A DNA stretch of 60,016 nucleotides from Nocardioidaceae bacterium (GTDB lineage: Bacteria; Actinomycetota; Actinomycetes; Propionibacteriales; Nocardioidaceae): the NCBI GenBank assembly GCA_013696745.1, contig JACCXZ010000133.1, forward strand, positions 1 through 60,016. Reading direction: 5' to 3'. The notes under the pieces are model-generated. The model saw only the letters and a program-made list of their open reading frames with translations. It searched no databases and had not been told where the DNA came from. Both the position numbers and the translations under genes were made by a program. Below, piece by piece: positions 1 through 60,016 of the stretch; the first letter of the stretch is position 1; each line of letters opens with the position of its first letter.

Positions 1-47
1 GGCCACCGGTGCGATGGCCGCCACGATCGCGAGGTCCTGACGGGGTG

Positions 48-1775
48 TCAGTCGTCCTCGAAGACCATCCGGAACGACACGGCGGTCAGGTCGTCGTCCT
101 GGGCGCTGCTGACTCCGATGGCCTTGAGCGACTGCAGCCGATCGACCTCGTCTGCGCCGCCGAACTCGTCGGCGGTCTCCTCGAGCCGATCGAAGTCGAG
201 GTAGAAGACGACCGCTGCCTCGGAGGCGTCCGGCACAGCGGTCTGGAACGTCTGCGAGTCACCCAGCGACCCACCCTCGGCGAGCTGGTCGGCGTAGGCG
301 TCGTTGCTGGCCAGCACCAGACCGTCGTCGGTCTCGGCCGTGCTCAGCTCGACCGGGACCCCCTGCTCACCGATCAGTGACTGGATCCGGTCGACCAAGT
401 CACCGATGGCGTCCGGGTCGGTGGTGAACCGCGCGCCGAAGCCGAGGTTCGAGATGTCGCTGGCATCCTGCAGATTGTCCGGGCTCAGACCCTCGGCGTC
501 CAGGGCGATCATGAGGTTGTCGCCGAGCAGAGTCACCAGGTCCTCGGGGACCGAGAAGCCGGTCTCGCTCTCGAACGCGTCGATCTGGGCCTGCGTCTGA
601 CCGCCGTTGCTGGAGTCGAGCGTCGTCAACAGGTCGTCCCAGTTCTCGTCCAGGGCGCGACCTCCGCCGGACACCGAAAGTGCGCTGAGCGTGGTGTCCG
701 GCAGCTCGGTGACCGGGTTGTCGCCGTCGGCCTCGAGGGTGAACGAGCCTCCCCGGACCATGGTCGCCAGCTCGATGTAGTCGCTGCCCGCCCGCAGGGC
801 ACCGAACGCGGAGTCGTACTCCTCGAGGACGCTGAGATCCTCGCCGGAGGACTCCATGGACGAGGCGACCTCCGGAGTCTCGAGCAGACCCTGGATGTCG
901 ACCCAGAAGGACATGACACCCTGCTCCTCGAGCGAATTCATGTCTTGCGTGAAGCCGTCGGTGTCACCCAGCGGGGAGTCGGTCGACATCTGTACGACGG
1001 CTTCGAGGTGGTCGGCCTCGGTGAGGAGCATGTACTCACCCACGAAGTCGACGCCGACGTCGGAGTCCTCCTCGGCCACGTCGATGTCCTCGGGCAGCGC
1101 TCCGGTGGTGCTGCACTCCTCCAGCGTCGACACGGCCTCCTCTGCGGGTCCCTCGTCACTCACCTGAACAGCGATGACCGGGATCACCGTGTCGTCGACC
1201 GGCACGGCGGAGATGCCCACCCGGTCCCCGATCCACGGCTCGATGTCCTGCTCGTAGTCGAGGTCGCAGTCGAGGTCGCTGAGCGCCTCCTCGAACGCCA
1301 GCTGGCGCAAGTCGTCGCGGTCGCTGGTGATTCCCGTCTCCTCCTCGAACTCCGGGAACCCGCGGAGCAGACGCACCACGTTGACCTTCTGCTCCGCCGA
1401 CGGGTCCAGGTCGAACTGGGCGTAGGCGAGCGCGCTGGCGGGCATGGAATCGGCCGGTCGGGCCCCACCGCCACCGAAGGTCTGGAAGGCGAGGACGGCG
1501 CCGGCTGCCACGACCGCGATGGCGGCGACCACGGCCACGATCACGACACCCCGCTTGCGCCCTCCACCCGAGGGTGGACCACCGGACTGGTCCGGCTGCT
1601 GCCAGCCATCGCCGGGCGGACCCTGCGGCGGGCCGGGCTGACCCGGCTGGGACTGCTGACCGTACGCACCGCCCTGCGGCGACTGAGTGCCGTGGGGGTC
1701 TTGCGGCTGTTGACCGTACGGGCCCTGCGGTGGCTGATCGCCGTACGGACCCTGCGGCGGCTGGTTGCTGGACAC
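48..1775 (-). CDS. Membrane-anchored protein with Pro/Gln/Gly-rich repetitive N-terminus (possibly DUF3352-like)
   Basis: 575-aa ORF. It has N-terminal PPQGPYG-type repeats, one hydrophobic segment (VVIVAVVAAIAVVAAGAVLAF) and a long acidic domain. Family name is from memory only. Confidence 0.7.
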   Translation of the reverse strand: MSSNQPPQGPYGDQPPQGPYGQQPQDPHGTQSPQGGAYGQQSQPGQPGPPQGPPGDGWQQPDQSGGPPSGGGRKRGVVIVAVVAAIAVVAAGAVLAFQTFGGGGARPADSMPASALAYAQFDLDPSAEQKVNVVRLLRGFPEFEEETGITSDRDDLRQLAFEEALSDLDCDLDYEQDIEPWIGDRVGISAVPVDDTVIPVIAVQVSDEGPAEEAVSTLEECSTTGALPEDIDVAEEDSDVGVDFVGEYMLLTEADHLEAVVQMSTDSPLGDTDGFTQDMNSLEEQGVMSFWVDIQGLLETPEVASSMESSGEDLSVLEEYDSAFGALRAGSDYIELATMVRGGSFTLEADGDNPVTELPDTTLSALSVSGGGRALDENWDDLLTTLDSSNGGQTQAQIDAFESETGFSVPEDLVTLLGDNLMIALDAEGLSPDNLQDASDISNLGFGARFTTDPDAIGDLVDRIQSLIGEQGVPVELSTAETDDGLVLASNDAYADQLAEGGSLGDSQTFQTAVPDASEAAVVFYLDFDRLEETADEFGGADEVDRLQSLKAIGVSSAQDDDLTAVSFRMVFEDD

Positions 1776-1901
1776 GATGATCTCTCCGATGTCGCGGCGT
1801 GATGACAGTCGCTTCGATGCCAGGTCGACCGGTACGGTTGCCTCGTCATCCCCCGATGTCGAAGCCCATGCTATCGGTCGGGCAGGGTCATCCGGGGCCG
1901 G

Positions 1902-2477
1902 TCAGGCGATCTGCTGCTGGCTGGTGGCGTCGGGCTCACCGCTGCCGAAGAAGGCCACCGCCAGCACGAACCCGACGAGTGCCGCCACAGGAGCACTGAG
2001 CAGCAGTCCCAGTGAGTCGAGCTGCAGGGCATTGGGCACCCGGTCTCCGACCGACGCCGTGGCCAGCTGGTCGGCCAGCTCGCCGGGACCCCACATCACA
2101 CCGAGACGCCACGCCAGGATGCCGGCGGCGATCCCCCCGAGCATGACGGCGACCGCCTGGACCCAGCCGTGCCGGTGCCACAGCGCTCCGGCGACGGCAC
2201 CGACCGGCAACGCCGGCAACGCCGAGGTCCAGGCGAACGTCACGTCCATCCCGAACTGGCGCGAGAGCTCGTCGCCGCCCGTGAACACCTGCGCCGCTCC
2301 GACCGACGCCATCGGCGGGTCGGCGAGCTGTGACCACAGCACGGCGCTCAAGACGCCACCGCACACGAGAGCCAGGACGGTCAGCGCCGCGGCGCGCACC
2401 AGGATCCCCCTCGCGGCCCGTTCGACGAGGACCGGGTGACTGGCGCGCTGTGCCTGCTGCCAGGAGCCGGTGTGCAC
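1902..2477 (-). CDS. Integral membrane protein (DUF2567-like)
   Basis: 191-aa ORF with several hydrophobic segments. The GTG start at 2477..2475 lies 8 nt downstream of a TAGGAT hexamer on the minus strand. Confidence 0.6.
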   Translation of the reverse strand: MHTGSWQQAQRASHPVLVERAARGILVRAAALTVLALVCGGVLSAVLWSQLADPPMASVGAAQVFTGGDELSRQFGMDVTFAWTSALPALPVGAVAGALWHRHGWVQAVAVMLGGIAAGILAWRLGVMWGPGELADQLATASVGDRVPNALQLDSLGLLLSAPVAALVGFVLAVAFFGSGEPDATSQQQIA

Positions 2478-2478
2478 G

Positions 2479-2493
2479 AGGTCAGATCCTACG
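2479..2493. repeat. 15-nt exact repeat AGGTCAGATCCTACG, copy 1 (downstream of dnaE, upstream of the 1902..2477 gene)
   Basis: Identical 15-mer to 6119..6133. Its minus-strand reading CGTAGGATCTGACCT contains a TAnnnT-type hexamer, TAGGAT. Confidence 0.8.
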
Positions 2494-2502
2494 GTCGGGG
2501 GT

Positions 2503-5500
2503 TCAGCGCGTCAGGCATGTCGGTCCCAGCAGGGCCTTGAGGTCAGCCATCAGGGAGGGACTCGGCGTCACCCGCAGCCGCTCATCGAGCCGGAGGACGC
2601 GCGTGCTCGAACTCGTGGTCAGGCACACGTGCACCTCGGCGACGCCGGGGTGGGTGCTCAGGACGTCCTTGAGCTGCTCGACCGTCGGCGCGGTGCAGCG
2701 GGTGGCCGGCAGGGTGATGACGATGGGTCCGCCCTCACCCTGGCTGAGGTCGGGCACGCTGATCTCGGTGGCGATGACGCTGGGCACGTCCTCACCTCGA
2801 CGGATCCTGCCCTTCACCACCACCACGGCGTCCTCGACCAGCAGCCGAGCGGCGAGCTGGTAGGCCGACGGGAAGACCATCACCTCAATGGCCCCCTCGA
2901 GGTCCTCCACGGACAGGATCGCGTACATGTCCCCCTTGCGGGTCATCTTGCGCTGCACCGAGGTGATCAGCCCGCTCAGCGTGACGTGCGTGTTGTCGCC
3001 GCACGACTCGTCGGCAAGCAGCACACCGATGGTGCAGTCCGACACCCCGGACAACACGTGCTCGAGGCCGAGCAGCGGGTGGTTGGAGACGTACAGGCCG
3101 AGCATCTCGCGCTCGAAGCCGAGCAGGGTCTGCTTGTCCCACTCCTCGATGTCGGGCACCTGGACCGTGAGTCCGCCGAAGGCGGTGCCCTCGGAGTCGT
3201 CGAGCCCGCCGAAGAGCGAGTCCTGGCCCATCGCCTCGTTGCGCTTGATGTCGGCGTGCTGGTCGACGGCGTCCTCGTGGACGGTGACCAGCGCGCGACG
3301 TCGGTGCCGCATTGAGTCGAAGGCACCGGACTTGATCAACGACTCGACCACCTTCTTCTGGCACACGATCGCCGGGACCTTGTCCATGAAGTCGGCGAAG
3401 TCGGAGAACTTGCCCTTCTGCTCGCGCACCGCGACGATCCCGGCGACGACGTTGGCACCGACGTTGCGGACGGCGTGCAGGCCGAAGCGGATGTCGTCAC
3501 CGACCGGGGTGAAATCGGCCTTGGACTCGTTGACGTCCGGGGGGAGCACGCTGATCTTCATCCGACGGCACTCGTTCAGGTAGATCGCCATCCGGTCCTT
3601 GCTGTCGCCCACGCTGGTCAACAACGCCGCCATGTACTCCGCGGGGTAGTTGGCCTTGAGGTAGGCCGTCCAGAAGGACACCACGCCGTACGCGGCCGAG
3701 TGCGCCTTGTTGAAGGCGTAGTCGGAGAACGGCAGCAGTATGTCCCACAGGGTCTGCACGGCGTGCAGGGAGTAACCGCGTTGGACCATGCCGGCCGAGA
3801 AGCTCGCGAACTGCTGGTCGAGCTCTGCCTTCTTCTTCTTGCCCATCGCACGACGCAGCAGGTCGGCCTGGCCCAGCGAGTAGCCGGCCAGCTGCTGCGC
3901 GATCGACATCACCTGCTCCTGGTAGACGATCAGGCCGTACGTCTCGCCCAGGATCTCCGCGAGCGGCTCCTCGAGCTCGGGATGGATCGGGGTGACCTCC
4001 TCGCGACCGTTCTTGCGGCGCGCGTACTTGTTGTGCGAGTCCGCACCCATCGGACCGGGGCGATACAGCGCCCCGACCGCGGAGATGTCCTCGAACGTGT
4101 CCGGCTGCATCGAACGCAGCAGCGCTCGCATCGGCCCGCCGTCGAGCTGGAAGACGCCGAGGGTCTCGCCTCGGGCCATCAGGGCGAACGTCTTGTCGTC
4201 CGCGAGCTCGAGCTCCTCCAGCACGATCCGCTCGTCGCGGTTGGCCAGGATGTGCTTCAACCCGTCGTCGAGGACCGTCAGGTTGCGCAGACCCAGGAAG
4301 TCCATCTTGATCAAGCCGAGCTGCTCACACGTGGGGTAGTCGAACTGCGTGATGACCGCCCCGTCCTGCTCCCGCTTCATGATCGGGATGACGTCGAGCA
4401 GCGGCTCGCTGGACATGATGACGCCAGCGGCGTGCACCCCCCACTGACGCTTCAGACCTTCCAGACCCTTCGCCGTGTCGACCACCCTGCGGACGTCGGC
4501 GTCGGACTCGTACAGGGTCCGGAACTCAGACCCCTCGTGGTAGCGACGATCGCTCGGGTCGAAGATCCTGGACAGCGGCACGTCCTTTCCCATCACCGCG
4601 GCGGGCATGGCCTTGGTGATCCGGTCACCCATCGCGAACGGGTAGCCGAGGACGCGGGAGGAGTCCTTGACCGCCTGCTTGGCCTTGATCGTGCCGTAGG
4701 TGACGACCTGGGCCACCCGGTCGTCGCCGTACTTGTCGGCGACATAACGGATGACCTCCCCGCGACGACGCTCGTCGAAGTCGATGTCGAAGTCGGGCAT
4801 CGACACCCGGTCGGGATTGAGGAACCGCTCGAAGAGCAGTCCGTGGACGAGCGGGTCGAGGTCGGTGATGCGCATGGCATAGGCGACGATCGAGCCGGCC
4901 CCGGAGCCGCGACCGGGCCCGACGCGGATGCCGTTGTCCTTGGCCCAGTTGATGAAGTCGGCGACGACGAGGAAGTAACCGGGAAACCCCATCGACAGGA
5001 TCACACCCGTCTCGAAGTCCGCGCGCGCACGCGCGTCGTCAGGGACTCCGTCCGGGTAGCGCGCCAGCAGGCCGCGGTCGACCTCCTTGAGCAACCACGT
5101 CTCCTCGCTCTCACCCGCAGGTACGGGGAAACGCGGCATGTAGTTGGCGCCCTCGTCGAACTCCACCTCACAGCGCTCAGCCACCAGCAGCGTGTTGTCG
5201 CACGCCTCGCGCAGGGAGTAGCGGTGCTCCCACAGCTCACGCATCTCCTGCGGGGACTTGAGATAGAAGTCGCGGGCGTCGAACTTGAACCGGTGGGGAT
5301 CAGCGAGCGTCTTGCCCGACTGCACGCACAGCAACGCCTCGTGCGCGTCGGCGTCGGCGGCATGGGTGTAGTGCAGGTCGTTGGTCGCGAGCATCGGCAG
5401 GTCGAGGTCCTTGCCCAGCTGCAGCAGGCCGTCGCGGACGCGGGACTCGATGGACAGCCCGTGGTCCATGAGCTCCAGGTAGTAGTTGTCCTTGCCGAAG

Positions 5501-6039
5501 ATGTCGCGGAACTCCGCGGCGCTGGCCCTCGCCTTGTCGTACTCACCGAGGCGCAGGTACGTCTGGATCTCCCCTGACGGGCAGGCGGTGGTGGCGATCA
5601 GGCCCTCGGCGTACTCGCTGAGCAGCTCGCGGTCGGCGCGGGCCTTGTAGAAGAAGCCCTCGAGGCTGCTGCGGCTGGAGAGCCGGAACAGGTTGTGCAT
5701 CCCCGTCGTGCTCTCCGCGAGCAGCGTCAGGTGCGTGAACGCGCCGCCGCCGGACACGTCGTCGCTGCCGCCCTCGCCCCAGCGCACGCGCTTGCGCTCG
5801 CTGCGGTGCGTGCCGGGCGTCAGGTAGGCCTCCATGCCGATGATCGGCTTGATCCCGTTGGTCCGGGCCTGGCGGTAGAAGTCGTGGGCACCGAACACGT
5901 TGCCGTGATCGGTCATCGCCAGCGCCGGCATGCCCAGTCGTGCCGTCTCCTCGAACAGCTCCCCGAGTCGCGCTGCACCGTCGAGCATGGAGTACTCGGT
6001 GTGCACGTGCAGGTGGACGAAGGAGTCGGTGCTCGACAT
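2503..6039 (-). CDS. dnaE: DNA polymerase III alpha subunit (replicative DnaE1)
   Basis: 1178-aa ORF. N-terminal PHP motif (FVHLHVHTEYSMLDGA), polymerase core motifs (GRGSGAGS, PDFDIDF) and an OB-fold/C-terminal region. Confidence 0.97.
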   Translation of the reverse strand: MSSTDSFVHLHVHTEYSMLDGAARLGELFEETARLGMPALAMTDHGNVFGAHDFYRQARTNGIKPIIGMEAYLTPGTHRSERKRVRWGEGGSDDVSGGGAFTHLTLLAESTTGMHNLFRLSSRSSLEGFFYKARADRELLSEYAEGLIATTACPSGEIQTYLRLGEYDKARASAAEFRDIFGKDNYYLELMDHGLSIESRVRDGLLQLGKDLDLPMLATNDLHYTHAADADAHEALLCVQSGKTLADPHRFKFDARDFYLKSPQEMRELWEHRYSLREACDNTLLVAERCEVEFDEGANYMPRFPVPAGESEETWLLKEVDRGLLARYPDGVPDDARARADFETGVILSMGFPGYFLVVADFINWAKDNGIRVGPGRGSGAGSIVAYAMRITDLDPLVHGLLFERFLNPDRVSMPDFDIDFDERRRGEVIRYVADKYGDDRVAQVVTYGTIKAKQAVKDSSRVLGYPFAMGDRITKAMPAAVMGKDVPLSRIFDPSDRRYHEGSEFRTLYESDADVRRVVDTAKGLEGLKRQWGVHAAGVIMSSEPLLDVIPIMKREQDGAVITQFDYPTCEQLGLIKMDFLGLRNLTVLDDGLKHILANRDERIVLEELELADDKTFALMARGETLGVFQLDGGPMRALLRSMQPDTFEDISAVGALYRPGPMGADSHNKYARRKNGREEVTPIHPELEEPLAEILGETYGLIVYQEQVMSIAQQLAGYSLGQADLLRRAMGKKKKAELDQQFASFSAGMVQRGYSLHAVQTLWDILLPFSDYAFNKAHSAAYGVVSFWTAYLKANYPAEYMAALLTSVGDSKDRMAIYLNECRRMKISVLPPDVNESKADFTPVGDDIRFGLHAVRNVGANVVAGIVAVREQKGKFSDFADFMDKVPAIVCQKKVVESLIKSGAFDSMRHRRRALVTVHEDAVDQHADIKRNEAMGQDSLFGGLDDSEGTAFGGLTVQVPDIEEWDKQTLLGFEREMLGLYVSNHPLLGLEHVLSGVSDCTIGVLLADESCGDNTHVTLSGLITSVQRKMTRKGDMYAILSVEDLEGAIEVMVFPSAYQLAARLLVEDAVVVVKGRIRRGEDVPSVIATEISVPDLSQGEGGPIVITLPATRCTAPTVEQLKDVLSTHPGVAEVHVCLTTSSSTRVLRLDERLRVTPSPSLMADLKALLGPTCLTR

Positions 6040-6118
6040 CGGCTGGGGACCTCCGGGCGTTTGGGAGGGACGGCGGGACAGGGCTGGAGGGAAGGCGGGG
6101 ATAGGGTTGGTGAAGAGA

Positions 6119-6133
6119 AGGTCAGATCCTACG
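6119..6133. repeat. 15-nt exact repeat AGGTCAGATCCTACG, copy 2 (80-94 nt upstream of the dnaE start)
   Basis: Identical to 2479..2493. The minus-strand TAGGAT at 6131..6126 is a plausible -10 for dnaE. Confidence 0.8.
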
Positions 6134-6147
6134 TGAGCAGCACCGTC

Positions 6148-6657
6148 TCAGGGCCGTCCGACACCGCGTCGGGAAGCCTCGTCGCCGTGGTGCTGACCAC
6201 CCCGCCAGACGTAGTGGCTGTCGGGGCTGCGCTCCTCGTTGCCAGACCCGTCCGTGCGCTCGACCTCGGTCAGTCCGTGGTGCTCGTAGAACGCTCGGGC
6301 AGGCGCGTTGGACAGGAAGACCCACAGGCCGAACCCGTCGGGTCGCAGCCCCTTCGCCAGGCCCAGCAGCGCACCGCCGATCCGCGCACCCGTCTGCTCT
6401 GGCAGGACGTACAGATGATCGAGCCACGCCGCGTCCAGTGCCAGCACACCGACGACCCGGCCGTCCAGCTCGGCCAGCCACACCTCGCGTGTCGGCACCA
6501 CCTCGTCCCGGAAGTAGCGGGACGCATCGCTGAGCGGGTGCGGTCCGGGAGGGATGCTCCCAGCCTCGACGGCGACGCGACGCGACGCTGCAAAGACGTC
6601 GGCGGCCGCCACGGCGTCGTCACTGCCGTCGACCGGGCGCAGCGACAGCACGTCCAC
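6148..6657 (-). CDS. GNAT-family N-acetyltransferase
   Basis: The C-terminal 170 aa of the 250-aa ORF look like a GNAT fold (VVGVLALD..LDHLYVLPEQTGARIGGALL..AFYEHHGL). I chose the GTG at 6657, preceded by GGAAGGG. The start is uncertain and alternatives run up to 6792. Confidence 0.7.
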   Translation of the reverse strand: MDVLSLRPVDGSDDAVAAADVFAASRRVAVEAGSIPPGPHPLSDASRYFRDEVVPTREVWLAELDGRVVGVLALDAAWLDHLYVLPEQTGARIGGALLGLAKGLRPDGFGLWVFLSNAPARAFYEHHGLTEVERTDGSGNEERSPDSHYVWRGGQHHGDEASRRGVGRP

Positions 6658-6936
6658 CGGTTGCCCTTCCTGCAATTCATCGCACGTTCTCACGTCCCAT
6701 CGACCACTGGAACCCGATTGCTGAGAGCGCCGGCGGTTGCCTCTCTGACCACCATGCACGGTGGGTCCGTCGGCCGTCACGGTCTCGTGCATGGAACTAG
6801 CGCATGCCCCTCCAGATCTCCACCCCGACTCACCTCGGCGACGCCCCCGACCGTCGTCGACTTGCGAGCAATGGTCGACCTCATCGCTAGCCGTTGACAT
6901 CTACTCGTCACTGGAGCCCACGTGACCGCCGGAAGG

Positions 6937-7301
6937 TCAACCGCCGGTGCAGATGACCGTGGCCACGCACCCAGAGCGGCGCGGCCGCCGGAAGCGCAGT
7001 AGAGGATGGCGCCGGCGGGTCGGATCGAATCCGTCCCGGTGGGACGGACTGTTCGGGTCGGCGTAGAACTCGAGCATCCCCCGCGGTGCGTGGATCGCGC
7101 CCTCGATCATGCCGTCCTTCTGGAGTTCGGCCGGCTCGCGCAGGTCGACCAGGACGGCTCTCTCGGCACCTTCCCGGGCAACCTGGTCTGGGGTGAGTCG
7201 AGCAGCACACCACCCTCGATGAGGAGGTCGGCCTCCGTGGGCACGATGGAGCTCGGATCCCAGGGTATCGGCCGCGACCGGCCGGCTCGGTCGTGCGCCA
7301 T
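6937..7301 (-). pseudogene. Rhodanese-like sulfurtransferase, apparently frameshifted
   Basis: One frame reads VLVDLREPAELQKDGMIEGAIHAPRGMLEFYADPNSPSHRDGFDP. The expected active-site loop GAILYCASGGRAALGA (Cys codon 6998..6996) is in a different frame. No in-frame start sits before the domain. Confidence 0.5.
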
Positions 7302-7361
7302 TCGCCGGTGCGGATGTCGCCGCTTCTATGCCGGTGTGGCGTTGACCCCGACGAATGAGCT

Positions 7362-8288
7362 CTACTGCAGCTCGCGGACGGCCTCGAGCGCGGCCGCGAG
7401 GTCGTCGGGATAGGTCGACGTGAACTCGACAGGCGAACGGCTGGTCGGGTGCTCGAAGCCCAGTCGCATCGCATGCAGCCACTGGCGGTTCAGACCCACG
7501 CGCTGCGCCAGCGTCGGGTCCGCGCCGTAGGTCCGGTCGCCCACGCAGGGGTGGTGCAGCGCGCTCATGTGTACCCGGATCTGGTGGGTGCGTCCGGTCT
7601 CGAGATGGATCTCCAGCAGCGTCGCGAACCGGTGCGCCTCGATCGTGTCGTAGTGGGTCACGGCCTCCCGGCCACCGGCCACGACGGCGAACTTGTAGTC
7701 GTGCCTGGGGTGGCGGGCGATGGGCGCATCAACGGTGCCGGAGAACGGATCGGGGTGGCCCTGCACCAGTGCGTGGTAGACCTTGTCGACCGTGCGCTCC
7801 TTGAACGCGCGCTTGAGGTGCGTGTACGCCCGCTCGGACTTGGCTACCACCATCAGCCCGCTGGTACCGGCGTCGAGGCGGTGCACGACGCCCTGGCGCT
7901 CGGCAACACCGGACGTGGAGACGCCGAACCCCGCACCGACGAGATGGCCCACGACGGTCGGCCCGCTCCAGCCGGGACTCGGGTGCGCCGCCACTCCGAC
8001 CGGCTTGTCGACCACTACGATGTCGTCGTCGTCGTGCACGATCCGCAGGTCGTCGACGACAGCGGGCGCGACCTGCGCAGACTGCTCGGGCTCGGGCAGC
8101 GTCACGTCCAGCCAGGATCCCGGGGTCAGCCGGTCGGACTTGGCGGGAGCCGCTCCGTCGACCAGCACCCCCCCGGAGGCCACCAGCTCGGCCGCCTTCG
8201 TACGGGACAGGCCCAGCAACCTGGACAGGGCGGCGTCGAGCCGCTCCCCGGCCAGTCCGTCGGGCACGGCGAGCGCACGGTGGGTCAC
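7362..8288 (-). CDS. rluD: RluA/RluD-family 23S rRNA pseudouridine synthase
   Basis: 308 aa with an N-terminal S4-like region and the catalytic [16 protein letters not shown] motif. The GTG start overlaps the lspA stop (GTGA). Confidence 0.9.
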
Positions 8289-8857
8289 TGCGACGTCCGC
8301 TCGTCGGCCGGTCGGGCGCGTTCGCGGGTGCCGTCCAGGGTCACTCCACGCAGGGACTGCACGACGACCAGGACCGCAGCTGCGCTGATCGCGACGTCGG
8401 CGATGTTGAAAACCGGCCAGTTGGGCAGCTCGAGGAAGTCGACGACGTGGCCCCGCATGAATCCTGGCTGCCGGAAGACCCGATCGACCAGGTTGCCGAG
8501 CGCACCGGCGAGCAGCAGTCCGAAAGCGACCGCCCAGGTGCGGTCACGCACCTTGTGGGCCATCGAGGCCACGGCAACGGCGATACCGGCCGCCACGATG
8601 CTCAGCACGGCGGTGTAGCCGGTGCCCATTCCGAAGGCAGCGCCGGGATTGCGAAGGAACGTCAGGTCGAGGACGCCGGGGATCACCGTGATCGACGGCT
8701 CGCCCTGCAGCGAAGCGACTGCCCAGAGCTTGCTGGCCAGGTCGCACCCCAGCACGACGACCGTGACTGCGGCCAACGTCAGCAGTCGTCGCGGTCGCTG
8801 CGGTGCGACCTCGGGTGCCGGGGGCGGGTTCAGCGACGTTCCTCGGCCTGCTTGCAT
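8285..8857 (-). CDS. lspA: Lipoprotein signal peptidase II
   Basis: Four hydrophobic segments and motifs NPGAAFG, GNLVDR and FNIADV. The start is trimmed to the ATG at 8857 and is uncertain. Confidence 0.88.
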
Positions 8858-9267
8858 GTCATGCACAGTGTGGCACGCGGGAAGACCATGAGCCGCTGCT
8901 TCCCGACCGGGTTGCCGCAGGACTCGCACACGCCGTACGTGCCGTACTCGATGCGGGCCAGTGCGCGCTCGATCTGCAGCAGCATGTCGCGGGCGTTGCT
9001 GGCCAGGGACATCTCCGCGTCACGCTCCAGGGACGCCGAGCCGATGTCGGCCTGGTCACTGCCTGCTCGGTCCGCGTCGCGCAGCATGTCGGCGATCCCC
9101 TGTTCGGTGGCCAGGACATCGGCCGCCACCCGCGCCCGATCCGCCTCGAGCTGGTCATGCACCGCTGTCAGCTCCTCAGGGGTCCACGGGGACTCGTCCT
9201 CGCGTACCACGAGTTTCTCGGCCCGAGCCTTCTTCGTGGCCGGCTTGTCGGTGCCCGGTGCTGACAC
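8830..9267 (-). CDS. DksA/TraR-family C4 zinc-finger protein
   Basis: 145 aa with a coiled-coil region followed by [25 protein letters not shown]. Confidence 0.85.
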   Translation of the reverse strand: MSAPGTDKPATKKARAEKLVVREDESPWTPEELTAVHDQLEADRARVAADVLATEQGIADMLRDADRAGSDQADIGSASLERDAEMSLASNARDMLLQIERALARIEYGTYGVCESCGNPVGKQRLMVFPRATLCMTCKQAEERR

Positions 9268-9426
9268 GCGTCACCCCCTCATGGCGGTACGACGCCGTCC
9301 CGTGCGTCGACCCAGTGGCGAGAAGCGTAGGAACGAACCCCGCCCGCGGCAAGCGCGAATCTGTGCGCAGGTTCCAGTCGGGGTGAGCTCAGGTGCTGTG
9401 CACCGGTGGCTTCTCCTAGACTGGGC

Positions 9427-9649
9427 GCAGCCGCACAGCGTTGACGGGGCAATCACCCCCGAGCCGCTGGCAGAACGCCGAGGTGCGCCTCGGTCACTAG
9501 ACCCAGCAGCGGCAGGCCACGAGAGGGCCGGACCCCCGTCGCCAACGGGGCCGGCCAAGGAGGGTGGTACCGCGGTCGGCGTCCCTCGCCGCTCGTCCCT
9601 TCACCAGAGCACCGGTGGCCACCCGCCGGGCGTTGATGCAAGGACGACG
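9427..9649 (+). promoter_or_regulatory. T-box leader of ileS (probably translational, SD-sequestering type)
   Basis: T-box core AGGGUGGUACCGCG is at 9561..9575, with a UGGU bulge at 9565..9568. Candidate Ile specifier AUC followed by A is at 9452..9455. A long GC hairpin spans 9526..9556. CGUCCCUU (9594..9601) is complementary to the SD AAGGACG (9640..9646). A possible -10, TAGACT, is at 9415..9420. Confidence 0.8.
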
Positions 9650-12823
<3,174 letters not shown>

Positions 12824-12834
12824 GCTGATTCAGA

Positions 12835-12914
12835 CACTGCCCACGGCATGTTGCCACTGCCCATGGGTTGCGTCCCATGGGCAGTGCGGTTCACCAGGGG
12901 ACCCTGGTAAGCCG
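12835..12914. repeat. 80-nt double-hairpin repeat element, copy 1 (between convergent ileS and divIVA)
   Basis: Hairpin 1 (12855..12886) has a perfect 13-bp stem, CACTGCCCATGGG/CCCATGGGCAGTG, and a 6-nt loop. Hairpin 2 (12893..12908) is ACCAGG-GGAC-CCTGGT. By hand alignment 66 of 80 positions match 47699..47778. Confidence 0.85.
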
Positions 12915-12923
12915 CGGCGCTGA

Positions 12924-13661
12924 CTAGCCCTGCTGGTTCTGGTTGTCGGTGTCCCCGAGCAGCGAGTGCAAGCGTCGCGGCGAGTGCTCCGGCTCGCCGT
13001 CGGACTGCGGGGCTGCCACGCTCTGCTCGCCCTCGAGCTGCGAGAGCTGGTCGGTGAAGTAGGCCCTGAGGCGGCTGCGGTACTCACGCTCGAAGGAACG
13101 CAGCTCTTGGACCTCGCCGGACAAGCGGTCACGGTCCTTCTCGAGGTCGCCGAACAGCTGCTGGCGACGTTCGGCAGTCTCGACGTCGAGCTTCTCAGCG
13201 CGGCTGCGGGCGTCGCTCTCCACGCGGTCGGCCTTGGTGCGAGCCTCGGCGAGGATCCGATCCGCTTCCTCCTGGGCCTCCGCCATGACCTCGTCGGCGT
13301 TGCGGGTGGCAAGCTCGAGCAGCCGGGCGGCCGCCCCGGCCGCCTGGCCGATGGTGGTCACCGGGGCGCTCTCGGCGCTCGGTGCGTGCGCCTGGCTCGG
13401 ACCGGTTGACGGTGAGACCTCGTCCTGCACCGACGCTGCGTCGGACTCCGACGCCGGGGCCGCCTGCCCGCGCTCCTCGGTGGGTTGCAAGCCGGGGACG
13501 CCGCCGAGCCCGGACCGCAGGCCGTCGTTCTCCTGGGTCAGGCGATCGAGCTCGGACTCGACCTCATCGAGAAACTGGTCGACCTCGCCCATGTCGTAGC
13601 CCTCGCGCAGGCGGACGGGCGTGAAGCGCTTGTTCCGCACGTCCTCTGGAGTCAGCGGCAT
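12924..13661 (-). CDS. divIVA: DivIVA/Wag31 polar growth and division protein
   Basis: N-terminus MPLTPEDVRNKRFTPVRLREGYDMGEVDQFLDEV followed by coiled-coil regions. Confidence 0.95.
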   Translation of the reverse strand: MPLTPEDVRNKRFTPVRLREGYDMGEVDQFLDEVESELDRLTQENDGLRSGLGGVPGLQPTEERGQAAPASESDAASVQDEVSPSTGPSQAHAPSAESAPVTTIGQAAGAAARLLELATRNADEVMAEAQEEADRILAEARTKADRVESDARSRAEKLDVETAERRQQLFGDLEKDRDRLSGEVQELRSFEREYRSRLRAYFTDQLSQLEGEQSVAAPQSDGEPEHSPRRLHSLLGDTDNQNQQG

Positions 13662-13673
13662 GACGTCACCTCA

Positions 13674-13703
13674 GGTCAGATGTCGATGGGTCAGATGTCG
13701 ATG
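13674..13703. repeat. Perfect tandem duplication (2 x 15 nt GGTCAGATGTCGATG) in the divIVA 5' leader
   Basis: Two identical adjacent 15-mers end 13 nt upstream of the divIVA ATG. Confidence 0.9.
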
Positions 13704-13774
13704 GGCAGGTCGCCAAGGCATCCCCACCGTACCGGTGGCCGCAGCGCAGCCGACAACCGGCAGAAGGCATGCTG

Positions 13775-14068
13775 TCAGGACAGGAATACTGCCGCATTCA
13801 CGGCGCGCAGGATGTAGATGACGACGAACAACACGAGCGGTGACAGGTCCAGCGCCACCATGCCGATCCGGACCGGTGGCAGGACCGCACGGATGGCCCG
13901 CAGCGGTGGATCCGTCACCGAGTAGATGACCTCGCAGACGACGAGGACGAAACCGGACGGCCGCCAGGAGCGAGACAGCATCTGCACCCAGTCCAGCACG
14001 ATGCGCGCCAACAGGAACAGCAGCGCCAGGAGCAGGACGAAGGAGATGATCTCCCCAGCAGTGCGCAT
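13775..14068 (-). CDS. YggT-family membrane protein
   Basis: 97 aa with two hydrophobic segments, in the conserved position between sepF and divIVA. Confidence 0.85.
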   Translation of the reverse strand: MRTAGEIISFVLLLALLFLLARIVLDWVQMLSRSWRPSGFVLVVCEVIYSVTDPPLRAIRAVLPPVRIGMVALDLSPLVLFVVIYILRAVNAAVFLS

Positions 14069-14077
14069 ACGGGCGAG

Positions 14078-14560
14078 TCAGCTCTGGTTGAAGAAGCCGC
14101 CCTCGGCGAGACGCTGCTTCTCCGCAGCATCGACCGAGACGTCCGGGGGCGAGAGCAGGAACACCTTGGCGGTCACCCGCTCGATCGTGCCGTGCACGGC
14201 GAAGACGAGCCCGGCGGCGAAGTCGACGAGCCGCTTGGCGTCGTTGTCGTCCATCTCCGAGAGGTTCATGATCACCGGGGTGCCGTCCCGGAAGTGCTCG
14301 CCGATGTTGCGGGCCTCGTTGTACGTCCTGGGGTGCAACGTGGTGATCCGGGCGATGTCGGTGCGCACCGGCTCGACCACCCGCCGACGGGTCGCCAACG
14401 TGGTCACCTGCCCCTCCGGCTCGTCGGCACGCACTGCTCTGACCGGACGTGACTCACGACGCCCGGAGGCCGTCTCGTGCTCGTCGTACTCGTCATCGAA
14501 ACGGTCAGCGTCCTCGACGAGACCGAGATACACACCTACCTTGCGCATCGCGCCAGCCAT
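14078..14560 (-). CDS. sepF: Cell division protein SepF
   Basis: Starts [17 protein letters not shown] at the ATG at 14560. Conserved C-terminal domain ([33 protein letters not shown]). Confidence 0.92.
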
Positions 14561-14649
14561 GAGCTCTGGGACCTCCGGTGGGACCGTGCAGCGCCACTCG
14601 GTGCTGCACCGGGGTTCTCGTGCGAGGCAGTTGCCACGCACGTTGGACA

Positions 14650-15357
14650 CTACCTGCTGCGGCCCCTCTCACCGAGGACCGCGCGGCCTATCCGTACGTG
14701 TGTCGCGCCGACTTCCACGCCGGCTTCCAGGTCGCCGCTCATCCCGGCGGAGAGCACCCCGGCATCCGGGTGCTCGGTCCGCAGGTGGGCGGCGACGTGC
14801 GCGAGCCGCTCGAAAGCGGGACGCGGCTCGGCACCCAGGGGGGCGAGCGCCATCAGGCCGCCGAGCCGTAGGCCCTCGGCCTCGGCGACCGCCTCGGCCA
14901 TTGCGGGGACCTCGTCGGGCCGACACCCCGACCGGACCTCCCGCTGCTCGAGCTCGAGGTCGACCTGGACGAGACAGTCGAGCTCACGGCCCGCCCGCAG
15001 CGCGGCCGTGGACAGGGCGGTGACCAGGGCGAGCCGGTCGACCGACTCGACGACGTCGGCGTACCGGGCGACCGCCGCGGCCTTGTTGGTCTGCAGCCCA
15101 CCGACGAAATGCCAGACCAGCGGGTGGACACCTGCCACCTGCGCATGCTTGTCCGCCGCTTCGGGATGACGGTTCTCACCCACGTGCTGCACTCCCAGGT
15201 CCGCGAGCAGGTCGAGGTCAGCAGCGGGGTAGGTCTTGGTGACGACGACGAGCGTGATCTCGTCGGGATCGCGCCCCGCGGTACGGGCGGCCTGCTCGAT
15301 GCGCTCGCGCACTCTGGCCAGGTTGTCGGCGAGCTCGGCACGACGCTGTCGCGTCAT
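14650..15357 (-). CDS. yggS: YggS-family pyridoxal-phosphate homeostasis protein
   Basis: Starts [13 protein letters not shown] at 15357. Contains VVVTKTYP and [10 protein letters not shown] motifs. The ORF-track N-terminal extension was rejected. Confidence 0.88.
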
Positions 15358-16106
15358 GGGGCCGTGTGCCCAGTCAGTCGTACCAGGCCTCCGAGCCGGC
15401 CCGAGCGGCTGCCTTGGCGTCGATGGGAGAACAGGTCGTCGTTCTCCACGGTGCAGGTGACGGCAGCGCCGAGCGAGTCGGCGATGTCGACGACCTCCAC
15501 GGCGAGCTCCTCGAGCTGCGCACGTACCCCTGCGGCGACGTCGACGGCGGACGTCCCCCAGGACGTCTGCGACCAGGTGGCCGGGACCGCCGCCGCCACC
15601 TGCGCCCGCAGCCGCGTCGGGACCTCGTAGCAGTCGCCGCACACCCGAGGGCCCAGCCAGCCGACGATGCTGCCGGCACCGAGTCGGCGCATCGTCCGCA
15701 CGGTCGACGCGACCACTGCGCACACCACACCGGCGCGGCCGGCGTGCGCAACCCCCACGACTCCGGCTGCCACGTCGGCGAGCACGACGGGCACACAATC
15801 GCCCGCCCGGACCAGCAGGGTGACGTCCGCGGCGGAGGTGACCAGGCCGTCCGCAACCGGGAACGGCGTCACCGGGCCGTCGGTCACCACGACGTCATTG
15901 CCGTGCACCTGGCTCATCCGCACCAGTCGTGCCGGGTCGGCCCCGAACCCACGGACCACCATCTCGTGGTTGGTATCGACCCGAGTGTGGTCGTCGCCGT
16001 TGCCATAGCCCAGGTTGAGCGAGTCCCAGGGCCCGTCGCTGACCCCCCCGTGCCGATCCGTGAAGGCGACCTGGAGGCCCACACCCTGGTGGCGGTACAG
16101 GAACAC
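15354..16106 (-). CDS. pgeF: Peptidoglycan editing factor PgeF (YfiH / laccase-domain protein)
   Basis: 250 aa with FTDRHGGVS, QVHG and ADCVPV-like (AGDCVPV) motifs. Sits immediately after ftsZ. Confidence 0.85.
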   Translation of the reverse strand: MFLYRHQGVGLQVAFTDRHGGVSDGPWDSLNLGYGNGDDHTRVDTNHEMVVRGFGADPARLVRMSQVHGNDVVVTDGPVTPFPVADGLVTSAADVTLLVRAGDCVPVVLADVAAGVVGVAHAGRAGVVCAVVASTVRTMRRLGAGSIVGWLGPRVCGDCYEVPTRLRAQVAAAVPATWSQTSWGTSAVDVAAGVRAQLEELAVEVVDIADSLGAAVTCTVENDDLFSHRRQGSRSGRLGGLVRLTGHTAP

Positions 16107-16109
16107 GCC

Positions 16110-17372
16110 CTACTTCAGGAAGTCGGGGATGTCGAGCTCGTCGTCGTCGAACGCGACGGGCCGTTGCGGACGTTGCGCCGGTCTGGGCCCAGGCGCGATA
16201 CCGGCGCGCTCAGGCCGGCCACCGTCGGGCTGTCCCATCTCGGCCCGCGGGGCCGAACCCACCGGGGTCGGCACCTGGGGCTGACGATGGGGTGGGGCCG
16301 AGATCTGCTCGCCCGGCCGCGCCGACGAGGCCGAGGACCCGACCGCCTGCGGCACCGGTACCGGCGCGGCGGGAGCACCGGGGGCCTCCCGGCGCAACGC
16401 AGGCTGACCGATGTCGCGGCGCTTGGGCGTGCCACCGTCGAAGCCCGCCGCGATGACCGTCACGCGCACCTCGTCGCCGAGAGCGTCGTCGATGACCGCA
16501 CCGAAGATGATGTTCGCCTCGGCGTGCGCTGCCTGGCTCACCAACGCCGCCGCCTCGTTGATCTCGAACAGGCCGAGGTCCGAGCCTCCGGCGATCGACA
16601 GCAGGACGCCGTGCGCACCGTCGATCGACGCCTCGAGCAGGGGTGACGAGACCGCCATCTCAGCAGCCGCCACGGCACGGTCGTCGCCGCGAGCGGACCC
16701 AATCCCCATGAGCGCGGACCCGGCGTCGGACATCACCGCCTTCACGTCGGCGAAGTCGAGGTTGATCAGTCCCGGCGTGGTGATCAGGTCGGTGATGCCG
16801 GAGACCCCCTGCAGCAGCACCTGGTCGGCCTGCTTGAAGGCGTCGAGGACGCTGACGTTGCGGTCGCTGATCGAGAGCAGCCTGTCGTTGGGGATGACGA
16901 TGAGGGTGTCGACCTCCTCGCGCAGCTGCGCGATGCCCTCCTCAGCCTGGTTGGCCCGTCTACGGCCCTCGAACGCGAACGGCCGGGTCACGACACCGAT
17001 GGTGAGCGCCCCGAGCGAGCGCGCGATGCGAGCCACCACCGGCGCCCCACCGGTGCCGGTGCCGCCCCCCTCACCGGCGGTCACGAACACCATGTCGGCG
17101 CCCCGGAGGACCTCCTCGATGTCTTCGGCATGGTCCTCGGACGCCTTGGCCCCGACGTCGGGGGCCGCACCGGCACCCAGGCCGCGCGTCAGCTCGCGGC
17201 CGATGTCGAGCTTGACGTCGGCGTCGCTCATCAGCAGCGCCTGGGCGTCGGTGTTGATGGCGATGAACTCCACGCCTTTGAGTCCGACGTCGATCATCCG
17301 GTTGACCGCGTTGACGCCGCCGCCACCGATGCCGACGACCTTGATCACTGCCAGATAGTTCTGCGCTGCCAT
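16110..17372 (-). CDS. ftsZ: Cell division GTPase FtsZ
   Basis: Starts [26 protein letters not shown] at 17372. Contains [11 protein letters not shown] and the C-terminal [11 protein letters not shown] peptide. Confidence 0.98.
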
Positions 17373-17593
17373 GTCGCGCACCTCTCGCGGTTGTCGGCCG
17401 TCCCTTCCCCAGGAGGCCGTGGGCTTGTGGTCCCGTCCTCTGCTTCGTCGGCCCGGTCGGCAAACCGTCACCCTCAACTAGAGAGTTATAGTTATGTCAA
17501 CCTGTCGACTGTTCTGAAGGTACGGCGATCGGTGCGAGGATTCGTGCACCTGCGTGGGCGTGTCGCGCGCGGATCGACGATCTGGTGCCGCAC

Positions 17594-18343
17594 TCACGAC
17601 AGGGTGGTCGGCTGCGCGGGAACCGACACGTCATACACCGAGGCCGGCTGAGCCAACAGTGCCGCGAGCACCTCGGCCTTGCGGTCGGAGTCCTCAGCGC
17701 TTCCCCACGTGACGCGGTCCTCGTCCTGCAGGACCAGGGTGATGTCGTCGCGGCTGACCACCTCGACCACCGCGACCCGACGGACTATCTGCGGGGCCAG
17801 CGATGCGACGACCTCCGCGGCCTCACGCAGGGCTTCGTCCTCGCCGATGTCCTCAAGCCCTTCGGCGTCGACCAGCGGCAGCCGAGCGGGGACCCGCGGG
17901 TACGTGCGGAACAACACCCCTTCGGCGTCCATGCCGGAGATGCGGCCGCCCTGACGTACGGCAGCGACAGCTACGCGCTCCGCGACGACGATCCGCACCT
18001 GGCGCGGCCAGTCCCGGCTGACAATGACGCTCGCAACCGGTGCCAGTGTTCGTACCCGGTCAGCCACCGCGTCGGTGTCCAGCCTCGCCAGGGCAATGCC
18101 CGGGGCGACGTCCGCCGCGTCCCGCACCTCCTGGGCGCTGAGCAGCCGGGTGCCCTCGACCTGCACGGTCCGGACTCCGAACACCGACGACACGTACATC
18201 AACCACGCGACGCCGACGAGCACGCCCACCCCGAGCACCAGCGCGATCTGCCGCTGGTAGCGCCGCACCCGCCCGAGCCATCGGCTACGGGTGAACCGTG
18301 ACCGTGAGCTCGCCCGCGGTGCGTCGTCCTGTTGCTCAGCCAT
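17594..18343 (-). CDS. ftsQ: Cell division protein FtsQ
   Basis: Starts at the ATG at 18343 (MAEQQDD). One TM segment followed by a POTRA/FtsQ-type domain. In the conserved slot between murC and ftsZ. Confidence 0.85.
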   Translation of the reverse strand: MAEQQDDAPRASSRSRFTRSRWLGRVRRYQRQIALVLGVGVLVGVAWLMYVSSVFGVRTVQVEGTRLLSAQEVRDAADVAPGIALARLDTDAVADRVRTLAPVASVIVSRDWPRQVRIVVAERVAVAAVRQGGRISGMDAEGVLFRTYPRVPARLPLVDAEGLEDIGEDEALREAAEVVASLAPQIVRRVAVVEVVSRDDITLVLQDEDRVTWGSAEDSDRKAEVLAALLAQPASVYDVSVPAQPTTLS

Positions 18344-19763
18344 CTGCCTGCTCCCTCGCACGTAACACCGACAGCAGCCGTGGACCCAGCACGGTGACGT
18401 CACCGGCACCGAGGGTGACGACGACGTCACCGGGACGCACCCGTTCGACCAGGACGTTCAGTGCGTCATCGAGCGTCGGCGCGTACACGACGGCCTCGGC
18501 CGGAAGCGGCACGGCGTCGGCGACCAGTGCGCCGGTGACCCCCTCCTCACGGTCCTCCCGCGCCAGGTAGATGTCGCTGACCACGACCAGGTCCGCTGCG
18601 CCGAGCGCCGTCCCCATGGCAGGGCCGAACGTCTTCGTACGGCTCACCAGGTGCGGCTGGAAGCAGACGACGAGCCGGGAGCCGGCCGCCAGTGACCGTG
18701 CCGCCTCGACGTCACCGGCGATCTCGACGGGGTGGTGGGCGTAGGAGTCGACGACGGACACGCCGCAGGCGTTGCCCTTGGCCTCCATGCGGCGCCTGCT
18801 GCCGGTGAAGCCGGCGAGGCCCGCGAGCAACGCGTCCGCAGGGAGGCCGATTCGCAGCCCGACGGCCAGGGCCGCCAACGCGTCGATCAGGTAGTGGCGT
18901 CCGGGCACCTGGAGGCGCAGCGGGCCGAGCACCTGCCCGCCGCCCACCACCGTGCAGGTCGACATGCCTTGCTCGGAGCGCAGGTCGACGGCCTGCAGAT
19001 CCATGCCTTCGCCGGTCCCGACCCGAATTGTCTCGATGCCGCGGTCAAGGGCCTGCCGGGCAAGCTCGTCGGCTCCGGGGTCGTCGGCGCAGACCACCAG
19101 GAAGCCACCGGCGCGGATGCGGTCCAGGTAGGCGGTGAACGCCGCGCGGTACGCCTCGACGGTGCCGTAGGCGTCGAGGTGGTCGGCGTCGACGTTGGTC
19201 ACCACGGTGCCGCTCGGTTCGTAGCGCAGGAACGCTCCGTCGCTCTCGTCGGCCTCGACCACGAAGTCCGGCCCCCCGCCGAGGCCGGCGTTGCTACCGG
19301 TCGCGGCCAGCTCGGACCCGATCGCGTACGACGGCTGCGCCCCGGCGTGCAGGAGCGCGACGACGAGCATGGACGTCGTCGTGGTCTTGCCGTGCGTTCC
19401 GGCGACAGCCAGGACCCGTCGTCCCGCCATCAGGGACACCATCGCGGCCGCGCGGGACCAGACGGGGATGCCACGGCGTCGGGCCTCGACCACTTCGGGG
19501 TTGTCCTCGCGGACCGCCGTCGACACGACCAGCACGTCCGCATCACCCAGGTGTGCCGCCGCGTGGCCCACCTCGCAACGGGCACCGAGGCTGCGCAGCG
19601 CGTCCAGCGTCTCGGAGTCCGCTGCGTCGCTGCCGGACACCTCGGTCCCGTGCGCCAACAGCAGGCGGGCGATACCCGACAACGCCGCTCCGCCGATGCC
19701 CACCAGGTGGACGCGACGCAGGTCCGAGACGGCCCTCAGCTGCTCGGGAAAGGGCGCCCTCAT
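18336..19763 (-). CDS. murC: UDP-N-acetylmuramate--L-alanine ligase
   Basis: 475 aa with HLVGIGGAALSGIA and GTHGKTTTTSM motifs. Confidence 0.96.
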   Translation of the reverse strand: MRAPFPEQLRAVSDLRRVHLVGIGGAALSGIARLLLAHGTEVSGSDAADSETLDALRSLGARCEVGHAAAHLGDADVLVVSTAVREDNPEVVEARRRGIPVWSRAAAMVSLMAGRRVLAVAGTHGKTTTTSMLVVALLHAGAQPSYAIGSELAATGSNAGLGGGPDFVVEADESDGAFLRYEPSGTVVTNVDADHLDAYGTVEAYRAAFTAYLDRIRAGGFLVVCADDPGADELARQALDRGIETIRVGTGEGMDLQAVDLRSEQGMSTCTVVGGGQVLGPLRLQVPGRHYLIDALAALAVGLRIGLPADALLAGLAGFTGSRRRMEAKGNACGVSVVDSYAHHPVEIAGDVEAARSLAAGSRLVVCFQPHLVSRTKTFGPAMGTALGAADLVVVSDIYLAREDREEGVTGALVADAVPLPAEAVVYAPTLDDALNVLVERVRPGDVVVTLGAGDVTVLGPRLLSVLRAREQADG

Positions 19764-20857
19764 GTGGACCGCCCAGCGGCCTCGAGCACCAGCTGGGCCA
19801 GCCGGTCGTCGGCGTGCCGCGGCATCAGTTCGCGGCTCGCGGCGGACATCGCGGCCAACCGCTCGGGATCGGCGAGCAACTCCGGCACCCGACGCGCCAC
19901 CCAGGCCGGTGTGAGGGACCCGTCGTCCACCAGCAGGGCACCACCGGCCCTGACCACCGGCTCCGCGTTGCGTCCCTGCTCACCGTTGCCGATCGGCAAC
20001 GGGACGAACACAGCGGGCAGTCCGGTGCAGGCCACCTCGGTGACGGTGTTGGCTCCCGAGCGGCACAGCACCAGGTCTGCCGCGGCGTAGGCGAGGTCCA
20101 TCCGATTGATGAAGGGCGTCACCACGTACGCCGGACCGCCGTCGACTGCCTCGATCTCGGCCTCTTCGACCCTGCCGGCGTGATGCAGGACCTGGATCCC
20201 GGCAGCCCCGAGGGCGGACGCGGCCCCCGATGCCGCGGCGTTGATCCGCCGCGCGCCCTGTGACCCGCCGGTCACGAGCAGGGTCGGCGGGTCGGCGGCG
20301 AGTCCGAAGGCGGTGCGGCCCTGTGCGCGCACCGCGGAACGGTCCAGTGTGGAGATCGACCGGCGGATGGGCAAGCCGATGAAGCTTGCGTGTGGCAGGG
20401 GGGTGCCCGGAAAGCTGGTGGCGACGTGCCGGGTGAGCCGGGCCCCGACCCGGTTGGCGATCCCGGGCAGCGCGTTTCCCTCGTGGACGACGACGGGAAT
20501 CCGTCGGCGCCGAGCCGCGAGGTAAGCCGGCACCGAGACGTACCCGCCGAAACCGGTGACGACGTCAGGGTGGACCCGGTCGAGGACCTCACCGGCCGCC
20601 GTGACGGCACGGCGCAGGCGGCCAGGGGTGCGCACCAGGTCGAGCCCGGGGCGACGCGGCAGCGGGACCCGGGGAACCACCTCGAGCCGGTATCCGGCTT
20701 CGGGGACCAGTGTCGCCTCCAGGCCGGTGCTGGTGCCGAGACAGGTGATGTCGACGTCCGGCACCCGGCGCTGCAGAGCCGCTGCGGTGGCCAGCAGGGG
20801 AGACGTGTGACCGGCGGTCCCCCCGCCGGCGAGCAGGACGCGCAGCGCCCCCTTCAC
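19760..20857 (-). CDS. murG: Undecaprenyl-PP-MurNAc-pentapeptide GlcNAc transferase
   Basis: The GTG at 20857 overlaps the ftsW stop (GTGA). The sequence begins ..LRVLLAGGGTAGHTSP. The ORF-track N-terminal extension was rejected. Confidence 0.93.
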   Translation of the reverse strand: MKGALRVLLAGGGTAGHTSPLLATAAALQRRVPDVDITCLGTSTGLEATLVPEAGYRLEVVPRVPLPRRPGLDLVRTPGRLRRAVTAAGEVLDRVHPDVVTGFGGYVSVPAYLAARRRRIPVVVHEGNALPGIANRVGARLTRHVATSFPGTPLPHASFIGLPIRRSISTLDRSAVRAQGRTAFGLAADPPTLLVTGGSQGARRINAAASGAASALGAAGIQVLHHAGRVEEAEIEAVDGGPAYVVTPFINRMDLAYAAADLVLCRSGANTVTEVACTGLPAVFVPLPIGNGEQGRNAEPVVRAGGALLVDDGSLTPAWVARRVPELLADPERLAAMSAASRELMPRHADDRLAQLVLEAAGRST

Positions 20858-22122
20858 GCGTCTCGTCCGGCCGCCAGGCGTGCCCGAACGCGACGACGCT
20901 TCGAGCGCCTTGACGCCAGGGCTGCCCGGGCCCCCGGTTCGGTCTTGGCGAAGGCGGCCAGCATGCCGAGGGCGACCAGGGTGGGCAGCAGCGCGGACCC
21001 GCCGTAGGACACCAGGGGCAGGGGGATGCCGATGACCGGGAGCAGACCCAGCACCATGCCGAAGTTGATCACGCTCTGGCTGAGCAACCACACGGTGATC
21101 CCGGCCGAGGCGTAGCGCACGAACGGATCCTTGGTGCGCATCGCGATCCGCAGCCCGGTGTAGGCCAACAACATGAACAGGCCGAGCACCATGAGCGTCC
21201 CGAAGAGCCCGAGCTCCTCACCGATGACAGCGAAGATGAAGTCGGTGTGTGCCTCGGGCAACGTGCCCCACTTCTGCCGGCTGCCGCCGAGCCCGACGCC
21301 CCAGAACGAGCCGCTGGCCAGGGCGTACAGGCCGTGTCCGGCTTGCCAGCCCTCTCCCTGCAGGTCAGCCATCGGGTCGGTGAACGTCGCCAGGCGCTCG
21401 ACGCGCTCGGGCTCGGCGTTGGCGAAGTAGGCCGCCATCGCCGTCAGCGCGGCGAGCAGCACCAGCAGCAGCCGGGCTGGGGCACCGACGACGAACAACG
21501 AGCCGGCGATGATCGCGAAGAAGACCAGAGCGGTCCCGAGGTCACCTTGCAGGACGACCATGGTGGTGACGAGCAGCGTGACCGGCAGCATCGGGATGAC
21601 CAGGTGCTTCCAGTCGTCGAGCACGGCGTCCTTGCGCGCGTACAGGTCCGCGACCCACAGCACCAGACCGAGCTTGGCGATCTCCGAGGGCTGCACGGTG
21701 AACGGTCCCCCGACGTTGAGCCAGTTCTGGTTGCCGTTCACATCGACCCCCAGACCAGGGACGTACGTCAGGGCGATGAGGACGATCGATCCCAGCAGCG
21801 CCGGGTACGCCATCCAGCGCATCACCCGGACGGGCAGCAGGGATGCCAGCCACGCGGCCGGGATGCCGAGTGCCACCCACATCACCTGCCGGGAGAAGAT
21901 GACGTAGGAGTTGCCGTCGTTGTTGGTGAAGGACAGCACCGAGCTCGCCGACAGCACCATGACGAGCCCGAGACCGAGCAGGATGCCGGTGACGCCGATC
22001 ACGAGCTGGTAGGACGTCAGCGGGCGGTCGAGTCCCTGGCGCAGCGAGGCTGTCCAGCCCAGCGCACCGCCTCGCGGCCCGCTCGGCCGCCGCATCTCCG
22101 GTCGCGGGGCGGTGGTCGTCAT
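20854..22122 (-). CDS. ftsW: Peptidoglycan glycosyltransferase FtsW (SEDS family)
   Basis: Polytopic membrane protein with the SEDS motif GIPLPLVSYGGSA. The ATG at 22122 has a good SD (AGAGGGG). An alternative GTG is at 22152. Confidence 0.93.
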   Translation of the reverse strand: MTTTAPRPEMRRPSGPRGGALGWTASLRQGLDRPLTSYQLVIGVTGILLGLGLVMVLSASSVLSFTNNDGNSYVIFSRQVMWVALGIPAAWLASLLPVRVMRWMAYPALLGSIVLIALTYVPGLGVDVNGNQNWLNVGGPFTVQPSEIAKLGLVLWVADLYARKDAVLDDWKHLVIPMLPVTLLVTTMVVLQGDLGTALVFFAIIAGSLFVVGAPARLLLVLLAALTAMAAYFANAEPERVERLATFTDPMADLQGEGWQAGHGLYALASGSFWGVGLGGSRQKWGTLPEAHTDFIFAVIGEELGLFGTLMVLGLFMLLAYTGLRIAMRTKDPFVRYASAGITVWLLSQSVINFGMVLGLLPVIGIPLPLVSYGGSALLPTLVALGMLAAFAKTEPGARAALASRRSKRRRVRARLAAGRDA

Positions 22123-22155
22123 CGCCGCCCCTCTTGCTGCGTCGTCGGGCACCGC

Positions 22156-23649
22156 TCAGCCGGTGCTCTTGCCAGTCGTGTGCGCCAGCACCGCCACGGC
22201 GAACGCGTCTCCACGGGCGCCGTAGTCGGTGAACATGTCCTGGGACGCGCAGCCGGGCGCGAGCAGCACGGTGTCGCCCTCACGGGCCACCCCGGCGGCG
22301 GCGTCGACGACGCGGACCATGACGGATTCACCGTCACTCGTCGGTGCTTGCCCTTCATCCTCGCCTGCCGACACCTCGATGACGGGCACATCCGGTGCGT
22401 GTCGCAGGAGGGCAGCGGCGATGAGACCCCGGTCACGTCCGATCAGCACGACAGCTCGCAGCCGGTCCGCGGTGGCCTGCACCACAGCGTCGAACTCGGC
22501 GCCCTTCGCGAGGCCTCCCGCGATCCACACGACCGGGTCGTAGCTGAGCAGCGAGGCGGTGGCCGCATGCGTGTTGGTCGCCTTGGAGTCGTCGACCCAG
22601 CGAACACCGTCGGAGTGTGCGACCTCGGCGATCCGGTGAGCGTCCAGGCGGAAGCCGCGAAGCCCGTCACGTACGGCCCGCTGGTCCACGCCGTGCGCCC
22701 GGGCCAGGGCCGCGGCTGCGAGCGCGTTGCCCACGTTGTGCGGCACGGGTGGGTGGACGTCGGCCACCGAGCCCAGCTCAGCAGTGCTGGCCTGTCGGTC
22801 GGTCACGAACGCGCGGTCGACGAGCAGATCCTCCACGACACCGACCATCCCGACCGTCGGGGCACCGAGGGTGAAGCCGATGGCCCGGCAACCCTCGACG
22901 ACCTCGGCGGCACGGACCAGTCGTTCGGTGAGTGGATCGGCGACGTTGTACACGCAGGCGATCCTGGTGCGCTCGTAGATCCGCGCCTTGTCCGCCGCGT
23001 AGGCCTCCATCGAGCCGTCGTACCAGTCGAGGTGGTCCGCGGCGACGTTGAGGACGACGCTGGCCTGCGGCGAGAGGGAGTGGGTCCAGTGCAGCTGGAA
23101 GCTGGACAGCTCGACCGCGAGCACGTCGTGCCCCTCCGGATCCATTACCGCCTGGGTGACCGGGGTCCCGACGTTGCCGACCGCGGCGCTGCGCAGGCCG
23201 GCGGAGCGCAGGATGGCAGCCAGCATCTGCGTCGTGGTCGTCTTGCCGTTGCTGCCGGTGACGCACAGCCAGGGGGCGGGGTCGGTCCCCCGCAACCGCC
23301 AGGCAAGCTCGACCTCGCCCCAGACCGGTACGCCGCCCGACGCCGCCTGGACGAGCAGCGGGGTGCGCGGCGACCATCCCGGGGACGTCACCACCAGGTC
23401 TGTGCCGGCGGGCAGCAGGGTCGTGGACCCGGGGCCGAGGCGGATGTCCGCGCCGAGCACCGAGAGGACGGCGGCCTGCTCCTGCAGCCCCTCGGTGCGC
23501 CGGTCGTCCAGCACCGTCACCCGGGCGCCGAGCTGGACCAGCGCGTCAGCTGCGGCGTACCCCGAGACTCCGAAACCGGCGACGACGGCGTGCACATGGT
23601 CCCAGGTGTCGCGCCGCCCGAGCACCTGCAGGTCGAGACGTCGGTTCAC
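22156..23649 (-). CDS. murD: UDP-N-acetylmuramoylalanine--D-glutamate ligase
   Basis: The GTG at 23649 overlaps the mraY stop (GTGA). Contains VAGFGVSG and GSNGKTTTT motifs. Confidence 0.94.
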
Positions 23650-24710
23650 ACCCCGGCCACCCACTCGGCGTAGAAGATGCCCATGCCGGCTGCCACGGAC
23701 AGCCCGGCGATGATCCAGAACCGGATCACGATCGTGACCTCGGCCCATCCCTTCAGCTCGAAGTGGTGCTGCAGCGGTGCCATGCGGAACAGACGTTTGC
23801 CGTTGCTGAGCTTGAACCAGCCAACCTGCAGCACCACCGACATCGTGATGATGACGAACAGCCCACCGATGATCAGCAGCAGTCCTTCGGTGCGGGTCAT
23901 GATGGCCAGCCCGGCCAGCGCACCACCGAGGCTCAACGAACCGGTGTCACCCATGAAGATCTTCGCGGGGGCGGCATTCCACCACAAGAAGCCGAAGCAG
24001 GCGCCGGTCAGGGCGGCAGCGACGACCGCGAGGTCGAGCGGGTCCGAGACCTCGTAGCACTTGCCCCCGGGGACCGTCCCGCACGCCTGGTTGTTCTGCC
24101 AGATGCTGATGAGGACGTACGCCCCGAAGACCATCACCGAGGCACCCGTGGCGAGGCCGTCGAGCCCGTCGGTGAGATTCACCCCGTTACTGGTGCCGGC
24201 GATGATCACCAGGACCCAGACGATGATCAGGACCACCGGCAGCTGCCAGTCATTGATGTCGCGGATGAACGACACCCCCCGCGACATCGGGGTGCGCCCG
24301 TTGTCGTCGGGGAACTGCAGTGCCAGCAGCGCGAACAGCAGTGCGACGATGGTCTGGCCGGCGACCTTGGCCTTGGTGCGCAGGCCGAGGCTGCGCTGCT
24401 TGGACACCTTGATGTAGTCGTCCAGGAAGCCCACCAGGCCCAGCCCGACGAACAAGAACAACAGCAGCATCGCTGACGGCGACGGCGCCGACTGGGTCAC
24501 CAGCTTGGCCAGGGCGTAGCCCACGACCACCGCGATGATGATGACGAGCCCGCCCATGGTGGGCGTGCCGCGCTTGGTGTGGTGCGATGTGGGGCCGTCG
24601 TCACGGATCAGCTGGCCGTATCCCTTCTTGACCAGCACGGCGATCGCCAGCCTCGTCCCGAGCAGCGTGCCGAGCAGCGCGAAACTGCCGGCGAGCAGGA
24701 TGGCCCTCAT
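23646..24710 (-). CDS. mraY: Phospho-N-acetylmuramoyl-pentapeptide transferase
   Basis: 354-aa polytopic protein with [10 protein letters not shown] and MGDTGSL motifs. Confidence 0.97.
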
Positions 24711-26122
24711 GAATCCACCGTCGGGGACACCAGTGCCGTGGCGACTCGCTCCAGCCCTTCGGACCGTGACGCCTTGACCAGCACGACGTCCCCGGCGCCC
24801 ACGCGTTCGGGCGCACCACGCAGCAACGCCACGGCGGCGTCGGCGTCGGGCACCAGGGTCGACCGGCCCGACCAGCCACCGGACGCGGCGACGGCCAGTG
24901 CGCCGGTGTGCAGCGGACGTGCCTCCTCCCCCACGACCACCAGCTCGCTGACGCCGAGCTCAGCGGCCAGTCGACCGAGGGATGCGTGCTCCTCGTCGGA
25001 GCTGGCGCCCAGCTCGCGCATCACGCCGAGCACCGCGACGCTACGTGCCCCGGCTCGGCCCGAAGCCACGCGCACGAGTGTGTCGAGGGCGGCACGCATG
25101 GAGTCCGGGTTGGCGTTGTAAGCGTCGTTGAGGACGAGCAGGCCGTCCGCACGCTCCTGCGGCTGCATGCGCCACCGCGAGGTCACGACCGCGTCGCACA
25201 GGGCTCTGGCCACGTGGTCGAGATCGAACCCGAGGCCCAGGGCTACCGCCGCAGCGGCCGCAGCGTTGGACGCCGCATGCACACCGAGGGAGTGCAACCT
25301 GACTTCGGCGGTGCGCCCGGCATGCACCAGGTCGAAAGCCGGACGGCCGGTGGAGTCGGTCGTGAGCCCATGCACCCGTACGTCGGCGGACCTGGCGAGT
25401 CCGAAGGTCAGCGGCCTGGCCGACGTGCATGCGGCCATCGCCAGCACCAACGGATCGTCCGCGTTCAGCACGGCCAAGCCGTCGACCGGCAGGCTCTCGA
25501 CCAGCTCGGCCTTGGCCCGGGCGATCTGCTCGCGGCTGCCGAACTCGCCCAGGTGGGCGACTCCCACGTTGAGCACCACACCCACCTGGGGTGCGGTGAT
25601 GTCGCACAAGTGACGGATGTGACCCAGACCGCGGGCGCCCAGCTCCAGGACGAGGTGCGCGGTGGACTCGTCGGCGCGCAGCACCGTCAGTGGTACTCCG
25701 ATCTCGTTGTTGAAGTTGCCCACGGTCGCCACGGTCGGACCGGCCACGGGCAGGATCTGGGCAAGGAGGTCCTTGGCGCTCGTCTTGCCCTGCGACCCGG
25801 TGATCCCGACGACACGTGTCGTCGCGAGGTGGCCCCGGACATGGCGTGCGAGTTGACCGAGCGCCACGATCGGGTCGGCCACCACGACGGAGGGGACACC
25901 GACCGGGCGCTGGGCCAGCACGGCCGCGGCTCCCGCCGCCACCGCTGGCGCCGCGAAGTCGTGCCCGTCCAGGTGCTCACCGGGAACCGCCACGAACAGG
26001 CCCTGCGCCTCGAGCAGGCGCGAGTCGACGCTGGCAGCGCCACGCACGACCGCCGAAGCCTCGGCATCGTGCACGACGCCCGCCGTCACCAGGGCGATCT
26101 CCTCCAGGCTCATCTCGATCAT
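24707..26122 (-). CDS. murF: UDP-MurNAc-tripeptide--D-alanyl-D-alanine ligase
   Basis: 471 aa with the [10 protein letters not shown] motif, in the conserved position. Confidence 0.95.
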
Positions 26123-27702
26123 GACGACTCCCGGGGATGCTCGAGCAACTGCCGCACCACGACCCGGTCGTCGAACGTGTACACGGTGCCCTGCACGTCC
26201 TGCACGGACTCGTGCCCCTTGCCCGCGACGACCACGCAGTCACCACACCCGGCGTCGGCCAGCGCGTGGGCGATCGCAGCGCGCCGGTCGCCGACCTCCA
26301 CCAGCTCGGCCGTCCCGCCGCTGCTTCGTGCGCCGCCGAGCACCTCCGCGCGGATGCTGGCCGGCTCCTCCGTGCGCGGGTTGTCGTCGGTGACGACGAC
26401 GCGGTCGGCGAGCCGGGAAGCCACTGCGCCCATGAGCGCCCGCTTGCCGGGGTCGCGATCTCCTCCGGCGCCGAGGACGATGGTCAGCCGGCCCGGCGTG
26501 GTCGGACGCAGCGCCTGCAGCACGGCCTGGACCGCATCCGGCTTGTGGGCATAGTCGACGACCACCCGGCAGGCCTGACCCGCGTCGACCTGCTCCATGC
26601 GCCCGGGCACGACCGGGCTCGCAGCGATGCCGACGAGGACCTCCGACAACGGTTGACCGGCCCGCACCAGCGCCACGATCGCGGCCAGCGCGTTGGACAC
26701 GTTGAAGGCTCCGGGCAACGGGACCTGCACGGTCCCACGCTGTCCGTTCGGGCCGATCAGCGTGAACCGGGAACCGGCTGCGGTGGCCTGCACGTCCAGG
26801 GCGCACCAGTCGGCGCTGTGCTGACCGTGCGCCGAGATCGTCGTCACCTCGAGCTCGGTCAGCTCCACCAGTCGACGACCGTACGGGTCATCGACGTCGA
26901 TGACCGCCTGCTTGGCTCTCGCGGGGGTGAACAGGGAGGCTTTGGCGCCGAAGTAGTCCTCGAGGTCGGTGTGGAAGTCGAGATGGTCGCGACCGAGGTT
27001 CAAGAAGACGGCGACGTCGAAGACCAGCCCGTCGACACGGCCCTGCACCAATGCGTGGCTGGACACCTCCATCGCGCACCTGGTCACCCCGTGGTCGGCC
27101 ATGACACCGAACAAGGCGTGCAGGTCAGGGGCCTCGGGGGTGGTCAACGCCGAGTGGACGGGCCGGCCGTCGATCCGGGTGCCGGTGGTCCCGATCACCG
27201 CAGACGGCTCGCCGGAGGGCTTGAGGCCCGCCTCGAGGAGGTACGTGACAGTCGTCTTGCCCTGCGTGCCGGTCACACCGATCGTGGACACCCTGGCCGC
27301 AGGGTCGGCATAGACGAGGCGGGCGAGGTCACCCAGCACGCCGCGCGGACGCTCGTGCACCAGGACGGGACGGCCGGTCGCAGCGCAGTCGGGCGCACCG
27401 GCGGCGTCGGTGATCAACGCGGCCGCGCCGGCCTGCACGGCCTGGGCCGCGAAGCGCGCACCGTGGGTACGAGCGCCCGGCAGCGCGGCGTACAGGTCAC
27501 CGGGCTGCACCGACCGGGTGGCCAGCGTCAACCCGGTGACCACGCTCGCGGACGGGTCCGCACCGAGCAGCTGGGCGTCGACCGCGTCGGCGATCCGCCT
27601 GACCGGGACGGGGGCTACTCGCCGCGGCCGGATGGCAACGTCGCCGCCTACGGGACCGCTGCCGGCGGCGCCGCCACCCCCGGTGCTGGTTTCGTGAGAC
27701 AC
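26119..27702 (-). CDS. murE: UDP-MurNAc-L-Ala-D-Glu--2,6-diaminopimelate ligase
   Basis: 527 aa with GVTGTQGKTT and DDNPRTE motifs. GTG start. Confidence 0.95.
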   Translation of the reverse strand: MSHETSTGGGGAAGSGPVGGDVAIRPRRVAPVPVRRIADAVDAQLLGADPSASVVTGLTLATRSVQPGDLYAALPGARTHGARFAAQAVQAGAAALITDAAGAPDCAATGRPVLVHERPRGVLGDLARLVYADPAARVSTIGVTGTQGKTTVTYLLEAGLKPSGEPSAVIGTTGTRIDGRPVHSALTTPEAPDLHALFGVMADHGVTRCAMEVSSHALVQGRVDGLVFDVAVFLNLGRDHLDFHTDLEDYFGAKASLFTPARAKQAVIDVDDPYGRRLVELTELEVTTISAHGQHSADWCALDVQATAAGSRFTLIGPNGQRGTVQVPLPGAFNVSNALAAIVALVRAGQPLSEVLVGIAASPVVPGRMEQVDAGQACRVVVDYAHKPDAVQAVLQALRPTTPGRLTIVLGAGGDRDPGKRALMGAVASRLADRVVVTDDNPRTEEPASIRAEVLGGARSSGGTAELVEVGDRRAAIAHALADAGCGDCVVVAGKGHESVQDVQGTVYTFDDRVVVRQLLEHPRESS

Positions 27703-27719
27703 CGGGCGAGGCTACCGGG

Positions 27720-29507
27720 TCACCACGACAGGGGGACGCGCTCGTAGCGGGCACCGGTCGGTGGGATGCTGTAACGCTGTAGCACTGTGCTCATGATGTC
27801 GCGGAAGACCGGACCGGCGCCACTGCCACCGCCGCTGCCGTCCTGCGGATTGTCGATCACGACGTAGGTGACGAACCGCGGGTCGTCGGCCGGCGCGAAA
27901 CCGGCGTAGGAAACCGTGGCACCGGAGGCGTAGTAGCCCCCGTCGGGGTTCGCGCGCTGCGACGTACCCGTCTTGGCGGCCACCAGGTAATCCGGGATGG
28001 CGCCCTGCGGGCCGGTGCCGCCTCTCTCGGTGACGGCGGTCATCATCGCGGCCACGTCGCGCGCGGCCTGCTCGCTGACTGCCCGGTGTCGCTCGGGAGC
28101 CGGCGCCGGCTCGAACGTGCCGTCCTGGTGGCGCATGCCGGAGACCAGCTGTGGCGCGATGTACTCGCCGTCATTGGCGATGGCGGCGACGGCGGCAGTC
28201 ATCTGCAGCGCAGTCACGGACAGTCCCTGACCGAAGGTCACCGTCGCGCGCTTGGCGTCGGTCCACGTCTGCGGGTCGGCCAGGATCCCGCCGGACTCAC
28301 CGGGCAGGCCGACCCCGGTCGGCTCACCGAGACCGAACGAGCGCAGGTACCCCGCGAGCTGCTCGTCCGCCATCCGTTCCGCCGCCACGATCGTGCCGAG
28401 GTTCGAGGACAGGGCCAACGCCCCGGTCGCCGTCATCCGGGCCTTTTCGGTGCGGTCGTCGTAGTCGCGGATGTCGAAACCGTCCTTCTCGATGACACCA
28501 GGCACCACCAGCCTGGTCGTCGGCAGGACCAGACCTGCGTCCAGGAGGGCCGCGAAGGTGAGGATCTTCTGCACGCTGCCGGGCTCGTAAACATCTTGCA
28601 GGCCCCGGTTGCGCACTCTGTCGAGATCGAGGTCCGACAGCTGGTTCGGGTCGAAGCTGGGGACCTGGGAGAACTGGTAGATCTCCCCGGTGCGTGCGTC
28701 GACCGTGATGGCGACGCCCCACTCCGCGTCGCTGGCGCGTACCTGAACCGCCAGTCGGCGATTTGCGTACCACTGCAGGTCACGGTCGATCGTGGTGACC
28801 AGGGTGGTGCCGTCCTGCGGCTCGGTGACTGTCCTGTCCGCCATCGGGATGTACTCACCGGACGGCGCCGTGACGTACGTCGCCTCGCCGTCGGTCCCTT
28901 GCAGGATCGCGTTGAACTCCTGCTCCAGACCTGAGCCACCCTCGCCTTCGGCGTTGACGACGCCCACCAGGTTGGCCGCGACATCGGTCTCGGGGTACGT
29001 CCGCAGCGGGTCACGCTCCTGCAGCACGCCGCTGAGCCCTTCGGCGGCGAGCCGGTCGTAGACCTGCTCCGCCTTCCAGGTGGGGATCCGGCGGGCGAGG
29101 TAGACGAAACGGGTGTCGGGCGTGCGCAGCTTGTCCACCGTGCTGAAGTAGTCGAGCCCGAGCTCATCGGACAGGACGGCCGCGATGCTCGGGGCCGTGG
29201 AGACCGTGAGCGACGGGTCGGCGGTGATCGCCACGGCGTCGATCGAGGACGCAAGCTCGGCACCGTCGCGGTCCAGTATCTGTCCGCGGGCCGCGTGCAG
29301 GGTGACGCTGCGGGTGCCCTCGGCCTGTGCCATCGAGGCGTACGCGTTGGCGTCGACGCCCTGCAGCTGGAACAACCGGGCCGCGAACAGCGACATGACG
29401 AAGGCGATGACGAGCAGGAAGATTCGCAACCTGAACTGCGTGCGCCGCAGCCGCAACGCGCCGTGGGCCCCGTGACGTCCGCGCGCTGCGCTGGAGCCCG
29501 CCATCAA
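27720..29507 (-). CDS. ftsI: Division-specific class B penicillin-binding protein (FtsI/PbpB)
   Basis: 595 aa with an N-terminal TM segment, a dimerisation domain and transpeptidase motifs (SVQK-type SxxK, SSN, KTGT). Confidence 0.92.
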   Translation of the reverse strand: MMAGSSAARGRHGAHGALRLRRTQFRLRIFLLVIAFVMSLFAARLFQLQGVDANAYASMAQAEGTRSVTLHAARGQILDRDGAELASSIDAVAITADPSLTVSTAPSIAAVLSDELGLDYFSTVDKLRTPDTRFVYLARRIPTWKAEQVYDRLAAEGLSGVLQERDPLRTYPETDVAANLVGVVNAEGEGGSGLEQEFNAILQGTDGEATYVTAPSGEYIPMADRTVTEPQDGTTLVTTIDRDLQWYANRRLAVQVRASDAEWGVAITVDARTGEIYQFSQVPSFDPNQLSDLDLDRVRNRGLQDVYEPGSVQKILTFAALLDAGLVLPTTRLVVPGVIEKDGFDIRDYDDRTEKARMTATGALALSSNLGTIVAAERMADEQLAGYLRSFGLGEPTGVGLPGESGGILADPQTWTDAKRATVTFGQGLSVTALQMTAAVAAIANDGEYIAPQLVSGMRHQDGTFEPAPAPERHRAVSEQAARDVAAMMTAVTERGGTGPQGAIPDYLVAAKTGTSQRANPDGGYYASGATVSYAGFAPADDPRFVTYVVIDNPQDGSGGGSGAGPVFRDIMSTVLQRYSIPPTGARYERVPLSW

Positions 29508-30046
29508 TCGCCCCTCCGCCTAGCCGATGACTCAGTCTGACCCCTGAGCGGGCTCTGGCCCGTCCCGCCGAGCGGCGTGTCGGACCCGGTGGCCGGGACG
29601 TTGCGGGAGCCGCTGGACTCCGGACCACCCAGGCCCGGCAACGTCTGACCCGCGAGGGCGGGGACGGGCTCACCGATGATCGATCCGTCAGACAGGTCGA
29701 GGAACACCGGGTTGGTGCTGGGCACCATGCCGTGCCCGGTCGCCCGACGGGCGAGCTTCTGGGTGCTCTGGACGCGCTCCAGCTGCTGGTCGAGGGCTTG
29801 CTGATGGACCTTCAGCTCATCTGTGCGCGCCTGCAGGCCGGCGAGCTCGAACGCGCCCTTCTGCATGGACAGGTTGAGCAGCAGCAGCCCGACCAGACCG
29901 GAGATCAGCAGCAACGCCAAGATCACGATGAACCCACTGCCGCGGCGGGCCGCGGAGCTGCCGACGACGATCTGCAGCTCGGGTGCGCGCGGAGGTATCG
30001 GACGAGTCGCTGCGGCCCGTGCCGCGCCGGAGCGCTGAGTGCTCAT
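29504..30046 (-). CDS. ftsL: FtsL-like septum formation protein
   Basis: 180 aa with a single TM (FIVILALLLISGLVGLLLL) followed by a coiled coil. Located between rsmH and ftsI. Confidence 0.65.
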   Translation of the reverse strand: MSTQRSGAARAAATRPIPPRAPELQIVVGSSAARRGSGFIVILALLLISGLVGLLLLNLSMQKGAFELAGLQARTDELKVHQQALDQQLERVQSTQKLARRATGHGMVPSTNPVFLDLSDGSIIGEPVPALAGQTLPGLGGPESSGSRNVPATGSDTPLGGTGQSPLRGQTESSARRRGD

Positions 30047-31011
30047 GCTGCCTCCCTGATCCGCTCCGCCGCCCGCAAGCGCACCGACCGCGCCCGCGGG
30101 TTGGCGGCGACCTCGTGCTCGTCGGCCTTTTGCGCCCCACGAGTCAGCGCCCGCAGCTCGGGCAGCAGGTGCTCCGGCACGACCGGCAGACCGGCGGGGA
30201 CCTCGATCTGTGTGTGCCGGGCGAGCTCTTGCTTGACCATGCGGTCCTCCAGCGAGTGGTACGACAGGGCCACCAGGCGCCCACCGAGAGCGATGGCCGA
30301 GACAGCTTGCGGAAGGGCGCGGCGCAACGCCGAGAGCTCGTCGTTGACCTCGATGCGCAACGCTTGGAAAGTGCGCTTGGCCGGGTGGCCACCGGTGCGC
30401 CGCGCCGCCGCCGGCACGGCGCCACGGATCAGCTCGACCAGCTGCGTGCTCGTCGTGAGCGGCGTCGTCTGCCGTGTCCGCACCACAGCGGCAGCGATAC
30501 GTCGCGCGAAGCGTTCCTCGCCGTACTGACGCAGGATGCGTGACAGCTCGTGCTCGTCGGCCTCCGCGAGCACGTCGGCGGCTGTCCGACCGACGGTGGG
30601 GTCCATCCGCATGTCGAGCGGGGCGTCGTGCGCGTAGGAGAACCCACGGTCGTGCTCGTCGAGCTGCATCGAGGAGACACCGAGGTCGAAGAGCACGGCA
30701 TCCACACGGGGGTGTCCGTGCTCGGCGAGGGTCTCCTGCATCCGGTCGTAGACGGTGTGCACGAAGGTGACCCTGGTGGCGAGATCCCCCAGGCTCGTTC
30801 GCGCCTCGAGCAGTGCGGCGGGGTCACGATCCAGGCCGATGACACGCACACTCGGACAGGTCTGCAGCACCGCTCGGGTGTGTCCTGCGCGACCGAGCGT
30901 CGCGTCCACCAGCACGGCGTCGGCGTGGTCGAGGACCGGTGCGAGGAGGTCGACGATGCGCTCGAGCAGTACCGGGACGTGGCGGACGGGCTGCTCGGGA
31001 GCGGTGGCCAT
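30043..31011 (-). CDS. rsmH: 16S rRNA (cytosine1402-N4)-methyltransferase
   Basis: Contains HVPVLLERIV, DATLGRAGH and FDLGVSSMQLD motifs. I prefer the ATG at 31011 (SD GAGGG) over the TTG at 31026. Confidence 0.95.
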   Translation of the reverse strand: MATAPEQPVRHVPVLLERIVDLLAPVLDHADAVLVDATLGRAGHTRAVLQTCPSVRVIGLDRDPAALLEARTSLGDLATRVTFVHTVYDRMQETLAEHGHPRVDAVLFDLGVSSMQLDEHDRGFSYAHDAPLDMRMDPTVGRTAADVLAEADEHELSRILRQYGEERFARRIAAAVVRTRQTTPLTTSTQLVELIRGAVPAAARRTGGHPAKRTFQALRIEVNDELSALRRALPQAVSAIALGGRLVALSYHSLEDRMVKQELARHTQIEVPAGLPVVPEHLLPELRALTRGAQKADEHEVAANPRARSVRLRAAERIREAA

Positions 31012-31022
31012 CTGGATGACCC

Positions 31023-31244
31023 TCAACCGGGGATCCGGGCGAGAACGGTGATCGTGAGCGCGATCAGCACAGCGGTCAGGAGCGAGAACACCATCACCGC
31101 GACGCCCTCCCGGACGTCGTCACGCACCCGCTTGCCGGCATAGCCGTGGGCGCCCGTACGTGGCGCCGGCTCGGGAAGCAGTCCGCGGGTGCGGCGCGCG
31201 GGTGCGGGCTCCTGAGCCCCTCTCGGGACGACACCGATGCTCAT
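31023..31244 (-). CDS. Hypothetical 73-aa protein with a C-terminal TM helix (between mraZ and rsmH)
   Basis: ATG preceded by AGGCAGGA. About 82 percent G/C at third codon positions by my count. C-terminal hydrophobic stretch VMVFSLLTAVLIALTITVLA. The stop lies inside the rsmH SD. No recognisable family. Confidence 0.4.
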   Translation of the reverse strand: MSIGVVPRGAQEPAPARRTRGLLPEPAPRTGAHGYAGKRVRDDVREGVAVMVFSLLTAVLIALTITVLARIPG

Positions 31245-31354
31245 CCGGTCCTGCCTTCGTCGTGGGTGCTGCTGGCGTGTGTTCGATCGCTGCGTCCAGG
31301 GCTCCCCCCGCTACCACGGGCATCTGGCACCGGGGAAGGTGTGCCAGAGGCGAC

Positions 31355-31370
31355 GTGGAGCGGAGTGGAG
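31355..31370 (+). promoter_or_regulatory. Pair of GTGGAG repeats at 10-nt spacing just downstream of mraZ (possible second MraZ site)
   Basis: GTGGAG-CGGA-GTGGAG on the plus strand, in the opposite orientation to the upstream operator. Only two repeats, so chance is possible. Confidence 0.3.
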
Positions 31371-31395
31371 ACCTCGCCGCACGAGCAGTCTGGAA

Positions 31396-31827
31396 TCAGG
31401 CGATTCCTTCGATCACCGCCTCGGACAGGGACGAGAAGGCGTCCTCCTTGTCTGCGCTGTAGCTCTCCCATGCAGCGGAGTCCCAGATCTCCACGCGGTC
31501 CATGGCCCCGATCACGACGACGTCTCGGGACAGGTTGGCGTACGTGCGCAGGATCGCCGGGATGGTGATGCGGCCCTGCTTGTCGGGCAGTTCGTCGGAG
31601 GCTCCCGAGAACAGCACGCGGATGAAGTCACGGGACGCCTTGTCGGTGAAGGGGGTGTGCGTGAACCGTGCGGTGAGCGCCTCGAAACCCGCTTTCGACC
31701 AGACGAACAGGCAGCGGTCCTGGCCACGTGTGATCACCAGACCTCCCTGCAGCGCGTCACGGAACTTCGCCGGGAGAAAGATGCGGCCCTTCTCGTCGAG
31801 CCGAGGCGTGTGCGTACCGAGAAACAC
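31396..31827 (-). CDS. mraZ: Transcriptional regulator MraZ
   Basis: 143 aa starting (GTG) FLGTHTPRLDEKGRIFLPAKFR, with a second SpoVT/AbrB-like repeat (DKQGRITIP). Confidence 0.96.
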   Translation of the reverse strand: MFLGTHTPRLDEKGRIFLPAKFRDALQGGLVITRGQDRCLFVWSKAGFEALTARFTHTPFTDKASRDFIRVLFSGASDELPDKQGRITIPAILRTYANLSRDVVVIGAMDRVEIWDSAAWESYSADKEDAFSSLSEAVIEGIA

Positions 31828-31842
31828 GCCGCATCACCCTCT

Positions 31843-31887
31843 CTCCTCCACTGTGCACCACTTTACTCCACCCAGGGTGCAGGTCAA
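31843..31887 (-). promoter_or_regulatory. mraZ promoter with three overlapping MraZ-box direct repeats
   Basis: The minus strand reads TTGACC-16nt-TAAAGT. GTGGAG-TAAA-GTGGTG-CACA-GTGGAG (10-nt periodicity, 31871..31846) overlaps the spacer, the -10 and the leader. Confidence 0.7.
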
Positions 31888-32140
31888 CGCGGAACCGGCC
31901 CGTGACACGACATTTCTGGGGCATCAGCCCGATGTAGGGTCACCCAAAGGTGCAGGTCAGCAGTGGTTTCAGTCATGCTCGATCCTTCGGTGGCGCAGAG
32001 TGGGGGACGCCGCACCCGTTGGGGAGTCGCCGGTCCGGTCCCGGGGCGAAGGTTCGCCACCGTTCTCCGAATCGAGCGTCGGCCTGACAGACTCGTGCTG
32101 ACCGTGAGGGGCGGTCGTCGACGAGCGCAGGAGGAAGTGC

Positions 32141-33166
32141 GTGACAGCCAGCAGCGCGGACACGGGCTCGGTGGCACAGGAGGGCGGGGACTTCGCGACG
32201 CTCACTGACGTGGCGCAGCGCATCGCGCTCAACATCGGGGCAGTGATCGAGGGCAAGCCCGATGTGGTCCGTTCCATGATCACCGTGCTGCTGGCCGGGG
32301 GCCACCTGCTGATCGAGGACGTTCCCGGCGTCGGCAAGACCATGCTCAGCAAGGCCCTGGCGCGCTCGATCGACGGCAGCGTCCGCCGCATCCAGTTCAC
32401 TCCCGACCTGTTGCCCAGCGACGTGACCGGGGTCTCCATCTACAACCAGGAGACCCGGCAGTTCGAGTTCCGCCCCGGCGGCATCTTCGCCAACATCGTG
32501 GTGGGGGACGAGATCAACCGGGCGTCGCCCAAGACCCAGTCGGCCATGTTGGAGTGCATGGAGGAGCGACAGGTCACCATCGACGGGCACACATACCGGC
32601 TCGACGAGCCGTTCATGGTGATCGCCACTCAGAACCCGATTGAGATGGAAGGCACGTACCCGCTGCCGGAGGCTCAGCGGGACCGCTTCATGGCGCGGGT
32701 GTCGATGGGCTACCCGGTTGAGGCGGCCGAGCTCGCGATGCTGGACCACCACGCCGGCGCGGATCCGTTGGCGAACCTGGCCGCGGTGACCGACGCCTCC
32801 GAGGTCGCCAAGCTCATCGATGTGGTCCGGCAGGTGTTCGTCTCCCCCGCCGTGCGCCGCTACGCGGTCGACCTGGTCTCCGCCACTCGACGTACCCCGG
32901 ACCTGCGGCTCGGCGCATCCCCGCGCGCCACACTGCACCTCGTGCGGGCGGCCAAGGCGGCAGCAGCGCTCGACCGCCGCGAGTACGTGATCCCCGACGA
33001 CTTGCAACGGCTGGCACCTGCCGTTCTGGGTCATCGTCTGCTGCTGTCTGCCGACGCCGTCATCGGTGGGCGACGGGCTGAGCAGGTGCTGGCGGCAATC
33101 GTGGCGTCGGTCCCGGTACCGCACGCCGGCCACCCCACCTCGAGTGGTCCGCGCGGGCAGGGCTGA
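32141..33166 (+). CDS. MoxR-family AAA+ ATPase
   Basis: 341 aa with Walker A (EDVPGVGKT) and the typical ATQNPIEMEGTYPLPEAQRDRF motif. GTG start. Confidence 0.93.
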   Translation: MTASSADTGSVAQEGGDFATLTDVAQRIALNIGAVIEGKPDVVRSMITVLLAGGHLLIEDVPGVGKTMLSKALARSIDGSVRRIQFTPDLLPSDVTGVSIYNQETRQFEFRPGGIFANIVVGDEINRASPKTQSAMLECMEERQVTIDGHTYRLDEPFMVIATQNPIEMEGTYPLPEAQRDRFMARVSMGYPVEAAELAMLDHHAGADPLANLAAVTDASEVAKLIDVVRQVFVSPAVRRYAVDLVSATRRTPDLRLGASPRATLHLVRAAKAAAALDRREYVIPDDLQRLAPAVLGHRLLLSADAVIGGRRAEQVLAAIVASVPVPHAGHPTSSGPRGQG

Positions 33167-33169
33167 ACG

Positions 33170-34447
33170 GTGCGTGAGGCGCTGTCGGCGCTGACGACCC
33201 GGGGACGAGCCTTTCTGGCCGCCGGTTTCACGGTCACGCTGTGCGCCCTGGTTCTCGGCTTCGACGCCCTCCTGCGCGTGGGCTTGCTGGCGGTCGCCCT
33301 GCCACTGCTCGCCGCCTTCGTCGTCGGTCGGGCGCGGTACCGCCTCTCCGCACAGCGCACGGTGTCACCGCAGCGCGTGTCACCCGGACAGCCGGCGACA
33401 GTGTCACTCTCGATGGCCAACGAGGGCGCGATGCCCATGAGCCTGCTGCTGCTCGAGGATCACGTCCCGTACGCGCTCGGCACCCGCGCCAGGTTCATGC
33501 TCGACCGGGTCGGACCGCGCTGGCGCCAACAGGTCAACTACCCGATCTGCTCCGAAGTCCGGGGCCGCTTTCAGATCGGCCCACTGTCGATCCGGGTCTC
33601 CGACCCGTTCGGTTTCATCGAGCTGGTCCGCTACTTCCGGGAGACCAGTGACCTGGTGGTGGTTCCGGTGGTGCACGCACTGGACCGCATCGCGTTGGAG
33701 GCGGCATGGACCGCGCAGGGCGAGAACCGTCCCCGTGCCTTCGCGGTCGGCAGCGCCGAGGACGTCATGACACGGGAGTACCGCCGCGGCGACGACCTGC
33801 GGCGGGTGCATTGGCGCAGCACCGCCCGGGTGGGTGAGCTCATGGTCCGGCGTGAGGAGCAGCCGTGGCAGAGTCGCGCGACGATCGTGCTCGACTCGCG
33901 CCGCATCGCGCACCGTGGCAGTGGCGCCGCATCGTCCCTCGAGTGGCTGGTCGCGGCAGCCGCGTCGATCGCGGTGCACCTCAGCCGGTCCGGCTACTCG
34001 GTCCGTCTGGTCACCGACCGACCCGACCCCGAGGCGAACGCCTGGCACGACCGGCTGGCCGATCCCCAGGTGCAGGCCGGACCCATCCTCGACGAGCTCG
34101 CGGTCATGTCGGTCTCCGAACGCCAGGGCATGCACTACGCCGTCGACGCGGTGGCCGGGTCGGCCGGCCTGGTCATCGGCCTGTTCGGCGCCCTCCAGGG
34201 CAGCGACGTGGCCGACCTGGCACGCATGCGCGCCCATGGCTCCTCCGTCCTGGCGATGATCCTGGACACCAGCGCCTGGGACGATGACGACTCCAGCAAG
34301 GCGTCCCCGGCGGCTCGGATGGTCGGGGCGCTGGGCCAGCACGGGTGGAACGCCGTGGTGGCCGATCCGTACGAGTCGCCGGCCGCCACCTGGACGCGCC
34401 TGGGCGCAGTTGCCCGGCACGGAGCACGAACGGGGCGGTCGGCATGA
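33170..34447 (+). CDS. DUF58-domain protein (MoxR partner)
   Basis: 425 aa with two N-terminal TM segments and the REYRRGDDLRRVHWRSTAR signature. Confidence 0.88.
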   Translation: MREALSALTTRGRAFLAAGFTVTLCALVLGFDALLRVGLLAVALPLLAAFVVGRARYRLSAQRTVSPQRVSPGQPATVSLSMANEGAMPMSLLLLEDHVPYALGTRARFMLDRVGPRWRQQVNYPICSEVRGRFQIGPLSIRVSDPFGFIELVRYFRETSDLVVVPVVHALDRIALEAAWTAQGENRPRAFAVGSAEDVMTREYRRGDDLRRVHWRSTARVGELMVRREEQPWQSRATIVLDSRRIAHRGSGAASSLEWLVAAAASIAVHLSRSGYSVRLVTDRPDPEANAWHDRLADPQVQAGPILDELAVMSVSERQGMHYAVDAVAGSAGLVIGLFGALQGSDVADLARMRAHGSSVLAMILDTSAWDDDDSSKASPAARMVGALGQHGWNAVVADPYESPAATWTRLGAVARHGARTGRSA

Positions 34448-36816
34448 GCTCGGGAGCGTTGACCCACCAGCTACGGCTGTCCGGGTGGGCGTTGCTCGCG
34501 ACCCTGGGAACCTGCCTGGCCCTCGGCCCACTCTTCGAGGACCGCCGCTACCTGGTGCATGCCGGCGGGCTGCTCCTGCTCGCGATCCTGACCGGTGCCA
34601 CGCTGCGTGCGCTGAATGCCAACCGACTCCTGGTCTTCGTCGCGCAGGTCGCCGTTGCCGCAGAGATCGCGGTACTCGCCTACACCGAGTCCCTGCTGCC
34701 CACTCCCACCGCCGTCGCAGAGATTCGCGACGGGTACGTCCGGTTCGCGGAGAACGCCCAGATGTACACCGCTCCGATGCCCACCGACGCGTCCACCACC
34801 ATGTCGTTGGCACTCATCATCGTGGCTATCGGCCTGGTCGTCGACCTGATCGGCGTGACGTACCGCAGGGTGCCGCTGCTCGGGCTGGTCTTCCTACTCG
34901 TCTACATGGTCCCGGTGGCCCAGCTCGCCGGTGATGTCTCCGTCTTCTCGTTCGTCCCCGGCGCAACCGCGTTCGTGTTCCTGCTCGCCGCCGACGAACG
35001 TGAACGGTTGACCCACTGGGGACGCCAGATCGCGATGTCTGGTCAGGTCTGGACACAGGCCTACTCCGCTGTCGACGACAGCGGACTGCGCCAGTCGCGG
35101 TACCGGATCGGTTTCGGCGCCGTGGCGCTGGCGTCCCTGCTGCCGTTCGTTGTGCCCTCCATCGATCCGCAGATCCTCTTCGACGGCGGGAGCGGCGGTC
35201 AGCTCGACGGGAACGATGGTGGTCTCGACGTGGAGAACCCTGTGCTCGACATGCGTCGCAACCTGTCCTCCCAGACCGACGAGGTGCTGCTGCGGATCCA
35301 GACCGACGACCCGGAACCCGGCTACCTCCGACTTGCGGCGCTGGATCGGTTCACCGGCGACGAGTGGTCAGTGGGATCGCGGACGACCGCCAACGCCGTG
35401 GACACCGGCGGCGCCCTACCCGGCGCACCCGGTCGGGTCGCGTCCGTGCTCAATGTCGGGCGCGACTACGAGGTGCAGGTGACCGACGCGCTGCGCTCGG
35501 ACTGGCTACCGGTCGTCTACTCCCCGTCCAGGGTCGAGGTCGACGGCGACTGGTTGGTCGACGAGACGCACTTCGACATCCGGGGGGACGACGGGCAGGA
35601 CGACTCCTCCGGCCTGCGGTACTCGTTCCGCTCCACCGTCGCGGACCCCACCCAGGACCAGCTGCAGTTCGCCCCGGACCCGCCGTCGTCCGTGGCGCAG
35701 TTCACGACGCTGCCCAGCGGCTTCTCACCGGAGATCCGCGAGCTGACCGAGCAGGTGACCGGGAACGCGACGAACGGCTTCAGCAAGGCACTGGCGCTGC
35801 AGCAGTACTTCCGGGATCCAGCGAACTTCGAGTACGACCTGGCGCAGGCCGATGATGGCGAGAACGGCGAGGAGGCCATCGAGGACTTCCTCCTCAACAC
35901 GCAGGTCGGCTACTGCGAGCAGTTCGCCAGTGCCATGGCGGTGATGGCGCGGGTCGAGGGCATACCGTCCCGGGTGGCCATCGGCTTCCTGCGGCCCAGC
36001 GAGTCGCCGGACGGGTGGCAGGAGTTCCGGGGCGAGGACATGCATGCATGGCCGGAGCTGTACTTCGAGGGAGTCGGCTGGGTGCGCTTCGAGCCGACCC
36101 CGGCCTCGCAGGGCGCCGCCGCCCCGAACTTCGACGCCGGACGCGCCGACGACCCGAGCGCGACGCCCACCGAGAGTCTGGACCCGAACGACACCCAGAC
36201 CACCCGGGTCCAGCAGGACCCGTTCCAGCCGAACCGGGACGACGACCCAGCGGCCGGCGGCGACGCCGACGCAGGGGTCTGGGGGGTGCTCCGCATCATT
36301 CTCGTGGGGTTCGTGCTGCTCGGCGCGCTGGCCGTTCTCCCGCGGACGCTGCGCGAGTCGCGCCGGCGGCGACGCTGGAGCAGCGCGACTACTCCAGCGG
36401 GGGCGGCGGAGGCTGCCTGGAGCGAGTTGCGTGACAGCATGGTCGATCTGCGACTGCCCTGGGACGACCGGGATACCGCTCGACACCTCGGCCGCTCCCT
36501 ACGCGTACGCATCGACGAGCGTCGGCGTGCTCCGGTGCTCACCGGGCCCACCACCGAGCAGGCGGTGCAGGCGCTCAACACCCTGGTGGTGGCCGTCGAG
36601 CAGAGCCGGTACGCGCGCACACCGACAGCCGTCCCGGGTCTGCAGGAAGCTCAGCGAACGGTGGTGGAGGCGATCACCGACACTCAGCCACTTTCGGTCC
36701 GGCGCCGCGGCATCTGGTTGCCTCGGTCAGTGCTGCGACGACCCGGTACCGACCGTTCGCACTCGCGTGCGCGTGGTCAGGTTGCTGGCGAAGCGGTGCT
36801 CTTGCTTCGGGACTGA
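34444..36816 (+). CDS. Transglutaminase-like membrane protein (TgpA-like)
   Basis: The ATG at 34444 overlaps the DUF58 stop (ATGA). Multiple TM segments, then the transglutaminase core GYCEQFASAMAVMARVEGIPSRVAIGF. Confidence 0.88.
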   Translation: MSSGALTHQLRLSGWALLATLGTCLALGPLFEDRRYLVHAGGLLLLAILTGATLRALNANRLLVFVAQVAVAAEIAVLAYTESLLPTPTAVAEIRDGYVRFAENAQMYTAPMPTDASTTMSLALIIVAIGLVVDLIGVTYRRVPLLGLVFLLVYMVPVAQLAGDVSVFSFVPGATAFVFLLAADERERLTHWGRQIAMSGQVWTQAYSAVDDSGLRQSRYRIGFGAVALASLLPFVVPSIDPQILFDGGSGGQLDGNDGGLDVENPVLDMRRNLSSQTDEVLLRIQTDDPEPGYLRLAALDRFTGDEWSVGSRTTANAVDTGGALPGAPGRVASVLNVGRDYEVQVTDALRSDWLPVVYSPSRVEVDGDWLVDETHFDIRGDDGQDDSSGLRYSFRSTVADPTQDQLQFAPDPPSSVAQFTTLPSGFSPEIRELTEQVTGNATNGFSKALALQQYFRDPANFEYDLAQADDGENGEEAIEDFLLNTQVGYCEQFASAMAVMARVEGIPSRVAIGFLRPSESPDGWQEFRGEDMHAWPELYFEGVGWVRFEPTPASQGAAAPNFDAGRADDPSATPTESLDPNDTQTTRVQQDPFQPNRDDDPAAGGDADAGVWGVLRIILVGFVLLGALAVLPRTLRESRRRRRWSSATTPAGAAEAAWSELRDSMVDLRLPWDDRDTARHLGRSLRVRIDERRRAPVLTGPTTEQAVQALNTLVVAVEQSRYARTPTAVPGLQEAQRTVVEAITDTQPLSVRRRGIWLPRSVLRRPGTDRSHSRARGQVAGEAVLLLRD

Positions 36817-36907
36817 GCGGCTGCTCCGGGACTGAGCGGCGAGGGCGGCGCACGAGGTACGAGTGGGCAAGCCCGAGTGCGACATCCGGGACTGAGCGGC
36901 GAGGGCG
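36807..36907. repeat. Direct repeats of (T)CCGGGACTGAGCGGC(GAGGGCG) spanning the TgpA stop and ending at the DUF3040 gene stop
   Basis: Copies lie at 36807..36821 (partial), 36825..36847 and 36885..36907. The two 23-nt copies are identical and exactly 60 nt apart. Confidence 0.85.
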
Positions 36908-36908
36908 C

Positions 36909-37316
36909 TCAGTACTCCTCGCCGTCATCTCGACGGCGGCGCCAGCGTTCCTCCATGCGATCCATGAAGGAGCCGGTCGTCTCCTTACCGGCTTGCGGCG
37001 CATCCGGGGCGGTGGATCCTGCGACGTCCTCGGAGGAAGCCCCCTGCTGCACGCGGCGCCAGGCGACGGCGAACAGGTAGGCGCCGCCCAGCATGGTGAG
37101 GAAGCCGACCACCGCGATGATCGTGTTGGTCTGGATGGCCCCGACCATCAGCACCGCGACGCCGAGAATGAAGGTGCCGGCACCGGCGAGGGCATGGCGA
37201 CGGTTACGAGCCGCACTGGCTGATCCGCGCAGTGTCGAGGCGAACTTGGGATCATCGGCTGCGAGCGCCTGCTCCATCTGCTCGAGCAGCCGCTGCTCCT
37301 CTTCCGAGAGCGGCAC
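36909..37316 (-). CDS. DUF3040-family membrane protein
   Basis: Starts MPLSEEEQRLLEQMEQALAADDPKFASTLRG and has two TM segments. Confidence 0.85.
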   Translation of the reverse strand: MPLSEEEQRLLEQMEQALAADDPKFASTLRGSASAARNRRHALAGAGTFILGVAVLMVGAIQTNTIIAVVGFLTMLGGAYLFAVAWRRVQQGASSEDVAGSTAPDAPQAGKETTGSFMDRMEERWRRRRDDGEEY

Positions 37317-37627
37317 CTACATCCTCCTGCGTCGAGTGACGGGCACGATGGTGTGTCCGCATCTGCTCTCAGTCTAGGCAGCCTCGGGCCATGCCGAAAC
37401 CCGGAGGGACGAATCGGTGGACCGGTTCACGTCGGCGTGGCGGGAATGCAACCGTGAGCGGGCGTTTCGCGTCTGGAGGGAGTCAGCCCGGCTGCAACCG
37501 GCGTGCCCGTGTGGACCAGCCGGACGGTTAGGATGTGCCGTCCCGGCGCCTGGACCCGAGGGGTACCTCGAACACGTCGACCACGTGACCACGTGACCAC
37601 CGAGGTCACCCGTTCCTGGAGGAAGCC

Positions 37628-38431
37628 ATGAAGCGAGTTGCCACAGTCGCCGCCACGATTGCCTTGGCGGGCGGACTCGTCCTGTCCCTGCTGCCGGCGG
37701 CCGGTGCCTCCTCCGGACCGTCGATCAGCACGAGCGCGCCGGTGGCATCGTCGTCCAACGCGTCGGTCGACGAGCGTCTGGCCTACAAGCCCCGTCAGCG
37801 CTTCGCCCGGGAGTTCGTCCGACGCGGAGACGTCGACAGCTCACCGTCGAACATCAAGCACGTACGTGAGCTGCAGTACCGGCTCACCTGGGCCGGTGCG
37901 TACAACGGTCCCATCACCGGACGGTTCGACAGCCGCCTGAGCGGTGCAGTCAAGCGGTTCCAGAAGCGCAGCAAGCTGCGCGTCACCGGCGTCGCGAACG
38001 TCCACACCTGGAAGAAGTTGATCCCGAAGACGGTACGCGGCAGGAAGGCCGTTCCGCAGGGGTGCAAGGTGCGCACCGGCTGGCACGCCTGCTACGACCG
38101 CTCCAGGCACCAGGTCACGCTGTGGAAGAGGGGCAAGTTGTGGAACTCCTGGTTGGTGCGTGGCGGCTCGTCCAGCACTCAGACCCGCGTGGGGCGCTCC
38201 GAGGTGTACTTCCGCAACAAGGACCACGTGAGCTCGCTCTTCGGGTCACCGATGCCGTACTCGCAGTTCTTCGACGGCGGTCAGGCCTTCCACGGGTCGA
38301 CGCTGATGATGAATCCGTTCGTGGGGCACAGCCATGGGTGCGTGAACATGTACATCAAGGATGCGCGGCAGCTGTGGCAGCTGACCGCGCACCGTGAGCT
38401 GAAGGTGCGCGTCTACGGGGCGTGGTCCTGA
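37628..38431 (+). CDS. L,D-transpeptidase with peptidoglycan-binding domain
   Basis: Signal peptide, a PG_binding_1-like repeat (LQYRLTWAGAYNGPITGRFDSRLSGAVKRFQ) and the YkuD catalytic motif HGSTLMMNPFVGHSHGCVNM. Confidence 0.88.
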   Translation: MKRVATVAATIALAGGLVLSLLPAAGASSGPSISTSAPVASSSNASVDERLAYKPRQRFAREFVRRGDVDSSPSNIKHVRELQYRLTWAGAYNGPITGRFDSRLSGAVKRFQKRSKLRVTGVANVHTWKKLIPKTVRGRKAVPQGCKVRTGWHACYDRSRHQVTLWKRGKLWNSWLVRGGSSSTQTRVGRSEVYFRNKDHVSSLFGSPMPYSQFFDGGQAFHGSTLMMNPFVGHSHGCVNMYIKDARQLWQLTAHRELKVRVYGAWS

Positions 38432-39696
38432 CCGGCGGGGTCATGCATCGGGTGTGACACAGCGGCATCCGGGTCCGGGTGCCGCTGCTGTCGGGTCCGG
38501 AGCAGGGTCGCCGGCTGCACGGCGCTGCGACCCCATCGACGTCCGGCGGCGTCCACGGCGCGCTCGGCGTCGGACCATCCGTGGGGGCGCTGGCCCAGCA
38601 TCAGCTGGCGCGGGGTGGAGGCTGCCGCCGCCAGCCCGCTCACCCGCACCCCGACCAGTCTGATGCGGGCGCGTTGCAGTCCCAGCGCGGCGAACAGGTC
38701 GGCTGCCTGGGCGTGGACCTCGATGGCGACATCGGTGGGGTCGCGCAGCGTACGTGACCGGGTGATGGTCGTGAAGTCGCTGAATCGGACCCGGAGCGTG
38801 ACGGTGCGACCGACGACCTCGGCGGCCCGCATCCGCGAGGTGACCTTCGTCGAGGAGCGCAGCAGCTCCCGCAGCACCACCTCGGGATCGTCGGTGTCTC
38901 GGTCGAAGGTCGTGTCGGACCCGATGCTGCGCTCCGGCTCCTCGACACCCCGCCGGGCCACCACGGTGGTGCGGCCACCGCCCCACGACAGGTCGTGCAG
39001 CTGGGCACCGGTGGCGGCGCCGAGCGCCCGGACGAGGACATCCACCGAGGTGTGGGCGATGTCGCCGATCGTGCACAGGCCCAGCCGTCGCAGTGTCGTG
39101 GCGGTGCTCTCCCCCACCCCCCACAGCTCCTCGACGTCCAAGGGGTGCAGGAAGGCTGTGGCTTGCTCCGGGGTCACGACCACGAGCCCGTCCGGCTTGG
39201 CCCGCCGCGAGGCCAGCTTGGCGAGGTGCGTCGTGGAGGCGATCCCTACCGAGCAGGTGATCCGCTGCTCGTCGGCGATGCGGGCCCGCAGCTGCTCGGC
39301 GACCTGGCGGGAGCCACCGAGCCGTCGCGCCGACCCGGAGATGTCGAGGAACGCCTCGTCCAACGACATCACCTCCACCATCGGGGTGATGTCACGGAAG
39401 GTCTCCATCACTGCGATGGACACCGCCGCGAAGCTCTCGAAGTCAGGAGAGATGACGGTCGCGGCCGGGCAGAGCCGTCGGGCTCGCATCGTCGGCATCG
39501 CCGAGCGCACCCCGAAGACACGCGCCTCGTAGCTCGCGGAGAGCACCACCCCCCGATGTCCACCGCCGACGATCACCGGGGTGCCCTGCAGGTCGGGTCG
39601 GTCCCGCGTCATCACCGAGGCATAGAACGCATCCATGTCGACATGCAGGATCGTGCAGTCACCGGGCCGCCAGCCGCGGCATGTCGGTGACCTCAT
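38413..39696 (-). CDS. dinB: Y-family DNA polymerase IV
   Basis: 427 aa with catalytic motifs ILHVDMDAFYASV and SLDEAFLDISG intact, plus little-finger region homology. Confidence 0.92.
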   Translation of the reverse strand: MRSPTCRGWRPGDCTILHVDMDAFYASVMTRDRPDLQGTPVIVGGGHRGVVLSASYEARVFGVRSAMPTMRARRLCPAATVISPDFESFAAVSIAVMETFRDITPMVEVMSLDEAFLDISGSARRLGGSRQVAEQLRARIADEQRITCSVGIASTTHLAKLASRRAKPDGLVVVTPEQATAFLHPLDVEELWGVGESTATTLRRLGLCTIGDIAHTSVDVLVRALGAATGAQLHDLSWGGGRTTVVARRGVEEPERSIGSDTTFDRDTDDPEVVLRELLRSSTKVTSRMRAAEVVGRTVTLRVRFSDFTTITRSRTLRDPTDVAIEVHAQAADLFAALGLQRARIRLVGVRVSGLAAAASTPRQLMLGQRPHGWSDAERAVDAAGRRWGRSAVQPATLLRTRQQRHPDPDAAVSHPMHDPAGQDHAP

Positions 39697-39726
39697 CGTG
39701 ACACCGTCCCGCCGGACGACGACAGG

Positions 39727-40536
39727 TCAGTTGCGGCGGCGGGAGACCACCATGAGCTGACCGGCGACGGCGGTGAGCTCAGGGATCTGCGCAACGGCAC
39801 GCTCGAGCTCGACGAGGGCGGTCTGGGCACCGGGCTCGGTGTCGACGACCGAGCTAGGGACGAGGTCGGCGAACACTCGGAGGCCGTGGACCGACTCGGC
39901 GGTGAAGCCGTGCGTCGCCAGCAGGTCGAGGATCTCCCCGCGGGTGTAGCGGCGGGGACTTCGCGCCTGCGCGTCGCCGGTCGGTGCCTCGAGCAGCGTC
40001 CGGGCGGCCGCGAGGTGTCCGGCCAGGGCACGTCCCAGTACGGCGGCGTACCGTCCGGCAACGACGACCGAGAGGACGCCGTCGCTCCGGAGCGCGTCAC
40101 CGATCGCCTCCAGAGCCTGCCCGGGGTCGTCCACCACCTCGAGGACCCCGTGGCAGAGCATGACGTCGACCGAACCGGGCGCCACGTGGTCACCGAGGTC
40201 GATGGTGTCGCCCTGGACACCGACGACCCGATCGGCCACGTTGTTCTCGTCGGCGCGCCGATGCATCGAGGCCAGGGCGTCAGGGTTGGGGTCGATGACG
40301 GTGACGTGGTGACCGAGCTCGGCTGCACGCACAGCCAGCCCGCCGGTGCCGCCACCGAGGTCGACGACCTGACGGGGACCGCTGCCCTCGTCGGCGCTGC
40401 CGAGCAGGTCTCGCACCCGCTCCCAGAGCACGGCGTTGCGGGCGATCCCGTGAGCCACACTGCGCTGGGGCCCGCCGGGGCGCGGTTGATGGACCACCGG
40501 GAGACTCCTCGACGACGCGATGACAGGTCGCCCCAC
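39727..40536 (-). CDS. Class I SAM-dependent methyltransferase
   Basis: 269 aa with motif I VVDLGGGTGGLA and a post-I acidic residue (VIDPN). The start is 4 nt after the dnaE2 stop. Confidence 0.85.
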   Translation of the reverse strand: MGRPVIASSRSLPVVHQPRPGGPQRSVAHGIARNAVLWERVRDLLGSADEGSGPRQVVDLGGGTGGLAVRAAELGHHVTVIDPNPDALASMHRRADENNVADRVVGVQGDTIDLGDHVAPGSVDVMLCHGVLEVVDDPGQALEAIGDALRSDGVLSVVVAGRYAAVLGRALAGHLAAARTLLEAPTGDAQARSPRRYTRGEILDLLATHGFTAESVHGLRVFADLVPSSVVDTEPGAQTALVELERAVAQIPELTAVAGQLMVVSRRRN

Positions 40537-40540
40537 CCTC

Positions 40541-43500
40541 TCATCCGCCGGAACTCCCCGGACTGCTGTGCCACAGCTTGCGCGGTGCGGACTTGGCGTC
40601 CTCCCCGGCCGGCTTGACGTCGGCGTACGGCGACTGTCGGAAGCCGCTGGCGTGCACGAGCACCCGCCGACGCCCCATTCCGCCGCCAGTCATGTCCTGC
40701 TCGCAGACGTCGGATGCGTACCCGCCCACACCCTGACCGTTCGAGGGGCCGCCGGGCTCGGCCATGACGGGTCGACTCGAGCGGCTCTGCGCCGCTCCCT
40801 GCCCGGCCAGCTCACCGACCGTCTGACCGAATCCTTCGGGTACCTGCTCGAGGTGGACGTGCACTCCTTCGGTTCCCTCACGCTGCCAGATCTCGTGCAA
40901 CGCCGACATCTCCCAGCAGCCGGTGGCCCGCAGGGAGACCCCACGAGGGCCGGTGCGCCGGAGCTCTCCGCGCACGACCATCAGCCAGGAGTGAAAGACG
41001 GTGGCGGCGTAGGGACCCTGGGCGTCCTCGAAGAAGGTGGCATCCAGCGGTCCGGTGCCGTCGTCGAGGGTCAAGAAGACCACCCGGCGGCCGGACCGGA
41101 TCGGAGGTGTCTGGGTGGCGACCTTGACCCCTGCGACCAGCAGCGTGCTGCGGCTGCGCTGTTCCAGGAGCGCCTGCGACCGGGTCACCCCCAGTGCCTG
41201 CAGCATCGGGGTGTAGAAGTCGACGACGTGCTGGCTGACGTCGAGACCGAGGATCTCCAGCTCGGCGTGGACACGCTCGGCCGAGGTCATCTCCGGCAGG
41301 CCCGAGCGTTCAGCCTCCCCCGGTTCGTCGCCGAGGTCGAGGGTCAGCTGCACCGGTTCCGCATGCACCACGGCCGACGTCTGGGACTGTGCGGCTGCCT
41401 TGGCCCAGGTGTCGTCGGCGCCGTGCACCGCCCCACGCACCTGCGTCCGGGCCGGATCGATACCAGCCGATCTGTCCCGGCCTCGACCGGCGCGCCGTCC
41501 GGCCCGGGCGGTGGCCCTGCCCCAATGGTCGAGCTCGAGCACCTGCAGCAGCAGGTCACGCCGGGTGACCCGCCCGCGGCGGCGTACCGGGACCGCGGAG
41601 CCGATGCCGTAGATCCCGTCGAACCCACCGGCGAGCACGAGACGCTCCACCACCGGTCGTGACACCCGGGCGCGGTGCCAGAAGTCGGTGAGCGAGTGGT
41701 AGGGCTGACCACCGATGATGCGGGCGACCTCGGCGTCGGAGATGCCCTTGACGTCTGCCAGCGAGAGCCGGATGCCGTAGCCCCGGGCGTCGGGCAAGCC
41801 GCTGTCGGGTGCCGCCCGTGGGTGCTCGTCGAGCACCCGGGGCGGTGGCTCGTCGAAGCGGCCGACCCGCTCGACCCGGTAGACGTCGCGGCACTCGTTG
41901 ACGTCGAGGCCTAGCACCGCGATGCCGAAGTGGCGGGCGTCGTCGAGGATCAGCCGCTTGGGATACATGCCCGGGTCGTGGGTCAGCACCCCGGACATGA
42001 ACGCCGCGGTGTGGTGGGTCTTGAGCCAGGCCGACTGGTACGTCGGCAGGGCGAAGGCCGCGGCGTGGGCCTTGCAGAAACCGAACGACGCGAACGCCTC
42101 CAGGATGGTCCACACCTGGCCGACGACCGGCTCGGCGTAGCCACGGGCCAGTGCCCGTGGGTAGAACCAGGCCCTCGTGTCGACCTTGCCTTCCCTGTCA
42201 CCGAGGGCGCGCCGGTGCTCGTCGGCCTCGGCCAGCGTGCAGCCGGCGAAGGTCTTGATGATCTCGAGCACCTGCTCGTGGAACACGACGACCCCGCAGG
42301 TCTGGCGCAGGGTGTACTCCAGGTCGGGGTGCGGGTAGACAGGTGCTCGCCACCCCTGCCGGGCCGACAGGAACGGCGTCACCATGTCGCTCTTGACCGG
42401 TCCGGGCCGGAACAACGAGATGTCGGTGATGATGTCGTCAAAGGTCTCCGGCCCGAACTTGCCCACCAGCTCGCGTTGTCCGGGTGACTCGATCTGGAAG
42501 CAACCCAGCGTCTTGGACCGGCTGATCAGCGCGTACGTGGCAGGGTCGTCGAGCGGCACCTGGACCCGGTCGTCGAGGTCGAGCTCGACCCCCTCGGTCC
42601 GCTCGATCTCGGCGACCGCGTGGGCCATCGCCGATTGCATCCGGATGCCGAGCACGTCGAGCTTGAGCAGCCCGAGGTCCTCGACGTCCTCCTTGTCGAA
42701 CTGGCTCATCGGGAATCCGGCATAGCTGGCCTCCACCGGGGTGCGGTCCAGCAGGGTCGCATCGGACAGCAGCACCCCGCACGGGTGCAGCGCAACATGA
42801 CGGGGTAGGCCGTCGAGCCGGGTCACGAGGTCGAACAACAGCCTGAGCCGCGCCTCCCCCAGTCCGGAGGCCCGCAGCTCGGGCAGCTCCCGCAGGGCCG
42901 CATGGGCGTCGCGGGCACGGATGTGCGGGAACGCCTTGGCAATCGTGTCGATCTCACCGCCGGGCATGCCGAGCGCAGCCCCGACGTCACGGATCGCATG
43001 GCGTACCCGGTAGGTGTCCATCATCGCCACGCAGGCACACCGTGCACCGGAGTAGCGGTCGAGGATCATCTCGTAGACCTCGAGGCGGCGCGCGGACTCC
43101 ACGTCGATGTCCACGTCGGGCAGCGCCTGACGCAGCGGGGACAGGAACCGCTCCATCACCAGGTCGTGCCCGAGCGGCTCGACCCCGGAGATGCCGAGCG
43201 CGTAGTTGACCAGGCTGCCGGCGCCTGACCCACGGGCGGCGACGCGGACGCCCATGTCCCGGATCAGGTCGCAGACGTCGGCCACTGTCAGGAAGTACGA
43301 CGCGAAGCCAAGCCCGGCGATCATCCCGAGCTCGTGCTCGAGCCGGTCGTGCACGCGCAGACCGGCGGAGCTGCCGTAGCGGCGAACGATGCCGGACTCG
43401 CAGCGCTGGCGCAGGACGGCCTCGGCGGTGAGACCTACCCCACTCATTCCCCCGGCGGCTCCTGCACCGGTGACCTCGAACTCCGGGAAGTGCACCTCTC

Positions 43501-44479
43501 CGAGCCCGAGGTCGGCCTGCGGGTCGAGGGCGAGACGGTCGGCGAGGCGTCGGGTGCCCGCCAGCAGCCGCTGCGGGTCGCCGGCATCGCTGTGACCGCC
43601 CAGACCTGCCATCCGGCTGATCTCCTCGGCGACCTCCCCCATCTGCTTGCCGGACTTCAGGTGTCCCTCGGTGTTGCGCCGATCGAGGTGCCGGACGTCC
43701 AGTGGCACCAGCCGGCGGACCGCGTCGAGTACGTCGACCACGGGCGCATCGCCGGGGTCGGCGTGGCGGACGGCATTGGTGAGCACCATCCCCACACCGT
43801 GCCGGTCGGCAGTACCGGCCATGCGTGCAGCGTGGGTGCTGCTGCCGGGACCCGAACCCTGCACCCGGTGCGACACCAGCTCGACCAGCAGGTCGGGGGT
43901 GTCCACGACGTCGCGCCACCGCCGCAGCACCGCGGCCGCCAGGTCGTCGCGTCGGCGGGTCACCGCGGCACCGAGCTCGGACCCGGGGCCGAGCAGCACC
44001 ACGGCGTCACGGCCACCGAGGTGCTCCCCGACGAGGTCGAGCGTGGTCACCGGGTTGCCACGCTCGGCACGCAGGTGGGTGGCGGAGACGAGACGGCACA
44101 GACCGGCCCAGCCGTCACGGCTGCCTGCCAGGACGGTGACCCGGGGCAGCACACCAGCGACGTCACGGTGCGCACCGCCGCGAGCCGGGATGGTCCGCGG
44201 CTCACGGGCCACGGGTGCCGACGGCGCCCCGGAGCCGACCTCCAGCAGGCCGGTGGGCTCGACCGCCAGGTCGACCCCGAGGACGGGGCGGATGCCCGCC
44301 CGTAGGCACGCCTTGGCGAACCGGACCGCACCGTAGACACCGTCCCGGTCGGTCAGCGCGAGGGTGCCCATCTGCTGCTCGGCCGCCCGCTCGACCAGCA
44401 CGTGCGGGTGGGAGGCGCCGTAGCGCAGCGAGTAGCCGGAGGCGACGTGCAGGTGGACGAACGGGTCGTCGCCGATCAC
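40541..44479 (-). CDS. dnaE2: Error-prone DNA polymerase III alpha paralogue DnaE2
   Basis: 1312 aa with the N-terminal PHP motif FVHLHVASGYSLRYGAS and a polymerase core. The characteristic DnaE2 C-terminus is present (VLVHASGFRQSPYADVKPAG..PRKLWHSSPGSSGG). Confidence 0.93.
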   Translation of the reverse strand: MIGDDPFVHLHVASGYSLRYGASHPHVLVERAAEQQMGTLALTDRDGVYGAVRFAKACLRAGIRPVLGVDLAVEPTGLLEVGSGAPSAPVAREPRTIPARGGAHRDVAGVLPRVTVLAGSRDGWAGLCRLVSATHLRAERGNPVTTLDLVGEHLGGRDAVVLLGPGSELGAAVTRRRDDLAAAVLRRWRDVVDTPDLLVELVSHRVQGSGPGSSTHAARMAGTADRHGVGMVLTNAVRHADPGDAPVVDVLDAVRRLVPLDVRHLDRRNTEGHLKSGKQMGEVAEEISRMAGLGGHSDAGDPQRLLAGTRRLADRLALDPQADLGLGEVHFPEFEVTGAGAAGGMSGVGLTAEAVLRQRCESGIVRRYGSSAGLRVHDRLEHELGMIAGLGFASYFLTVADVCDLIRDMGVRVAARGSGAGSLVNYALGISGVEPLGHDLVMERFLSPLRQALPDVDIDVESARRLEVYEMILDRYSGARCACVAMMDTYRVRHAIRDVGAALGMPGGEIDTIAKAFPHIRARDAHAALRELPELRASGLGEARLRLLFDLVTRLDGLPRHVALHPCGVLLSDATLLDRTPVEASYAGFPMSQFDKEDVEDLGLLKLDVLGIRMQSAMAHAVAEIERTEGVELDLDDRVQVPLDDPATYALISRSKTLGCFQIESPGQRELVGKFGPETFDDIITDISLFRPGPVKSDMVTPFLSARQGWRAPVYPHPDLEYTLRQTCGVVVFHEQVLEIIKTFAGCTLAEADEHRRALGDREGKVDTRAWFYPRALARGYAEPVVGQVWTILEAFASFGFCKAHAAAFALPTYQSAWLKTHHTAAFMSGVLTHDPGMYPKRLILDDARHFGIAVLGLDVNECRDVYRVERVGRFDEPPPRVLDEHPRAAPDSGLPDARGYGIRLSLADVKGISDAEVARIIGGQPYHSLTDFWHRARVSRPVVERLVLAGGFDGIYGIGSAVPVRRRGRVTRRDLLLQVLELDHWGRATARAGRRAGRGRDRSAGIDPARTQVRGAVHGADDTWAKAAAQSQTSAVVHAEPVQLTLDLGDEPGEAERSGLPEMTSAERVHAELEILGLDVSQHVVDFYTPMLQALGVTRSQALLEQRSRSTLLVAGVKVATQTPPIRSGRRVVFLTLDDGTGPLDATFFEDAQGPYAATVFHSWLMVVRGELRRTGPRGVSLRATGCWEMSALHEIWQREGTEGVHVHLEQVPEGFGQTVGELAGQGAAQSRSSRPVMAEPGGPSNGQGVGGYASDVCEQDMTGGGMGRRRVLVHASGFRQSPYADVKPAGEDAKSAPRKLWHSSPGSSGG

Positions 44480-45063
44480 CGGGACTGCCCGCGGCCCGAG
44501 CCACTGAACCCCACCAGTCGTCCGACGATCCCGAGGAAGATCTCGACGTCACGCACCAGGTCGTCGGCGTCCCGGTTGCTGACTGCGTGCACGTGCCCGG
44601 CCTCGGCCGCGGCCCGCTTCGGCGCCCCGGCGGCGAAGAAGGTGGCCCACTCGGCCAGCTCCGGGGCGACCCGCTCGAGCAGCACCCAGGCGTTGCTCTG
44701 GCGGTGCATGCTCTGTGGGCGGGTCCGCACCACCAGAACCGCGGCGGTCGCACGCAGCGCAGCGACGTGAGCCGTGACGTAGCGCCGGTCGGCGTACGGC
44801 TCGACCCTCGCCTCGGACAGGGCCTGCTCAGCCCGGTCGAGGCTACGCGCTGCCTCGTGGAGACGGCCCGGAGACGGCAGTGCAGGCTGCTCGCTGCGGC
44901 TGGCGCGTGGGACGCGCTCACGTATGGTGCCTGGCGTGCTGATCGTCTGGCTTCGGCGCATGTCGCTCCCCTGTCGCTGCTGGTCGGTCCTCCAGCGCCC
45001 GGGGGAAGACGGTGCCGGTACGGCGGGTGCCGAACCGGCACGGGAGCTTCCCCACCCCCGCAC
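44476..45063 (-). CDS. HEPN-like helical protein (recalls the SAV_6107 family), translationally coupled to dnaE2
   Basis: The C-terminal half reads RRYVTAHVAALRATAAVLVVRTRP..NAWVLLERVAPELAEWATFFAAGAPKRAAAEAG..DADDLVRDVEIFLGIV. The stop overlaps the dnaE2 start by 4 nt. The true start may be the ATG at 44961. Family name is from memory. Confidence 0.7.
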   Translation of the reverse strand: MRGWGSSRAGSAPAVPAPSSPGRWRTDQQRQGSDMRRSQTISTPGTIRERVPRASRSEQPALPSPGRLHEAARSLDRAEQALSEARVEPYADRRYVTAHVAALRATAAVLVVRTRPQSMHRQSNAWVLLERVAPELAEWATFFAAGAPKRAAAEAGHVHAVSNRDADDLVRDVEIFLGIVGRLVGFSGSGRGQSR

Positions 45064-45208
45064 CGGCCCGACTGGCTGCTGCGCGGCCGGTGAGGGTCGA
45101 GGTCACGTCACGCACAGCAGGGTCCGCCACGCAAGGAGACGCTGCGAACATCACCCTGCGGTGTCCGAACAGGGTGTCGGCCACCCGGCACCGGAAGGTA
45201 CCGAGCGA

Positions 45209-45224
45209 TCGAACATTTGTTCGA
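45209..45224. promoter_or_regulatory. LexA (SOS) box, perfect TCGAAC-N4-GTTCGA
   Basis: The sequence is TCGAACATTTGTTCGA. It matches the actinobacterial/mycobacterial SOS box and lies between the divergent HEPN-like/dnaE2 string and the hydrolase gene. Confidence 0.88.
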
Positions 45225-45233
45225 ACGCTTCAT

Positions 45234-45256
45234 ACAGTACACCTCCGTGCCGACAG
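45234..45256 (-). promoter_or_regulatory. RecA-NDp-type (PafBC-type) DNA-damage promoter
   Basis: The minus strand reads cTGTCGgca-N8(cggaggtg)-TACTGT, against the described consensus tTGTCRgtg-8nt-TAnnnT. The LexA box begins 9 nt downstream. Confidence 0.7.
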
Positions 45257-45306
45257 CTGCGTCAAGGAACCAACCGCTGTGGACAACTCCGTATGGCGGC
45301 TGAGCA

Positions 45307-46206
45307 ATGCGTTGCGTCATGATCATTCGCGTGTTCGAGTCGTTCGAGGAAATCAGGGTCGCTGTTGATGACGGCGTACAGCTGAGAGTCCGCCACGGAG
45401 GCAGGGGTGAGCCGGTGGTGCTGCTGCACGGGCATCCCCGCACGCACACCACCTGGCACCGGGTCGCGCCGCTGCTGGTCACGGCCGGCCACACCGTGGT
45501 CTGCCCCGACCTGCGGGGGTACGGACAGTCCTCAACGCCGCCCACGACACCCGACCACGCCCCGTACTCCAAACGCGCCATGGCCGCCGACGTGCTGACC
45601 CTGATGCGCCAGCTGGGACACGAGCGGTTCGCCGTCGTCGGTCACGACCGAGGGAGCTACGTCGCGATGCGCCTGGCCCTCGACGCACCGGAGGCCGTGA
45701 CCCACCTCGCCGTTCTGGACAGCGTCCCGATCGCCGAGGCACTCGATCGCACCGACGCCAGGTTCGCCACGGCGTGGTGGCACTGGTTCTTCTTCGCCCA
45801 GCCCGACAAGCCCGAGCAGGCGATCCTCGCCGACCCTGACGCCTGGTACGGCGGGGACAAGACCGAAGGCATGGGTGCGGAGAACTACGCCGACTACCGC
45901 CGGGCGATCCATGACCCGGCAACGGTGCACGCGATGCTCGAGGACTATCGCGCCGGCTTGGGCCCCGACCGAGCGGCCGACGAGGCCGACCGCGCTGCCG
46001 GCCGCCGGATCACCTGCCCGACGCTGATGCTGTGGTCCACCGGTGACGATCTGGCTGATCTGCACGGCGACGTCCTGGCCATCTGGCAGCCGTGGACGAC
46101 CGACCTGAGCGGTGGCCCCATCGACAGTGGCCATCACATCGCCGAGGAAGCACCCGACGAACTGGCGGCCCGGCTCCATCAGTTCCTCGCCGCCAGCACC
46201 GCCTAG
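45307..46206 (+). CDS. Alpha/beta hydrolase, haloacetate-dehalogenase/epoxide-hydrolase-like
   Basis: 299 aa with HGHPRTHTTW, RGYGQS and a GHDRG nucleophile elbow. The start could be the ATG at 45319. Confidence 0.85.
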   Translation: MRCVMIIRVFESFEEIRVAVDDGVQLRVRHGGRGEPVVLLHGHPRTHTTWHRVAPLLVTAGHTVVCPDLRGYGQSSTPPTTPDHAPYSKRAMAADVLTLMRQLGHERFAVVGHDRGSYVAMRLALDAPEAVTHLAVLDSVPIAEALDRTDARFATAWWHWFFFAQPDKPEQAILADPDAWYGGDKTEGMGAENYADYRRAIHDPATVHAMLEDYRAGLGPDRAADEADRAAGRRITCPTLMLWSTGDDLADLHGDVLAIWQPWTTDLSGGPIDSGHHIAEEAPDELAARLHQFLAASTA

Positions 46207-46550
46207 TCCTGGCAGCCGATCAGGCGCCACTGACCCGTCGACCAGTCGAAGCTGAGGTCGAACACGCCCCGATGACCGAGCCGCCCCTGCGCTGCCTCGA
46301 CGCGCCAGATCTCACGCTCGGCCAGCAGCGCGTCCATCGACCCGCCGCCCCGGTCGGTCTGGCTCGCAATGTCCTCCGCCCCGAGCAGTGCCCGCACCTC
46401 CTCGTGCTGCCACCACGCACCGGTCTCCACCCAGTGCGAGACGATCTCGCACACCCGCCACAGCTGACCGCGCCACAGGAAGTGCGCCGGAGCCTCCCGC
46501 CGCTGCACCTGGCCCCGCTGCACCGAGACCGTGTCGTCGTACCGTCTCAT
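46203..46550 (-). CDS. Small conserved hypothetical protein (possibly DUF6504-like), damage-regulated
   Basis: 115 aa from the ATG at 46550 (MRRYDDTVSVQRGQVQRREAPAHFLWRGQLWRVCEIVSHWVETGAWWQ). SD is GGGAGGTGG. Family name is from memory only. Confidence 0.65.
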   Translation of the reverse strand: MRRYDDTVSVQRGQVQRREAPAHFLWRGQLWRVCEIVSHWVETGAWWQHEEVRALLGAEDIASQTDRGGGSMDALLAEREIWRVEAAQGRLGHRGVFDLSFDWSTGQWRLIGCQD

Positions 46551-46571
46551 CGGCACCACCTCCCGAGTGGA

Positions 46572-46587
46572 TCGAACACGCGTTCGA
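46572..46587. promoter_or_regulatory. LexA (SOS) box, perfect TCGAAC-N4-GTTCGA, inside a 34-nt palindrome
   Basis: The box is TCGAACACGCGTTCGA, flanked by CCGAGTGG and CCACTCGG (palindrome 46563..46596). It lies 22 nt upstream of the 46550 start. Confidence 0.88.
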
Positions 46588-46598
46588 CCCACTCGGAG

Positions 46599-46621
46599 AC
46601 GCTACACCTCTCCACCGACAG
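46599..46621 (-). promoter_or_regulatory. RecA-NDp-type (PafBC-type) DNA-damage promoter
   Basis: The minus strand reads cTGTCGgtg-N8(gagaggtg)-TAGCGT, an exact fit to tTGTCRgtg-8nt-TAnnnT. It sits immediately after the TopIB stop. Confidence 0.78.
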
Positions 46622-46624
46622 TGA

Positions 46625-47623
46625 TCACTCGCGCAGCAGCCGCAGCACCGCCCGCTCGAGTCGTGCCTGTCGCTCGTCCGGCGTAGGGGCGCGCTGCACC
46701 TTCGCCACCGCGGCTGCGATGGTGCGCCCGCTCTCGTAGCGCTCGATCACGCGGGGGTCGACGTAGGAGGCGCGGGCCACGGTGGGGGTGTTGCCCAGGT
46801 GCTCTGCCACGTCCTTCATCGCAGCGGAGATCTCCCGCTTGCGCGCGGTCCTGCTCTGCGCCGGCCGGCCGGCGAGCGAGACCGCGGCGTGCACGGTGCC
46901 GTGCCAGGTGCGGAAGTCCTTGGCCGAGACGTCGCAGCCGAGGATCACCTTGAGCTGGTCGTTGACCTGTCCAGCGGTCAGGTCACGCCAGCTGCGGCCC
47001 TGCCGGTAGGCCAGCAGGACCTCGCCACCCCGTCGCCGGCGTAGCGACTCGACGGCCTCGATCACTGTCTCGTCGGCGATCTCGATGCTCTGCGTCACTC
47101 CTGACTTCGCCGTGAACGTGAACACCAACAGGCCGCCGCGCCGGCGTACGTGTTCACGACGCAACGTGGTAAGGCCATAGCTGCCGTTGCTCGAGGCGTA
47201 GGTGTCGCTGCCGATCCGGAAGTAGCCGAGATCCAGCAAGCGGAAGGCTGTCGCGACCGCGTACGGCAGGTCCCGCGTGCGGGAGGCCAGGATGTCCGCG
47301 ACCGCGAGACGCGCCTCTGGCAGACGCCGCGCCACCCCTAGCACCTGGGCATGCTTGATGCGGTCGCGCTGGACGCGCCAGTCCGGGTGGTAGAGGTACT
47401 GGAGTCGTCCGGCGGCGTCGATTCCGGTCGCCTGCACGTGCCCGTTCGGGTACCGACAGATCCAGACGTCGCGCCAGGCCGGAGGGATGACCAGGGCCTT
47501 GACGCGCTCGACGTGCTCGACCGACAGCCGCTCAGCACGCTCGTCGAGGTACGTGAAGCCCCGACCGCTGCGGCGACGAGTCCAGCCCACGTCGGAGACT
47601 GAGACGGTACGCAGGCGGGCCAC
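46625..47623 (-). CDS. Bacterial type IB DNA topoisomerase (poxvirus-like)
   Basis: 332 aa with FTYLDERAERL, a conserved core (KDFRTWHGTV) and an active-site Tyr context (ARASYVDPRV). Confidence 0.85.
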   Translation of the reverse strand: MARLRTVSVSDVGWTRRRSGRGFTYLDERAERLSVEHVERVKALVIPPAWRDVWICRYPNGHVQATGIDAAGRLQYLYHPDWRVQRDRIKHAQVLGVARRLPEARLAVADILASRTRDLPYAVATAFRLLDLGYFRIGSDTYASSNGSYGLTTLRREHVRRRGGLLVFTFTAKSGVTQSIEIADETVIEAVESLRRRRGGEVLLAYRQGRSWRDLTAGQVNDQLKVILGCDVSAKDFRTWHGTVHAAVSLAGRPAQSRTARKREISAAMKDVAEHLGNTPTVARASYVDPRVIERYESGRTIAAAVAKVQRAPTPDERQARLERAVLRLLRE

Positions 47624-47698
47624 CCGGACGACGCTACGACGGGTGGCGCCGATCGGCAGGTCGGTGTGTCATGCGTCGACCGGTCGGTCCCCTGCCTG

Positions 47699-47778
47699 AA
47701 CTTCCCATGGCACCTTGTCACTGCCCATGGGAGACAACCCATGGGCAGTGCGGTTTCCCAGGGGACCCTGGTAAACCG
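47699..47778. repeat. 80-nt double-hairpin repeat element, copy 2 (divergent TopIB / YbaK-like intergenic region)
   Basis: Hairpin 1 (47719..47750) has the same perfect 13-bp stem as copy 1 but a different loop (AGACAA versus TTGCGT). A CCAGG-GGAC-CCTGG hairpin follows. Confidence 0.85.
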
Positions 47779-47965
47779 TTCGGGTCCGCGGTGCAGTTTT
47801 GCCGTTTTGGGTCCGTCGTGCAGTCACCCAATCGGCGGCACCCGGAGCCGGCGCAGTGCCACCTCGACGCCGCCACTACGGTCTCACCATGCCCTCGACC
47901 AGCAGATCCATCTCCGTTGCCACCTGCACGTACGCTGGGTTCGCCCTCACCGAGGGGCATCAGCA

Positions 47966-48445
47966 ATGAACGAGGTGGCCCAGCATCCACGCGTGATGAC
48001 CGTGGTAGCCGAGCTGGAACAACTCGGTGCTGCCGGTGCGGTGCGCATCCTGGACGGCTCGGCCCGCACGGCGGCGCAGGCCGCCGAGCAGCTCGGATGC
48101 ACGGTCGGTGCCATCGTCAACAGTTTGGTCTTCGAGGCTGACGGGGAGGCGCTGCTCGTGCTGACGTCGGGGGCACACCGGGTCGACACCGACCGCGTGG
48201 CCGCGCACGTGGGCGTCGAGACCTTGGGTCGCGCCGACGCGGACTTCGTGCGCAACCACACAGGTTTCGCCATCGGCGGCGTCTCCCCGGTCGGGCACCC
48301 CGGCGCCCTGCGCACACTGGTCGACCGCACGCTGGCCGAGCACGAGACCATCTGGGCCGCCGCCGGGCATCCGCAGGCGGTCTTCCCCACGACGTACGAC
48401 GAGCTGGTGCACATCACCGGCGGCGAGCCGGCCGACGTCGGCTGA
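47966..48445 (+). CDS. YbaK/EbsC-type aminoacyl-tRNA editing (deacylase) domain protein
   Basis: 159 aa from the ATG at 47966, with TAAQAAEQLGCTVGAIVNSLVF and GGVSPVGH motifs. The upstream part of the ORF was rejected. Confidence 0.85.
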   Translation: MNEVAQHPRVMTVVAELEQLGAAGAVRILDGSARTAAQAAEQLGCTVGAIVNSLVFEADGEALLVLTSGAHRVDTDRVAAHVGVETLGRADADFVRNHTGFAIGGVSPVGHPGALRTLVDRTLAEHETIWAAAGHPQAVFPTTYDELVHITGGEPADVG

Positions 48446-48468
48446 CGCCACGAGCGACCGGGTCCGCC

Positions 48469-48512
48469 CAGGTCAGAGATCTGAGGAGCTCAGGTCAGGG
48501 ATCTGAGGGGCT
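48469..48512. repeat. Tandem 22-nt duplication across the tricorn stop codon
   Basis: CAGGTCAGAGATCTGAGGAGCT followed by CAGGTCAGGGATCTGAGGGGCT, with 20 of 22 positions identical. Confidence 0.85.
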
Positions 48513-51500
48513 GACGCGGCCGGGTGCGTGGCCAGGGCATCCAGTGCGATCCGGATCGCCGTGTCGAGCTGGGGGTCGCGCCCGGCGGCGCGGTCCTGGG
48601 GGGTCGCCACGACCTCGACGTCCGGGTCGACACCATGGTTCTCTACCCGCCAGCCCTTGCCCTCCAGCCAGAACGAGTAACGGGGCTGCGTCACCGCCGT
48701 ACCGTCGGCAAGCCGGTACTTTCCGTCGATGCCGATCACGCCGCCCCAGGTGCGGACGCCGACGACCGGTCCGATCCCCAGTGCCTGGATGGCGGCGTTG
48801 ACGATGTCGCCGTCGGAGCCGGTGAACTCGTCGGCGACCGCGACCACCGGCCCGCGGGGCGCGTCGGACGGGTAGCGCTGGGGTCGATAACCACGCGAGC
48901 GGTTCCACCCGACCACCCGGCGGGCCAGCTTCTCGACCACCAGCTCCGAGGTGTGGCCGCCACGGTTCTCGCGCACGTCGACGATGACGCCCTCGTGTCC
49001 CATCTCCACGCGCAGGTCGCGGTGCAGCTGGGCCCATCCGGTGGAGATCATGTCGGGCACGTGCAGGTAGCCGAGCCGGCCCTGCGACTGCTCACGTACG
49101 TGGGCGCGACGCTGTGTCACCCAGTCCTGGTACCGCAGCGGGACCTCGTCGGCAAGCGGGGTCACCACGACACGACGGACCTCCCCGTCGCCACCGCGCA
49201 CGACCAGCTCGACCGGGTGCTCGGCCCCTCCGACGAGGAGGGCGGCCGGGCCGAGGTCGGCCGGGACATCCACACCGTCGACGGCGTGAATGGTGTCACC
49301 GGCCCGGACATCGACACCCGGGGCGGACAGCGGCGAGCGGGCCTGGGGCTCCGAGGGCTCCCCCGGCACCACCCGTGCGATCCGCCAGGCGCCGTCCGGG
49401 TCGCGTGCCAGGTCGGCACCCAGCAGGCCCTGACGAGTCAGCGGGTCTGGCGGTGCGGCCTTGGGCTGGACGTACGCGTGGGAGGTGGCCAGCTCGCCTT
49501 GCACCTCCCACATCAGATCGACGAAGTCATCGTGGCATCCGAGCCGTTCGACCAGCGGGCCAAAGCGGTCGAGAACGGCGCTCCAATCCGTGCCGCCCAT
49601 GTCCTCGCGCCAGAAGTTGTCGCGCATGAGGCGCCCGGCCTCGTCGTAGCTCTGGCGCCACTCGACCGGCCGGTCGATGCGCACCCGGACACGGGACAGG
49701 TCGACATCGACCCGGTGCTGCTCACCCTCGGGGCCGTCCGGGACCTTCCGTGTGGCGGGCAGCACCCGCAGGTCCTTGTCGTCGCGCACGACCAGCCGCG
49801 ACCCGTCACCACTGACCCACACGGCGTGAACGGCATCGGCGAGCACCTCGCACCGAGCGGTGCCCAGGTCGAAGCGTTCCAGTGCCGAGCGGGGGACATC
49901 CTGCGCACCCAGAGCCGGCAGGACGCCGGAGGGCTCGCCACGCAGCCACACGAGTCCGCCCTCGACGACCCGCAACGACTCGTAGCGCGCCGCAGGGACG
50001 GGGAACGGTACCGCCCGCTGGTGCAGTCCTTCGGTGTCGACCTCGGTGGCCCTCGGCGTCGTCCTCGAAGTGGAGTCGTCCTGCTGCTGATCACCCGGCG
50101 GCATCGGCGGGCGGCCGGCGACCTGCGCATCGAACGGCGACGGGGTGCGCGCGCCCAGCGGGAGCAGGTGGGGACGACTGCCCACCGGGAAGCCGAGGTC
50201 GAAGACGTAGGCGTCATACACCGGTTCGAGGCTGCGCACCGACAAGAACGCGAGGTGCAACCCGTCTTCGGTGAACACCGGCTCGGTGTCGGAGAACCGG
50301 AGCGGCGTTGCCTGCACCACCTGGGCGTCCGGGCCGTCCGTGATGCGGGTCATGCGCAGCTGGCGTAGGGGATCCGTCCCGGGGTGAGACCACGCGAGCC
50401 ACGCCGAGTCGGGAGAGAACGCCAGGCCGGTGACCTCGCCGTCGTGGGCCCGATCGACTTCGCGCACCCGTCCGCCCGCCGCGAGGTCGAGCAGCAGCAG
50501 CCGGCCGTCGTGCGACGCCACGGCCAGGGCTCCCCCATCCGGTGCGGCGACCATCTCCAGGACGCGACCCAGCTCGCCGCGGCCCACGACGGTGGCATCC
50601 TCTCCGACTGCCGCGCGCAGGTGGTGGATCTCGACACCGTCCTCCCCGCCGTCGTCGGTGACTACCGCGACCCGGTCGTCGTCGACCACGACAGGGACGC
50701 GGGCGCGGACACCTGGTCGCGCGACCAGTGCGCGGGCCGGACCCTCGCGATGCGTCACCCAGTGCACCTGACCGCGCACCTCCAGGGCGCTGGCGCGTCC
50801 GGTGCCGTCGACGGACAACTCACCGAGGGCGTCACCCGCCTCGACCAACAGCGGCTGGCGGGCCGGGCGAGCGCTGGTCAGCGACACCTCGACGCGGCGC
50901 GGCCGTTCATGACCGTCGAGGACGGCGGTATCGGCCACCCAGAGGTGACCGGCGCTGACGTACACCAGGTGTTCGCCGTCGGAGCTCGCATGGCGTACGT
51001 AGAAGTCGTGACGCAGGCACTCGTGCAGCGCCGCATCACTTTCGAGCTCGTACAGACGTCCGGAACCTTCGTGATCGGAGACGACAAGGGTGCGTCCACG
51101 GAGGAAGCACGGGTGGACCAGCGAGGCGGTGTGGCCGGGCAGCAGGCGGGTGAACTCGCCGTCACCCGCCCGGTCGGTCCAGAGCCGGGATGCCGTGCCG
51201 CCGCGATAGCGCTTGCGCCAGGCCAGCTCGCCGCCCATGACCGGGGTGGACACGAGCACCTCACCTGAGGGCCCCAGGGCGAACTCGCCGACCAGTCCCC
51301 ACGGCAGGCGTTGACCCGGTGAACCGTCGACCGGCAATGCGTGCGCCCAGACCCGTCGCCCCGATCCCTGCCCGACATCGGACACGGCGACCACGCGCCC
51401 GTCCGGCAGCCACCCCCGTACGCCGGTGCCCTGCGCTCCCCAGTAGGTCAGCCGGCGTGCCGGTCCACCGTCGACGGGCGCGACCTGCACCTCGGGCGCG

Positions 51501-51694
51501 CCGTACCGGCGACTGGTCCAGGCGACCATCGCCCCGTCGGGCGACAGCCGGGGATGTGCGACCGGTGCCTTGTCGTCACTCAGCCGTCGCGCTACCCCAC
51601 CGGCGAGGGCTGCGAGCCAGACCTCACCCTCGGCGACGAAGGTGACGAGGTCACCACGGACGTGCGGGAAGCGCAGGTAGCAGTCGTTGCTCAT
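48473..51694 (-). CDS. Tricorn-protease-like S41 peptidase with beta-propeller domains
   Basis: 1073 aa starting ..YLRFPHVRGDLVTFVAEGEVWLA. Repeated propeller segments, a PDZ-like region and a C-terminal S41 domain (VDVRENRGGH, GSDGD). Confidence 0.88.
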   Translation of the reverse strand: MSNDCYLRFPHVRGDLVTFVAEGEVWLAALAGGVARRLSDDKAPVAHPRLSPDGAMVAWTSRRYGAPEVQVAPVDGGPARRLTYWGAQGTGVRGWLPDGRVVAVSDVGQGSGRRVWAHALPVDGSPGQRLPWGLVGEFALGPSGEVLVSTPVMGGELAWRKRYRGGTASRLWTDRAGDGEFTRLLPGHTASLVHPCFLRGRTLVVSDHEGSGRLYELESDAALHECLRHDFYVRHASSDGEHLVYVSAGHLWVADTAVLDGHERPRRVEVSLTSARPARQPLLVEAGDALGELSVDGTGRASALEVRGQVHWVTHREGPARALVARPGVRARVPVVVDDDRVAVVTDDGGEDGVEIHHLRAAVGEDATVVGRGELGRVLEMVAAPDGGALAVASHDGRLLLLDLAAGGRVREVDRAHDGEVTGLAFSPDSAWLAWSHPGTDPLRQLRMTRITDGPDAQVVQATPLRFSDTEPVFTEDGLHLAFLSVRSLEPVYDAYVFDLGFPVGSRPHLLPLGARTPSPFDAQVAGRPPMPPGDQQQDDSTSRTTPRATEVDTEGLHQRAVPFPVPAARYESLRVVEGGLVWLRGEPSGVLPALGAQDVPRSALERFDLGTARCEVLADAVHAVWVSGDGSRLVVRDDKDLRVLPATRKVPDGPEGEQHRVDVDLSRVRVRIDRPVEWRQSYDEAGRLMRDNFWREDMGGTDWSAVLDRFGPLVERLGCHDDFVDLMWEVQGELATSHAYVQPKAAPPDPLTRQGLLGADLARDPDGAWRIARVVPGEPSEPQARSPLSAPGVDVRAGDTIHAVDGVDVPADLGPAALLVGGAEHPVELVVRGGDGEVRRVVVTPLADEVPLRYQDWVTQRRAHVREQSQGRLGYLHVPDMISTGWAQLHRDLRVEMGHEGVIVDVRENRGGHTSELVVEKLARRVVGWNRSRGYRPQRYPSDAPRGPVVAVADEFTGSDGDIVNAAIQALGIGPVVGVRTWGGVIGIDGKYRLADGTAVTQPRYSFWLEGKGWRVENHGVDPDVEVVATPQDRAAGRDPQLDTAIRIALDALATHPAASAPQIPDLSSSDL

Positions 51695-51727
51695 GCCTCC
51701 CGAACCTATCGGTGCGTCAACGACGAG

Positions 51728-52440
51728 TCAGACGCACGTCGTCCGCTCGGACGTAGGCCATCCGGTGCCGAGCCACACCGGGTAGTACCGGTATCTCCCT
51801 GACACCACGGTGCGGTTGAGCGGCAGCGAGTCGTCGTACACCTTGGCGTAGTAGTACTCGGTCGCCACGGTGGCGTCGGCCAGCGCGTACGCCTGCCCGG
51901 CTCGGATCGTGTGCTGCAGCGGGGCGATGGCCTGGTAGGGGATCTGCTCGGAGTACGCGCTCTCCTCACGGTAGGCGCGTCCGTACACGGGTACCTCGTC
52001 GAGACCCGACCGTGGCACCAGCTTGCGCGGCTTGGGACCCCGAGCCCGGACGACCGTCGGGTCACTCTTCGGTTGTGCGACCAGCCCATCCGGCCGAGCC
52101 ACCACACGCCGAGCCAGCGGCGCTCGGTCTGAGCGACCACGAGCCGCTGGCCGGCGCCGGCGCGGGCACCGATGTCGGAGACGTGCGTGGTGGAGGCGCT
52201 CGCGCCCGGACGCAGCCCTTCGTCGCGGACCAGCGGCGAGACGGCATCCGCGGACTTGGTGATCGAGGCAGCCGACGCGAACCGCTTCGAGGCGGTCATC
52301 GCGACCACGTCGCGGGTACGGGTCGAGCCGGAGGAGGTGGCCGTGACGTTCGCCGACGGTGTGCTGACCCCGGCCGCAGCCAACGCCGCGCCGGACGCGA
52401 CCGCGATGGCCGGTCCGGCGGGGTTCGACGGAACCTTCAT
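51728..52440 (-). pseudogene. Secreted hypothetical protein, coding signal split over two frames (frameshift near 52085..52110)
   Basis: The N-terminal part, with signal peptide MKVPSNPAGPAIAVASGAALAAAG.., runs through ..GQRLVVAQTERRWLGVWW in one frame. The C-terminal part (RPDGLVAQPKSDPTVV...YYPVWLGTGWPTSERTTCV) is in another. Both have very high GC3 only in their own segment. Confidence 0.5.
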
Positions 52441-52660
52441 CCGCTGCGCCCCGAACGCCGGCGTCGTCGAGGTCGGCGCCAGCCTGGCCGACTGGGCACG
52501 AGCGGTGCACGTCTTCGCCGACGAGCAGTGGGGCACCGGGTCCGGTGGGCTCCAGTCACCCGGTCAGGGCTGACCTCGCCCGGTCAGGCGACGTCGGTGC
52601 AGTCCCGCCCTTCCTGCGTCCGTTCGCGTCGCTGGCCGTCGAGTCCTCGTTCGAACTGGC

Positions 52661-53815
52661 TCATGGTGCGCCGGCGGGTGTCGGGATCAGGATGCCGCCA
52701 GCGGTGTGGAACACCGCACCACCGTGTCCGTCGGCCGTGCAGACGAGATGGCCTTGGTGCAGCAGGGTGTGGCAGCTGGTGCACAGACCGATCAGGTTGG
52801 TCATGTCGGTGGGTCCGCCGGCCAACCAGGACACGATGTGATGGATCTGCAGGTTGCGGTGATGGCAGCCGGGGGTAGCGCACTGGAAGTCTTGCGCCAA
52901 GAGCACCGCAAGCCGCTGCTTCGGGGTGGCGATGCGTTCGGTGCGGCCGACGTCGAGCACGTTCCGGTACGGGGTGAGCGGACAGCCGCAGGTGTGTCGG
53001 GGACCGGGCGGGTCGTGACCCGGCGTCGGTCCCGGATCACCGCCACCGCCACCGCCACCGCCCCAGCCCTCAACGACGCGGCCAGTCACGGGATGCTGGT
53101 GGTCGGTAGTCGATCCGTCGGTGAGCACCACCGTCAAGGCTGCGTCGCAGCCCAACCGGGCGAGCAGGTCACGTCCGATGCTGCCGTAGCCGGCCAGGGT
53201 GGCCGGCGGCGAGGGGGTCGTCCTGTCGCCGGACATGGCGTGCGCGAGGATGGTGGCGTCGACGGTGACCACGAGGTGCGGGCGCACGCCGTGGTCACTG
53301 GGGAGCCCACCGGCCAGCACCGCATCCAGCAGGGCGTCGAGACCCTCGACACGGCGCCGTGCCACCGGGCGGTCGTCGGAGGCATGAGCCGGCTTGGCGA
53401 ACGAGTCGAGCAGGGCGCGCAGCTTCGCGCCGGTCTCAGGGCTGAGCCAGCCGTTGACCTGGTAGCCGCTTCCGACCCGGTGACACGTGATGTCCTGCTT
53501 CTCTTGGGCGTGCGCCCAGTCCCGCTCGGCCGCATCCGGGTCGATGGTGTCGCGCAGCCGGTCGACGGCGATGCGTAGGTCCCGCACGTCGCCGTCAGTG
53601 GCGACGCCGAGCAGGATCTGTTGGGCGTCTCGGACGACCGGGGTCCCGATGCGGCGGGTGGCCTCGGCGAACACGTCGACGTGATCCATCCGGATGCTGC
53701 CGGCAGCCAAGGCGGCGGCCACGTCGGGAAGCTGACGCAGGGCTGCACCGGCACGACGGCGACGGCGGGTCTGTGCTGGAGACAGCCGCAGCTCGCGGCG
53801 CAACCACGCGCTCAT
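52661..53815 (-). CDS. DUF222-type HNH endonuclease (REP13E12-like), N-terminally disrupted
   Basis: 384 aa with a DUF222-like helical region and the HNH motif CHHRNLQIHHIVSWLAGGPTDMTNLIGLCTSCHTLLH. An internal Gly8 run is encoded by (GGCGGT)x4. Confidence 0.82.
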   Translation of the reverse strand: MSAWLRRELRLSPAQTRRRRRAGAALRQLPDVAAALAAGSIRMDHVDVFAEATRRIGTPVVRDAQQILLGVATDGDVRDLRIAVDRLRDTIDPDAAERDWAHAQEKQDITCHRVGSGYQVNGWLSPETGAKLRALLDSFAKPAHASDDRPVARRRVEGLDALLDAVLAGGLPSDHGVRPHLVVTVDATILAHAMSGDRTTPSPPATLAGYGSIGRDLLARLGCDAALTVVLTDGSTTDHQHPVTGRVVEGWGGGGGGGGDPGPTPGHDPPGPRHTCGCPLTPYRNVLDVGRTERIATPKQRLAVLLAQDFQCATPGCHHRNLQIHHIVSWLAGGPTDMTNLIGLCTSCHTLLHQGHLVCTADGHGGAVFHTAGGILIPTPAGAP

Positions 53816-53907
53816 CGTGGAACAGCCAGCTGCTCGGCCTGCTCGAGGGACAGCGTGGACCGGTCGAGCTCGGCCAATGCGGCTACCCCCGCATCGACCT
53901 GACTCAT
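53812..53907 (-). pseudogene. Detached N-terminal fragment of the DUF222-HNH gene
   Basis: MSQVDAGVAALAELDRSTLSLEQAEQLAVPR resembles a DUF222 N-terminus. Its stop overlaps the downstream ATG (ATGA). About 35-40 aa that usually precede the AWL motif appear to be missing. Confidence 0.5.
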
Positions 53908-53932
53908 CAGCTGCTCATCGAACTTGTGACTG

Positions 53933-53955
53933 ATATTAGGTGTCTGCTCCGACAG
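53933..53955 (-). promoter_or_regulatory. RecA-NDp-type (PafBC-type) DNA-damage promoter upstream of the DUF222-HNH gene
   Basis: The minus strand reads cTGTCGgag-N8(cagacacc)-TAATAT, in a locally AT-richer patch about 25 nt upstream of the 53907 ATG. Confidence 0.65.
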
Positions 53956-54351
53956 TACCGTTTGCCCTGATCCGATGGAGCAATGTGAACGGCATGACAG
54001 CGGAGCAGCCACGTCAGCCGGTGGTGGGCCGAGTCGCCCGCGAACGCCACAGCTCTGGTGCGGATGTGACTCCTGTGGCGTTCGAGCTGTCAAGCCCGTG
54101 AGTCGCGTGACCCGAGGCGGTCAGTGGTGCAGGAGCGGGGTCGCCGGGGATCGTCAGGTCCGGTTTCGCGCCACTGGCGCAGGTGATCGTGTCTCCGACA
54201 CCGTCGGCTGCCGTTTCCCGAGCTACCCACCGCCCTGACCACCGGCCGGGAGGCCTTGGTTGGCAACGTAGCCGAGCGCGGCCAGGTCCACTGCGTACAG
54301 GCCGTTGCCCACGTGCTCGTCCGAGATGCCGACGTACGTCATGAAGGGTGC

Positions 54352-55194
54352 TCAGGTCGCCTTGCGGGCGGTGAGCAGCAGGTACTCCCACTCCATGACC
54401 GTCGTCTGGTCCCCGCTGTCGTAGCGCGCCACGAGGTCGGCCAGCTCGCGGTCCAGCGCCGCCACGCGCCCGGGATCCTCCGCGATCGCGCGGTACACCG
54501 CGATGGTGGGCCCGTAGTGCGACTTGAAGTAGTCGCGAAAGCTCTCCGGGTCGCGGAAGTGGTCGATGGTGACCGTCTGGCGGCGGGCACTGACATCGGT
54601 CACCCGGTCACCGAGGAGCCCCCGTACGTGGTCCTCGCTCCCCCACATCGGCGGCGGCTGCGCGCCGGGAGGGGGCGGGGGCGCGTACGGCTTCATGGTG
54701 GCGAACATCTGGCCGATGAAGCCCTCGGGGGTCCAGCTGAGCAGTCCGATGGTCCCGCCCGGTCGGCAGACCCGTACCAGCTCGTCGGCGCTGGCCTGGT
54801 GGTGCGGAGCGAACATCACCCCGACGCAGGAGATCACCGTGTCGAACTCGCCGTCGGCGAACGGCAGGGCCTCGGCGTCGCCCTGCTTCCACTCCAGCTC
54901 GGCGCCGCGTTCGGCTGCCTGTCGCTGTCCCGACTCGAACAGCTCCGGGGTGAGGTCGGAGGCGACCACGTTCGCGCCGGCCAGCGCAGCCGGGATGGCG
55001 GCGTTGCCGGAACCGGCTGCCACGTCGAGCACGCGGTCGCCGCTGCGGACGCTGCATGCCTCGACGAGGCGTGCACCCAGGTCGGAGATCAGGTCTCCGG
55101 CCAGGGCCGGGTAGTCGCCGAGCGCCCACATGGCGCGGTGCTTGGCCTTGAGCGTGCGATCGGCATCGACCGCGTCGACGGGTGTGGTGGTCAT
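54352..55194 (-). CDS. Class I SAM-dependent methyltransferase
   Basis: Starts MTTTPVDAVD at 55194. Contains VLDVAAGSGNAA (motif I) and DTVISCVGVMFAP. Confidence 0.88.
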   Translation of the reverse strand: MTTTPVDAVDADRTLKAKHRAMWALGDYPALAGDLISDLGARLVEACSVRSGDRVLDVAAGSGNAAIPAALAGANVVASDLTPELFESGQRQAAERGAELEWKQGDAEALPFADGEFDTVISCVGVMFAPHHQASADELVRVCRPGGTIGLLSWTPEGFIGQMFATMKPYAPPPPPGAQPPPMWGSEDHVRGLLGDRVTDVSARRQTVTIDHFRDPESFRDYFKSHYGPTIAVYRAIAEDPGRVAALDRELADLVARYDSGDQTTVMEWEYLLLTARKAT

Positions 55195-55305
55195 GACCGT
55201 TCTCCTCTGATCTGGGCGGCAGCACCGGTGACCCGGTGCCACCGCCGACGCTAGGGGCTAATCCCACCGCTCCGACAGGGTGCCGACGCGTAGGTCTGCC
55301 GCCCG

Positions 55306-56439
55306 TCAGCCACTGACGCTGGCGGCCGGCGCGTACCCGTGGGCTCCCAAGACCATCGCGGCGGCAGCCGTGCGCTGGGAGGACCCGGCCAGGCCGAGCT
55401 TGCGGTAGGTGGTCTGGAGGTGCCGCTCGACGGTGCGGACGCTCAGCGTGAGCGCCTCGGCGATCTGCCGGTTGTCCTGGCCGGCGGCGACGAGACGCAG
55501 CACCTCTCGCTCGCGCGCGGTCAGGCAGTCGAGCTGCGCCGCACGGGGACCGCCCGAGCGGATCTCCGGCGCAACGTCCTGATCCGGTGCGAGGAAGGCG
55601 TCTACCTCGGACAGGAACACCTGCCACGCCGGCTCGTCGGCCATCAGAACGTGGTTGTCGGTCTCCAGCGTGACCAGTCGCGCGCCCCTGATCTCGGAGG
55701 CGAGCCGTCGGCCTTCCTCGAAGAGGTTCATCTGGTCGCCTCGGGCGTGCAGCACCAGGGTCGGGAGGTCGAGTCCGGGTAGCAGGTCCGTCACGTCGAC
55801 GTCCTGCCGTGCCCGCTTGAAGGCCACCGCGTTCTCGGTGGAGGTCGAGATCCGCATGAGCGCGTCCACCCAGCTCATCTGCTCGGGCGTTGCCCCTGGC
55901 ATCAGCATGTCCGTGAAGACGCGACGGAACCGACCCTCGGGGCGCGCCCACCCGACCTCGATCATCTGGATGAACATGTCATCGAGCTGCCGGGACTCCG
56001 GCGTCGAGTCGACCGTCGCGACGTAGCTCCCGTGCAAGACGAGCCGGGTGACTCGTTCGGGGTGCCGGTGCGCGTAGGCGACGGCGACCGGGCCGCCCTG
56101 CGACATGCCGAGCAGCGCGAACCGCTCCAGACCGGCCGCGTCGACCACGGCTTCCAGGTCACGCACACGTGACTCGAACGAGAAGTCCGGCACCTTCCAG
56201 TCGGACAGGCCGAAGCCTCGTTCGTCGTAGCGGATCGTCGTCGAGAAGCGGCCCAGGTCCTCGACGAAGTGCCGCCACACGGGACTCTGCAGGTCGTACT
56301 CGAGATGGCTGAGCCAGCACGTCGCGACCACCAGCGGGGGCCCCTGCCCGTGCTGGGCGTACGCCACCTGCACGCCGTCGTCGGAACGGCAGAAGCGAAT
56401 CGTCTGCGGCGGAACTGGGCGGGCACGCGCCATGTCCAA
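55306..56439 (-). CDS. Alpha/beta-hydrolase domain fused to a C-terminal LuxR-type HTH
   Basis: 377 aa. The N-terminal hydrolase fold has a GMSQGG nucleophile elbow. The C-terminus reads LTAREREVLRLVAAGQDNRQIAEALTLSVRTVERHL. Confidence 0.88.
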   Translation of the reverse strand: MDMARARPVPPQTIRFCRSDDGVQVAYAQHGQGPPLVVATCWLSHLEYDLQSPVWRHFVEDLGRFSTTIRYDERGFGLSDWKVPDFSFESRVRDLEAVVDAAGLERFALLGMSQGGPVAVAYAHRHPERVTRLVLHGSYVATVDSTPESRQLDDMFIQMIEVGWARPEGRFRRVFTDMLMPGATPEQMSWVDALMRISTSTENAVAFKRARQDVDVTDLLPGLDLPTLVLHARGDQMNLFEEGRRLASEIRGARLVTLETDNHVLMADEPAWQVFLSEVDAFLAPDQDVAPEIRSGGPRAAQLDCLTAREREVLRLVAAGQDNRQIAEALTLSVRTVERHLQTTYRKLGLAGSSQRTAAAAMVLGAHGYAPAASVSG

Positions 56440-56506
56440 CGACGATATTCCTCCTCGACCCGTACGTCACGAGCTTTGCGGATAGCCGTGAGTCGACCGC
56501 GGACGA

Positions 56507-57211
56507 CTAGCGACGCGCAGCGTCCACCAGCGCCGCGAACACTCCGGAGTCCTCCCCCAGCTCGGGATGCCACTGCACAGCGACGCAGAACCGCGCTGCG
56601 GGGTCCTCGAACCCCTCGACCGTCCCGTCAGCAGCGTGTGCAGTCGCGACATAGCCGGGGTGCGAGGCGACTCCCTGGTGGTGGTAGGACGCCACCTCGG
56701 CCCGCTCCCCCACGATCCGGGCCAGCGTCGATCCCGCGACCGTCGTCACCGGGTGCGTCCCGAACACACCAGGGGTGGCGAGGTGGTCGGTGTGGCCGAG
56801 GATGTCCGGCAGGTGCTGGTCGATCGCGCCGCCGGCGGCCACCGCCATGACCTGCATGCCGCGGCAGACGCCGAGCAGCGGAACGTCGCGCTGCCGGGCA
56901 GCGTCGGTGAGCAGGATCTCGGTCGCGTCGCGGTCCGGACGCGAAGCCTGCACGCTCGGGTGCCGCTGCTGCGCGTACGTCTCCGGCGCCACATCCGCGC
57001 CGCCCGACAGCAGCACCCCGTCGAGGCGCGCCAGCAGCTCTGCAGCGTCGGCGACGGTCATCGCCTCGTACGGCGGGATCAGCACCGGTTGTCCGCCCGC
57101 GGCGTACACGTGGGCGGAGTACGACGCGGCGAGCAGCGTGGTCGCCAGCTCCGACCACACGCCCCAGGACGCGGTCTCGTGGTACGCGGTCAGCCCGATC
57201 AGCGGCCTCAC
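56507..57211 (-). CDS. Gamma-glutamyl-GABA hydrolase-like class I glutamine amidotransferase (peptidase C26, PuuD-like)
   Basis: The GTG at 57211 overlaps the upstream stop (GTGA). Contains GVCRGMQVM (catalytic Cys), HHQ and QWHPE motifs. The ORF-track N-terminal extension was rejected. Confidence 0.85.
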   Translation of the reverse strand: MRPLIGLTAYHETASWGVWSELATTLLAASYSAHVYAAGGQPVLIPPYEAMTVADAAELLARLDGVLLSGGADVAPETYAQQRHPSVQASRPDRDATEILLTDAARQRDVPLLGVCRGMQVMAVAAGGAIDQHLPDILGHTDHLATPGVFGTHPVTTVAGSTLARIVGERAEVASYHHQGVASHPGYVATAHAADGTVEGFEDPAARFCVAVQWHPELGEDSGVFAALVDAARR

Positions 57212-57993
57212 AGCGGTGTGACGTACGCGCCGGAGATACCGCCGTCGACGAGGAACTGCGAGGCGGTGACGAACGACGAGTCGTCGCTGGCCAGGAACGC
57301 CACCGCGCCGGCGATCTCCTCGGGGTCGGCGAAGCGACCCATCGGCACGTGCACGAGCCGGCGGGCGGCCCGCTCGGGGTCGGCCGCGAACAACTCCTCC
57401 AGCAGTGGGGTGTTGACCGGGCCAGGGCACAGCGCGTTGACGCGGATCCCCTCTCGAGCGAACTGCACGCCGAGCTCGCGGGACATCGCGAGCACACCGC
57501 CCTTGCTCGCGGTGTAGGAGATCTGCGAGGTGGCCGCGCCCATGACCGCCACGAACGACGCAGTGTTGATGATCGAGCCCTTGCCCTGCTCCTGCATGTA
57601 CGGGATGACCGTCCTGCAGCACAGGTAGACGCTCGTCAGGTTGACCTGCTGCACCCGCTGCCAGACGTCCAGGTCGGTGGTGAGGATCGAGTCGTCCTCG
57701 GGCGGGGAGATCCCGGCGTTGTTGAAGGCGACGTCGATGCGGCCGGTGCGCTCGTGGGCCGCGGCGAACATCGCGTCGACATCCTCGGCATCGGTGACGT
57801 CGCAGCGCACGAAGCGCCCACCGAGCTTCTCGGCGACCTCCGGCCCACGGGTCTCGTCGAGGTCGCCGATGACGACGAACGCACCCTCGTCGGCGAAGCG
57901 GCTGGCGGTGGCCAGACCGATACCGCTGCAGCCGCCGGTGACGACGGCCGTACGACCGGCCAGACGCGCTCCCGGCGACACCTGTGCTGACAT
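57208..57993 (-). CDS. Short-chain dehydrogenase/reductase
   Basis: Starts MSAQVSPG at 57993. Contains TGGCSGIG, NNAG and YTASKGG (YxxxK) motifs. Confidence 0.9.
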   Translation of the reverse strand: MSAQVSPGARLAGRTAVVTGGCSGIGLATASRFADEGAFVVIGDLDETRGPEVAEKLGGRFVRCDVTDAEDVDAMFAAAHERTGRIDVAFNNAGISPPEDDSILTTDLDVWQRVQQVNLTSVYLCCRTVIPYMQEQGKGSIINTASFVAVMGAATSQISYTASKGGVLAMSRELGVQFAREGIRVNALCPGPVNTPLLEELFAADPERAARRLVHVPMGRFADPEEIAGAVAFLASDDSSFVTASQFLVDGGISGAYVTPL

Positions 57994-57997
57994 GGAC

Positions 57998-59398
57998 TCA
58001 TCCCTCCGTGCTGATGAAGACGTTCTTGACGTCGGTGAAGGAGTCCAGCGCGTCCGGACCCAGCTCACGACCCAGACCGGAGGCCTTGAACCCGCCGAAC
58101 GGGGTGGAGTAGCGCACGGAGGCGTGCGAGTTGACGCTCAGGTTGCCGGCCTCGACCCCGCGGCTCACCCGCAGCGCGCGACCCACGTCGCGGGTCCAGA
58201 TCGAGCCGGACAGCCCGTACACGGAGTCGTTGGCCATGGCGACCGCCTCGAGCTCGCCGTCGAAGGGCAGCACCGCGACGACCGGCCCGAACACCTCGTC
58301 GCGCCAGACCCGGGCGTCGGAGCCGTGCGGCAGCACGACGGTGGGCGGGTACCAGAAGCCGTCACCGCCGGGGGCCTCACCGCGGAAGGCCACGTCGACG
58401 CCGTCACCCTCGACGAAGGAGCGCACCTGCTCACGTTGACCGGGGCTGATCAGTGGCCCCATGTCGGTCGCGTCGTCGCCCGGGCTCCCCACCCGGACCG
58501 CTCGCACGGCGGGCTCCAACAGCTCGAGAAAGCGGTCGTACACGGGGCGTTCGACCAGGATCCGACTGCGTGCGCAGCAGTCCTGACCGGCGTTGTCGAA
58601 CGCGCCCATGGGCGCGGCCGCCGCAGCCTTGTCCAGGTCGGCGTCGGCGAACACGATGTTGGCACTCTTGCCGCCGAGCTCGAGGGTCACCCGGGTCAGC
58701 TGCTCCGCGGCCCCGCGCATGATCTGCTGCCCGACCCGGGTGGAGCCGGTGAAGCAGACCTTGCGGACGTACGGGTGGCTCACGAACCGCTCGCCGACGA
58801 CCGAGCCCGGTCCCGGCAGCACGCTGAGGACTCCTCCCGGGATGCCGGCCTCGAGCGCCAGCTCACCGAGCCGGATCGCGGTCAACGGGGTCAGCTCGGC
58901 CGGCTTGAGCACGACCGTGTTCCCGGCCGCGAGCGCCGGGCCCAGCCCCCAGCCGGCGATCGGCATCGGGAAGTTCCACGGCACGATCACGCCGACCACG
59001 CCTAGCGGCTCCTTGAACGTGACGTCGACACCGCCGGCGACCGGGATCTGGCGGCCGGACAGCCGCTCGGGTGCACCGGCGTAGTAGTCCAGCACGTCGC
59101 GGACGTTGCCCGCTTCCCAGCGCGCTTGGGAGATGGTGTGACCGGCGTTGCGGACCTCGAGCCCGGCCAGCTCCTCGACGTGCGCGTCGACGACAGCCGC
59201 GAAGCGGCGCAGCAGCCGGGCCCGGTCCGCCGGTGCGACGGCACGCCAGTCGGGGTACGCGGCATGCGCTCGCTCGATCGCGGCGTCGGTCTCCTCGAGT
59301 CCGGCCGACTCGATGCTGGTGAAGACCGCCCCGGTGGACGGGTCGACGACCTCGTGGAGCCCGTGCGGAGGCGGCCTGGTCGAAGGCGAGGAGCTCAC
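57998..59398 (-). CDS. NAD-dependent aldehyde dehydrogenase (aminobutyraldehyde-DH-like)
   Basis: 466 aa with VPWNFP, ELGGKSA and GQDCCARSR (catalytic Cys) motifs. Confidence 0.92.
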   Translation of the reverse strand: MSSSPSTRPPPHGLHEVVDPSTGAVFTSIESAGLEETDAAIERAHAAYPDWRAVAPADRARLLRRFAAVVDAHVEELAGLEVRNAGHTISQARWEAGNVRDVLDYYAGAPERLSGRQIPVAGGVDVTFKEPLGVVGVIVPWNFPMPIAGWGLGPALAAGNTVVLKPAELTPLTAIRLGELALEAGIPGGVLSVLPGPGSVVGERFVSHPYVRKVCFTGSTRVGQQIMRGAAEQLTRVTLELGGKSANIVFADADLDKAAAAAPMGAFDNAGQDCCARSRILVERPVYDRFLELLEPAVRAVRVGSPGDDATDMGPLISPGQREQVRSFVEGDGVDVAFRGEAPGGDGFWYPPTVVLPHGSDARVWRDEVFGPVVAVLPFDGELEAVAMANDSVYGLSGSIWTRDVGRALRVSRGVEAGNLSVNSHASVRYSTPFGGFKASGLGRELGPDALDSFTDVKNVFISTEG

Positions 59399-60016
59399 AG
59401 GCGCTCGAACCCTCGTACTCGCTCCCAGTCGGTGACTGCAGCGTCGAAGGCCTGCAGCTCCACGTCCGCAGCGTTGAGGTAGTGCGCGACGACCGCCTCG
59501 CCGAACACCTCCTTCGCGATGCTCGACGCGGCGAATGCGTCGCGCGCCTCGCGCAGCGTGTGCGGCACCTTCTCCTTGTCCGAGTCGTAGGCGTTGCCCT
59601 CGAACGCGGGCTCCAGCGCCACCTCGTGCTCGATGCCGTACAGGCCGCCGGCCAGCATCGCCGCCAGACCCAGGTACGGGTTCATGTCACCGCCGGGCAG
59701 CCGGTTCTCGATGCGCAGCCCCTTGCCATGGCCGACGGCGCGCAGCGCGCAGGTGCGGTTGTCCCAACCCCACGCGACGGCGGTCGGAGCGAACGAACCG
59801 GGCTGGAAGCGCTTGTAAGAGTTGATGTTCGGCGCATACAGGAGCGTGAAGTCCGCGAGTGTGTGCTGCACGCCGGCCACGAAGTGGCGAAACAGGTCGG
59901 TGGGTTCCTCGCCGTCGGCGAACACAGCGGCGCCGTCCGTGCCCTGCAGGCTCATGTGGACGTGGCAGGAGTTGCCTTCGGCCTCGTCGTACTTGGCCAT
60001 GAACGTCAGCGCCTTG
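59395..60016 (-). CDS. Glutamine-synthetase-family protein (gamma-glutamylpolyamine-synthetase-like), 5' end outside the window
   Basis: C-terminal GS catalytic domain (NSCHVHMSL, NRTCALRAV, ENRLPGGDMNPYL). The reading frame stays open to the window edge. Confidence 0.85.
   Translation of the reverse strand, partial: KALTFMAKYDEAEGNSCHVHMSLQGTDGAAVFADGEEPTDLFRHFVAGVQHTLADFTLLYAPNINSYKRFQPGSFAPTAVAWGWDNRTCALRAVGHGKGLRIENRLPGGDMNPYLGLAAMLAGGLYGIEHEVALEPAFEGNAYDSDKEKVPHTLREARDAFAASSIAKEVFGEAVVAHYLNAADVELQAFDAAVTDWERVRGFERL

Follow-up and report, generated by a model that had tools for sequence, protein, structure and literature searches.

The window analysed here, a 60,016-nt stretch of DNA from a Nocardioidaceae bacterium, carries on its minus strand a string of four closely spaced genes in the order HEPN, dnaE2, methyltransferase (MTase) and dinB, in agreement with the original prediction. 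The range given there, 40541..45256, covers the promoter, HEPN and dnaE2 but not the MTase and dinB genes, which lie at 38413..40536. The first gene (44476..44961) encodes a HEPN_SAV_6107 protein of 161 aa (Pfam PF18726, E=4.8e-33); the ORF spans 44476..45063, and the true start is likely the ATG at 44961, since the gene callers choose it and no GC3 coding signal is present upstream. Its stop codon shares the predicted four nucleotides, GTGA, with the start of dnaE2 (40541..44479), which encodes a C-family polymerase of 1312 aa from the "DnaE2B" group, with the catalytic PDVDID motif and the Pfam domains PHP, DNA_pol3_alpha, finger, HHH_6 and OB. The first 400 aa of this polymerase are 63% identical to the DnaE2B of N. 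euryhalodurans (QBR90836), and its N-terminus is 45% identical to Streptomyces DnaE2B. It scores below the NCBIfam cut-offs for both the DnaE1 and the "error-prone" models, while the dnaE1 of the window (2503..6039) passes the DnaE1 cut-off with 1530 bits. A terminator scan returned a single weak terminator-like site inside dnaE2, which is not above chance.

The third gene (39727..40536) encodes a class I SAM-dependent methyltransferase that is CmoM/SmtA-like (Pfam Methyltransf_11/12/25). A gap of 4 nt between dnaE2 and this gene, as first described, holds for a start at GTG 40536; the likely start, however, is GTG 40497 (256 aa), which is preceded by GAGGAG and used in public gene calls, and leaves a gap of 43 nt. 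After the expected 30 nt follows dinB (38413..39696), encoding a Y-family polymerase DinB (PolY) of 427 aa with Pfam IMS and IMS_C domains, which exceeds the cut-off of NCBIfam PRK03858 (387 bits against 367). The active-site motifs DMDAFYAS and SLDEAFLD are present, together with a QLMLG clamp-type motif and a RecA-NT-like C-terminal motif, and an alignment of 26 cassette DinBs revealed that the active site, QLxLG and the RecA-NT-like motif are conserved, so that the gene was rightly called a real DinB and not an ImuB.

Upstream of HEPN, the minus-strand letters at 45256..45234 read cTGTCGGCA-cggaggtg-TACTGT. They contain a PafBC-type (RecA-NDp) element, TGTCGGCA-N8-TACTGT (45234..45255), which would serve the HEPN-dnaE2-MTase-dinB unit and matches exactly both TGTCGG-N10-TAnnnT and the mycobacterial consensus tGTCgg(N10)tA(N3)T (PMC8635444). 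A perfect LexA box, TCGAACAAATGTTCGA (45209..45224), is located 9 nt downstream of the -10 and would span transcript positions of roughly +3 to +18. A -35-like hexamer, TTGACG (45260..45265, minus strand), precedes the TGTCGG element by 4 nt and leaves a 20-nt spacer to the -10. Two perfect TCGAAC-N4-GTTCGA sites were found in the window against 0.00 expected (100 shuffles); for exact TGTCGG-N10-TAnnnT sites the count is three, with 0.12 expected, and two of these three precede the two LexA boxes by 9 and 11 nt. The dual RecA-NDp/LexA promoter proposed for this position is therefore borne out, with its motifs in place, far above chance, and with a spacing kept in relatives; we infer that PafBC and LexA both act on this one promoter. 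Neither the pafBC nor the lexA gene is in the 60-kb window. Between promoter and HEPN lies a lineage-specific 5′ leader, roughly 250 nt long and non-coding (44962..45208, minus strand), with a strong predicted fold (z=-3.7), in which no frame-specific GC3, DUF6504 remnant or Rfam family was detected.

A second copy of the dual promoter precedes a standalone ImuB-C (DUF6504) gene (46203..46550, minus strand; 115 aa; Pfam PF20114, E=1.6e-16), 1.2 kb upstream of the HEPN start. Its PafBC-type element, TGTCGGTG-N8-TAGCGT (-26 element plus -10; 46599..46620, minus strand), is again an exact TGTCGG-N10-TAnnnT match and begins 5 nt past the stop codon of a topoisomerase IB gene, and a perfect LexA box, TCGAACACGCGTTCGA (46572..46587), follows 11 nt downstream of the -10; the TTGACG hexamer accompanies only the HEPN copy in the window. 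The ImuB-C ORF has an in-frame GC3 of 0.88-0.92, and its product is 52% identical (E=3e-36) to QBR94233, the Nocardioides euryhalodurans ImuB-C according to the supplement of PMC12926913. The AF2 model is for the most part beta-strand (pLDDT 83) and has no fold match in the PDB. An alpha/beta-hydrolase gene (45307..46206, plus strand; Pfam Abhydrolase_1) stands between ImuB-C and HEPN; judged from comparison with related loci, it is foreign to the system and in this lineage interrupts what is elsewhere an unbroken ImuB-C-HEPN operon. It is missing here from 25/25 genome loci and 57/58 metagenome loci, where HEPN comes directly after DUF6504, and is found in the same place in the sibling contigs L082-L084.

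The standalone ImuB-C with its own dual promoter contradicts the earlier statement that no imuA'- or imuB-like gene flanks dnaE2 in the window. A tblastn search of the 60 kb with DinB, scDinB2 and RecA probes did find no ImuA-like or full-length ImuB gene, as would suit a new mutasome type devoid of any ImuA'/ImuB-like component, with HEPN and MTase as replacement accessory factors. We consider such a type very improbable, because ImuB-C is present under the same promoter type and heads the same operon in relatives, and because this kind of module had already been described: the DnaE2B-PolY-ImuB-C-RecA mutasome class was predicted computationally in NAR 2026 (PMC12926913), and an earlier analysis covers the same ground (PMC6511836). 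The idea of a mutasome-type module without ImuB-like parts thus falls.

The cassette forms a single operon in relatives, in the order ImuB-C, HEPN, DnaE2, MTase and DinB, with 16 complete five-gene loci and nine partial ones obtained from Kineosporiales, Propionibacteriales, Geodermatophilales and Mycobacteriales; Nocardioides sp. WL0053 provides an example with Pfam-labelled genes. Across 80 HEPN loci, the MTase was a neighbour in 65, with orthologues at 45-60% identity, DinB in 32 and dnaE2 in only 19, so the adjacency of HEPN and dnaE2 is not consistent, MTase and DinB being commoner partners. With up to two mismatches allowed, a LexA box was observed in all 37 non-Streptomyces genome loci (perfect in 27), and a perfect box in 68/71 metagenome loci; it lies 7-11 nt after the -10, mostly 9. 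The exact TGTCGG-N10-TAnnnT motif was present in 18/37 and 43/71 of these loci, respectively; the 1.4 Mb of locus DNA contains just 19 copies of it, 18 of them at the cassette promoter. Roughly half of the related loci have a decayed -26 element, suggesting possible differences between lineages in the PafBC input. Of 39 cassette promoters, 38 carry a TTGAC or TTGCG hexamer, and in the 19 promoters with both the exact PafBC motif and the upstream hexamer, the distance from hexamer end to TGTCGG is 3 nt in 18 and 4 nt in one. This conserved TTGACG, placed 3-4 nt before the -26 element, is at odds with mycobacterial PafBC promoters, which were reported, along with the PafBC mechanism, to be without a -35 (PMC8635444), and the spacer of 19-20 nt is long.

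The cassette is located in a syntenic region near the dcw cluster, with TgpA, DUF3040, YkuD and the mraW RNA, and its module composition is combinatorial across lineages. HEPN and MTase might thus be hitch-hikers placed there by historical accident, with no functional link to damage tolerance. This is improbable, as gene order and tight spacing are conserved in four or more orders of actinobacteria, HEPN is the next gene in 57/58 of the ImuB-C-centred metagenome loci that have room for a gene downstream, and HEPN stands directly behind the LexA/PafBC promoter in the loci where ImuB-C is absent. Moreover, HEPN retains 47-60% identity and some 29 nearly invariant residues, a degree of conservation that neutral hitch-hiking would not maintain.

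The HEPN_SAV_6107 family is restricted to actinobacteria, and the window protein belongs to it by a strong Pfam match and a helical-bundle model (AF2, pLDDT 84), whose top PDB fold matches are HEPN domains, though weak ones (E=1e-2). The 2013 survey of HEPN domains (Anantharaman 2013, PMC3710099) listed SAV_6107 without gene context and without a conserved Rx4-6H; a conserved SOS/TLS context can now be added. R130-x6-R137 stands in place of the canonical Rx4-6H motif, while R60-x4-H65 is invariant in the family. The closest characterised relative of the MTase by sequence is CmoM (SmtA), the tRNA 5-carboxymethoxyuridine methyltransferase, and among solved structures it comes closest to CmoM 8joz and 4htf (E=3e-16, near full length). 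It is nevertheless not a CmoM orthologue, judging by its score of 86.7 bits (E=1.7e-24), far under the NCBIfam equivalog cut-off of 366. Both proteins had been called uncharacterised partners, and they are indeed without a described function, yet conserved in the cassette context.

The HepT toxins among the HEPN fold matches, and weak or generic PADLOC matches (PDC-M05B, E=2.7e-4, for HEPN; mad2 methyltransferase domain, E=8e-18, for the MTase), could hint that the two genes are a toxin-antitoxin system or a defence pair against phages, HEPN being the toxin. We give this the least credence of all the readings, since the protein differs from HepT/MntA toxins in having no MNT partner, the canonical motif is lost, no plasmid copies were found, and vertical conservation, a syntenic chromosomal site and LexA control are unlike patchy defence islands.

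A more serious, though still unlikely, alternative is that HEPN and the MTase form a separable RNA-acting module (tRNA binding, cleavage or modification in stress) within the SOS operon and outside the polymerase complex. The HEPN-MTase pair occurs without polymerases in 41 Streptomyces loci, and alone behind a perfect LexA box in one further locus (L065); conversely, the polymerase genes are found without HEPN or MTase in Tessaracoccus (VEP41449-51) and without HEPN in locus L093. HEPN domains are typically RNA-directed (PMC3710099), the MTase is nearest to a tRNA methyltransferase, and the invariant R60/H65 dyad is retained with other charged residues. However, HEPN accompanies DinB alone, with no MTase, in 10 Propionibacteriaceae loci, the histidine is gone from the canonical catalytic position, and the MTase is far under the CmoM cut-off. 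Additionally, the stop codon of HEPN touches or overlaps the start of dnaE2 in different orders, an arrangement more typical of co-assembling products. Our best guess, held tentatively and at less than even odds, is that HEPN, its canonical RNase motif lost, assists or regulates the polymerases as a small partner protein. Loci with polymerases but no HEPN, and the lone Streptomyces pair, make a direct mutasome role of HEPN and MTase tentative at most.

The comparison with known systems places the locus closest to the predicted DnaE2B-PolY-[ImuB-C]-RecA mutasome, with which it shares DnaE2B, a standalone ImuB-C, an active PolY with a RecA-NT motif, and the same taxa (Nocardioidaceae, Kineosporiaceae and Intrasporangiaceae). 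PMC12926913 describes four components without the HEPN_SAV_6107 and MTase genes lying between them, and its tetramer models do without both; accession gaps in its examples (APH01277/79/81, ABS04677/79/81, QBR90836/38) fit two extra genes. The promoter architecture is likewise not in that study, and the window differs further in its inserted hydrolase, which sets ImuB-C apart, and in its two promoter copies. The mycobacterial ImuA'-ImuB-DnaE2 mutasome (Warner 2010; PMC10421592) also combines a damage-induced C-family polymerase, a Y-family-related partner and an ImuB-C domain, and LexA and PafBC control of imuA'/imuB and dnaE2 was shown there experimentally (PMC8682763). In contrast to it, the window has no ImuA', encodes a Y-family protein with intact catalytic residues and ImuB-C as a small protein of its own, and has a DnaE2 of group B instead of A. 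The window LexA box is the exact mycobacterial operator, TCGAAC-N4-GTTCGA, directly abutting the -10, with the LexA and PafBC sites 9 nt apart at one promoter, versus about 166 nt at mycobacterial imuA'. The Streptomyces dnaE2-dinB2 operon, LexA-bound and SOS-induced by UV or MMC (PMC3273824, PMC9380542), also has DnaE2B followed by a Y-family gene; however, dinB2 is fused 4 bp to dnaE2 and its product was judged inactive (PMC6511836), ImuB-C is lacking, no PafBC motif was found (PMC9380542), and HEPN and MTase lie elsewhere as a separate pair.

The locus is thus quite probably a chromosomal DNA-damage-inducible TLS cassette for two error-prone polymerases, of the DnaE2B-PolY-ImuB-C-RecA class, as indicated by the identity of its ImuB-C and DnaE2 to published members of that class and by the five-gene operon in relatives. 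The ancestral operon would have comprised one promoter, ImuB-C (DUF6504), HEPN_SAV_6107, DnaE2B, the SAM-methyltransferase and DinB, and in this lineage the plus-strand hydrolase separates ImuB-C from the rest, each part having its own promoter copy. Each promoter may be viewed as one core with two inputs, a PafBC -26 element (TGTCGG) and a LexA operator, the -26 element of the HEPN copy sharing its -10 with the -35-like TTGACG. The LexA operator, just past the -10 and over the start site, would allow LexA to block initiation until RecA-stimulated self-cleavage, after which PafBC, activated by ssDNA, would raise transcription by sigma adaptation. The products would be made together, translational coupling being suggested by the overlapping or close start and stop codons. 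By analogy with published AlphaFold models, ImuB-C may dock on the PHP domain of DnaE2B, and DinB may bind RecA via its RecA-NT motif and the clamp via QLxLG, with HEPN and MTase as conserved members of the same predicted transcription unit. The HEPN gene and the CmoM-like MTase are not mentioned in PMC12926913, and no discussion of them was found in the other literature searched. The cassette is therefore a member of a known, predicted kind, with HEPN and the MTase as a conserved accessory pair that has received too little description.

Four co-oriented genes were found behind the HEPN promoter on the minus strand, encoding a HEPN_SAV_6107 family protein (HEPN, 44476..44961), a 1312-aa DnaE homologue (DnaE2, 40541..44479), a class I SAM-methyltransferase (MTase, 39727..40536) and DinB (38413..39696). 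The tight, co-oriented string of the original prediction was borne out, with all four genes identified by Pfam and NCBIfam and their reading frames backed by GC3, and the same holds for two of its junctions, namely a 4-nt overlap (GTGA) between the stop codon of HEPN and the start codon of dnaE2, and a gap of exactly 30 nt from the MTase stop to the dinB start. The third junction, an MTase start 4 nt after the dnaE2 stop, is correct for the GTG at 40536 but not for the GTG at 40497 behind GAGGAG, as in the public gene calls. A DinB start at 39636 was rejected because the first catalytic Asp would be lost. The 250 nt from the LexA box to the ATG at 44961 are non-coding by GC3 in each frame, so that the length of HEPN is 161 aa instead of 195 aa. 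This 5′ leader (44962..45227, minus strand, about 250–265 nt) has a predicted fold of −148.7 kcal/mol (z = −3.7), far more stable than shuffled sequence. When the entire window was scanned against Rfam, neither the leader nor the rest of the cassette gave a match; the only one was an mraW RNA (RF01746, 55.9 bits) at 31278..31390 on the minus strand, where the dcw cell-division cluster begins, about 7 kb away from the cassette.

Two copies of a dual damage promoter were located in the window. At the HEPN promoter, where the minus strand reads ccTTGACGcagcTGTCGGCAcggaggtgTACTGTatgaagcgtTCGAACAAATGTTCGA by direct sequence reading, an exact PafBC-type (RecA-NDp) element, TGTCGG-N10-TAnnnT, lies at 45255..45234, followed 9 nt later by a perfect LexA box, TCGAAC-N4-GTTCGA, at 45224..45209 (minus-strand reading). 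A −35-like hexamer, TTGACG, lies upstream of the TGTCGG (45260..45265, minus strand), so that this hexamer, the PafBC −26 element and the LexA operator fit within about 57 bp. The second copy precedes the ImuB-C gene, with an exact PafBC-type element, TGTCGGTG-N8-TAGCGT, at 46620..46599 on the minus strand and, 11 nt downstream, a perfect LexA box at 46587..46572 (minus-strand reading); it has no −35-like hexamer and abuts the stop codon of a topoisomerase IB gene. Perfect LexA boxes occurred twice in the window against zero expected from dinucleotide shuffles, and the exact PafBC-type motif three times against 0.12 expected, both cassette promoters being among the three. The predicted PafBC and LexA double promoter in front of HEPN is therefore upheld, both motifs being exact and far above the shuffle expectation. 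The topoisomerase IB gene (46625..47623, minus strand) runs in the same direction and stops 5 nt short of the ImuB-C promoter element. Its transcription may read through into the cassette, and the gene is missing at that position in Nocardioides sp. WL0053.

The third exact PafBC-type motif (53933..53954, minus strand) has no adjoining LexA box; some 120 nt downstream of it comes a gene for a DUF222+HNH endonuclease (52661..53815, minus strand), which we take to be REP13E12-like. The REP13E12 family is part of the RecA-independent damage regulon of M. tuberculosis, and the position of the motif thus fits a working PafBC regulon in the source organism, of which the DUF222+HNH gene is probably another member. 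Within the 3′-terminal part of the ImuB-C gene lies a LexA-like site with two mismatches (46246..46261), which recurs at the same position in at least 12 related loci; since the recurrence is explained by the conserved peptide FDLxFD encoded there (TTCGACCTnnnnTTCGAC), an operator function is improbable.

The original prediction held that no imuB-like gene flanks dnaE2, which proved wrong, as a standalone DUF6504 protein of 115 aa is encoded at 46550..46203 on the minus strand behind the second dual promoter. It was recognised by its Pfam match and shares 52% identity (E = 3e-36) with the ImuB-C protein QBR94233 of Nocardioides euryhalodurans in a 2026 survey of bacterial polymerases (PMC12926913), the supplement of which lists modelled proteins of "DnaE2B-PolY-ImuBC-RecA systems". 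The structure model of the window protein is beta-rich and without a significant PDB fold match in Foldseek, and ImuB-C is likewise described as beta-rich with no PDB fold match (PMC12926913). No fusion of DUF6504 to an IMS domain was seen among the best 150 of 799 matches in a search of 1.84 billion representatives, all of these being standalone, and the assignment of DUF6504 as ImuB-C therefore rests on the published orthologue. Searches of PDB sequences with the HEPN and DUF6504 profiles returned nothing meaningful.

Mutasomes of the DnaE2 type drive mutagenesis in response to DNA damage, with drug resistance in mycobacteria among the results, and to our knowledge the non-canonical ones are known from computation alone. 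The window DnaE2 falls below the NCBIfam cut-offs of both DnaE1 and the canonical "error-prone" DnaE2. Over the 399 aa that could be compared it shares 63% identity (E = 1e-144) with the DnaE2B protein QBR90836 of N. euryhalodurans, and its identity to Streptomyces DnaE2B is 45%. About 35 kb away lies the replicative dnaE1 (1178 aa, 2503..6039, minus strand), which scores 1530 bits with NF004226, whose cut-off is 1002, and is only 29% identical to dnaE2B. DinB passes the NCBIfam Pol IV cut-off, and an alignment of 26 cassette DinBs revealed that the catalytic Asp and Asp-Glu residues are kept in all of them. All 26 also carry QLxLG, similar to the motif by which E. coli Pol IV binds the clamp, followed by a C-terminal GWxxAxRAxDxAxxRFG that is RecA-NT-like by pattern resemblance. 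The Y-family gene is thus a real DinB rather than ImuB, as predicted, with its catalytic residues kept and no fused ImuB-C.

Neither imuA nor a full imuB was found in or beside the cassette, and a further Y-family gene or a RecA-like gene was not detected by tblastn within the 60-kb window. The locus therefore differs from the canonical ImuA-ImuB-DnaE2 cassette, in which an adjacent inactive RecA homologue and an inactive Y-family-ImuB-C fusion are present, and resembles the DnaE2B-PolY-ImuB-C-RecA class of PMC12926913 in its group-B DnaE2, standalone ImuB-C and apparently active PolY. In that class, RecA is the fourth subunit and the genomes have no imuA and imuB (PMC12926913). The ImuB-C and DnaE2B identities place the locus in this already predicted class, and we read it with high confidence as a DnaE2B-PolY-ImuB-C type translesion cassette under LexA repression and probably PafBC activation. 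Its reading as a mutasome-type module in the original prediction consequently stands in part: the accessory genes have indeed been left out of descriptions, but the class had been predicted computationally and ImuB-C is present.

The words "HEPN" and "methyltransferase" do not occur in the main text of PMC12926913, nor does "HEPN" in its supplements, and no paper giving context for HEPN_SAV_6107 (PF18726) or DUF6504 (PF20114) was found in the literature. The accession numbers of the published ImuB-C, DnaE2B and PolY sets skip one number each time in Janibacter (APH01277, APH01279, APH01281) and Kineococcus (ABS04677, ABS04679, ABS04681), with a single-number skip also in Nocardioides (QBR90836, QBR90838), and these skips sit exactly at the HEPN and MTase positions of our sampled loci. 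Tessaracoccus is the exception, with consecutive numbers (VEP41449–41451).

A total of 80 genome loci encoding a HEPN_SAV_6107 relative were each compared with the window proteins. The order ImuB-C-HEPN-DnaE2-MTase-DinB was obtained in 16 loci from Pseudokineococcus, Marmoricola and Propionibacteriales and Mycobacteriales MAGs, and three further loci showed it incompletely, two being cut by contig ends (L031, L056) and one, from Modestobacter (L078), having no DinB detected past the MTase. Six loci had ImuB-C-HEPN-MTase-DinB with DnaE2 missing, 10, for the most part from Propionibacteriaceae, had HEPN-DinB, 42 (41 from Streptomyces, plus L065) had HEPN-MTase, and in three HEPN lay at the contig end. 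A consistent adjacency of HEPN to dnaE2 in relatives was not borne out, dnaE2 being the neighbour of HEPN in 19 of the 80 loci. Projected intergenic distances in the genome loci were mostly between −15 and +60 nt. In a second, independent sample of metagenome loci centred on ImuB-C, HEPN was directly downstream of ImuB-C in 57 of the 58 loci with room for it, and one locus (L093) had ImuB-C-DnaE2-MTase-DinB with HEPN missing. In L069 (about 1.9 kb, 10393..12332) and L032 (about 2.8 kb, 10396..13269), additional DNA separates HEPN from the cassette gene that follows.

In the window, an alpha/beta-hydrolase gene on the opposite strand (45307..46206) separates ImuB-C from HEPN. This arrangement was found in none of the sampled loci and is present in sibling contigs of the same population, from which we conclude that a recent local rearrangement produced the split and the second copy of the promoter. 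The ImuB-C gene of the relatives fills the space of the window's HEPN leader; no decayed DUF6504 copy was detected in the 250-nt leader by blastx against 26 DUF6504 proteins or by blastn between the two promoter regions. By its precomputed Pfam annotation, Nocardioides sp. WL0053 has the same five genes. Its synteny with the window extends to the flanking genes TgpA, DUF3040, YkuD and tRNA_edit, which places the cassette at a conserved chromosomal site.

The promoter is conserved across relatives. An alignment of 80 nt around the LexA box from 37 non-Streptomyces loci and the two window copies revealed a common layout of cTTGACG, 3 nt, TGTCGG, 10 nt, TAnnnT, 7–11 nt (mostly 9) and TCGAAC-N4-GTTCGA. 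A LexA box with at most two mismatches was found in all 37 genome loci (perfect in 27), and 18 of them match the PafBC consensus exactly at the fixed offset; the exact motif occurs only 19 times in all 1.4 Mb of locus DNA, including these 18. The metagenome sample gave a perfect LexA box in 68 and an exact PafBC motif in 43 of 71 loci. A TTGAC/TTGCG −35-like hexamer lies upstream of TGTCGG in 38 of 39 cassette promoters, the exception being the window's ImuB-C copy, and it ends 3–4 nt before TGTCGG in all 19 promoters where the distance was measurable, leaving a spacer of 19–20 nt to the −10.

The published PafBC consensus is tGTCgg(N10)tA(N3)T, and PafBC is seated between DNA and sigma region 4, reading a −26 element plus a normal −10 at mycobacterial promoters that have no −35 (PMC8635444). 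The cassette promoters differ from these in their conserved TTGACG-type hexamer with its 19–20 nt spacer, which may support weak PafBC-independent transcription under the control of LexA alone. If transcription starts about 7 nt past the −10, the LexA box would span roughly +3 to +18, and LexA would then block both initiation routes. Joint LexA/PafBC control of dnaE2 and imuA′/imuB has been established experimentally in mycobacteria (PMC8682763), and LexA binding and UV or MMC induction have been shown for Streptomyces dnaE2-dinB (PMC3273824, PMC9380542). The Streptomyces HEPN-MTase pairs (loci L004–L080) carry no TGTCGG motif, and in about 14 of the 41 a degenerate CCGAAC-N4-GATCGA, fitting the S. 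venezuelae LexA core CGAAC-N4-GnnCGA, lies some 250 nt ahead of the HEPN match. The Streptomyces pair might also be SOS-regulated.

The "HEPN-like" label of the original prediction and the four-helix up-down fold of the HEPN superfamily were sustained by a Pfam PF18726 match (E = 4.8e-33) and by a structure model, a helical bundle with a pLDDT of 84, whose top Foldseek PDB matches are HEPN domains (2hsb, 1wol, 8xeh, 3o10), albeit weak ones (E = 1e-2, TM 0.5–0.6). The canonical Rx4-6H, expected where the last core helix begins, is absent, with R130-EADDLV-R137-D138 in its place in all 81 sequences, in agreement with the "No" entered for a catalytic motif in the HEPN_SAV_6107 family (PMC3710099). 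R60-x4-H65 on the first core helix and about 15 further charged or aromatic residues are invariant in the 81 sequences; the canonical RNase site is thus gone, yet a conserved polar surface remains. Two predicted polypeptides of the representative set, P0435 (680 aa) and P0465 (292 aa), carry both DUF6504 and HEPN_SAV_6107. They were not counted as fusion evidence since frameshifted metagenome calls are a likely cause; if real, they would argue for a physical interaction of ImuB-C and HEPN. The MTase keeps an intact SAM motif (VVDLGGGTGG) and is closest to CmoM, a tRNA methyltransferase (8joz, 4htf, E = 3e-16), but with 86.7 bits against the cut-off of 366 for the CmoM equivalog NF008264, it is related to CmoM at the family level alone.

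A defence or toxin-antitoxin system made of HEPN and the MTase is highly improbable, and the defence reading was rejected because the PADLOC matches are weak or domain-level only. Whereas the HepT/MntA (HEPN-MNT) toxin-antitoxin pair has an adjacent minimal nucleotidyltransferase (NTase), no NTase was found next to HEPN: its upstream neighbour is ImuB-C or the hydrolase, and its downstream one is DnaE2, the MTase or DinB. Furthermore, HEPN and DUF6504 had no tblastn match in 72,556 plasmids, which gives no sign of mobility and also counts against a defence or toxin-antitoxin role.

That HEPN is an accessory subunit of the polymerases is a plausible reading that we hold at somewhat less than even chance. 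A direct link of HEPN and the MTase to the polymerases is favoured by their near-constant position within the operon, and it is further supported by the HEPN-dnaE2 start/stop overlap and the HEPN-DinB operons behind the same promoter; that the two are hitch-hikers in the operon appears quite unlikely. Against an obligate role stand the Tessaracoccus polymerase genes, which lack both, the metagenome locus without HEPN, and the tetramer models of PMC12926913, rated good without HEPN or the MTase. Streptomyces likewise retains HEPN-MTase without the polymerases, and a separable RNA-directed module formed by the pair is a possibility to which we give rather less than one chance in two, well short of favouring it. 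A broader proposal, that HEPN and the MTase are either genuine SOS translesion components or a damage-induced RNA-directed arm co-regulated with mutagenesis, is held by us as doubtful but worth stating. As components, HEPN would serve DinB/DnaE2B as a small subunit with a regulatory or adaptor function like that of UmuD′, YolD or ImuA′, and the MTase would modify the polymerase, the DNA/RNA substrate or tRNA. If true in either form, the published four-component mutasome model would be incomplete.

What is new here is the presence of two conserved genes omitted from the class description and the conserved −35-like/PafBC/LexA architecture of the cassette promoter. This compact natural promoter is a convenient system for how two actinobacterial damage responses combine. 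The Actinobacteria-specific DnaE2B-PolY-ImuB-C variant has two further conserved genes in most lineages, and HEPN remains behind the LexA/PafBC promoter even where DinB alone or the methyltransferase alone is left, so HEPN and the MTase are two concrete, testable candidates for missing accessory or regulatory factors.

What the first reader, a model, noticed from the sequence alone, without database searches (positions are those of the whole stretch)
46203..46621. Second dual RecA-NDp / LexA promoter driving a small uncharacterised ORF, with the SOS box inside a 34-nt palindrome
Minus-strand cTGTCGgtg-N8-TAGCGT (46621..46599) fits the RecA-independent damage promoter consensus exactly. It is followed by TCGAACGCGTGTTCGA, nested in CCGAGTGG-g-[box]-t-CCACTCGG (46563..46596). 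An SD GGGAGGTGG and a 115-codon ORF follow (FLWRGQLWRV..SHWVETGAWW). The promoter architecture and even the 8-nt spacer (gagaggtg versus cggaggtg) resemble the dnaE2-string promoter 1.4 kb away. This suggests the small protein belongs to the same damage regulon and may be a missing partner of the DnaE2 module.
Basis: partly seen in the sequence, partly recalled or inferred. Interest (0 to 1): 0.62.

Follow-up and report, generated by a model that had tools for sequence, protein, structure and literature searches.

The report
Damage-induced ImuB-C partner of DnaE2
The small gene encodes a free-standing copy of the ImuB C-terminal domain, a helper subunit already predicted in the literature for the error-prone polymerase DnaE2 encoded 1.4 kb away; it sits behind a DNA-damage-responsive promoter, and the only unusual point is that the operon has been split and its promoter now occurs twice.

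Summary

DUF6504 is the ImuB C-terminal domain (ImuB-C). Pfam's model hits the extreme C-terminus of 4 of 7 true ImuBs. The window protein is 52% identical (E 3e-36) to the Nocardioides euryhalodurans protein that a 2026 NAR paper calls standalone ImuB-C and models in a DnaE2B-PolY-ImuBC-RecA complex.

In about 80 Nocardioidaceae loci the gene is the first of one string, DUF6504 > SAV_6107-like HEPN > DnaE2. That string sits behind one conserved promoter: PafBC-type -26 element, -10, then SOS box.

In the window and its two closest relatives the string is split. DUF6504 has a trimmed promoter copy (p1). HEPN-DnaE2-methyltransferase-PolY keep the full promoter (p2) plus a conserved, covarying leader hairpin.

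The long palindrome is specific to this clade, and its role is unresolved.

No expression data exist.

The parts
46615..46620 (-). p1 PafBC-type -26 element, TGTCGG
   Evidence: It fits tGTCgg(N10)tA(N3)T as defined in PMC8635444. It is identical in L081 and L083 while the spacer diverges.
46599..46604 (-). p1 -10 hexamer, TAGCGT
   Evidence: There is no canonical -35 at 16-18 nt.
46572..46587 (.). p1 SOS (LexA) box TCGAACGCGTGTTCGA, starting 11 nt after the -10
   Evidence: It is one of only two perfect boxes in 60 kb. It is identical in L081 and L083. A perfect box is present in 76 of 77 related loci.
46563..46596 (.). 34-nt palindrome around the p1 SOS box
   Evidence: -29.2 kcal/mol, z = -6.1. 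The arms show a compensatory change in L081. It is specific to this clade.
46556..46564 (-). Shine-Dalgarno sequence, GGGAGGTGG
   Evidence: It ends 5 nt before the ATG (the GGAGG core 8 nt before).
46203..46550 (-). Standalone ImuB-C protein (Pfam DUF6504), 115 aa plus stop
   Evidence: Pfam E 1.6e-16. It is 52% identical, E 3e-36, to the published N. euryhalodurans ImuB-C. The AF2 model is all-beta, pLDDT 84.
45307..46206 (+). Alpha/beta hydrolase gene lying between the two halves of the cassette; not part of the system
   Evidence: Pfam Abhydrolase_1. It is absent from L081 and L083. Its stop shares a CTAG with the ImuB-C stop.
45234..45265 (-). p2 promoter: TTGAC (45265..45261), TGTCGG (45255..45250), -10 TACTGT (45239..45234)
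   Evidence: It has the same layout as the ancestral promoter in relatives.
45209..45224 (.). p2 SOS box, TCGAACAAATGTTCGA
45076..45120 (-). Conserved leader RNA hairpin; invariant loop core TCGACCC at 45100..45094
   Evidence: Across 69 sequences, 92% of cells are paired and 13 of 13 pairs have double changes. The covariation score is 0.58 against 0.24 for shuffles (0/500). RNAalifold predicts the same structure. Nothing in Rfam matches.
44476..44961 (-). SAV_6107-like HEPN protein, 161 aa; start set by homology
   Evidence: Pfam PF18726, E 4.8e-33. The start is taken from L081. Its stop overlaps the DnaE2 start (GTGA).
40541..44479 (-). DnaE2-type (DnaE2B) error-prone polymerase, 1312 aa
   Evidence: Pfam PHP, DNA_pol3_alpha, finger, HHH_6 and OB domains; NCBIfam error-prone DNA polymerase.
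39727..40536 (-). SAM-dependent methyltransferase
   Evidence: It is in the same position in L081 and L083.
38413..39696 (-). Y-family polymerase with its catalytic motifs intact
   Evidence: Pfam IMS E 1.2e-48. The DMD and SLDE motifs are present.
46625..47623 (-). Bacterial type IB topoisomerase gene directly upstream of p1; context only
   Evidence: Pfam Top1B_N_bact plus Topoisom_I. It is present only in the window's clade.

Best explanation
The ORF encodes a free-standing ImuB C-terminal domain (ImuB-C, Pfam DUF6504). It is the small subunit of an actinobacterial ImuA/ImuB-free mutasome made of DnaE2B, an active Y-family polymerase, ImuB-C and RecA.

Shown here:
- its family and its orthology to the published ImuB-C;
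- invariant genomic linkage to DnaE2;
- conservation of the promoter motifs.

Inferred regulation: in undamaged cells LexA sits on the SOS box, which lies over or just after the transcription start, and p1 lacks a usable -35. After DNA damage, RecA-stimulated LexA cleavage frees the box. PafBC, activated by single-stranded DNA, binds TGTCGG at -26 and adapts the housekeeping RNA polymerase to the -10 (sigma adaptation).

Inferred function: ImuB-C then binds the PHP domain of DnaE2B, as in published AlphaFold models, and helps assemble the translesion complex.

Ancestrally one such promoter drove DUF6504-HEPN-DnaE2 as a single string. In this clade the string was split. A trimmed promoter copy (p1: -26 element, -10 and SOS box, without TTGAC or the leader hairpin) keeps ImuB-C in the same regulon as p2-driven HEPN-DnaE2B-methyltransferase-PolY.
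For: Identity of the protein:
- Pfam DUF6504, E 1.6e-16.
- Pfam's DUF6504 model hits the last ~75 residues of 4 of 7 ImuBs taken from imuA-imuB-dnaE2 cassettes. One hit is above the gathering score (25.0 bits, E 2.4e-5).
- hhalign of a broad DUF6504 profile against 12 ImuB C-termini gives P 3.4e-5, against 0.18 for a control region.
- BLASTP to the published standalone ImuB-C proteins gives E 3e-36 (N. euryhalodurans) and 5e-19 (T. lapidicaptus).
- The AF2 model is an all-beta fold with no PDB relative. The paper likewise calls ImuB-C a novel beta-barrel.

Linkage:
- DnaE2 lies downstream in 77 of 80 loci, and HEPN lies between in 69 of 74.
- The window carries the methyltransferase and an active PolY too.

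Regulation:
- A perfect SOS box is present in 76 of 77 related loci.
- GTCnn-N10-TAnnnT, ending 8-9 nt before the box, is present in 62 of 76 loci. The chance rate is 1.7e-4.
- The window has 3 exact PafBC motifs against 0.12 expected. The third lies upstream of a DUF222-HNH gene.
- No sigma-70-type -35/-10 pair is found in the region.
- p1 and p2 are both conserved in the two closest relatives, with motif bases fixed and spacers diverged.
- Mycobacterial imuA'-imuB and dnaE2 are under both LexA and PafBC (PMC10421592).
Against: - There are no RNA data, so the transcription start, induction and translation are all unobserved.
- The role of ImuB-C itself rests on published AlphaFold models and gene neighbourhoods, not on biochemistry.
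- A paper on S. venezuelae reports that the mycobacterial PafBC motif is not conserved there, so PafBC use outside mycobacteria is not a given.
- In p1 the -10 lies 11 nt before the box, against 8-9 nt in relatives.
- My ImuB model was too poor (pLDDT 50) to compare folds.
Confidence: 0.85

Rival explanations
1. p1 is a LexA-only promoter. The TGTCGG match is an inherited relic, or a weak RNA-polymerase contact, and PafBC plays no part in this organism.
For: PafBC binding is inferred from a motif alone. The mycobacterial PafBC motif was reported as not conserved in Streptomyces venezuelae. In relatives a TTGAC sits 4 nt upstream of TGTCGG in 55 of 63 loci, so a long-spacer (19 nt) SigA promoter could exist there. 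The presence of pafBC could not be checked.
Against: The GTC triplet and the N10 spacing are kept in 62 of 76 loci while the bases between vary. p1 lost TTGAC but kept TGTCGG in all three genomes of the clade. A third exact motif precedes a DUF222-HNH gene, a family that is RecA-independently induced in mycobacteria (own knowledge). No sigma-70-type pair is found in the region.
Confidence: 0.15
2. The long palindrome is the main functional element. As RNA it would act as a U-tract-less hairpin terminator or insulator for the Top1B gene, which ends 4 nt before p1. Alternatively it would be a protective 5' stem-loop of the p1 transcript. In neither case is it part of the LexA operator.
For: Long arms occur only in the clade where Top1B lies directly upstream on the same strand. 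The hairpin is very stable (z = -6.1). One arm pair changed on both sides between the window and L081. In L081 and L083 the SD is less accessible in a read-through RNA than in a p1-initiated RNA (0.30 against about 0.6; 0.44 against 0.65).
Against: In the window itself SD accessibility does not differ (0.55 against 0.50). The outer left arm lies upstream of the likely start and reaches the -10, so it is not part of a p1 transcript. L083 has only short, offset arms. No T-tract follows. There are only three genomes, so the covariation evidence is thin.
Confidence: 0.3
3. DUF6504 and the SAV_6107-like HEPN protein form a two-gene toxin-antitoxin-like or RNA-directed module that merely travels with dnaE2.
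For: HEPN domains are often toxins paired with small partners (PMC3710099). HEPN follows DUF6504 in 69 of 74 loci.
Against: DUF6504 is homologous to the DnaE2-binding domain of ImuB. Five loci have DUF6504 abutting DnaE2 with no HEPN (gaps of 10 nt or less). In this clade the two genes are separated and have separate promoters. The SAV_6107 family is listed as lacking the catalytic Rx4-6H motif, and I saw none in the window protein.
Confidence: 0.04

Closest known systems
DnaE2B-PolY-ImuBC-RecA putative mutasome of Actinobacteria (NAR 2026, PMC12926913; exemplars Tessaracoccus lapidicaptus and Nocardioides euryhalodurans)
   Same: [quoted passage not shown] The window protein is 52% and 38% identical to the two published ImuB-C proteins.
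   Different: The main text of the paper does not contain 'HEPN' or 'DUF', and I did not search it for the methyltransferase, the promoter or the leader hairpin. Here the ImuB-C gene is detached from the rest and has its own promoter copy.
Mycobacterial ImuA'-ImuB-DnaE2 mutasome
   Same: It is a damage-induced DnaE2 accessory system whose cassette is split into two transcription units, both under LexA and PafBC control. The ImuB C-terminal region there corresponds to DUF6504.
   Different: No ImuA' and no full-length, inactive, clamp-binding ImuB are seen in the cassette here. ImuB-C is a separate 115-aa protein, and an active PolY is present instead.
PafBC / RecA-NDp 'sigma adaptation' promoters (PMC8635444)
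   Same: There is an exact fit to tGTCgg(N10)tA(N3)T with no canonical -35, combined with an SOS box as at mycobacterial recA.
   Different: This has not been tested in this organism. Relatives carry an extra conserved TTGAC 4 nt upstream of the -26 element, which the published motif does not include.
Pfam PF20114 (DUF6504)
   Same: The window protein is a full-length member, at 60.9 bits against a cut-off of 24.2.
   Different: Pfam lists the family as of unknown function. The evidence here equates it with ImuB-C.

Membership tests
ImuB-C (standalone ImuB C-terminal domain) | Sequence homology to the C-terminal domain of ImuB | tested here: met
   Pfam's DUF6504 model hits the last ~75 residues of 4 of 7 ImuBs, best E 2.4e-5 and above the gathering score. 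hhalign gives P 3.4e-5 against 0.18 for a control region.
ImuB-C (standalone ImuB C-terminal domain) | Orthology to proteins published as standalone ImuB-C | tested here: met
   BLASTP gives E 3e-36 (52% identity) to QBR94233 and E 5e-19 (38%) to VEP41449. Both sequences were taken from the paper's supplementary file 5.
ImuB-C (standalone ImuB C-terminal domain) | [quoted passage not shown] | tested here: inconclusive
   The AF2 model has six strands, pLDDT 84 and a disordered insert at about residues 45-77. No PDB fold or sequence relative was found. The ImuB model for comparison was too poor, pLDDT 50.
ImuB-C (standalone ImuB C-terminal domain) | Genomic association with dnaE2 | tested here: met
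   DnaE2 lies downstream on the same strand in 77 of 80 loci; the other three contigs are truncated. In the window it is 1.7 kb away in the same orientation.
ImuB-C (standalone ImuB C-terminal domain) | Physical binding to the DnaE2 PHP domain | not testable with these tools
   Only the published AlphaFold models bear on this.
DnaE2B-PolY-ImuBC-RecA module | A catalytically competent Y-family polymerase in the cassette | tested here: met
   IMS, IMS_C and HHH domains are present, and the DMD and SLDE motifs are intact.
DnaE2B-PolY-ImuBC-RecA module | The genome lacks imuA and full-length imuB | not testable with these tools
Neither gene is in the cassette.
DnaE2B-PolY-ImuBC-RecA module | RecA-NT motif on the PolY | not tested
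   I did not look for it.
Actinobacterial LexA (SOS) regulon | TCGAAC-N4-GTTCGA operator at the promoter, conserved in orthologues | tested here: met
   The box is perfect. It is perfect in 76 of 77 related loci, and the -10 ends 8-9 nt before it in most of them.
Actinobacterial LexA (SOS) regulon | LexA binding and RecA-dependent induction | not testable with these tools
   No RNA runs hold the locus.
PafBC (RecA-NDp) promoters | tGTCgg(N10)tA(N3)T with no canonical -35 | tested here: met
   There is an exact match. No sigma-70-type pair is found. The motif is conserved in 62 of 76 relatives against a chance rate of 1.7e-4.
PafBC (RecA-NDp) promoters | pafBC present in the genome and PafBC-dependent activation | not testable with these tools

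The most novel reading that the evidence does not exclude
The natural split of the operon in this clade separates two control layers. The conserved, covarying leader hairpin (invariant UCGACCC loop, not in Rfam 15) stayed with HEPN-DnaE2B-PolY and not with ImuB-C. This would mean it is an undescribed cis-acting RNA that gates expression of the polymerase genes specifically. The ImuB-C gene instead acquired a clade-specific long hairpin around its SOS box, which insulates it from the Top1B gene upstream. Because hairpin and HEPN occur without each other in some relatives, the RNA would act independently of the HEPN protein.
Probability: 0.25. Interest if true: 0.55.

Novelty: new member of a known kind. 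Interest (0 to 1): 0.3.

Why it matters
The result turns a Pfam family of unknown function (DUF6504) into a named part of an error-prone polymerase machine. It also shows that this part stays in the damage regulon even after the operon is broken, which argues that co-induction with DnaE2 is under selection. The split gives a natural dissection of the cassette. It separates the ImuB-C promoter from the leader hairpin, the HEPN gene and the methyltransferase, none of which I found discussed in the papers I read. Damage-induced mutagenesis in Actinobacteria is of general interest because the mycobacterial version drives the emergence of drug resistance. Here, however, the organism is an environmental actinobacterium and the system type is already published, so the gain is mainly in annotation and in pointing to testable regulatory parts.

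Tried and rejected
I made no genome-wide count of SOS boxes or PafBC motifs, and no check for pafBC, lexA, imuA or imuB.
- The library holds no paper that mentions DUF6504.
- A Nocardioidaceae-only profile did not detect ImuB. A broader profile was needed.
- The top 150 of 861 representative hits are almost all short standalone proteins. The longer ones show only DUF6504, apart from one that also carries a HEPN domain.
- There is no DUF6504 in the plasmid collection. The one plasmid-borne Streptomyces dnaE2 I inspected has no DUF6504 or HEPN gene upstream.
- I found no PDB sequence or fold relative.
- The full-length ImuB model was of too low confidence to compare folds.
- Names of cluster members were uninformative.
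- The idea that the palindrome masks the SD in read-through RNA holds in L081 and L083 but not in the window.
- The idea that a long palindrome is a general feature of this promoter is rejected. Only the 2-3 flanking bases (tGT/ACa) pair in relatives.
- There is no remnant of DUF6504 in the p2 leader.
- p1 and p2 resemble each other little beyond the motif bases (score z about 3.4). Duplication is therefore plausible, but the alignment alone does not prove it.
- Nothing in Rfam matches in 44400..46800.
- No RNA runs were found, and the runs of unknown kind behave as DNA.
Full report
**Observation.** Read on the minus strand, the sequence shows each element at the coordinates given.
- The Top1B gene ends with TGA at 46627..46625.
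- Four bases later come TGTCGG (46620..46615), ten bases, and TAGCGT (46604..46599).
- Eleven bases later comes a perfect SOS box, TCGAACGCGTGTTCGA (46587..46572). It is flanked by CCGAGTGG and CCACTCGG.
- The SD GGGAGGTGG and the ATG at 46550 follow.
- The ORF runs to TAG at 46205..46203 and encodes 115 residues.

The published PafBC motif is tGTCgg(N10)tA(N3)T (PMC8635444). Its exact form, TGTCGG-N10-TAnnnT, occurs three times in the 60 kb against 0.12 expected, and no shuffle out of 100 reaches three. Two of the three are this promoter (p1) and the one in front of the HEPN-DnaE2 string (p2, 45255..45234). The third lies about 118 nt upstream of a DUF222-HNH gene. The only two perfect SOS boxes in the window are those of p1 and p2. 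A consensus scan finds no sigma-70-type -35/-10 pair in 44900..46750.

**What the protein is.** It matches Pfam DUF6504 over its full length (E 1.6e-16). No paper in the library mentions that name. A 2026 survey of bacterial polymerases (PMC12926913) describes DnaE2B polymerases of Actinobacteria. [quoted passage not shown] I tested the link in three ways.
1. Pfam's own DUF6504 model hits the last ~75 residues of 4 of 7 ImuB proteins taken from annotated imuA-imuB-dnaE2 cassettes on plasmids. The E-values are 2.4e-5, 0.0036, 0.077 and 0.09, and the best hit is above Pfam's gathering score.
2. A profile of 121 diverse DUF6504 proteins aligns to a profile of 12 ImuB C-termini with P 3.4e-5. Under a lenient alignment setting it covers the whole domain. 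A control ImuB segment gives 0.18.
3. The paper's supplementary file prints its ImuB-C sequences. The window protein is 52% identical (E 3e-36) to the one from Nocardioides euryhalodurans, and 38% identical over its full length (E 5e-19) to the one from Tessaracoccus lapidicaptus.

The AlphaFold2 model has six beta strands, with a low-confidence variable insert at about residues 45-77 (pLDDT 84). It has no relative in the PDB by fold or by sequence. That agrees with the paper's statement that ImuB-C is a novel beta-barrel. My model of a full ImuB was too poor to compare.

**Context in relatives.** A scan of species-representative genomes returned 80 loci, nearly all Nocardioidaceae.
- In 77 of them a DnaE2-type gene follows on the same strand. 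The other three contigs end too soon.
- A SAV_6107-like HEPN gene lies between in 69 of the 74 loci with enough sequence. In five loci DUF6504 abuts DnaE2 directly.
- ybaK lies divergently upstream.
- A perfect SOS box precedes DUF6504 in 76 of 77 loci.
- In 62 of 76 loci GTCnn-N10-TAnnnT is present, and in most of them its -10 ends 8-9 nt before the box. The chance rate for that is 1.7e-4.
- A TTGAC lies 4 nt upstream of the -26 element in 55 of 63 loci.

The ancestral state is therefore one damage promoter driving DUF6504-HEPN-DnaE2.

**What is special here.** The two closest relatives have DUF6504 proteins 90% and 84% identical to the window's, and they share the window's layout. The order is Top1B, p1, DUF6504, a gap carrying p2 and a leader of about 250 nt, then HEPN, DnaE2, methyltransferase and Y-family polymerase.
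- Both promoters are conserved in all three genomes. The motif bases are fixed and the bases between them diverge.
- p1 lacks TTGAC and the leader element; p2 keeps both.
- The window additionally has an alpha/beta hydrolase gene (45307..46206, plus strand) between the DUF6504 stop and p2.
- One relative keeps a 27-nt stretch 89% identical to the 3' end of that gene, so the gene may be ancestral to the clade and lost in the others.
- Contigs from four independent DNA metagenomes span both junctions.
- The window's polymerase string ends with a methyltransferase and a Y-family polymerase that retains the DMD and SLDE catalytic motifs. The cassette is thus the DnaE2B-PolY-ImuBC type.

**How it most likely works.** Shown: the family, the orthology, the linkage and the motif conservation. 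Inferred: LexA represses both units by sitting at the start site. After damage LexA is cleaved, and PafBC, activated by single-stranded DNA, recruits the housekeeping polymerase through the -26 element. ImuB-C then binds the PHP domain of DnaE2B. In mycobacteria the split imuA'-imuB and dnaE2 units are under both LexA and PafBC (PMC10421592), so the dual architecture has a direct precedent. The promoter copy on the detached gene keeps the subunits co-induced.

**The palindrome.** It is very stable (-29.2 kcal/mol, z = -6.1). In relatives only the two or three bases next to the box pair, giving a tGT[box]ACa consensus. Across 12 flanking positions the mean number of complementary bases is 5.1, against 4.3 when flanks are taken from different loci. 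Long arms are found in p1 of the window (8 positions) and of the closest relative (12 positions, with one pair changed on both sides). The third genome has short offset arms.

These are the genomes where Top1B ends just upstream on the same strand. A role as a terminator-like insulator, or as a 5' stem-loop, is therefore possible. The outer left arm, however, lies upstream of the likely start. Masking of the SD in read-through RNA is predicted for the two relatives but not for the window. I leave this unresolved.

**Leader hairpin.** Between the SOS box and DUF6504, 66 of the 80 loci carry a 13-bp stem with a loop ACCUCGACCC(C).
- Across 69 sequences 92% of cells are paired.
- All 13 pairs have changes on both sides.
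- The covariation score is 0.58, against 0.24 in shuffles (0 of 500 reach it) and 0.11-0.21 when the partner is slid.
- G-U pairs are common, which points to RNA on the sense strand.
- RNAalifold finds the same structure.
- Nothing in Rfam matches in the window.

In the window's clade this element lies in the p2 leader (45120..45076) and not in p1. Hairpin and HEPN are not obligately coupled: 59 loci have both, 10 have HEPN only, 3 have the hairpin only and 2 have neither.

**Earlier notes of this scan.** They describe the same operon in at least 31 genomes, and the neighbouring stretch of this genome, with the same reading. I reached the identification independently before reading them. They are not independent evidence.

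**Limits.** There are no RNA data. The function of ImuB-C itself rests on published structure predictions.

**Verdict.** The system is of a published kind and its regulation has a known precedent. The new points are the equation of DUF6504 with ImuB-C, the split operon with a duplicated promoter, and what that split says about the undescribed leader hairpin.

Noticed in passing
window 45076-45120 (minus); upstream of DUF6504 in 66 of 80 related loci: A conserved leader hairpin with an invariant TCGACCC loop core and a strongly covarying 13-bp stem; nothing in Rfam 15 matches in the window. In this clade it sits in front of HEPN-DnaE2, not in front of ImuB-C.
   Followed up: yes
window 53933-53954 (minus) and 52661-53815 (minus): A third exact PafBC-type motif (TGTCGG-N10-TAATAT), with no SOS box, lies about 118 nt upstream of a DUF222-HNH gene. 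The Pfam match of that gene starts at profile position 41, so the N-terminus may be frameshifted or truncated.
   Followed up: partly
window 46203-46206: A single CTAG supplies the stop codons of both convergent genes, ImuB-C (minus strand) and the alpha/beta hydrolase (plus strand). This leaves no room for terminators.
   Followed up: no
window 45209-45306: The hydrolase gene starts 83 nt from the p2 SOS box on the opposite strand. The palindromic LexA site could therefore also affect a divergent hydrolase promoter.
   Followed up: no
related loci, upstream of the -26 element; window 45261-45265: TTGAC is conserved 4 nt upstream of TGTCGG in 55 of 63 relatives (5 nt in the window's p2). That places a -35-like hexamer about 19 nt from the -10. 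The published PafBC motif has no such element, and p1 lacks it.
   Followed up: partly
L032, L065, L069, L074, L080: Five related loci have DUF6504 abutting DnaE2, with 10 nt or less between them and no HEPN gene. Three of these passed my hairpin screen, and all three have a variant loop (GGCUUCGACCCC).
   Followed up: partly
L083 10389-10414: A 27-nt stretch in the DUF6504-HEPN gap is 89% identical to the 3' end of the window's hydrolase gene. This suggests the hydrolase was once present there and was later deleted.
   Followed up: partly
window 46625-47623 (minus): A bacterial type IB topoisomerase gene ends 4 nt before p1. It is present only in the window's clade, where it separates ybaK from the cassette.
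   Followed up: no
supplementary file 5 of PMC12926913 (QBR94233): The published N. euryhalodurans ImuB-C sequence starts at MEVRRG and lacks the conserved MRRYDDPV N-terminus seen in homologues. Its annotated start is probably too far downstream.
   Followed up: no
window 45195-45240 (minus): The p2 SOS box region also folds well (-18.8 kcal/mol, z = -4.6). Its outer arms, GTACTG and CGGTAC, overlap the -10 hexamer.
   Followed up: partly
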